Below are positions 1 through 32,000 of a stretch of 32,000 nucleotides of DNA, piece by piece (position 1 is the first letter of the stretch; every line of letters starts with the position of its first letter). Under the pieces are notes generated by a model. The model ran no database searches, was not told the DNA's origin, and saw only the letters and a list, made by a program, of their open reading frames with translations. The position numbers were made by a program, and so were the translations under genes. This DNA is from Fibrobacterota bacterium (GTDB lineage: Bacteria > Fibrobacterota > Fibrobacteria > UBA11236), in the NCBI GenBank assembly GCA_028287505.1, contig JAQBPN010000060.1:1-32000 (forward strand), in the 5' to 3' direction.

Positions 1-2
1 CC

Positions 3-245
3 TCGATCAAACCCAAGGAAGGCGGCGCGAATTTCAACGATATGTTCACCGGCTTCCTCAAGGACGTCAACGAGATGCAGTTGAAGGCGGATCAATCCAT
101 CCAGAAGATGGTATCCGGCGAAGTCAAAGACGTGCACCAGGTGATGCTGGCCGTCGGCGAAGCCAAGGTGGCCTTCAACCTGCTCCTGGAAATACGCAAC
201 AAGACGATGGAAGCGTACCAGGAAGTGATGAGGATGAGAGGGTGA
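3..245 (+). CDS. fliE: Flagellar hook-basal body complex protein FliE (5' end cut by window edge)
   Basis: The frame stays open from nt 3, upstream of the listed Met-42 (SIKPKEGGANFND-MFTGFLKDV...), so the gene enters from outside the window. The C-terminal sequence (LKDVNEMQ...SGEVKDVHQVMLAVGEAKVAFNLLLEIRNKTMEAYQEVMRM) matches the conserved FliE helix pattern. It lies directly upstream of fliF. Confidence 0.85.
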   Translation, partial: SIKPKEGGANFNDMFTGFLKDVNEMQLKADQSIQKMVSGEVKDVHQVMLAVGEAKVAFNLLLEIRNKTMEAYQEVMRMRG

Positions 246-292
246 AAACGAACGAAGAAAAAAACAAAGAAATCGCGGCGCTCTTTCCCGCA

Positions 293-327
293 ATTTTCGA
301 TTTGCGATTTTCAATTTTCTGTTTGCA
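293..327. repeat. Five tandem imperfect heptamers (attttcg atttgcg attttca attttct gtttgca) in the AT-rich fliE-fliF spacer
   Basis: Read directly from the sequence. The 7-nt register is kept over 35 nt, and the last unit runs into the palindrome TTTGCAAA (322-329). Confidence 0.8.
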
Positions 328-426
328 AAATTCCTTGTACTCCCTCCTATATCGTTCATCGTCACCATCCCTGAAGTCCTTTAATTCTTTTTCATAGCAT
401 CGCTCTTTCTACGCATGAGGTCCTGA

Positions 427-2013
427 ATGTCCGAATATCTGAAGCAACTCATCATCCAGCTCCGCACCATCTGGGACAAGCTGAACGCCACCCAGAAGGC
501 CATCATGATCGCCACTTCGGCGGTGGTGCTGGCCGGCATGATCACCATCATCGCCTGGTCCGCCACGGGTGGGAGCGGCGGCGGAAGCGATTCGGGATAT
601 TCCACCCTGTTCGTGAACGTGGAACCGGAGGATGCCGCCAAGGTGACGGACGCCTTGAAGGAAATGAAGGTACCTTACAAACTGGAGAATAACGGCCATC
701 AGGTGACGGTTCCCAAGGAGCAGTTGTACGAGGCTCGCATGCAGATGGCGCGCCTGGGGCTGCCGCAGACGGGCGGGCAGGGCTATGAGATCTTCGACAA
801 GCTGCATCTGGGCATGACCGATTTCGTGCAGAACCTGAATTACCGCCGGGCCCTGGAAGGGGAGCTTTCCCGCACCATCGAGAGCCTGCACGAGGTGGAC
901 AAGGCCCGCGTGCACGTGACCATTCCCAAGCCCTCCCTGTTCACCGAAAAGAAGGAAGAGGCCACCGCCTCCGTCATCCTCAAGTTGCGGGCCGGCGAAG
1001 AAATCGATGATCGCCAGGTGCGCGGCATCGCCCATCTGGTGGCCAGCTCCGTGGAAGGCCTGAAGGCCCGCCAGGTCACCGTCCTGGACATCCATGGAAA
1101 CATGCTCACCAAGGGATTCGCCGACAACCAGCTGGCCGAACAGACCGATCACAACCAGTCCCTGCAGAACAGCGTGGAACATGAGCTGGAAAGGAAGCTG
1201 GACGATATCTTCCAGGGCCTGCTGGGTCCGAACAAGACCCGCGTCAAGGTTTCCGCCGAGCTCGATTTCGACCAGGTGCAGAAGACGGTGGAATCCTACG
1301 ATCCCAATACCAAGGTGATCCGCTCGCAACAGCGGGACGAGAACTCCCTCAAGGGCACGCCGCAGGCGGGCTCCACGGAACAAAAGGAAGGTTCCATCAC
1401 CAACTACGAGTTCGACAAGACCATGGCTTCCATCGTGAGCACGCCCGGGGCCCGCAAGCGCATCACCGTTTCCGTGGCCGTGGACGGGACCTACAAGATC
1501 GGGACCGACGGATCGCGCACCTACGTGCCGCGGACCCAGGAGGATTTGGACAAGTTCACCGCTCTGGTCAAGAACGCGGTGGGTTTCAAACCCGGAAGCA
1601 AGGACGAGGTCTTCGTCACCAACGTGCAGTTCGACAACCAGTTCCTGGTGGAAGAACAGGAAGAGATGAAGAAGCTCGAGAAGAAGGAATGGATGGAAGT
1701 GGGCAAGAAATACGGCATCCTGGTGCTCATCCTCCTCTTCGGCCTGTGGTTCTTCCGGGGCCTGGTGAAGAACCTGGCTTCGGCCATGAACCCGCCCATG
1801 CCCAAGTACGCAGGCCTGAACCTGGAACCTGAGGACGAAAAGGTCCCTCAAAATGTCCAAAAACAGAGGGATATTCTGGAGAGAGTTGAGTTCATGACCC
1901 GCACGGAGCCCATCAATATCGCCAACCTGATCAAAACGTGGCTCCACGAGGAGAAAATACGGGACAATAGCAGTGGCGGCGGCAAGAAGAAACAGCCCGC
2001 GGGCAAGGATTAA
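427..2013 (+). CDS. fliF: Flagellar M-ring (MS-ring) protein FliF
   Basis: 528 aa. N-terminal TM (AIMIATSAVVLAGMITIIAW), YscJ/FliF-type ring-building motifs (YSTLFVNVEPEDAAKVTDALKEMKVPYKLE, ARMQMARLGLPQ, LEGELSRTIESL) and a second TM near the C-terminus (ILVLILLFGLWFF). GAGG lies 6 nt upstream of the ATG. Position between fliE and fliG. Confidence 0.95.
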   Translation: MSEYLKQLIIQLRTIWDKLNATQKAIMIATSAVVLAGMITIIAWSATGGSGGGSDSGYSTLFVNVEPEDAAKVTDALKEMKVPYKLENNGHQVTVPKEQLYEARMQMARLGLPQTGGQGYEIFDKLHLGMTDFVQNLNYRRALEGELSRTIESLHEVDKARVHVTIPKPSLFTEKKEEATASVILKLRAGEEIDDRQVRGIAHLVASSVEGLKARQVTVLDIHGNMLTKGFADNQLAEQTDHNQSLQNSVEHELERKLDDIFQGLLGPNKTRVKVSAELDFDQVQKTVESYDPNTKVIRSQQRDENSLKGTPQAGSTEQKEGSITNYEFDKTMASIVSTPGARKRITVSVAVDGTYKIGTDGSRTYVPRTQEDLDKFTALVKNAVGFKPGSKDEVFVTNVQFDNQFLVEEQEEMKKLEKKEWMEVGKKYGILVLILLFGLWFFRGLVKNLASAMNPPMPKYAGLNLEPEDEKVPQNVQKQRDILERVEFMTRTEPINIANLIKTWLHEEKIRDNSSGGGKKKQPAGKD

Positions 2014-2018
2014 CGGAC

Positions 2019-3077
2019 ATGGCGGACGCGAAGACGGAAACCGGCGGCAAGAACGAATCGCTCCCCGTATCCACGCTCACCATCGGAGGGCCGACCAAGG
2101 CCGCGGTGATGATGGTGACCTTGGGAGCGGAGGCGTGCGCCCAGATTTTCAAGAGCCTGGACGAGGAAGACGTGGAAATCCTCACCGCGGAAATCGCGCG
2201 TCTGGAAGGCATCACGCCGGAAACGCGGGAACGCGTGCTGGAAGAGTTCCACCAGATGGCGGTGGCCCAGAAATACATCCTCCAGGGCGGCGTGGACTAC
2301 GCGCGGCAGGCGCTGGAAGCGGCCATGGGACCGCGGCGCGCCAAGGAAATCCTGGAAAAGGTCCAAAGCACCATCCGCACCACGGGCTTCAGCCTGTTGC
2401 AGGACGTGGATCCCTCCCAGCTCGTGAACTTCATCCAGAAAGAACATCCCCAGACCATCGCGCTGTTGCTCGCCCATATGGACGCTTCCATGTCGGCTCC
2501 CATCCTGTCGGCGCTGCCGCAGGAATTGCAGGTGGACGTCACCACGCGGCTCGCCACCATGCAGAGCGTTTCGCCCGACGTGCTGGAGCAGGTCGAGGAA
2601 GTGCTGGCCCTGCAGATGAAGAGCCTGTTCGGCGGCAACGTCTCGGAAGTGGGCGGCGTCAAGTTCGTGGCGGAAATGCTCAACCAGGTCGATCGCGGCG
2701 CGGAAAAGAACATCCTGGGCAATCTGGAACGGGAAAACCCGGAACTGGCCACGGAGATCAAGAACCTCATGTTCGTCTTCGAGGACATCATGCTGCTGGA
2801 CGACAAGGGCATCCAACGCATGCTCAAGGAAGTGGATACCAAGGAACTGGCCCTGGCCCTGAAGGGCGCCAGCGATACCGTGGGGGACAAGTTCTTCAAG
2901 AACATGTCCAGCCGCGCCTCCGAGATGATGAAGGAAGACATGTCCTTCATGGGCCCGGTGCGCGTCAAGGACGTGGAAGGCGCCCAGCAGCGCATCGTGG
3001 ATATCGTGCGCCGCCTGGAAGACGACGGGGAGATCATCATCTCCGGCCGCGGCGGCGACGACGAAATAGTGGTTTAG
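2019..3077 (+). CDS. fliG: Flagellar motor switch/rotor protein FliG
   Basis: 352 aa. Motifs KAAVMMVTLGAEACAQIFKSLDEEDVEILTAEIARL, EHPQTIALLLAHM, NLMFVFEDI and GIQRMLKEVDTKELALALKGAS are typical of FliG N, middle and C domains. AAGGA SD; 5-nt gap after fliF. Confidence 0.95.
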   Translation: MADAKTETGGKNESLPVSTLTIGGPTKAAVMMVTLGAEACAQIFKSLDEEDVEILTAEIARLEGITPETRERVLEEFHQMAVAQKYILQGGVDYARQALEAAMGPRRAKEILEKVQSTIRTTGFSLLQDVDPSQLVNFIQKEHPQTIALLLAHMDASMSAPILSALPQELQVDVTTRLATMQSVSPDVLEQVEEVLALQMKSLFGGNVSEVGGVKFVAEMLNQVDRGAEKNILGNLERENPELATEIKNLMFVFEDIMLLDDKGIQRMLKEVDTKELALALKGASDTVGDKFFKNMSSRASEMMKEDMSFMGPVRVKDVEGAQQRIVDIVRRLEDDGEIIISGRGGDDEIVV

Positions 3078-3098
3078 CACAGTTAAGGAACGGTCCCG

Positions 3099-3998
3099 AT
3101 GGAAGCCAGATTCGGAATGAAGGCCGGCGGATTGCTCGGCAGGGACAAGAAGGATATTCCTCCCGACGGTCCCGCGCGTGTCGTGAAGCCAGGCGATTGG
3201 GGCGCAGTCCCGGACTCCGGCATGAAGGGCTTTCCCATGACGGCCTTCAACATGCCGGGCCGCGCGCAGCCAAAGCCCACCGAATCGGAAATGGTGATCA
3301 CGGAACTCACCCGGGTCGCCCGCAAGGCCGAAGAGGCAGGCAAGAACTCCGTGCAGAAGGCGGTGCGCGACGGCGAAGCGGCCGCGCAGGCGGCTTTGGC
3401 GCGGGGCAGGGAAGAAGGCATCCGGGAAGGTGAAAGCCGCGCCTGGGAAAAATATCTCAAGGCCCTGGAGGAAATGCGGGCCAACGCCGCCATGGCGCTC
3501 AACGCGCTTTCCGAGGAAAAAGCCTCCCTTTTCCTGGAGTTCGAAGGCCAGGTCCTGGAACTGTTTTCCGCCACCGTCCACAGAGTGTTCGACGGAGTGG
3601 CCAAGGAACATGCCGAGGCCGTGCTGCCCCTGCTCAAGAAGGCCGTGAACGCCTTGGGCCAGGTCACCACCGTGACCCTGAAAGTGAATCCCGCCGACTT
3701 CCGCACCGTGCAGGACAACCAGGATTTCTGGTTGCCCGTGGACGCGGGCATGAAGGACATCCGCGTGGTATCCGACGAGCGCATCGTCAAGGGCGGTTGT
3801 TTCGTGGAATCGGATTCCACCTCCGTGGGAATGCAGGCCGACGAATTGGCCGACCGCATCGACGACGAATTGAAACGGATTTTCGCCGCCAAGGCGCAAG
3901 CCATCAAAGGCCCCGAATCCTCCCCTTCCGCCGAAAACGGCCCGGCGGCCGGGAGCGATCCCGCCTCCGGGACGGATGACGGAGACGCCGCTCCTTGA
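3099..3998 (+). CDS. fliH: Flagellar export ATPase regulator/stator FliH
   Basis: 299 aa. Central Ala/Glu/Arg-rich coiled-coil region and a C-terminal FliH-like block (VTLKVNPADFRTVQDN...VVSDERIVKGGCFVESDSTSVGMQADELADRI). Located between fliG and fliI; AAGGA SD. The exact start is not certain. Confidence 0.8.
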   Translation: MEARFGMKAGGLLGRDKKDIPPDGPARVVKPGDWGAVPDSGMKGFPMTAFNMPGRAQPKPTESEMVITELTRVARKAEEAGKNSVQKAVRDGEAAAQAALARGREEGIREGESRAWEKYLKALEEMRANAAMALNALSEEKASLFLEFEGQVLELFSATVHRVFDGVAKEHAEAVLPLLKKAVNALGQVTTVTLKVNPADFRTVQDNQDFWLPVDAGMKDIRVVSDERIVKGGCFVESDSTSVGMQADELADRIDDELKRIFAAKAQAIKGPESSPSAENGPAAGSDPASGTDDGDAAP

Positions 3999-5317
3999 TC
4001 GAAGATTCCGCGTTCGCTCCCTACGGACAGGCCCTGGACGCGATGTGCCTGGCGCCCATCCGCGCCAAGATCGTCCAGGTGATAGGCCTGGTCCTGGAAA
4101 GCACCGGTCTCTCCGCCAGTCTGGGGGAGATATGCGCCGTATACGACGGTTTGAAGCAGGTGGGCCAGGCCGAAGTGGTGGGCTTCCGCCGCAAGACCAC
4201 CCTCCTGATGGCGCTGGGACAATTGCACGGCCTGAAGCCCGGCATGGAAGTGATGGCCACCGGCCAGGTTTTCTCCGTGCGCGTGGGACCGCAATTGCTC
4301 GGCCGCGTTCTGAACGGGCTGGGCGAGCCCATCGACGGCAAAGGACCCATGCTCCTGCCCTTGCAGGGACGCGTCAACAACGACCCTCCCAATCCCCTGG
4401 ATCGCCGGCGCATTTCGGAACCGATGATTACCGGCATCCGCGCCATCGACGGTTTCCGCACCGTAGGCAAAGGCCAGCGGGTGGGATTGTTCGCGGGATC
4501 CGGGGTGGGGAAGTCCGTGCTGCTGGGCATGATCGCCCGCAATTGCAAGGCCCAGGTGAACGTGATCGCCTTGATCGGCGAACGCGGCCGCGAGGTGAAA
4601 GAGTTCCTGGAAAAGGATTTGGGCGCGGAGGGCCTGTCCCGCTCCGTGGTGGTGGTGGCCACTTCCGATCAACCCGCTTTGATCCGCCTGAAAGCGGCCA
4701 TGGTGGCCACCGCCATCGCCGAGTATTTCCGCGATCTGGGCAGCGACGTGATGCTGATGATGGATTCCTCCACGCGCCTGGCCATGGCCCAGCGTGAAAT
4801 AGGCCTGGCCATCGGAGAACCTCCCTCCACGCGAGGCTATACGCCCTCCGTGTTCGCGATGCTGCCGCGCCTGATGGAACGGGCGGGCATGGGCAAGACC
4901 GGCTCCATCACCGCCCTGTACACCGTGCTGGTGGAAGGCGACGACATGGACGAACCCGTGGCGGACGCGGTCCGATCCGTGCTCGACGGCCACATCGTCC
5001 TTTCGCGCTCCCTGGCGCACCGCAACCACTATCCCGCCATCGACGTGCTCAGGAGCGTCAGCCGTTGCATGTCGGACGTGACTTCCAAGGAACACCGCGC
5101 GGCCACGGGCAAGCTCCTCAACGCCATGGCGGTCTACGCCGACGCCGAAGACATGGTGAACCTGGGGGCCTATGTGCGCGGATCCAATCCGCAATTGGAC
5201 ATGGCCATCGCCATCCATGCGGAGGTGGACAGGTTCCTCATCCAAGGAGTAGAGGACAAGAGCGAACTCAAGACCACCCTCGATAAGGTGGCGGCCATGG
5301 CCGGAGCCATCAAGTGA
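3995..5317 (+). CDS. fliI: Flagellum-specific type III export ATPase FliI
   Basis: 440 aa. Walker A GSGVGKS, Walker B VMLMMDSSTR, F1/T3SS-ATPase pattern (ERGREVKEF, PPSTRGYTPSVF). The TTG start is embedded in the fliH stop (TTGA overlap). Confidence 0.95.
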   Translation: MIEDSAFAPYGQALDAMCLAPIRAKIVQVIGLVLESTGLSASLGEICAVYDGLKQVGQAEVVGFRRKTTLLMALGQLHGLKPGMEVMATGQVFSVRVGPQLLGRVLNGLGEPIDGKGPMLLPLQGRVNNDPPNPLDRRRISEPMITGIRAIDGFRTVGKGQRVGLFAGSGVGKSVLLGMIARNCKAQVNVIALIGERGREVKEFLEKDLGAEGLSRSVVVVATSDQPALIRLKAAMVATAIAEYFRDLGSDVMLMMDSSTRLAMAQREIGLAIGEPPSTRGYTPSVFAMLPRLMERAGMGKTGSITALYTVLVEGDDMDEPVADAVRSVLDGHIVLSRSLAHRNHYPAIDVLRSVSRCMSDVTSKEHRAATGKLLNAMAVYADAEDMVNLGAYVRGSNPQLDMAIAIHAEVDRFLIQGVEDKSELKTTLDKVAAMAGAIK

Positions 5318-5793
5318 GAAAGTTCACATTCGATCTGGAGCAGGTGCTGCGCATGAAGCGTTGGCGCGAAGAAGACGCCAAGAAAGCCCTGGCCGTGGAA
5401 GTCGCGGCCCTGGAACAGCTCAAGTCGCGCTTGCTGGAATTGCAGGGCGATCTGAAGGAGCTCTGGGATGGGGATGCGCAGGGCGACGGTCCGGTCATCG
5501 ATCATCGCGGCCGCCTGGGCATCCTGCAATACGCCCGGCACGTGGGCACCCTGATATCCGGCCAGGAAGGCGACATCTCCGAACAGGGGAAACGCCTCAA
5601 GGAGAAATCCGACCTGCTGCTCAAGGCCATGCAGGAGCGGAAGGTGCTGGAGAAGCTCAAGGAGAGGCGCAAGACCGAGTACCGGGTGGAGCGCAACCGC
5701 TTCGAATACGCGAACCTGGACGAGTCGTCCGCGCGCTATCTGCGCCGGCTGGCGGACCAGGAAAACAGTCTCAAGGAAGAGATTGGACAATGA
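5314..5793 (+). CDS. fliJ: Flagellar export chaperone/stalk protein FliJ
   Basis: 159-aa coiled-coil protein with a FliJ-like pattern (FxFxLEQVLRMKRWREEDAKKALA...RKVLEKLKERRKTEYRVERNRFEYANLDE). The GTG start is embedded in the fliI stop (GTGA). Canonical position after fliI. Confidence 0.75.
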   Translation: MRKFTFDLEQVLRMKRWREEDAKKALAVEVAALEQLKSRLLELQGDLKELWDGDAQGDGPVIDHRGRLGILQYARHVGTLISGQEGDISEQGKRLKEKSDLLLKAMQERKVLEKLKERRKTEYRVERNRFEYANLDESSARYLRRLADQENSLKEEIGQ

Positions 5794-8700
5794 GAACCCG
5801 ATTTTCATTTCCGATCCGCCGCGACCGGTGATGCGCTACGGAAAGCTGGCCGCGGTATTGCTCGTCGCGGGCGCCTGGCTCCCCGTGCGCGCCCTGGTCC
5901 ACAGCGTCAGCGATTTCCGGCAGGACAGTTCCGCCGCCGCCGGGGACAAGTTCCGCCTGGACGGGGGATGGGGCGATTCCCTCATGCTCGATGCCCAGTT
6001 CTTCCGCTACACCACGGCCAAAACCGTCCGCCTGAGCGACGGGCATTTCAACAATGGCGGTTCAGGCGCGGGCCCGATCGTTTCCAACATCGGCCTGTTC
6101 CGGTTCAAGGTGGCCTATGTCGCCTGGAACGGCACCACCCATGACGCCACCAATGGCCCCAACAACCTGGAAGCCCCCAGGGCCAACATCGTCACGCGCA
6201 CGATCGATCTCAGTCCGGATACCGCGGCTACGGACGATGCCGCCGTCATCATCGCCTCCCAGGAAAACGTCACGGAAATCCCTCCGAAAATCTTCTACCT
6301 GAGCGGTCCGCCGGCCCCCACTTATATGAATTTCGCCACCGACGGAAATCAGTTCGCGGCTTACTGGGGATCGGCGACCCCCAGCGGTCCCATCCGGCGG
6401 ACCACGAGCCGGGATCCGCAGATCGGCACCTATGTCATTCCGGCCTCCCCCGTGATCATGGGCGAGCTGGGAAGGATGTCTTCCTGCCTCATTCCCGGGT
6501 CCGGCGGGACCAAGACCATGGTCGCGTACGAAACCAATTTTTCTCCCGGGAAGTTCGAGGTGCGCTGGGAGGACATCACCGCGGGAACCTCCGTCGTTTC
6601 CGTGACATACGTCAGGCCGGTATTGCCGGCGGACTTCGCCGTGGCCGCGGATTCCTCCGGCAACTCGGTGGTGCTGTGGCGGGAGGATGCGGATCTTTAC
6701 GGCGTGGCCTTCAATGCGGCCCACGTGGAAATCATGGCGCCCATCCTCCTCCAGTCCAACGTGGTATTCCAGGAGGATTCCGTTCCTACCATCCAGCATT
6801 TTTACCGGCCTTATTCGGTGGCGGGAATGACGCGGGGAAATTTCCTGATAGCCTATTCAGCCGCGACCGGTGCGACCAGCGACATCTACTCCCGGACCCT
6901 GGCCCTGCCGATTGGGCCGCAGGCATATGCGCTCGGCGGCCAGGTGGCTTTGAGCCCCCCGGGCCCGTTTTTCTGCCTGTTCCCCGATCTGGCGGTCACG
7001 GCGGACCGCGTGACGGCGGCCTGGTACCAGCGTCCGAACGTGGGCGGCCTGCGCAAGATGATGGGAAGCATCTTCCAGAAGGTAGGGACCGGCCTCACCC
7101 TTGCGGGACGCACGGACATCGATATGGCCGGTGAAAACCTCGGCTTCTCGAGTACGGGCCCGAAATGGAACCGCTACCATTGGTTCCACGCCGCCAACGT
7201 GGCGATGGATGCCAAAGGAAACGTGGTGGCGGCCTACGACAGCGGAGCCCATGCCAAGGTGGCGCTGGTCCGCAACACTCCCATCTACTACGATTCGGCC
7301 TCTTTCCTGAGCAAGAGCCTGAAGGTGGAGAATCCGGCCATCCCGGCCTTCGTGTTCAATCCCGCGTCGGACTCGGTCACCTTCCTGCCGTTCCGCCCCA
7401 CCACCACCGACTCCCTGAATACCCACATCCGGATTGCCTTGTCGCCCGACAATACGTTCAGCGGCGCCGGTTCCGCGTACCATCCGCTTCCCGCGGCGCA
7501 GAAGGCCGCAAGCGGTTTCTACCGCTACGGCGTGGATCTGCTCACGGTCAAGACCGGCAATCCCTCCAATACCAACCTCACCACGCCCAAGCTCAAGGCC
7601 CTGGACATAGAGTACAACGTCAAGCCCTTCACTCCCGGAGTCGACTCCATCAAACCGGGCAGCCGGCCCCAATCCGCCTACAATCCCGCCGGTCCCTATC
7701 CTTTGTTGACACGTAAGGACTCCCTCAAACTGGTCTGTTCCGGATTCGACGCCGATGACGCCGGACTGGAGTTCCGGATCTCCCTGGGCGGCACCCTTCT
7801 CAAAGCCGTCGTGGGCACGCGGGTCTCTCCCGGCAACTACACGGCCACCCTCGATTTCCTCCCCCCCGACACCCTGATGAATCCTCTCATCCTGGCGTTG
7901 ACGACCGTCGATCAGGGAGCATGGAGCAGCCGGCCCTTGATCCTGTCCTTCGGATTCCGGAACAGCCCTCCCGCGCAAACCCTGACGGTGTACCGCAACC
8001 GGGGCTGGGATTCCGCATCGGTGTTCCGGCCCTTTGGAGGGGGCGTGGACACCATCTCGCCCGTGAACGGGGGATTGCTGGTGATCCAGGATGGGGACTC
8101 CCTGACCCTCAAGGCCCGGTATGCGGACAGCAACGACAACAGCGTGACCGCCACCTGGCTTCGCAACTCCGTTATCCTGGGAAGCCGTACCCTGCCCGTC
8201 ACGGATTCGGTGGCCTTCCGCTTTTCGCCGGACACCCTGGCGCCGGCCATCGATACCGCCGTGGCCAAGGTGGGGGACAAGGACACCACCGTAACATTCA
8301 GGATACCTGTGCGCCTGAACCATGTGCCCTCGGTCGACTCCGTCTACCATGCGGACTACAAGGGAAAGGATTCCATCCTGAAGGTGGGGCCGTTCGACAA
8401 GGTGAGGAATTTCGCCACGGATACCGGCCTGACCATCCCTCCCGGGCTGTTGACGACTATCGGGGGCGGGTTTTCCGACGTCGATCTGACCGCCGGGGAT
8501 TCCCTTTCCGTCATCTGGCGGGTCTGGAAGCAGCCGCCGCTCTGCGCCAAGGGGAACCTTTCCTGCTACATCAAAACGGATTCGGGGACGGGCCTCACAT
8601 TGTCCCGGGTATTCAGCATCCAGGAGCAATATCTGACCGTGCGGGTCACGGATGCCTTCGGCGCGTTCCGGGAGCGCGGACTTTTCCTGGAATACCCCGT

Positions 8701-10384
8701 CTTGGACACTTCGGGCACGGCCGTGGCCGTCAATTCGCTCAAGCGGGATATCGATTTCGTCATCGGCGCGGAAAAGCACGATACGGCGGTCAAGGCGGAG
8801 ATCCTCAGCCAGGGCACCGCGCCCCTGCTGATCCTTTCCGTGGCCACCAAGAATAACGACCGGAAATGGCTGGACTTCAAACTGGAATGGATCACGGGTT
8901 CGCCGCCCCGGCTGGACAGCGCGCGGTTCTCCGGCGCCACCAACGTGAACGCTCTGGCGGGAGGCAAGACCGTTTCCCTGCCCCCCGGGACCGCCTTGGA
9001 TTTTGATTTCCGTTTTTTCAGCGACTCCTTGCGCGGTGATTCCGTGCTTACGGACACCCTGGTGGTGCTGACCAACGATTTCGTGAATCCGATCCTGAAA
9101 ATCCCTTTCCGCCTGGAACACCGGGATCTCCCCCTGGTCCGCCTGGAGGTGCTCGGGACCCCCGCCGCGGGCCCCCCCGGGGGCTTCAACGCTTCCGGCC
9201 TTCCCAAGCTGGTGCCGGCGCGATCCACGCTCTCCATGGTCTTTTCGGAAACGGTGCGCGTCCCGGACCCGGCCAAGATGTTCCGCGTGTATTCCTATCT
9301 GGATTCGCTCAAGAACCCGGCCGGATTCGAGATCATCCCCGGCGCTTACGAGTACCGTCTTCGCAAGGCGGGGCTGGGAAAGATCGCCGCTGCATCGGAC
9401 TCTCTGGCGGATACCGTGGTCTTCACTCCCAAGTACATCAAGGCTTCCGACTCCCTCAAGGTCATGCCCGGGCCCGGTTTTTTCATCTACCGGGACATAT
9501 TGCACATCCGCCTGTCCAACGCCATCACCGACAAGTCCGGCAACGGCCTGGACCTGCGGCTGGACAAGAAGGTGCGGGCCCCCGGCAGTTTCGACACCGT
9601 GTTCCAGGCGCGGGTGGATACCAGCCTTTTCAGGGTCGTGTCCACGCAGCCGGAAGCGGGCTCCAATGGCTGGAACCCGGAAGGGACCATCAAGATCCGG
9701 TTCAACCGCAAGCTCTCCAAGGGTCCGCCCGCGGGAACGGATTCCCTCACCCTGCTGGCCTTGAACGCCCTGAAGGCCGGGGACAACCGGAGCGTGCACG
9801 TTACCTCCGTCTACAGGCCGGGCAAGACCTATGATTTCCAGTTCCTGTCCCTGGCGGACAATGATTCCTCCCTGGTTTTCAGGACGCGGCCCCTGCTTCC
9901 CTCGCGGGACACGGTGAGCATCTCCCTGTCGGGCGGAATCCTGGACACTTCCGGACTCTCCCTGGACGGCAACGGCGACAAGTTCCCCAATTGGCTGTAC
10001 GACAAGAGGGATACGGTGGATTCCTACGGGTTCACCTTCATCACCACGGACGCGGACTTCTACGTCTTTCCCAATCCATTCCGTTTCGCCGATTCCCGCC
10101 ATCGGGACAAGGGGACCATCACCTTCAAGAACCTGAATTCCCTGCGGGGATACGGGATCGGCAAGGACGTGGTCCTGCGCGTGCATACCATGACCGGGGA
10201 CCTGGTCTACAATTCCAAGACCTCCTCCAAGCAATACGGGCCGGACAACCTGCTCAGCACCAGCCTGGATTGGGACCTGACCAACGACCATGGAAGCGTG
10301 GTGGGCACCGGCGTCTACATCTACACCTTGATGACCGAAGGGAGCAAACTGCTCCACAAGGGCAAGGTCGCCGTAGTCCGGTAA
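5783..10384 (+). CDS. Very large exported protein: N-terminal signal sequence, propeller-like N-terminal region, multiple Ig-like (SbsA/Big_5-type) modules, C-terminal FlgD-Ig-like/T9SS-type sorting domain
   Basis: 1533-aa uninterrupted ORF. TTG 5783 lies 5 nt after AAGGA and overlaps fliJ by 11 nt; the alternative ATG 5831 gives MRYGKLAAVLLVAGAWLPVRALV, a signal peptide. Composition is that of a normal soluble beta-rich protein, unlike the R/G/P-rich shadow ORFs over the same DNA. The C-terminal domain is listed separately. Confidence 0.85.
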   Translation: MDNENPIFISDPPRPVMRYGKLAAVLLVAGAWLPVRALVHSVSDFRQDSSAAAGDKFRLDGGWGDSLMLDAQFFRYTTAKTVRLSDGHFNNGGSGAGPIVSNIGLFRFKVAYVAWNGTTHDATNGPNNLEAPRANIVTRTIDLSPDTAATDDAAVIIASQENVTEIPPKIFYLSGPPAPTYMNFATDGNQFAAYWGSATPSGPIRRTTSRDPQIGTYVIPASPVIMGELGRMSSCLIPGSGGTKTMVAYETNFSPGKFEVRWEDITAGTSVVSVTYVRPVLPADFAVAADSSGNSVVLWREDADLYGVAFNAAHVEIMAPILLQSNVVFQEDSVPTIQHFYRPYSVAGMTRGNFLIAYSAATGATSDIYSRTLALPIGPQAYALGGQVALSPPGPFFCLFPDLAVTADRVTAAWYQRPNVGGLRKMMGSIFQKVGTGLTLAGRTDIDMAGENLGFSSTGPKWNRYHWFHAANVAMDAKGNVVAAYDSGAHAKVALVRNTPIYYDSASFLSKSLKVENPAIPAFVFNPASDSVTFLPFRPTTTDSLNTHIRIALSPDNTFSGAGSAYHPLPAAQKAASGFYRYGVDLLTVKTGNPSNTNLTTPKLKALDIEYNVKPFTPGVDSIKPGSRPQSAYNPAGPYPLLTRKDSLKLVCSGFDADDAGLEFRISLGGTLLKAVVGTRVSPGNYTATLDFLPPDTLMNPLILALTTVDQGAWSSRPLILSFGFRNSPPAQTLTVYRNRGWDSASVFRPFGGGVDTISPVNGGLLVIQDGDSLTLKARYADSNDNSVTATWLRNSVILGSRTLPVTDSVAFRFSPDTLAPAIDTAVAKVGDKDTTVTFRIPVRLNHVPSVDSVYHADYKGKDSILKVGPFDKVRNFATDTGLTIPPGLLTTIGGGFSDVDLTAGDSLSVIWRVWKQPPLCAKGNLSCYIKTDSGTGLTLSRVFSIQEQYLTVRVTDAFGAFRERGLFLEYPVLDTSGTAVAVNSLKRDIDFVIGAEKHDTAVKAEILSQGTAPLLILSVATKNNDRKWLDFKLEWITGSPPRLDSARFSGATNVNALAGGKTVSLPPGTALDFDFRFFSDSLRGDSVLTDTLVVLTNDFVNPILKIPFRLEHRDLPLVRLEVLGTPAAGPPGGFNASGLPKLVPARSTLSMVFSETVRVPDPAKMFRVYSYLDSLKNPAGFEIIPGAYEYRLRKAGLGKIAAASDSLADTVVFTPKYIKASDSLKVMPGPGFFIYRDILHIRLSNAITDKSGNGLDLRLDKKVRAPGSFDTVFQARVDTSLFRVVSTQPEAGSNGWNPEGTIKIRFNRKLSKGPPAGTDSLTLLALNALKAGDNRSVHVTSVYRPGKTYDFQFLSLADNDSSLVFRTRPLLPSRDTVSISLSGGILDTSGLSLDGNGDKFPNWLYDKRDTVDSYGFTFITTDADFYVFPNPFRFADSRHRDKGTITFKNLNSLRGYGIGKDVVLRVHTMTGDLVYNSKTSSKQYGPDNLLSTSLDWDLTNDHGSVVGTGVYIYTLMTEGSKLLHKGKVAVVR
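10058..10381 (+). other. C-terminal FlgD-Ig-like / por_Secre_tail-like (T9SS type A) domain of the giant protein
   Basis: The 108-aa tail FYVFPNPFRF...GTITFKNL...VVLRVHTMTGDLVY...LDWDLTNDHGSVVGTGVYIYTLMTEGSKLLHKGKVAVVR fits the recalled signature (PNPF, a short beta strand, hhhYDhxGxhV, WDGxxxxGxxVxxGVYhYxL, basic end). Not HMM-verified. Confidence 0.7.
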
Positions 10385-10526
10385 TCCCCGAATCCGGGCC
10401 GGGAAGCCGATCCGGTAACGCGCAGGAAAGCGTCCTTCCTCCAAAACCGCGCTTTTGCACCCGGAAATCGGACCGGAATGCGGGAATCCGGTGCAATCAG
10501 GGCCCCTTTTTCCTAATTTGTTCCCC

Positions 10527-13432
<2,906 letters not shown>

Positions 13433-13436
<4 letters not shown>

Positions 13437-14089
13437 ATAGCGTCCTGGACGTGATCGCCGGGCATCCCGGTTTTTTCTCTCTCGAGGGCGTGGACGGCAG
13501 CGGGAAAACCACCCAGCTCGCCCTCCTCGCCGATCGTCTCAGGCAACAAGGCCGGGACGTCCTCACCGTCCGGGAACCGGGCGGCACGCCGGTCTCGGAT
13601 AAAATCCGCCAGTTGATCCTATCTCCCGAAAACCCCATCGTACCTGCGGCGGAGTTGCTGCTTTTCTCGGCTGCGCGCGCGCAATTGGTCGCGGATGTGA
13701 TCGCGCCCGCCCTGCGCGCCGGCAAAATCGTCCTGGCCGATCGCTTCGGCTGGTCCACCCTGGCATATCAGGGGTATGGCCGGGGGATGGATCCCGGCCC
13801 CATCCGGGAGCTTTTCCGGATTGCGTGCGGAGATGTCTGGCCCTTGCACAGTTTCCTGCTGGACTTGCCCGTGACTTCCATGCGCGGCCGCCTGGAAGCC
13901 GGCGGCCGGCCCGCGGATCGCATGGAAAGGGAAGACTCGTCGTTCTTCGATCGGGTCCGGCAAGGATACCTGAGCATCGCCAAGGAAAATCCCGATCGGT
14001 TCACCGTGATCGATGCCGGTCGCGCGCCGGAAGCAGTGCACCAGGCCATCGTGTCCGGGCTTTCGCCCATGCTTCCGGCCTTCCGGTAG
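13433..14089 (+). CDS. tmk: Thymidylate kinase
   Basis: P-loop FFSLEGVDGSGKTT, REPGGT, and a LID-like RMEREDSSFFDRVRQGY. GTG 13433 overlaps the secA stop (GTGA). The track ORF from 12911 is an out-of-frame overlap with secA and was not used. Confidence 0.9.
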
Positions 14090-14119
14090 GCCCCCCGGTA
14101 GAATAGCGCACTCAAGGAT

Positions 14120-14152
14120 CGGACGGTCAGGGACGACCGGACGGTCAGGGAC
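14120..14152. repeat. Direct repeat cggacggtcagggac x2 (18-nt period) at the tmk / TPR-gene convergent junction
   Basis: 14120-14134 and 14138-14152 are identical 15-mers. The second copy contains the stop codon (tca, 14145-14147) of the minus-strand TPR gene; the first copy carries the same triplet 18 nt downstream. Confidence 0.85.
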
Positions 14153-15587
14153 CGTGGGTGTGGAAAGCCAGCAATTCCGCCACCCGCGCCGAGGGCACCG
14201 GCACTCCTTCGATTCCCCCCGACTCGCCCAATCCCTTCCCGCCCTGAGGCGAGTTCCGCTTCCAGGCGAATCGACTCCCGTTTTGTTTCAGGGCGGCGTC
14301 CAAAAGAGACGCGGCATCCCGTTCCTTTCCCGCATGCCAGGCGATGAGGGCCGCATGGCAAAGCAGGTTCGGCTCGCGGCCGCTCCCTTGCAGGGCCGAT
14401 AGGGAATTGCGATAGGCCGCGGCGACGCTTCCCCGCTTGTAGAGGACCCAGGCCAGGCAATCGAAACCTTCCTGGGTGCGCCGCGCCTCCAGGTCGCGCT
14501 CCGCGTATTGGAGCGCTTGGCTCCGGCTGGAATCGGTTTCCGACAACAGAAATGCCAAAGGACGATAGTTCAAGCGTTCACTGATCGGATCTCCGGTGGC
14601 GGCCTTCAAGTAAGCCGCTTTGAGGGCCTGGGCGGCTTCCGGTTGGCCCAGTTCCGTTTGCAGGCGCATGCGGTCGAGCAAAAGCGAAGCATGGCCGCCA
14701 TTGCGGACAGCCGTTTCCAGCAGGCGATCCGCCGCTTCCAGGTTCCCATCCCAGGCATAGGCGAGCCGGGCGATGCCTTCAAGGGCCGCAGGATAACCGG
14801 GCGATCGATCGAGGGCGGCGAGATACTTCCGCAGGGCCGCGCGGGGATTGCCTGCTTTGTCCGCGAGGCCGCCCATTTCCGAGAGATACCAGGCCAAAAC
14901 CGGCGGAGGGAGCGAGGCGGCGATGGCCTCCGAATAGGCGAAGGCGAGCCCGGACTGCGCGGCGGCAAGGTCCCCTTTCCAGGCATGGAGACGGGCCCGC
15001 CGCGTTGCCAGGCCGGAAGATTCCAGGCCCGAAGCGACGCCCGGCCGGGACGCCGTATCGAGTTGCGCTTGCGCCTCCGCGTAGTTCCCGGTGGCGAACA
15101 GAGCATCGAAGAGCGGTAGTCTCCCGGCGTCCTTATCATCCGCGCCGGAAAGCAGCAATCCTTTGCGCGCGTGGGCGAGCGCCTCCGGGAACCGGTGGGC
15201 CGCCAACAGACATGCGGCGTATGCGGAATGGACTTCCGCCCGGGAGGAATCCGCCCGGAGCAGGGATTCATACCGGGACTGCGCCTGGAGCAAATCGGGG
15301 ATGCGGCCCGCGGCCTGGAACCGGGAGAGATAGAGCCGGGCCAATCGGCCTTGGGCCAGGGGATCTTCTCCCTTCCTTTCCAGCAGACGGGCTTCCAGGA
15401 ACCGGATCCCGTCCGCCTCGAAAGGCGGGGCGAGAGCGCTTTTCCCCAGCGCGCGGGCGAGCCTGTCCGGATCGACCACGGCGCCGGGAATGCCGATCCA
15501 GAACAGGGACAGCAGGAACAAGGCCGCCGCTGCGAATCCGCACCCGGCGATCCAGGAAGGCCTGACTGGCGCGCGGGGGATTTTCAT
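14145..15587 (-). CDS. Membrane-anchored tetratricopeptide-repeat (TPR) protein
   Basis: About 480 aa from ATG 15587, which lies 4 nt after the upstream gene's stop (ATG 15641 is an alternative start). N-terminal TM IAGCGFAAAALFLLSLFWIGIPG. The rest is Ala/Leu-rich with repeated TPR-like A..Y..A....G....A...L..AL units. Confidence 0.8.
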   Translation of the reverse strand: MKIPRAPVRPSWIAGCGFAAAALFLLSLFWIGIPGAVVDPDRLARALGKSALAPPFEADGIRFLEARLLERKGEDPLAQGRLARLYLSRFQAAGRIPDLLQAQSRYESLLRADSSRAEVHSAYAACLLAAHRFPEALAHARKGLLLSGADDKDAGRLPLFDALFATGNYAEAQAQLDTASRPGVASGLESSGLATRRARLHAWKGDLAAAQSGLAFAYSEAIAASLPPPVLAWYLSEMGGLADKAGNPRAALRKYLAALDRSPGYPAALEGIARLAYAWDGNLEAADRLLETAVRNGGHASLLLDRMRLQTELGQPEAAQALKAAYLKAATGDPISERLNYRPLAFLLSETDSSRSQALQYAERDLEARRTQEGFDCLAWVLYKRGSVAAAYRNSLSALQGSGREPNLLCHAALIAWHAGKERDAASLLDAALKQNGSRFAWKRNSPQGGKGLGESGGIEGVPVPSARVAELLAFHTHGP

Positions 15588-15591
15588 TCCG

Positions 15592-16104
15592 TCAATGGGG
15601 TCCGGCCAGGAATGGAAACTCCGCGCTGAAGGCGGTATCATTGGCGTTCACGTGATCGCTGTGGAGAGCGGGCAGGGTGGGGCCGACCGCCACCGTCAGG
15701 GCGATGTCCGCCGCGTCATCCTCCAATTTCCGTCCGTCCAGGGCCGCGAAGTCCGACGTCGCCGATCCGAGTTTGGCGGGCAATTCATCGGGCAGCAGCA
15801 GCAAGACCGTCGCCTCCGGATCCGCATTGGCCACGGCCCCCAGCACCGTTTTGAATTGGGCCTTATAGTTCACCAGGTCCGAGTCCGGCCCGCGTTGGTT
15901 GTAGAGGGTTTTGCTGAAACCGGAGACGGTTTTCGGATGGTTGAAAACCGTGTTCAACGCGGGGATGCCCATCCTGTCCACCTGCGTGAAGGACGCATTT
16001 TCGGAATCCGAATCGTTATCGTTGCAGGCCGGGAAAAACACGGGCGTGCATAAGCCGACGGCCGCGGCAAAGGCAAGGGTCGAGACGCGATTGGAAACGT
16101 TCAT
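15592..16104 (-). CDS. DUF4331 C-terminal-half protein with its own export signal
   Basis: 170 aa. Hydrophobic N-terminus STLAFAAAVGLCTPVFFPAC, then QVDRMGIPALNTVF...LLLPDELPAKL...DGRKLEDDAADIALTV...NDTAFSAEFPFLAGP, which matches the C-terminal half of DUF4331 as recalled. AGGAGG SD 6 nt upstream. Confidence 0.8.
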   Translation of the reverse strand: MNVSNRVSTLAFAAAVGLCTPVFFPACNDNDSDSENASFTQVDRMGIPALNTVFNHPKTVSGFSKTLYNQRGPDSDLVNYKAQFKTVLGAVANADPEATVLLLLPDELPAKLGSATSDFAALDGRKLEDDAADIALTVAVGPTLPALHSDHVNANDTAFSAEFPFLAGPH

Positions 16105-16110
16105 GCCGGT

Positions 16111-16116
16111 CCTCCT
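16111..16116 (-). promoter_or_regulatory. Consensus Shine-Dalgarno AGGAGG between the two DUF4331 half-genes
   Basis: The minus strand reads TGA-AGGAGG-ACCGGC-ATG: stop of the upstream half, a perfect SD, a 6-nt spacer, then the start of the downstream half. Confidence 0.75.
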
Positions 16117-16860
16117 TCAATTCTTTTTGCTTGTGGTGGCCCACGTGTAAAAGGCCGCGTCCGCGGCGATGCCCAGTTTCTGGGCCAGCAGGGATTTGGG
16201 CACCTCCACCACGATGGAGAGGATATTGGCCCCTTTGAAATCATCCGTGCCCGGATTGGAGAAGGCGAGGCTCTGCGCCGACGAGTCCCCGACCGGGACT
16301 TTCAAGGCCGCGGAATAGGCCGCGTTCAGGACGCTGGTGAGGCTGGAATCCCCCAGCAGATGCAGGAAAAAGGGATCATCCCGGGGACCCGTGAAGACGG
16401 TAAGGCCGTTTCCCTGGAACACCGTGTTGAATTGGCCGGAGGTGGGGCCCGATGCCAAAAGGACGTTCTTGGCGGTCCCCTTGACCACCGGGGCCTCGGG
16501 TCCCCGCACTTCGGCCGTCTGCGTGGCGCCGGTGCCGTTGAACCGGACCTGGATCACGGCGTCTTCGATGCCGTCCCGTTCCTTGTCGAGCTTGAACTGG
16601 TAGAGTCCGTTGGGATTGAAAAAGGCGGTGGTGGTCGCAGCCCCGGGAGTGAGGAAGGGGGCGACATTCATGACGAAAACCATCGAGTCCGCCCGGGAGA
16701 ATACGTAGAGGTCGGTTATGTCCAGGTTGCCTTCGTCCGTATCGGGAGAGTCCTTGTGGTCGGCGGCAAAGGCGGCGGGAGGCAAGGCCGTGACAAAAAG
16801 GCATAGGCCCAATCGGCACAATACACTCCGGAACTTTCCGACATTTTTTTTCGGGATCAT
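16117..16860 (-). CDS. DUF4331 N-terminal-half protein (secreted)
   Basis: 247 aa from ATG 16860, with AAGGAG 6 nt upstream. Signal peptide ...CLFVTALPPAAFA, then ADHKDSPDTDEGNLDITDLYVF...LYQFKLD...GPRDDPFF...GANILSIVVEVP, which is the DUF4331 N-terminal pattern as recalled. Confidence 0.8.
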   Translation of the reverse strand: MIPKKNVGKFRSVLCRLGLCLFVTALPPAAFAADHKDSPDTDEGNLDITDLYVFSRADSMVFVMNVAPFLTPGAATTTAFFNPNGLYQFKLDKERDGIEDAVIQVRFNGTGATQTAEVRGPEAPVVKGTAKNVLLASGPTSGQFNTVFQGNGLTVFTGPRDDPFFLHLLGDSSLTSVLNAAYSAALKVPVGDSSAQSLAFSNPGTDDFKGANILSIVVEVPKSLLAQKLGIAADAAFYTWATTSKKN

Positions 16861-17318
16861 GAGCAGCTCCTTCGCTTGGAGGTTCCAAAAAATCATTTGC
16901 GCGGCCGCAAGGCAAGGTTTTTTTTGGACTTTTTACGCGCCGAATAACGACCAATAAAAATGGTTATTGCTCCGGATCGCTTTCCGTCCCCCCGTTCCGG
17001 GACCGGGAACCGGAGGGATGGGTTTCCGGGATCGCCGGATCGGTTCGAGACCATTCAAGTAAAACCTAAGGCGGTTCCGGCCGGCTGCGGGTTCGGCTCC
17101 CTTTCCCGGGTTTCGGGGCCGGGACCCCGAAAGCGGCGGAAATCGGCGTTTGCTTTTCCCCCCGGAAAGGGGTTAATCCATCGAAATTTGTACATTCCCT
17201 TGACGGTCGTATCTGGAAAACGGCCGGATCTTTCAAACCGACCGGGTCGCTTTATTCCGGCAGAGATGATAAGATCGGGATTAGGGGGATCGCTCCTCCG
17301 TTTGTGTTAAGGACAAAG

Positions 17319-19028
17319 ATGAAGAAGAGCAAGTTCTACTACGCTACCGTGGCAATCCTCATCGCGGGATTCGCCTTCATCAGCAACCGTGTCCAGGCCG
17401 GAGGAGAGAAATTCTACTCCGACCTGATCCGCCTTGACAAGGTGGTCACGAAAATCAATGAGAACTATGTCGAGGACGTGTCCTCGGAGGAATTGGTGGA
17501 CGCGGCGATCGGCGGCATCCGTTCCATCCTCGATCCCCACACGGCCTATTTCACTCCCAAGGATTATGAAGACCTGAAGGTCAACACGGAAGGCGAGTTC
17601 GGGGGATTGGGGATCCAGATCGGAATCCGCGATCAGATCCTGACCGTGGTCTCCCCCTTGGCCGGAACCCCGGCTCATCGCATGGGATTGCAGGCCGGCG
17701 ACAAGATCATCCGCATCGATACCATCAGCACCCAGGGCATCAGCATCGACGACGCCGTGGAGAAGCTGCGCGGAAAGCCCGGCTCTCCGGTGAAGATCCA
17801 GATCCTGCGCGAAGGCATGCTGGAGCCGATGGAATTCAACATCGTGCGCGAAGTCATCAAGATCGAAAGCGTGCCGTATGGCGCCATGATCAACGATTCG
17901 GTGGGCTACATCAAGATCACCCAGTTCGCCAAGCGGACCTCGGAAGACCTGGAAGCCCGCATCAACGAGCTCAAGAAGAAGGATATGAAATCCCTGATCA
18001 TCGACTTGCGGGTCAATCCGGGAGGATTGCTGAACCAGGCCATATCGGTGTCGGAGCTTTTCCTGGACAAGAACCAGATGGTGGTGTATACCAAGGGCCG
18101 GGTCAAGTCCCAGAACCAGGAATACCACAGCCGCCGGAATCCCATCTGGACCAAGAAAATGGTCGTGCTCGTGAACGAGAATTCCGCTTCGGCTTCGGAA
18201 ATCGTGGCCGGCGCCATCCAGGATTGGGATCGCGGCATCGTACTGGGGGAAACCTCCTTCGGCAAGGGTTCGGTGCAGACCATCCTTCCCCTGGACGGCC
18301 AGCAGAACACGCTCAAGCTCACCACCGCCTACTATTACACGCCCGCCGGCCGCTGCATCAACAAACCTGAGAATGCGGTGCGCTTCAAGCTCAAGGCGGC
18401 CGCCAACGATTCCACCAAGAAGGATACGGCTTTCTTTTACACCAAGGCGGGCCGCAAAGTGCTGGCCGGAGGCGGCATCACCCCGGACGTCATCCTGCCC
18501 GGCCGCAAATACACCCGCTTTTCCACGGAGCTGCTCCGCAAGACCATGTTCTTCAACTACGTGATCAAGAAGCGCTTCGAGATCAACAAGAAGACCAAGA
18601 TCACCCCGGACTTCGTGGTGACCAAGGATATCGTCGACGATTTCAAGAAGTTCGTCTACGCGGACACCACCTTCACCAAGTTCAAGAGCGCGTCCATCAT
18701 CGCCCTGGACAACTTCCGTGAAATCGTGAAAAAGGAGCGCGTCGAGCGCGGCGACACCCTGCCCGGCGACAAGGACAAGGTCGAGGTGGAAGGCGCCACC
18801 GCCGCACTGGAATCGGTGCTTCGCGCCGAGACCGAAAAGGAGTTCGAGAAGAACATGGACTACATCACCTATCAGTTGAAGGCGGAACTCCTGGGCGCGG
18901 CCCTGGGAGAGGATGCCCGCACGGCGTTCGAACTGAAGAACGACAACCAGGTGATTGAGGCCAACCGCTATCTCGCCGACCACAAGCTTTTCGCCAGGGC
19001 CTTCAAGAAGGCCAAGGACAAGGGCTGA
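17319..19028 (+). CDS. ctpA: S41 family C-terminal processing (tail-specific) peptidase with PDZ domain and long C-terminal extension
   Basis: 569 aa from ATG 17319 (AAGGA SD). N-terminal anchor/signal ATVAILIAGFAFI, PDZ (GGLGIQIG...VVSPLAGTPAHRMGLQAGDKIIRID), and catalytic blocks LIIDLRVNPGGLL, VLVNENSASASEIVAGAIQD and GETSFGKGSVQT. Confidence 0.93.
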   Translation: MKKSKFYYATVAILIAGFAFISNRVQAGGEKFYSDLIRLDKVVTKINENYVEDVSSEELVDAAIGGIRSILDPHTAYFTPKDYEDLKVNTEGEFGGLGIQIGIRDQILTVVSPLAGTPAHRMGLQAGDKIIRIDTISTQGISIDDAVEKLRGKPGSPVKIQILREGMLEPMEFNIVREVIKIESVPYGAMINDSVGYIKITQFAKRTSEDLEARINELKKKDMKSLIIDLRVNPGGLLNQAISVSELFLDKNQMVVYTKGRVKSQNQEYHSRRNPIWTKKMVVLVNENSASASEIVAGAIQDWDRGIVLGETSFGKGSVQTILPLDGQQNTLKLTTAYYYTPAGRCINKPENAVRFKLKAAANDSTKKDTAFFYTKAGRKVLAGGGITPDVILPGRKYTRFSTELLRKTMFFNYVIKKRFEINKKTKITPDFVVTKDIVDDFKKFVYADTTFTKFKSASIIALDNFREIVKKERVERGDTLPGDKDKVEVEGATAALESVLRAETEKEFEKNMDYITYQLKAELLGAALGEDARTAFELKNDNQVIEANRYLADHKLFARAFKKAKDKG

Positions 19029-19066
19029 AAGCGCTTGTCCCGGCAAGGGCTGAAAGCCTTTGTCCC
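19019..19066. repeat. Tandem duplication, 25-nt period (caagggctgaaagcgcttgtccc / caagggctgaaagcctttgtccc), spanning the ctpA stop codon
   Basis: Two 23-nt copies (19019-19041 and 19044-19066) with 2 mismatches. The first copy contains the ctpA TGA (19026-19028). Confidence 0.85.
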
Positions 19067-19096
19067 CCCGGGGACTGACACGCTTCCACCGTTCCC

Positions 19097-20383
19097 ATGC
19101 GCATCCTGACCCTGGGCGGCAAGATGCTTTCCGACCCGCTGCGGGACCGGGGCCATGAGGTCCTGTCCATGGGTCCTCCCGGTACCGTACTCCACGTCCT
19201 CGATCGGGAAACGGATTTCCTCCGCTCCCCGGAAGAGGCGCGCGCGGCCATCCGCGAATCGGCCGAATCCTTCAATCCCGATTGGATCCTCCAGGTGGAC
19301 GACTCCAATCCGCTGCCGCATCTGGGCCTGGAATCGCTTCCGGTCCCCAAGGCCTGGTACGCCGTGGACTCCCATCTGCATTGGGAATGGCATCGGCACT
19401 ACGCTCCGGTTTTCGATCTCGTCTTCTGCGCCCAACAGAACCGGGTCCCGGCCCTGAGCGTTTTCCGGGGCAAGGTCGAATGGCTTCCGCTCGCCTTCAC
19501 CGATGAGCCCGTGTTCCTTCCCTGGAGCGGCCGGGAGCATGATGCATCCTTCGTCGGCACCTTGGATCCCGCGCTCAACCCGGCGCGCATCGCGCTGCTG
19601 GACGGGCTCCGATCCCTGGGCCGGCCGGTGCATGCCGTGCAAGGTTCCACCAAGCCGGTCTACAGCGCCTCGCGCCTGGTGATCAACCAATCCGCCCACG
19701 ACGATCTCAACTTCCGCGTCTTCGAGGCCATGGGCTATGGAGCGCTGCTGGTGACGGACCGCATCTCCCATTCGCTCGGGGAAATCGCGGAACCGGAAAA
19801 GGATTTCCTGGTCTATGCGCCCGGCGATGCCGCGGACCTGCACGCCAAGGTGGAATGGGCCCTGGGGCATCCCTCCGAGGCGGAAGCCATGGCGCGCCGG
19901 GGCCATGCCAAGGTATCGGCGCGGCACATGATGTCCCACCGCATTGACCGCATCGCCGAGGTCATGGCCGGTCCGCTTCCGATCCCGTCGCCGCGGGGCC
20001 ATGTCCTGGCCCACCTGGCCGCCGCCCACGAGCACTTGTCGCGGCTGGCCCTGCCCGGACCGCTGGTGGAGTTCTTCGCCGCCGAGGCGCGGCGGCATGC
20101 TTCGGCCGCCCTGGACGCGTCCCCGGGGGAACCTTACGCTTTGCTGACGCTGGCGCAACTCGATCTGGAGCAGGGGGCCCACGGGCCCGCTCTCGCCTGG
20201 CTGGAGACGGACGGGGCCGGGGAGGGAGGGGAGGGGTATCGCCAACGTTACGCTTTCCTGAAGGCTTTGCTGCTGGCCCATGCGGGCCGCATGGCGGAGG
20301 CCCGTCAGACCGTCCTGGCGGGCCTCCGGGCCTTTCCCCTCGACGCCGATCTTCTCAAGCTCGCGGCGGCCGTGGGCCGGTGA
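19097..20383 (+). CDS. CgeB-like glycosyltransferase (DUF3880 + Glyco_trans_1_2-type C-terminal domain) with helical-repeat tail
   Basis: 428 aa. MRILTLGG...PDWILQVD...AWYAVDSHLH...FDLVFCAQ, then ASFVGTL...NFRVFEAMGYGALLVTD...DFLVYAPGDAADLHAKVEWALGHPSEAEAMARRGHAKV, matching the recalled CgeB-family pattern. The C-terminal ~130 aa is TPR-like. Confidence 0.7.
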   Translation: MRILTLGGKMLSDPLRDRGHEVLSMGPPGTVLHVLDRETDFLRSPEEARAAIRESAESFNPDWILQVDDSNPLPHLGLESLPVPKAWYAVDSHLHWEWHRHYAPVFDLVFCAQQNRVPALSVFRGKVEWLPLAFTDEPVFLPWSGREHDASFVGTLDPALNPARIALLDGLRSLGRPVHAVQGSTKPVYSASRLVINQSAHDDLNFRVFEAMGYGALLVTDRISHSLGEIAEPEKDFLVYAPGDAADLHAKVEWALGHPSEAEAMARRGHAKVSARHMMSHRIDRIAEVMAGPLPIPSPRGHVLAHLAAAHEHLSRLALPGPLVEFFAAEARRHASAALDASPGEPYALLTLAQLDLEQGAHGPALAWLETDGAGEGGEGYRQRYAFLKALLLAHAGRMAEARQTVLAGLRAFPLDADLLKLAAAVGR

Positions 20384-20395
20384 CGGCCCGCCGGT

Positions 20396-21259
20396 TCACT
20401 TTTCCCCGGTGACGGTTTCGTAGGCCTTGCCGGCGTTGACGCCCTGCTTGGCCGCACCGGCCTGGGCGCCGGCCGTGCCGGCTGCACCCGCTGTACCAGG
20501 ATTGGCCGAGGTCTTGGCTCCGGCGGTTTTCTTGGGCAGGCCGCGGTGTTCGACGACCTTGCCTTCGCCGGTCAGATTGTAATTCAGCTTGGAAGGCGCG
20601 CCCCACCATTCCACCCGGCCGGAACCCGTCAAATCCAGATTGAATACGGATTGGTAATCCAAATCGAGGTAGACTTCGCCGGAACCGCTCAGGTTCACGT
20701 CCGCATCCCCGGAGAGGAGGTTTTCCCCGTGGATGGCCCCGTTCCCGCGCAGGTCTGCTTCCAGCAGGGAGGCATAACCTTCCATCACGATGCTGCCCGA
20801 TCCGTTCAGGTTTGCGGTGAGACGAGAAGCGGTACCCGAGTAACGGATTTCCCCGCCGCCGTTCAGGGTGAGGGTCACTTCCGGAAAATTCCCGTCCTCC
20901 TGGATTTCCACAAGACCGTTGCCGTTATGGGTCAGGCCCCGGAGCTCCGGGACGATGAGGGTGATTTCCGGTTCCACGGTCGGCTGGATTCCGGAGGACA
21001 TGCCGATGGTGAGCGTGCCCCCGTAGGCGTCGGTCTGGAAATAACCCGTCAGGTTGGCGTCCGAGGTGACGTAAGCGGAGTAGGCGGGACCGGTTTTCAC
21101 AATCACATGTACCGGAGCTTCCAAACGCACGCGATCGAAGGACGGCAAGGTGCGGATTTCCGTGGCGGCAACGCCGTTGCCCTGCTCCCATTGGAAGTCC
21201 ACCACCATGCAGGAAGAAAGGAGAAGGGGAAGGGTTGCCAAGGTCAGCCAGGTTTTCAT
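20396..21259 (-). CDS. DUF2807 / head-GIN-domain lipoprotein
   Basis: 287 aa from ATG 21259 (AAGGA SD 7 nt upstream). Lipoprotein signal MKTWLTLATLPLLLSSC. GNGVAATEIRTLPSFDRVRLEAPVHVIVKTGPAYSAYVTSDANL...GTLTIGM, followed by repeated G-x-G beta-helix-like strands. Low-complexity Ala/Gly/Lys tail. Confidence 0.75.
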   Translation of the reverse strand: MKTWLTLATLPLLLSSCMVVDFQWEQGNGVAATEIRTLPSFDRVRLEAPVHVIVKTGPAYSAYVTSDANLTGYFQTDAYGGTLTIGMSSGIQPTVEPEITLIVPELRGLTHNGNGLVEIQEDGNFPEVTLTLNGGGEIRYSGTASRLTANLNGSGSIVMEGYASLLEADLRGNGAIHGENLLSGDADVNLSGSGEVYLDLDYQSVFNLDLTGSGRVEWWGAPSKLNYNLTGEGKVVEHRGLPKKTAGAKTSANPGTAGAAGTAGAQAGAAKQGVNAGKAYETVTGEK

Positions 21260-21476
21260 CGGAGTTTCCTTTCCGGAATCCCGGCCCGGCCATTGTGGCC
21301 GGGCAAGGTGTCCCGTCGTCGCTGGCTTGTTATTAATCAAAAGGCGGGCCAAACACGTCCCGTTCAAAAAGCCCCTGAATCTTCGGGAAATCGCGATGCC
21401 GGGCGCGTTCCCGTCCGATTCCCCGTCCAGGGCGTGGACAAGCGCTGTCCAGGAATTGGAAGATTAGCCGGTCCCC

Positions 21477-22823
21477 ATGCGCCCAAAACCAACCTCGCCC
21501 GTACCCTGGGGGCAACCCCTCAAATTGCTCCCCTTGCTTGCGTTTTTCGCGGTCGCGGCCGTGCTCCAATCCAAAGGCGAGTTCGAAGGCGATGGGTGGC
21601 GGTATCTCCAGAACGCCCGCAATCTCCTGCACGGTTTTTTCGCTTCCCCGGAAACCCTGATGTTCTGGAACGGTCCCGGATACCCCTTGGTGCTCACTCC
21701 GTTCCTGGCTTTCCACATCCCGCTTCCCCTTGCGCATTTGGCCAATGCCGTGTTCCTGTACCTGGCCGTGGTGCATTTCCAGGGGACGCTCAGGCTGGCC
21801 GGCGTGGAAAAGCGGAGCCTGGCGTACGCTTACGCCATGGCGGGCCTGTTGTTCCTGCATGGGCCGCTCTTGGGAATGATCATGACGGAATCGCTTTCGG
21901 CCTATCTGGTTTGCGGAGCGGCCTACCATTATTGCCGCGCGGCGCGGGAACCGGGATCCCGGCCGCACCTGATCCTGGCCGGGTTACATCTGGGTTACCT
22001 GGCGTTGACCAAGGTCTTCTTCGGATACGTGCTGGAAGTTTCCATTCCCATCGCCCTGGGAGCCTGGCTCTGGGCCCGCGGGACAAACAAGGGGACCGTA
22101 AATGATGGGGCCGGAAATGAAAAGGCCGGGTCAGGGGACGCCGGGCGGACGGCGTGGACGGCGGGAGCGGTCTGCGCCCTGGGGCTGCTGGTCTGCGCGC
22201 CCTACCTGGCCCACACCTGGGCCAAGACGGGCAAGGCCAACCTATGGGGCAATGCCGGCGGGTTCCAGCTTTATTACATGTCCCTGCCGGAAAAGGAATA
22301 CTACGGGGACTGGCTGAACTTCGAAGCGGTGCTGGAGCATCCGGAGTATTTCCGCAACCACGTGGACTTTCTCCGCGAAACCCTCAAATTGGACTTCGTC
22401 TCCCAGGACGGCGTGTTCAAGCAGGCCGCCGTCCGCAACTGCCGGGAGCATCCGGGCAAATGCATCCTCAATTGGCGCGCCAACGTGAACCGCATGGTCT
22501 TCGGTTTTCCCAATACCTATTACCCCGGATCGGGCGCGGACCTGGCGACGGGAAACCGCGCATTCGTGTACGCCTTTCCGTTCGCCCTGTGCCTGCTGCT
22601 TGCCGTGCCGGGCTGGCTGGGACGCCGGACGCTCCCGGCATGGATTCATGCCTGTCTGGCCTTTGCCTGCATTTCCCTGGGAGGCATGTCCCTGGTGTGC
22701 GCCATCCCGCGGCAGGTGTTTCCCTTATTGCCCATGCTGGGGCTGTGGTGCGCGGTGGTAGTGGATAGGACTATCCGGTTCCAGGTGGGCGGGACCGGAG
22801 ACGGGGCAGCGGAGCCCGGTTAG
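21477..22823 (+). CDS. Polytopic membrane protein, GT-C fold glycosyltransferase-like (ArnT/PMT_2-like)
   Basis: 448 aa with about 10 hydrophobic segments. The first extracytoplasmic loop has an acidic motif followed by a helix (EFEGDGWRYLQNARNLLHG), as in the GT-C first loop. The assignment is by pattern only. Confidence 0.55.
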   Translation: MRPKPTSPVPWGQPLKLLPLLAFFAVAAVLQSKGEFEGDGWRYLQNARNLLHGFFASPETLMFWNGPGYPLVLTPFLAFHIPLPLAHLANAVFLYLAVVHFQGTLRLAGVEKRSLAYAYAMAGLLFLHGPLLGMIMTESLSAYLVCGAAYHYCRAAREPGSRPHLILAGLHLGYLALTKVFFGYVLEVSIPIALGAWLWARGTNKGTVNDGAGNEKAGSGDAGRTAWTAGAVCALGLLVCAPYLAHTWAKTGKANLWGNAGGFQLYYMSLPEKEYYGDWLNFEAVLEHPEYFRNHVDFLRETLKLDFVSQDGVFKQAAVRNCREHPGKCILNWRANVNRMVFGFPNTYYPGSGADLATGNRAFVYAFPFALCLLLAVPGWLGRRTLPAWIHACLAFACISLGGMSLVCAIPRQVFPLLPMLGLWCAVVVDRTIRFQVGGTGDGAAEPG

Positions 22824-22863
22824 GGCCCGGGGCCCGAAGCAGGCCCTTCCGGGAATTCGGATT

Positions 22864-23046
22864 TCAGGCTTGGATATCGATTTTGCCGCCCACGCCGGGA
22901 GGGCTGGGAGGCGGCGCGGGTGGGGGCAGGGCCGCCAGCAACTGCGCGCTCTGCTGCTTCATCAGGTCTTGGGATTTTTTAAGCATGGCCACATCAATGG
23001 CCGAATCACCGCTCTGGGCACCGCTGACTGCTGCTATTCCGTCCAT
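22864..23046 (-). CDS. YjfB-like small putative motility protein
   Basis: 60 aa from ATG 23046: MDGIAAVSGAQSGDSAIDVAMLKKSQDLMKQQSAQLLAAL...GVGGKIDIQA. This fits the YjfB_motility pattern (MDI..ls...sq.q.....v.vmKKa.d.q......ll..l....G..iDi.A). Upstream in-frame starts at 23058 and 23070 are possible. Confidence 0.6.
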   Translation of the reverse strand: MDGIAAVSGAQSGDSAIDVAMLKKSQDLMKQQSAQLLAALPPPAPPPSPPGVGGKIDIQA

Positions 23047-23146
23047 GGTTGAAAGCATAAAGGGTGGCACCTCCGGAAGGCAAGAACCCGTGTCCCGACC
23101 GGGCCCCGGCGGCTGGATTTAGCGGTCCAGTTTGTACATTTGAGGC

Positions 23147-24460
23147 ATGGCCAAAAAGTTCATCATCGAGGGCGGACGCTATCTGAAAGGCGAAATCCGC
23201 ATCCGGGGCGCCAAAAACGCGGTCACCAAGCAGATGGTGGCGGCCCTGCTGGCTCCGGGAAAATCCGTTCTTCACAACGTTCCGGAAATCGGGGACGTGG
23301 AGATCACCAAGCAAATCCTCGCTTCCATCGGATGCGTCATCACCCACCAGAAGGAAGCGGGAATCCTGGAGATCGACGCCACCAATCTCACCACCCAGGT
23401 GGTGCCCCAGGAATACTCCGGCCTCAACCGCATTCCCATCCTCCTGGCCGGCGTGCTCCTCCACCGTTTCGGCCAGGCGGAAATCCCCATGATGGGCGGC
23501 TGCGATATCGGTCCGCGTCCGGTGGATTTCCATCTGGAGGGCTTCCGCACCCTGGGGGCCCATATCGAATATGAAAAGGGCGCCTACCATTTCCGCGCCA
23601 AACGCCTTTCCGGAGCGCGCATCACCCTGCCTTTCCCCAGCGTGGGGGCCACGGAAAACCTGATGATGGCTGCGGCCACGGCGCAGGGCACCACCGAGAT
23701 CCGCAATGCCGCCATCGAACCGGAAATCGTGGACCTGGCCCTCTTCCTGCAATCCATGGGCGCCATCATCACCCAGGAGACGGACCGCACCTGGATCATC
23801 CAGGGCGTGGAAGAACTGCACGCGGCCCAGCATCGCGTCATCAACGATCGCATCGAAGCGGCCTCCTTCGCGGTCTCCGCCATCGCCACGCGCGGGGACG
23901 TGCTCATCCGCGGCGCGGATCAATTGCACATGCTCACCTTCCTGAATTGGCTGCGCAAGGCCGGAGGGGAATTCGAAACCGTCGAGGACGGCATCCGCTT
24001 TTTCGGCGTGAACTCCAAACTGAAACCCATCGCGGTGGAGACCGGCGTGCATCCCGGCCTGATGACCGATTGGCAGCAGCCGCTGGTGATTCTGCTCACC
24101 CAGGCGGAAGGCATGTCCGTCATCCATGAAACCGTCTACGAAAACCGTTTCGGCTATGCGGAAACCCTGAACCGCATGGGCGCTCGCATCCAGCTCTACA
24201 ACGAGTGCCTGGGCGGCCGCGACTGCCGTTTCCGCAATTCCGGCCACAAGCATTCCGCCATCATCCAGGGACCCACGCCCCTAAAGGGCGCCAGCATCGA
24301 GATTCCCGATTTGCGCGCCGGATTTTCCTATCTGGTGGCCGCGGTGCTGGCCAAGGGCAGGACGGAAATCTCAGGCGTGAACTACATCGAACGCGGTTAC
24401 GATCGCGTGGTGGAAAAATTCCGCCAATTGGGGGTGCCCATCTCCGTCGTAGAGGATTAG
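23147..24460 (+). CDS. murA: UDP-N-acetylglucosamine 1-carboxyvinyltransferase MurA
   Basis: 437 aa. MAKKFIIEGGRYLKGEIRIRGAKNAVTKQMVAALLA...LHNVPEIGDV. Active-site loop GGCDIGPRPVDFHL retains the Cys, consistent with the fosfomycin-target type. C-terminal DLRAGFSYLVAAVLAKG. Confidence 0.97.
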   Translation: MAKKFIIEGGRYLKGEIRIRGAKNAVTKQMVAALLAPGKSVLHNVPEIGDVEITKQILASIGCVITHQKEAGILEIDATNLTTQVVPQEYSGLNRIPILLAGVLLHRFGQAEIPMMGGCDIGPRPVDFHLEGFRTLGAHIEYEKGAYHFRAKRLSGARITLPFPSVGATENLMMAAATAQGTTEIRNAAIEPEIVDLALFLQSMGAIITQETDRTWIIQGVEELHAAQHRVINDRIEAASFAVSAIATRGDVLIRGADQLHMLTFLNWLRKAGGEFETVEDGIRFFGVNSKLKPIAVETGVHPGLMTDWQQPLVILLTQAEGMSVIHETVYENRFGYAETLNRMGARIQLYNECLGGRDCRFRNSGHKHSAIIQGPTPLKGASIEIPDLRAGFSYLVAAVLAKGRTEISGVNYIERGYDRVVEKFRQLGVPISVVED

Positions 24461-24472
24461 AATAGAAGGGCC

Positions 24473-25423
24473 ATGACAAAATCCTTCTGCTTCCTATCGA
24501 AAAAAGGCGGAGTGGGGAAGACCACTTTTTCCCTCAACTGCGCCCATGCCCTGGCTTTCTCCCGCTTCCGCACCCTGCTGGTGGACATGGACGGCCAGGC
24601 CAATCTCACCCGGCATCTGCTCAAGGGAGCCGGAAACTCCGGCGACGCCCCGACCGCGCCCGGAAGCGCGGTCCCGGCCGGCTATCCCGACATCTCCCAG
24701 GTTCTGCTCAAGCGCTGCGCTCCCCACGAGGCCATCCTGACCACCGGCTACGAAAACCTGGATCTGTTGGCCGGAAGCACCAGCCTGGACGATCTGCCCA
24801 TCCTGGACGCAAGGCTCATCCGCGAGCCGGCCCGCTTCAAGCTCATCCTGCAGGAGCTGGCCCCGGATTATGATTTCATCCTGGTCGACTGTCCGCCCAT
24901 CGTCAACTGGCTCACGCGCATGGTGCTGTTCGCGGTGGAGGGCGTGATCGTCCCCATCCAGGCGGAGCCGTACGCGATGCAGGGCCTGCAGGATCTGGTT
25001 CCCATGCTGGACAAGATGACGGCGACGGCGCAGTTGTACAAGATCGTGGTCAACATGTACCGGTCCAACACGCAGTTGCACCAGAACATCCTCAGGGAAA
25101 TCAGCGAGGAATTCCCCGGCCGCATCGCCAAGCAGACCATCCGCCAGACCATCCAGCTGGCCGAGGCGGCCAGGGAAGGCTTGAGCATTTTCGAATACGC
25201 CCCGGCTTCCATCGGCGCCTTGGATCTCTATGCCTTATGCTGGGAGCTGTTCGAGCTTTCGCCGGAAAAGGTGAAGATGAACGTGCAGGCGCGGGGCGAA
25301 GCCGCCGGAGCGCCCGCAATCGCGCCCGTGGAAGCCGAGCCGCCCTTTTCCAGCCCAACCTTGGAACCCATCCAGGAAGCACCCGCGCATCGGGAAACCG
25401 CGGCGGCAGGGGATTCCGCTTAA
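24473..25423 (+). CDS. Orphan ParA/Soj-family (deviant Walker A) ATPase with Ala/Pro-rich C-terminal extension
   Basis: 316 aa. FLSKKGGVGKTTFSLNCAHALA (KGGxxGKT), LLVDMDGQANLT and DFILVDCPP. Starts 12 nt after the murA stop. No parB-like gene in the window. Confidence 0.88.
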   Translation: MTKSFCFLSKKGGVGKTTFSLNCAHALAFSRFRTLLVDMDGQANLTRHLLKGAGNSGDAPTAPGSAVPAGYPDISQVLLKRCAPHEAILTTGYENLDLLAGSTSLDDLPILDARLIREPARFKLILQELAPDYDFILVDCPPIVNWLTRMVLFAVEGVIVPIQAEPYAMQGLQDLVPMLDKMTATAQLYKIVVNMYRSNTQLHQNILREISEEFPGRIAKQTIRQTIQLAEAAREGLSIFEYAPASIGALDLYALCWELFELSPEKVKMNVQARGEAAGAPAIAPVEAEPPFSSPTLEPIQEAPAHRETAAAGDSA

Positions 25424-25427
25424 GACT

Positions 25428-26459
25428 TCATTTGTCCGTCACCCCATAGGTGAGGCCCAGCTGTTTGCGCAAGGGCGCATCGACATTGTGGTTGTGTTCC
25501 CAATAGGTATTCCGGATGCTGGCGATCAACTCCCCCTTTTCCCCGCGGTCGTTTTCCCAGGCCAACAGCTTCCGGGGTGCGGCGGCTTCCACGTGATAGG
25601 TGACGGTGATTCCCTTGGTTACCAGAGTCCACTTTACCGCGGCTTTTCCGCCGCCCTGGAAAGACAGGGTTTCCGGGCCCACCTTGGTCAACACGCCTTC
25701 CGTGAATGCCAGCGGAACGTGCCGCTTGCGCCGCTCCCAAAGTCCGGGCACCAGGTTTATCCGGAGAGGCGCGCCCGCTTCCAGTACCGGACCGTCCAGT
25801 TCGCGCACCAGGATGGGCATTTCGTCTTCGTAATAAAAGGCCGCCGACCGCCCGCCCGCTCCCGGAGCGCCGGCCGCCGGAGCGCCGGCCGCCGGAACGC
25901 CGGGAGCGCTTTTGGGATAGGGCAGAATGGAGATGTTGTCGCCTTCCGCCTCGAAGTAGGAATGGATTTCGGAAACCAGCCCTTTGGATCTGGGAACCAC
26001 CTGGTGGAAGACGCTGCCGCACCATTCCTGGGACGTGAAGGAAATCTTTTGGGGTTGGAAGGGCCTTTCCACCCCCGGGCCGGAAAGGCCGGCGAAAACC
26101 GAAGTCATGATGGAGTAATCGTAAACGCCGGTGGTGAACTTGAGGACGCTGTTGAGTTTGAGCACCGGTATCACCTTGGCGGGAGGGGTCTTATCGCTCT
26201 CCACCTTGATGCGTGTGTCGGCGTTGATTTCCTCATAGACGAAAACCAACACCCCCTGGGCCTTGCGCATCTCGCCGTACCTCTCCGCCGTAATCGCGTA
26301 GCTCGAAAGCTCCGCCAGACCGGATTTCCAGTACTTCAGAAAGTCGGCGCTGGGCGCCGGTTTCGCCGGGCCGGCCGGTTGCGCGAATGCGGTGGCGGAA
26401 GCCAACCAGACCAGGACTACCGCGGTCGGACATATGGATCTCATTGATAAGTTGGCCAT
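25428..26459 (-). CDS. Secreted protein of unknown function
   Basis: 343 aa. Signal peptide ICPTAVVLVWLASATAFAQP. Globular non-repetitive composition apart from a (PAAGA)n linker. I recognise no family. Its stop lies 4 nt from the ParA-like gene's stop (convergent). Confidence 0.7.
   Translation of the reverse strand: MANLSMRSICPTAVVLVWLASATAFAQPAGPAKPAPSADFLKYWKSGLAELSSYAITAERYGEMRKAQGVLVFVYEEINADTRIKVESDKTPPAKVIPVLKLNSVLKFTTGVYDYSIMTSVFAGLSGPGVERPFQPQKISFTSQEWCGSVFHQVVPRSKGLVSEIHSYFEAEGDNISILPYPKSAPGVPAAGAPAAGAPGAGGRSAAFYYEDEMPILVRELDGPVLEAGAPLRINLVPGLWERRKRHVPLAFTEGVLTKVGPETLSFQGGGKAAVKWTLVTKGITVTYHVEAAAPRKLLAWENDRGEKGELIASIRNTYWEHNHNVDAPLRKQLGLTYGVTDK
25862..25906. repeat. 15-nt in-frame tandem repeat (ccggagcgccggccg x2 plus a degenerate third copy)
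   Basis: 25862-25876 and 25877-25891 are identical; 25892-25906 matches 12 of 15. It encodes the ...PAAGAPAAGAPGAGG... linker of the minus-strand 343-aa protein. Confidence 0.85.
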
Positions 26460-26488
26460 GATGAGCTACCTATTATGCAGGGGTGTTG

Positions 26489-27658
26489 ATGGGTAAAATA
26501 AACCCTTTTGGTTCCAAACGTGCCTTCGTCGCCTTCTTTCTCTTTTGCCTCTCCGCCGCTTTCGGCCAAGTGGTGAATCGGTCGGCGGTGGAGAATTTCC
26601 TCATCGAAGGGGAAGTGGGCAAGGCCCAGAAGACCCTCGAGAGCTATCTCGGATCCCCCGATCTCACCTACCCGGACAGCGTCTACATCCTGAAAAACCT
26701 GGGCGTGCTCTACAGTTCCAGCCCCAAACGCAAGGATCTGGGCGACCGGTATTTCTTCCGCCTGCTGGACCTGGATCCGTTCGCTTCCATCCATGATACC
26801 TACGCCAGCAATTCCATCCTGGCGCGCTTCAAGAAGATCCGCAAGACCTACCAGCAGCAGAAGGGCGGCAAGGCCCTGGTTCCCGCCGTGGTGGTTTTCG
26901 ATTTCCACGGAGAAGGCATCAAGAGCGGCGATGGGACGGCCATGGCCCAGCAATTCATCGCCGAGCTGCAGCGCCTGGAAGTGTTCCACACTCTCGATCG
27001 CAGCAACGTGGTGGAAACCATGGACAAGATGCGCATGCAGCCGGAGAAATGCACGAGCAAGGAATGCCGGCTGGACATCGCCCGGCGGCTTACCGCCGAC
27101 AAGCTCGTAACCGTCCAGGCGACCCGCCTGGATACCGTATTCACCTTCACCGTGGCCTATATCGACGTGGAAACCGGGGAAGCCAGCACCAGCCTGACCA
27201 AGGTCTATACCAAGCGTCCGGAAAAGCTGATGGCCGAGGGTTTCGGCGAGCTGGCCTTGGAGCTGCAAAACCATGAAGCCGCTTTCCTGAATCTGAGCGT
27301 AACCCCGGTCAATACCGTCCTCACCATAGACAATACCCCCATGGCGGTTATTTCCTCCCGGGTTCCCCTGAACCCCGGCAAACATCGCATCTGCGGCAGC
27401 AGTCCCGGATACGATACCGAGTGCAAGGATTTCGAAGTGAAGCGGGCGGATGCTCTGACCTATTCCCTGGTGCTGCCCGCAAAGGCAGGCACCCAGGTGC
27501 AAGCCAATAAGGTCTCGGCGGACGAGGATGCGGATGAAGACGAGCCCAATACGGAACCCGGCGAGGCCGCGTCCTCCCATAAGTTCGTCTGGTGGACCTT
27601 GGGGGCCATGGCCGTTCTGGGGGCGACCCTGGCTCTCGTGTTCAATACCAAGAACTGA
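26489..27658 (+). CDS. Exported, C-terminally anchored protein: TPR-like helix pair + LpoB/CsgG/TolB-N-like alpha/beta domain + PEGA domain
   Basis: 389 aa from ATG 26489 (GTG 26483 is also possible). Signal FVAFFLFCLSAAFGQ. VVVFDFHGEGI...AMAQQFIAELQRLEVFHTLDR...CTSKECRLDIARRLTADKLVTVQATRLDTVFTFTVAYIDVETGE is the pattern of periplasmic LpoB/CsgG-like modules. PEGA-like LNLSVTPVNTVLTIDNTPMAV...LNPGKHRICGSSPGYDTECKDFEVK. Acidic linker, then TM FVWWTLGAMAVLGATLALVF. Confidence 0.75.
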   Translation: MGKINPFGSKRAFVAFFLFCLSAAFGQVVNRSAVENFLIEGEVGKAQKTLESYLGSPDLTYPDSVYILKNLGVLYSSSPKRKDLGDRYFFRLLDLDPFASIHDTYASNSILARFKKIRKTYQQQKGGKALVPAVVVFDFHGEGIKSGDGTAMAQQFIAELQRLEVFHTLDRSNVVETMDKMRMQPEKCTSKECRLDIARRLTADKLVTVQATRLDTVFTFTVAYIDVETGEASTSLTKVYTKRPEKLMAEGFGELALELQNHEAAFLNLSVTPVNTVLTIDNTPMAVISSRVPLNPGKHRICGSSPGYDTECKDFEVKRADALTYSLVLPAKAGTQVQANKVSADEDADEDEPNTEPGEAASSHKFVWWTLGAMAVLGATLALVFNTKN

Positions 27659-27721
27659 CCCGGTCTCCCGGGAAGCCGGGAGCTCGGGATGGGGCCGGCG
27701 TAATCGGGAACGGGTGAATGG

Positions 27722-27748
27722 AAAAGGGGTGCTTGAAGCACCCCTTTT
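27722..27748. terminator. Bidirectional rho-independent terminator between convergent genes
   Basis: aaaaggggtgc-ttgaa-gcacccctttt: a perfect 11-bp stem with a GC core, with A4 and T4 flanks giving a U-tract on either strand. It lies 64 nt after the plus-strand stop (27658) and 50 nt after the minus-strand stop (27798). Confidence 0.75.
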
Positions 27749-27797
27749 CGTTTCCATCAAGACTGTCCGGGCCGTCGGACCTTATGCCTAGCGGAAC

Positions 27798-28562
27798 TCA
27801 GTCGCTCGGGAGCAGCAGGGTCACGCCGGTCAGTTTTCCGTCCTGGAGAATCAGGGCTTCCCGATTCTTCTGGTCGATCTGGGCGAGTCTTTGTTTGGAG
27901 GATTCCTTGATACGGCCACGATCGTCCAAAAGCAGCTTCTTTTCACCGTCATTCATCATGGCCAGGGCGCTGGACCAGTTCTTCTTGTTCACGGCCGAGA
28001 AAAACTTGTTCACGGTCGCTTTCAACTGGGGGTCGTTCGGATTGTTCGTGGCCAACGGAGCGGCGGCGCTTTCATCTTCCGAAGCGGCGGCGGCGGACGC
28101 GTCCGCCGGAGGAGTGCCCATGGGCCCCTTGGATTCCGAAGCCAAGGCATCGACGTCGGCGGAGGCGGCATCCGGGGAAAGGTTTTCTTCGCTGGCCGCC
28201 ATGGGGTTGGCGTCACCCTGGCGAAGGTTGGGCAGCACGCTGTAGATGCCGGCGATGTGTCCATCTTGCACCCGGATGGCGGGATGGCGGATCAGGGTCT
28301 GCAAACGCAAGGCAAGCAGCATTTTCTGCTTGTCGGTCGGCACCGAGCCCCCTTCCATCATCAGGGCTTTTTCTTCCGGGACCATGTAATCGACGGCTTT
28401 GGCGAAGTTGCGCTTGGAGAGCGACTCGCCGAACCCGGTGAGGAGTTCCAAAAGATCATTCGATCGGGGAGCCTGGGCTACGTCTTTCTTGGTCGAAGAG
28501 CACGCCATGAGCAATCCCATCACGGCAGCCAGGCAAATCCTCGAACTGGATAATGTCTTCAT
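27798..28562 (-). CDS. Lipoprotein with two homologous ~75-aa modules separated by an acidic Ala/Ser/Pro linker
   Basis: 254 aa from ATG 28562. Lipoprotein signal MKTLSSSRICLAAVMGLLMAC. See the internal-duplication finding. No family recognised with confidence (DUF4878-like small alpha+beta modules are a guess). Confidence 0.7.
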   Translation of the reverse strand: MKTLSSSRICLAAVMGLLMACSSTKKDVAQAPRSNDLLELLTGFGESLSKRNFAKAVDYMVPEEKALMMEGGSVPTDKQKMLLALRLQTLIRHPAIRVQDGHIAGIYSVLPNLRQGDANPMAASEENLSPDAASADVDALASESKGPMGTPPADASAAAASEDESAAAPLATNNPNDPQLKATVNKFFSAVNKKNWSSALAMMNDGEKKLLLDDRGRIKESSKQRLAQIDQKNREALILQDGKLTGVTLLLPSD

Positions 28563-28752
28563 AAAAATGGAACCCTTCTGACATCCTGCCATGCGGTAAA
28601 CTGGCCGGAATTTGTCCAATAATATACTCCAAATCCCCCAAGCGGGGGCGGCATTTTACCCGGATTAACGGGTGGAATCAAGGGAGTTCGGGTTCTTTTC
28701 CTTTAGGATTTACGGGATACCCTCAATATCCGAAATTGCCTAAATTGATGCG

Positions 28753-30555
28753 ATGCTGATAGTTCCCGGAAATATGTTGGTAAAGCTCCAAAAACTCCCG
28801 CGGCTTGCGAAACTGGCGGCCTTGGTTTCCAGCCTGTCGATCGCGTCCTGGTGCCAGGGAACGAGCGTGGATTTCCAGGGAACGGTCATCGATGCCAAAG
28901 GCGCGCCCGTCGCGGGAGCCTCGGTCAAATTGCTTGAGTCCTCCCTGGCGACGACGACGGATGCGCAAGGGCTCTTCGCATTGAAAGGATCGGTTTCCAT
29001 CGGCGTGATCCACCGGACCGTTCTGCCGGGAAACCTGAACCTGCGCTACCGGAACGGTATGCTGTTCCTGGAAGGCGCCGGGTCCGGCCGGATCCGCGCG
29101 GAATGGATTTCTCCCGACGGAAGCGTGCGCGCAGTGAGGGGATCGAAAGGGAAAGGGTCTTCCTCCTGGCAATTGGACCTGGACGGATTGGCCGGCCGCG
29201 GCGCGGGCGTGCATTGGGTGCGGATCATCTCCGAGACCGGGAGCAATACTTTCCGCTTCGTCAGCGCAGGGGCCGGGACCCATGGCATCCTGTTCGGCGG
29301 CTCGGTTGCATCCACGGCGGACGCTTCCTCCCGGACTTTGTCCGCCCGGACTCTGTCCGACCGGACCCTGGCGAAGGCGGCCGCATCCGGGTTTGTCCTG
29401 GAGGTTTCCGCCACCGGATTCCTGGCAAAGCGGTTCGCGCAACCCGAACCCGTGAAGGCGGGGCTTTCCCTGGCATTGTTGGCTTCCGGCGCGGGGCTGA
29501 AGGAGCGCATCCAGGATTTCATCGGCGCGGGAAACACCTTCAAGCTCGCCTTCCTCAAGCTGGAAGCTCCCGGATCGCGCAAGTACATCCTCAACTATGC
29601 GGACTTCCAGGAGATGGCGGGCGATACCATGCCCCAGCACGCGTTCGCGGATTCCCGCGGACCGGCGAACTCCCCCTACGGCGCCTTCGCGCCCTCCTGG
29701 TCGCCGGACGGACGCTCGCTGGCCTATGAAACCGGTTGGGAGAATCTCACCACCCCGAACAGCCGCGTTTATATCCAACCGCTTTCGGGCTCGCGCGTCG
29801 ACGGTCCCGGGTATCCGGCCACCAATCCCAGATGGTGGACCGACGGCAAGGATACCTCCCTGGTCTGGTGCAGTTCCGGCAGGGAGGATGCCTGGGCCGA
29901 CACGGCCTCGGCCACGTACCGCCAGAGGGTGGTCGGCGGATCGCTTTCCGGCAGTCCCGAAATCCTGAGCAAGGGAAGCTACAATGCGGGCCTGTCGCCC
30001 GACGGGCGCTATCTCGCCACCGCTTTCCGTTTTGCGTTGATGCAGGAGCTGGATTCCAAGACCAGACGTTTCCTGCACGTGTATCCCGGGCATCCTCCCG
30101 CTTCGGACGGCTCTTCGACCGATTCGCTGCAGGCGTGCAACGGTTCCGTGTCCCAGGATCCGGCCCACCCTTCGCGCATGCTCTTCCTGGATTTCGGAGT
30201 GCCGGACGAACCCTCCTATCCCAATCCCGTGACTCCCAAGCTTTACGCCCAGCACCGCATGATCCTGATCGGGGATTTCGCCTCGGACGCGCCGGGCCGG
30301 ATCGTGGATTTCATTGATTCGCCCGCGGCCGAACTCGCCGTGGAGAACACCTGGGATGATCCCGAATGGACCAACGCCGCCGATTTCGCCGTGGCCACCA
30401 CGCGCGATCCGGACGGCGACAAATCCATCCCCGGCGATCCCGCCTCGACCCAACCGGATATCTACCTGATCAAGCTGAGCACCAAGGAATCGATCAAGGT
30501 TTTTTCCGGCGTCAATCAGGTGCTGCCTGCGGCCTGGATTGGTCCGAAGCCCTGA
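28753..30555 (+). CDS. Exported protein: CarboxypepD_reg-like N-terminal domain + TolB/PD40-like beta-propeller
   Basis: 600 aa (ATG 28753 or ATG 28774). Signal LAKLAALVSSLSIASW. VDFQGTVIDAKGAPVAGASVKLLESSLATTTDAQGLFALKG is the carboxypeptidase-regulatory-like pattern. PD40-like blades FAPSWSPDGRSLAYE and GLSPDGRYLATAF. Confidence 0.75.
   Translation: MLIVPGNMLVKLQKLPRLAKLAALVSSLSIASWCQGTSVDFQGTVIDAKGAPVAGASVKLLESSLATTTDAQGLFALKGSVSIGVIHRTVLPGNLNLRYRNGMLFLEGAGSGRIRAEWISPDGSVRAVRGSKGKGSSSWQLDLDGLAGRGAGVHWVRIISETGSNTFRFVSAGAGTHGILFGGSVASTADASSRTLSARTLSDRTLAKAAASGFVLEVSATGFLAKRFAQPEPVKAGLSLALLASGAGLKERIQDFIGAGNTFKLAFLKLEAPGSRKYILNYADFQEMAGDTMPQHAFADSRGPANSPYGAFAPSWSPDGRSLAYETGWENLTTPNSRVYIQPLSGSRVDGPGYPATNPRWWTDGKDTSLVWCSSGREDAWADTASATYRQRVVGGSLSGSPEILSKGSYNAGLSPDGRYLATAFRFALMQELDSKTRRFLHVYPGHPPASDGSSTDSLQACNGSVSQDPAHPSRMLFLDFGVPDEPSYPNPVTPKLYAQHRMILIGDFASDAPGRIVDFIDSPAAELAVENTWDDPEWTNAADFAVATTRDPDGDKSIPGDPASTQPDIYLIKLSTKESIKVFSGVNQVLPAAWIGPKP
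29331..29375. repeat. 15-nt in-frame tandem repeat x3 (ccggactttgtccgc ccggactctgtccga ccggaccctggcgaa)
   Basis: Encodes RTLSA-RTLSD-RTLAK in the linker between the N-terminal domain and the propeller of the TolB-like protein. Confidence 0.85.
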
Positions 30556-30609
30556 TCGAATGCCGAAATCCGGCGCTTTGCGGGACAATGCTTCCGGTTG
30601 CCTCCGGAG

Positions 30610-30630
30610 CCGGCGGCCGGCGGCCGGCTG
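30610..30630. repeat. GC-only heptamer tandem (ccggcgg ccggcgg ccggctg) in intergenic DNA
   Basis: Read directly; located 55 nt downstream of the TolB-like gene's stop. Confidence 0.7.
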
Positions 30631-30765
30631 GTTGAGGTTTTCGGGACCGATGGTTTGGACAAGGTCCAACTCCTAAAGCGGACCGGGATCTGCCTCGCTT
30701 CCGGCACATAACCGGGAGCACTACTCCCAGCGTGCCGTCCGGCTTCCGATTATTTTACAAATGGC

Positions 30766-32000
30766 ATGGCCGATAGTAGTTTTCCGTTTTTCGGGGGCGT
30801 TATCCAGTCTTTGAAGCCATCTTCGGTGTTCCTCCTGACGAAAAAGGACGGCGAGTTCCTGCGCGTGATCGCCAGCGTCTCCGTGGTGGTGGCGCATTGC
30901 ATCCATTTCTGGGTGGAGGATTTCTACTCGGCCCGCAACTTCCTCTCCCTGTCCTATCTGTCCACCATCCTGGATCAGATCACCCGGTTCACGGTTCCCT
31001 TGTTTTTCTTCCTGTCCGGATTCGGGCTTACGCTCCAATTCCAGGGCAAGCCTTTGCCGCTGGCGAAGTACTACAAGTTCCGCCTCACCAAAATCCTGGC
31101 GCCTTTTCTCCTCTGGTCCCTGATCACGGCCTTTCGTCATCAGGAATACATCCTGAACATGCCCTGGTCCCAGGATTCCTGGGGCACCACGAAAACGTTC
31201 CTCCGCTTTTTGTTTCTGGACGGTTTCGACTACCAGTATTATTTCGTGATCGTCATCTTCCAGTTCTACCTGGTCTATCCGTTGCTGTATAAACTGGGCC
31301 GGTCCAAGCTATGGATGGGCTTGTTCCTGGCCGTGCACCTGGCTTTCATGTCGCCGGTGGAAACCTACCTGGAGTTGTGGGGCCTTTCCCTGCCCAAGTT
31401 CCACCCGAACATCCTGCTTTTCCATTGGCTGTATTGCTTCGCGGGCATTTACGCCGCGTTCAACAAGGATTTTCTCGCCAATCTGCTGACCCGCTGGAGC
31501 AACCGCAAGGTGGCGGTCTTCTGGGTAGGCACGGTCCTTTTGCTGAACTTCGAATTCCTCATGAATATCGTGAACGAGAAATACCTGTTCGATACGGATC
31601 ATTTCAATCGTTGGGCCGTGGTCCTGTATTGCCTTGCCAGTCTGATGGTGTTCATGAAGGCCAAGCGGCTGGTGGCCGATAGGGTCTATGCGAATCCCCG
31701 GTGGCAATTCCTGTTCACGCACGTGGCGCCTTTCACGTTCTTCGTCTACCTGGCGCATACCCACGTGCTGAGGGTGGTGGATTATCTCCTCTGGGAAGTC
31801 ACCCTTTTCGATTTCCTCAACCGTATCATCCTGGTGGTGGCGGGGTCCTATCTGCTGGCCTGGTTCGCCCAATGGCTGCTGGAGGATTTCCCCCGTTTGC
31901 GCTTTTACCTGGGTCTTCCCAACAAACCCAGCCTGGATTGGTCGCAAGTTCCCGGGGCGGGTCTTTTCAAGCTTCGCCGACCGAACCAGGATTTGACCTC
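30766..32000 (+). CDS. Acyltransferase family 3 (AT3) integral membrane O-acyltransferase, 3' end beyond the window
   Basis: Not in the ORF track because there is no stop. I translated frame 1 from ATG 30766 to nt 31998 and found no stop: MADSSFPFFGG...EFLRVIASVSVVVAHCIHFW...ITRFTVPLFFFLSGFGLT...YYKFRLTKILAPFLLWSLI...YYFVIVIFQFYLVYPLLY...FTFFVYLAHTHVL. There are multiple TM helices, and the motifs are AT3-like. The start codon is uncertain. Confidence 0.8.
   Translation, partial: MADSSFPFFGGVIQSLKPSSVFLLTKKDGEFLRVIASVSVVVAHCIHFWVEDFYSARNFLSLSYLSTILDQITRFTVPLFFFLSGFGLTLQFQGKPLPLAKYYKFRLTKILAPFLLWSLITAFRHQEYILNMPWSQDSWGTTKTFLRFLFLDGFDYQYYFVIVIFQFYLVYPLLYKLGRSKLWMGLFLAVHLAFMSPVETYLELWGLSLPKFHPNILLFHWLYCFAGIYAAFNKDFLANLLTRWSNRKVAVFWVGTVLLLNFEFLMNIVNEKYLFDTDHFNRWAVVLYCLASLMVFMKAKRLVADRVYANPRWQFLFTHVAPFTFFVYLAHTHVLRVVDYLLWEVTLFDFLNRIILVVAGSYLLAWFAQWLLEDFPRLRFYLGLPNKPSLDWSQVPGAGLFKLRRPNQDLT

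Follow-up and report, generated by a model that had tools for sequence, protein, structure and literature searches.

What is the gene for a very large secreted protein doing immediately behind fliJ, at the end of a run of flagellar genes in a Fibrobacterota bacterium, and does its product work with the flagellum? The window, by which we mean the whole stretch of 32,000 nucleotides that was analysed, carries five flagellar genes, each of which matches its own Pfam family. They are as tightly packed as an earlier, sequence-only reading of this DNA had described, and they are followed, again as described there, by a long forward-strand open reading frame (ORF) ending at 10384, with secA next.

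427-2013, + strand: fliF (Pfam YscJ_FliF)
2019-3077, + strand: fliG (Pfam FliG_N/M/C)
3099-3998, + strand: fliH (Pfam FliH)
3995-5317, + strand: fliI (Pfam ATP-synt_ab and T3SS_ATPase_C)
5314-5793, + strand: fliJ (Pfam FliJ)
5794-5830, + strand: fliJ-ORF junction, 37 nt, without a terminator-like hairpin
5831-10384, + strand: giant secreted-protein CDS, 1,517 aa, stop codon 10382-10384 (homologues, conserved start)
10385-10526, + strand: spacer to secA, 142 nt, without a terminator-like site (read from the sequence)
10527-13436, + strand: secA (Pfam SecA domains), real start ATG 10527 (MIVNAILAKLF)
13457-13471: terminator-like hairpin after secA (terminator scan)

Judged by its homologues, of which more than 100 are full length, the giant ORF is a real gene and no GC artefact; the antisense ORF of 1351 aa at 6857-10912 has no comparable homologue support. 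The encoded protein is 100% identical to P0001, 'hypothetical protein JWO30_2277 [Fibrobacteres bacterium]'. Its start had previously been placed at TTG 5783, giving an 11-nt overlap with fliJ. Comparison with orthologues overturns both points: where their start is unambiguous the ORF opens just upstream of the signal peptide, and the start conserved among them is ATG 5831, which sets the protein length at 1,517 aa and leaves a gap of 37 nt behind fliJ in the window. The same 37-nt spacer is found in four further loci (L001, L006, L021 and L027), and genuine overlaps between fliJ and the ORF are present in other lineages.

The hydrophobic export signal proposed for the N terminus was recovered, both by reading the sequence and by its conservation in orthologues. 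In the window it runs MRYGK-LAAVLLVAGAWLPV-RA up to the predicted cut before LV, and consists of an n-region (MRYGK), a hydrophobic core of 14 residues and a c-region of the A-x-A type. Orthologous signal peptides end in A-x-A directly before (V/L)xHSV(T/D)DFR, and almost every one of the 41 loci examined keeps the signal peptide at this position. From its composition, the mature form would comprise ~1,496 aa with a mass of 161 kDa and a basic pI of 8.8. The protein divides as follows.

5831-5893, + strand: Sec-type signal peptide, aa 1-21, predicted cut after V-R-A (read from the sequence)
5894-7330, + strand: beta-propeller head, aa ~22-500, ~29 strands in ~7 blades (AF2)
7343-9181, + strand: ~five unique Ig-like beta-sandwich domains, aa ~505-1117 (AF2 models)
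9182-9616, + strand: possible first Big_5/SbsA-like unit, aa 1118-1262 (weak hhalign match, sequence motifs)
9617-9955, + strand: Big_5 (PF13205) Ig-like domain, aa 1263-1375 (Pfam score)
10028-10381, + strand: C-terminal beta-sandwich of the T9SS CTD type, aa 1400-1517, ending ...KGKVAVVR

AF2 models and Foldseek matches agree with the earlier assignment of the N-terminal ~500 aa to a beta-propeller and of the following region to a long series of Ig-like domains. According to these models, a propeller of ~7 blades would be followed by ~eight non-repetitive Ig-like sandwiches and then by the C-terminal sandwich. The propeller was modelled with a pLDDT of 82 (mostly 85-95), and Foldseek matched it in the PDB to generic propellers only (sialidases, GH43/GH32 and lectins; TM 0.5-0.6, 7-13% identity). 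Across the family this head varies most, particularly in its first 250 aa, and no invariant residues were found in the propeller across distant family members. A conserved sialidase or GH43-type glycosidase, which should keep an Arg triad with Tyr/Glu or the GH43 acid triad, is ruled out, given that the likeness is one of fold and that no propeller residues are conserved across the family. The Ig array, which is matched by strings of Ig domains such as those of alpha-2-macroglobulin, PorU and PrgB, is colinear among homologues, nearly free of indels and better conserved than the head, and its domains are not mutual repeats (hhalign). A repetitive adhesin is likewise ruled out, the domains being unlike each other and the length nearly constant.

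Of two Big_5 units previously proposed, the one at aa 1263-1375 stood, scoring 26.6 bits in a fragment scan against a cut-off of 23.6 (20.4 bits in the whole-protein scan) and being matched in 25 of 27 orthologues (E<=0.1). The other, at aa 1118-1262, was recovered only as a weak internal similarity to the unit that follows (hhalign probability 49%), together with FSETV and D..GN.LD motifs read from the sequence, and it has no Pfam match. A PDB sequence profile search with the whole protein gave no match, and aa 22-1262, about 85% of the length, constitute a protein family for which no model exists.

The tail reaches the stop codon of a protein that also bears a conserved N-terminal Sec signal peptide. 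It had been read as carrying a T9SS/FlgD-Ig signature, and this fared unevenly: orthologues give consistent sub-threshold matches to T9SS CTD models, but no curated HMM cut-off is reached in the window protein, where TIGR04183 gives 17.6 bits, short of its cut-off of 23, and neither PF18962 nor PF13860 is matched. Among 15 orthologues, the tail is matched by the CTDs of PorZ (15/15, best 1.5e-9) and PorU (15/15), by TIGR04183 (14/15, sub-threshold, best 5.7e-5), by CHU_C (11/15, sub-threshold) and by PF18962 (3/15, sub-threshold). FlgD_ig matches in 8/15 (best 1.9e-4) and the FlgD NCBIfam models in 3-4/15, weakly and below threshold; with T9SS CTDs fitting several orders of magnitude better than FlgD_ig does, the proposed kinship with FlgD was not upheld. 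A PDB profile of the tail returned PorZ (5m11, 0.012) and PorU (6za2, 0.13), and PorU 6za2 was also among the top Foldseek matches for the entire C-terminal half.

AF2 places 8 strands across aa 1399-1515 (pLDDT 50-90). T9SS CTDs are described as Ig-like beta-sandwiches of seven strands, in which a Gly opening beta4 and a Lys of the final strand are conserved (PMC11285876). The tail appears to have both residues, a conserved Gly ahead of beta4 and a Lys in its final strand, with G64/D65/L66 and K118/K120 invariant or nearly so in its alignment (A4), and it is among the best-conserved segments even where overall identity is 23%. When the window and 25 loci were searched with a CTD HMM, no further CTD-bearing ORF was found except two giant proteins of other phyla (L024 and L025), which have the same tail type at their extreme C terminus. 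Por/T9SS sorting domains are used by Fibrobacter (PMC6851124) and by the flagellated Chitinispirillum (PMC4814513).

How far the gene is tied to the flagellum was read from its homologues, in loci of about 20 kb. An exhaustive profile search yielded ~100 cluster representatives, most of them colinear, with lengths of mostly 1,500-1,700 aa. A word search gave 32 close homologues, and a word-indexed profile search the same 32; these bear Fibrobacterota/Fibrobacteria MAG names only, in keeping with the loss of flagella published for Fibrobacteraceae (PMC4704652). Taxon names are attached to only two of the distant clusters, and the named clusters are Fibrobacterota only, from the class Fibrobacteria and the family Chitinispirillaceae (two classes). 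A FliJ search reached no out-group. Because all homologues lie in one phylum, common descent accounts for part of what is conserved.

Wherever upstream DNA is available, in 42 of 42 distinct loci, the gene directly follows fliJ, so that the adjacency first noticed in the window holds for every homologue in which it can be seen. The gap has a median of -4 nt and is <=60 nt in 39 of 40 distinct loci. Relatives show the same fliF-fliJ order, with flgB-flgC-x-fliE 5′ of it. Two loci (L071 and L073) have no fliF-fliI within 5.4 kb upstream, where a prepilin peptidase and, in L071, additionally a transposase are found, yet fliJ and the ORF overlap. A terminator scan of the window found no terminator-like site between fliJ and the giant ORF, and a sigma-70 promoter scan, uninformative for FCB-group promoters, found 0 sites. 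Protein identity to the window tracks FliI identity (Spearman rho 0.96, n=19), the giant protein evolves at the same rate as FliH and FliJ, and its colinearity, near absence of indels, lack of repeats and length of mostly 1,500-1,700 aa are the behaviour of a core gene.

Downstream, secA follows in the clade of the window, an adjacency that is not universal: an ExbB/ExbD/TonB block is inserted behind the gene in two loci (L022 and L016), and a low-GC group has unrelated, mostly convergent genes there. A functional linkage with secA is ruled out, the adjacency being missing in many lineages. NCBIfam gave no match for the conserved unknown genes nearby.

FliJ is cytoplasmic, and linkage to it cannot mean direct contact; it proves only co-expression or shared inheritance. 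Within that limit, the comparative evidence suggests that the giant protein is probably a new, lineage-specific flagellar partner. The sequence-only reading had set a candidate flagellum-associated envelope or surface component against the null hypothesis of a hitch-hiker, and the former now appears much the stronger, because every homologue with upstream DNA, in two classes, follows fliJ, even with changed downstream genes or in the absence of fliF-fliI, and no terminator-like site separates the two. The condition named there for a refutation, homologues that are nowhere else linked to flagellar genes, clearly does not hold. The explanation that best covers the whole, to which we would give a little less than an even chance, is that this is the last gene of an early operon, with a product exported by Sec and then by the T9SS that acts with the flagellum at the envelope. 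The ORF would then close a flgB-flgC-x-fliE-fliF-fliG-fliH-fliI-fliJ operon in flagellated Fibrobacterota, being co-transcribed with fliJ and translated directly behind it, with ATGA-type overlaps in other lineages. The protein would cross the inner membrane via Sec, using its cleavable signal peptide, and the outer membrane via a T9SS recognising the C-terminal beta-sandwich, to arrive at the envelope's outer face as a protein of ~160 kDa, with a propeller head on a stalk of ~eight unique Ig-like domains. There its most likely part would be that of an accessory structure or assembly factor outside the cytoplasm, at the flagellar exit site or around it; we infer that it works with the flagellum because its wiring to fliJ predates the divergence of the two classes.

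A more specific form of this explanation makes the protein a structural part or assembly factor of the Fibrobacterota flagellum, delivered by the T9SS and perhaps forming an outer membrane-proximal ring, collar or sheath-like array where the filament emerges; we regard this as doubtful. Several points weigh against a flagellar role in either form. The known T9SS cargoes are enzymes, adhesins and parts of the T9SS, and none is known to be a flagellar part; in the literature searched no paper names both fliJ and T9SS. Flagellated Fibrobacteres have FlgD, FlgE, FlgH, FlgI and FlgA, and some have FliK (supplementary table, PMC4704652). The giant protein is thus not the stand-in for fliK-flgD-flgE that had been envisaged, a replacement for the L and P rings is ruled out, and with L-ring, P-ring, hook and hook-cap genes all owned by relatives no obvious structural slot is vacant. 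Moreover, with the head as its most variable part, the protein resembles an environment-facing binding head more than a motor part.

This last point leads to the adhesin explanation, which is possible though on the unlikely side: an adhesin or a protein that binds a ligand, held at the cell surface after export by Sec and T9SS, would be co-regulated with the flagellum so that the swimmer binds insoluble polymer (cellulose, chitin) on arrival, the linkage to fliJ being regulatory only. A propeller head, Ig stalk and CTD are typical of T9SS adhesins and binding proteins, the variable head is without a conserved catalytic constellation, the mature protein is basic (pI 8.8) and the Fibrobacterota degrade polymers while attached to particles; Chitinispirillum is bound to chitin in early growth and detaches later (PMC4814513). 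However, adhesins usually vary in repeat number, duplicate and get lost, and are seldom fixed to one gene phylum-wide, whereas this protein is non-repetitive, of near-constant length and always paired with fliJ. Its stalk is better conserved than its head, and its gene sits among early basal-body genes rather than among the late flagellin and chemotaxis genes.

It is improbable that the gene is a hitch-hiker, an unrelated secreted-protein gene that came to lie behind fliJ in the phylum's ancestor and was retained, with no function in motility, because its translation initiation came to depend on the fliJ stop region. The confinement of homologues to one phylum would suit such an origin, as would the synteny of secA, an S41 peptidase and EPSP synthase in the window clade, which indicates that gene order there is conservative; in other lineages, however, the surroundings are reshuffled and the fliJ-ORF pair is unbroken, in 42/42 loci and co-diverging with FliI, where one would expect a dispensable 4.5-kb passenger to move or vanish at least once. 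Very improbable, finally, is a periplasmic scaffold decorating the motor like PflA/PflB, FlgT or the spirochaete collar, with the tail as a retained structural or anchoring domain and no secretion signal: periplasmic motor scaffolds that depend on Sec are familiar from other phyla, and this tail is well conserved and falls under the curated T9SS cut-offs, but its position, length, end motif (K-x-K...VVR) and Gly motif are those of a T9SS CTD, L024 and L025 end in the same tail type, and PorZ and PorU are themselves T9SS-secreted.

Many lineages have elaborated the flagellar motor, each in its own way, and most of the additions came to light through cryo-ET of a small number of culturable phyla. 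In the present case comparative genomics by itself picks out an unannotated 160-kDa secreted protein whose gene was joined to fliJ before two Fibrobacterota classes split, and has stayed so while the neighbours of the pair were reshuffled on both sides. If it is a flagellar part, a surface protein delivered by Sec and the T9SS can belong to the flagellar programme, and it offers a concrete target in the cultured, flagellated Chitinispirillum alkaliphilum and Chitinivibrio alkaliphilus; a T9SS-delivered flagellar component would for the first time connect the T9SS functionally with flagellar biogenesis, and would make a new class of flagellar accessory structure. If it is a co-regulated adhesin, swimming and attachment would be genetically hard-wired to each other in particle-attached polymer degraders.

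Among known systems, Vibrio FlgT/FlgO/FlgP, Campylobacter PflA/PflB/FlgP and the spirochaete collar are lineage-specific, Sec-exported, flagellar-linked and extracytoplasmic. The giant protein shares with them a signal peptide and linkage to flagellar genes, which may be taken as a functional analogy only: it is far larger, its T9SS-type tail implies an outer-surface rather than a periplasmic destination, and it has no Pfam/NCBIfam match to the FlgT, FlgP, FlgO, PflA/B, MotX/Y, FliL or collar families. To FlgD (PF13860; ~140-250 aa against 1,517 aa) the tail bears a weak Ig-like resemblance, but a FlgD relative is ruled out: the FlgD N-terminal domain is not matched, a Sec signal replaces type III export and T9SS CTD models fit better. 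FlgD_ig matches on the C termini of secreted FCB proteins are a recognised source of misreading. The 'flgD domain' on a fibro-slime protein (PMC4704652) may be one such case.

PorZ (P. gingivalis PG1604, PDB 5m11), which has beta-propellers and a non-cleaved CTD, is the best sequence match of the tail and likewise combines a propeller with a CTD. The similarity is confined to the tail, 5m11 being absent among the 50 propeller matches listed; unlike the giant protein, PorZ has 776 aa, two propellers and no Ig stalk, and it is part of the T9SS attachment complex, not a flagellar-operon partner. Also close are the T9SS CTD proteins of the FCB group (P. gingivalis RgpB and HBP35, F. johnsoniae SprB and the CTD-bearing cellulases of F. 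succinogenes), with which the giant protein shares a Sec signal peptide, a modular beta-rich body and a terminal beta-sandwich of ~90-110 aa, apparently with the Gly ahead of beta4 and with a final strand that is basic. It differs from them in a tail that lies below curated cut-offs, in a body (aa 22-1262) that belongs to no described family, and in a gene that is invariably joined to the flagellar operon.

The window belongs to a Fibrobacteres metagenome-assembled genome, and the product of the giant ORF that it carries (ATG 5831 to stop codon 10382-10384, + strand) shares 100% identity with 'hypothetical protein JWO30_2277 [Fibrobacteres bacterium]'. The genes surrounding it were assigned with Pfam:

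427-2013, + strand, fliF
2019-3077, + strand, fliG
3099-3998, + strand, fliH
3995-5317, + strand, fliI
5314-5793, + strand, fliJ
10527 (true start, ATG), + strand, secA, directly after the giant ORF

A terminator scan of the window detected no terminator-like site in either the fliJ/giant-ORF junction or the giant-ORF/secA spacer, and located a hairpin with a T-run 3′ of secA at 13457. The giant ORF would share its transcript with the early flagellar operon. In relatives this operon starts farther 5′, in the order flgB-flgC-(unknown gene of ~120 aa)-fliE. The unknown gene was conserved in the flgC/fliE interval of the relatives examined (L001:3528-3890, L003:3736-4128, L026:1180-1560, L028:1166-1519, each in the coordinates of the retrieved locus) and was only 81-86 aa long in two further loci (L031:1897-2142, L032:1767-2027); it had no match in Pfam or NCBIfam and could be another lineage-specific basal-body protein. 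No homologues support the 1,351-aa antisense ORF that overlaps the giant ORF (6857-10912, - strand); it is an artefact of the long-antisense-ORF kind, as is usual in coding DNA with 62% GC.

The reading frame of the giant ORF is open from 5555, with TTG 5783 as the earliest possible start. The sequence-only reading had adopted this codon, and with it an 11-nt overlap with fliJ. Where the start of an orthologue is unambiguous, its conserved N-terminus opens with that codon, right ahead of a hydrophobic core, and the signal region closes with A-x-A ahead of (V/L)xHSV(T/D)DFR. The equivalent in the window is ATG 5831, with MRYGK-LAAVLLVAGAWLPV-RA before and LV after a predicted cleavage site that was read from the sequence. 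This start gives a protein of 1,517 aa and lies 37 nt 3′ of the fliJ stop codon, without overlap; the mature form would be ~1,496 aa, 161 kDa, with a pI of 8.8. The Sec-type nature of the N-terminal signal gains support from its conserved position in orthologues, and a hydrophobic signal-like segment is kept even in distant homologues with 23-28% identity.

Word-indexed searches returned 32 full-length homologues (34-68% identity, 1,513-1,570 aa), whose named members were all Fibrobacterota/Fibrobacteria metagenome-assembled genomes (MAGs). An exhaustive HMMER profile search with aa 21-1130, leaving out the tail, was run against 1.84 billion cluster representatives and gave 145 matches at E<=1e-3, 101 of them at E<=1e-10. 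The majority were colinear and 1,500-1,700 aa long, while the weakest reflected propeller-blade similarity only. Two distant clusters carried the names 'Chitinispirillaceae bacterium' and, for a MAG, 'Fibrobacter sp.'; Chitinispirillaceae belong to the class Chitinispirillia of the Fibrobacterota.

Genomic context was collected by four routes: look-ups of the close homologues; a scan of GTDB species representatives; an unbiased check in which look-ups started from FliJ rather than from the giant ORF; and look-ups of distant homologues combined with a metagenome scan using the distant-homologue alignment (43 loci). The gene fliJ was immediately 5′ of the giant ORF in 42 of 42 distinct loci containing upstream DNA. 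The sole fragmentary case (L030) retained the FliJ C-terminus, and one fliJ missed by tblastn (L071) was found by Pfam. All three look-ups started from FliJ found a ~1,530-aa gene, or its truncated start, after fliJ. With start calls that are approximate, the median distance from the fliJ stop to the start was -4 nt, the genes overlapped in 22/40 loci and the gap was <=60 nt in 39/40. Translational coupling to fliJ would operate in many lineages. The join to fliJ first seen in the window is thus kept by its orthologues despite changed surroundings, and fliJ is the sole invariant neighbour in the loci examined. Identity to the window protein follows FliI identity (Spearman 0.96, n=19), which indicates vertical co-inheritance, and the giant protein changes at about the rate of FliH and FliJ.

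The 3′ side is variable. The sequence-only reading had named secA as the next gene, which holds for the window and its close relatives (secA, S41 peptidase, EPSP synthase) but not for other lineages. In two deep branches (L022, L016) a small ORF and an ExbB/ExbD/TonB block follow. There (L022:15390-19875, L016:14285-15071) an ORF of 100-104 aa precedes an ExbB/MotA-family gene; the full block of L022 lies ahead of secA and comprises ExbB, an ExbB-ExbD fusion, ExbD, TonB and a weakly FliL-like protein (NCBIfam 2.6e-5), and the L016 sequence stops inside the first ExbB gene. In a low-GC group that probably takes in the Chitinispirillaceae clusters, the following genes are unrelated and mostly convergent, and therefore the giant ORF ends the operon. 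A functional tie to secA was rejected because this adjacency varies between lineages. One divergent lineage (L071:3418-5880, L073:4526-5906) has fliJ detached from fliF-fliI, with a prepilin peptidase (A24) upstream instead and, in L071 only, also a PD-(D/E)XK transposase; the overlap of fliJ with the giant ORF is still present (47 nt in L071, 4 nt in L073). In this lineage a 342-360-aa gene without a family match overlaps the giant-ORF stop by 4 nt and is followed by secA.

Farther 3′ in the window, a minus-strand block (13408-16896) separates secA from the S41 peptidase and also holds two unknown ORFs. Because relatives have thymidylate kinase in its place, the block seems to have arisen by insertion or replacement at this site. 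Features of this region are:

14145-15641, - strand, TPR protein, in the block
16117-16896, - strand, DUF4331 protein, in the block
21477-22823, + strand, ORF
24473-25423, ParA/MinD-type ATPase
25428-26459, - strand, ORF
26483-27658, + strand, ORF

The three ORFs (343-448 aa) had no match in Pfam or NCBIfam. In relatives, a small YjfB_motility-family gene adjoins EPSP synthase ~10 kb 3′ of the flagellar operon (L001:24066-24251, L003:21659-21964, L005:14110-14307) and would be expected near 22850-23140 of the window.

The two halves of the protein were modelled separately with AF2 from a 27-sequence alignment (pLDDT 82 for the N-terminal 800 residues, 72 for the C-terminal 758). The models agree with the β-propeller and the series of Ig-like modules proposed from sequence motifs: aa ~22-500 were modelled as a propeller of ~29 strands, and the remainder as a chain of Ig-like sandwiches. 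In Foldseek searches of the PDB the propeller resembled generic propellers only (sialidases, GH43/GH32 enzymes, lectins; TM 0.5-0.6, 7-13% identity), and the top matches of the chain were α-2-macroglobulins, PorU and PrgB Ig domains. Of two Big_5-like units suggested earlier, Pfam recognised one (aa 1263-1375), whereas the preceding unit resembled it only weakly (hhalign probability 49%); other domain pairs showed no detectable relationship by hhalign. The homologues are colinear, with indels nearly absent, and the protein is a string of unique domains without repeat-protein character. The body (aa 22-1262) had no Pfam, NCBIfam or PDB family match, nor did the whole-protein profile match PDB sequences. 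A conserved enzyme is unlikely, as no propeller residue is invariant across distant members, among which the first 250 residues are unalignable.

Scanned as part of the whole window protein, the tail (aa 1400-1517) had no Pfam match, and the only NCBIfam matches were weak ones to the PorZ and PorU C-terminal domains (CTDs). A separate scan was then made of the C-terminal 125 residues from 15 orthologues. All 15 matched the PorZ CTD (best 1.5e-9) and the PorU CTD, 14 matched TIGR04183 Por_Secre_tail (best 5.7e-5), 11 CHU_C, eight FlgD_ig (best 1.9e-4) and three PF18962. Against PDB sequences the tail profile found PorZ 5m11 (E 0.012) and PorU 6za2 (E 0.13). The alignment contains FY(V/T)FPNP(F/Y)(R/K), a near-invariant Gly-Asp-Leu ahead of the fourth strand, W-D/W...N..G..V(G/A)(T/S)G.Y.Y and a terminal KGK(V/L/M)x(V/I)(V/I)(R/H); its Gly and Lys correspond to two motifs that matter for CTD function in type IX secretion (T9SS; PMC11285876). 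From these residues and matches we read the tail as a probable T9SS-type CTD, diverged from the curated models. The Por_Secre_tail half of the earlier FlgD-Ig/por_Secre_tail assignment is thus matched consistently across orthologues, but below the curated cut-off (window tail 17.6 bits against 23); the FlgD_ig likeness is general between sandwich families, without a specific hook-cap tie. Published accounts describe T9SS or Por sorting domains for Fibrobacter succinogenes (PMC6851124) and also for a flagellated species, Chitinispirillum alkaliphilum (PMC4814513). CTD-like tails (E ~2e-7 to the CTD HMM) also end giant proteins at L024:833-10264 (3,144 aa) and L025:2-4741 (1,580 aa). The MAGs of origin carry the labels 'bacterium' and 'Candidatus Dependentiae'; one would not expect a T9SS-like tail in a Dependentiae bin, and its presence there may stem from a binning error.

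Together, these data show that the giant ORF is a real, strongly constrained gene with a Sec-type signal, a modelled propeller, an Ig stalk and a CTD-like tail. It had been placed in the slot of fliK-flgD-flgE. A substitute for hook or ring genes is contradicted, for flagellated relatives, by a published gene table: flagellated Fibrobacteres have FlgD, FlgE, FlgH, FlgI, FlgA and in some cases FliK, and Fibrobacteraceae have none of these (PMC4704652). FlgD itself was rejected on the Sec signal, the absent FlgD N-domain and the length of 1,517 aa. The protein would be exported by Sec and then by T9SS, reach the outer surface and work together with the flagellum. Because FliJ is a cytoplasmic protein, direct contact cannot be what the pairing reflects; instead, production of the giant protein has stayed under common control with the export-apparatus genes. 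Our tentative preference is for an accessory or assembly factor that is extracytoplasmic and dedicated to the flagellum, because the gene behaves like a core gene, the stalk is more conserved than the head and the position is among early genes. An adhesin co-regulated with the flagellum is somewhat unlikely as judged here; it would fit the variable head and polymer degraders with an attach-and-detach lifestyle (PMC4814513). That the gene is a mere passenger behind fliJ, a position it holds in every locus with upstream DNA, is improbable, and a periplasmic scaffold whose tail plays no part in secretion is more improbable still.

In the literature searched, we found no paper combining 'fliJ' and 'T9SS' and no description of Fibrobacterota motors. 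As a Sec/T9SS-type modular surface protein, the giant protein is of a known kind; its obligatory, phylum-wide genetic coupling to fliJ is new.
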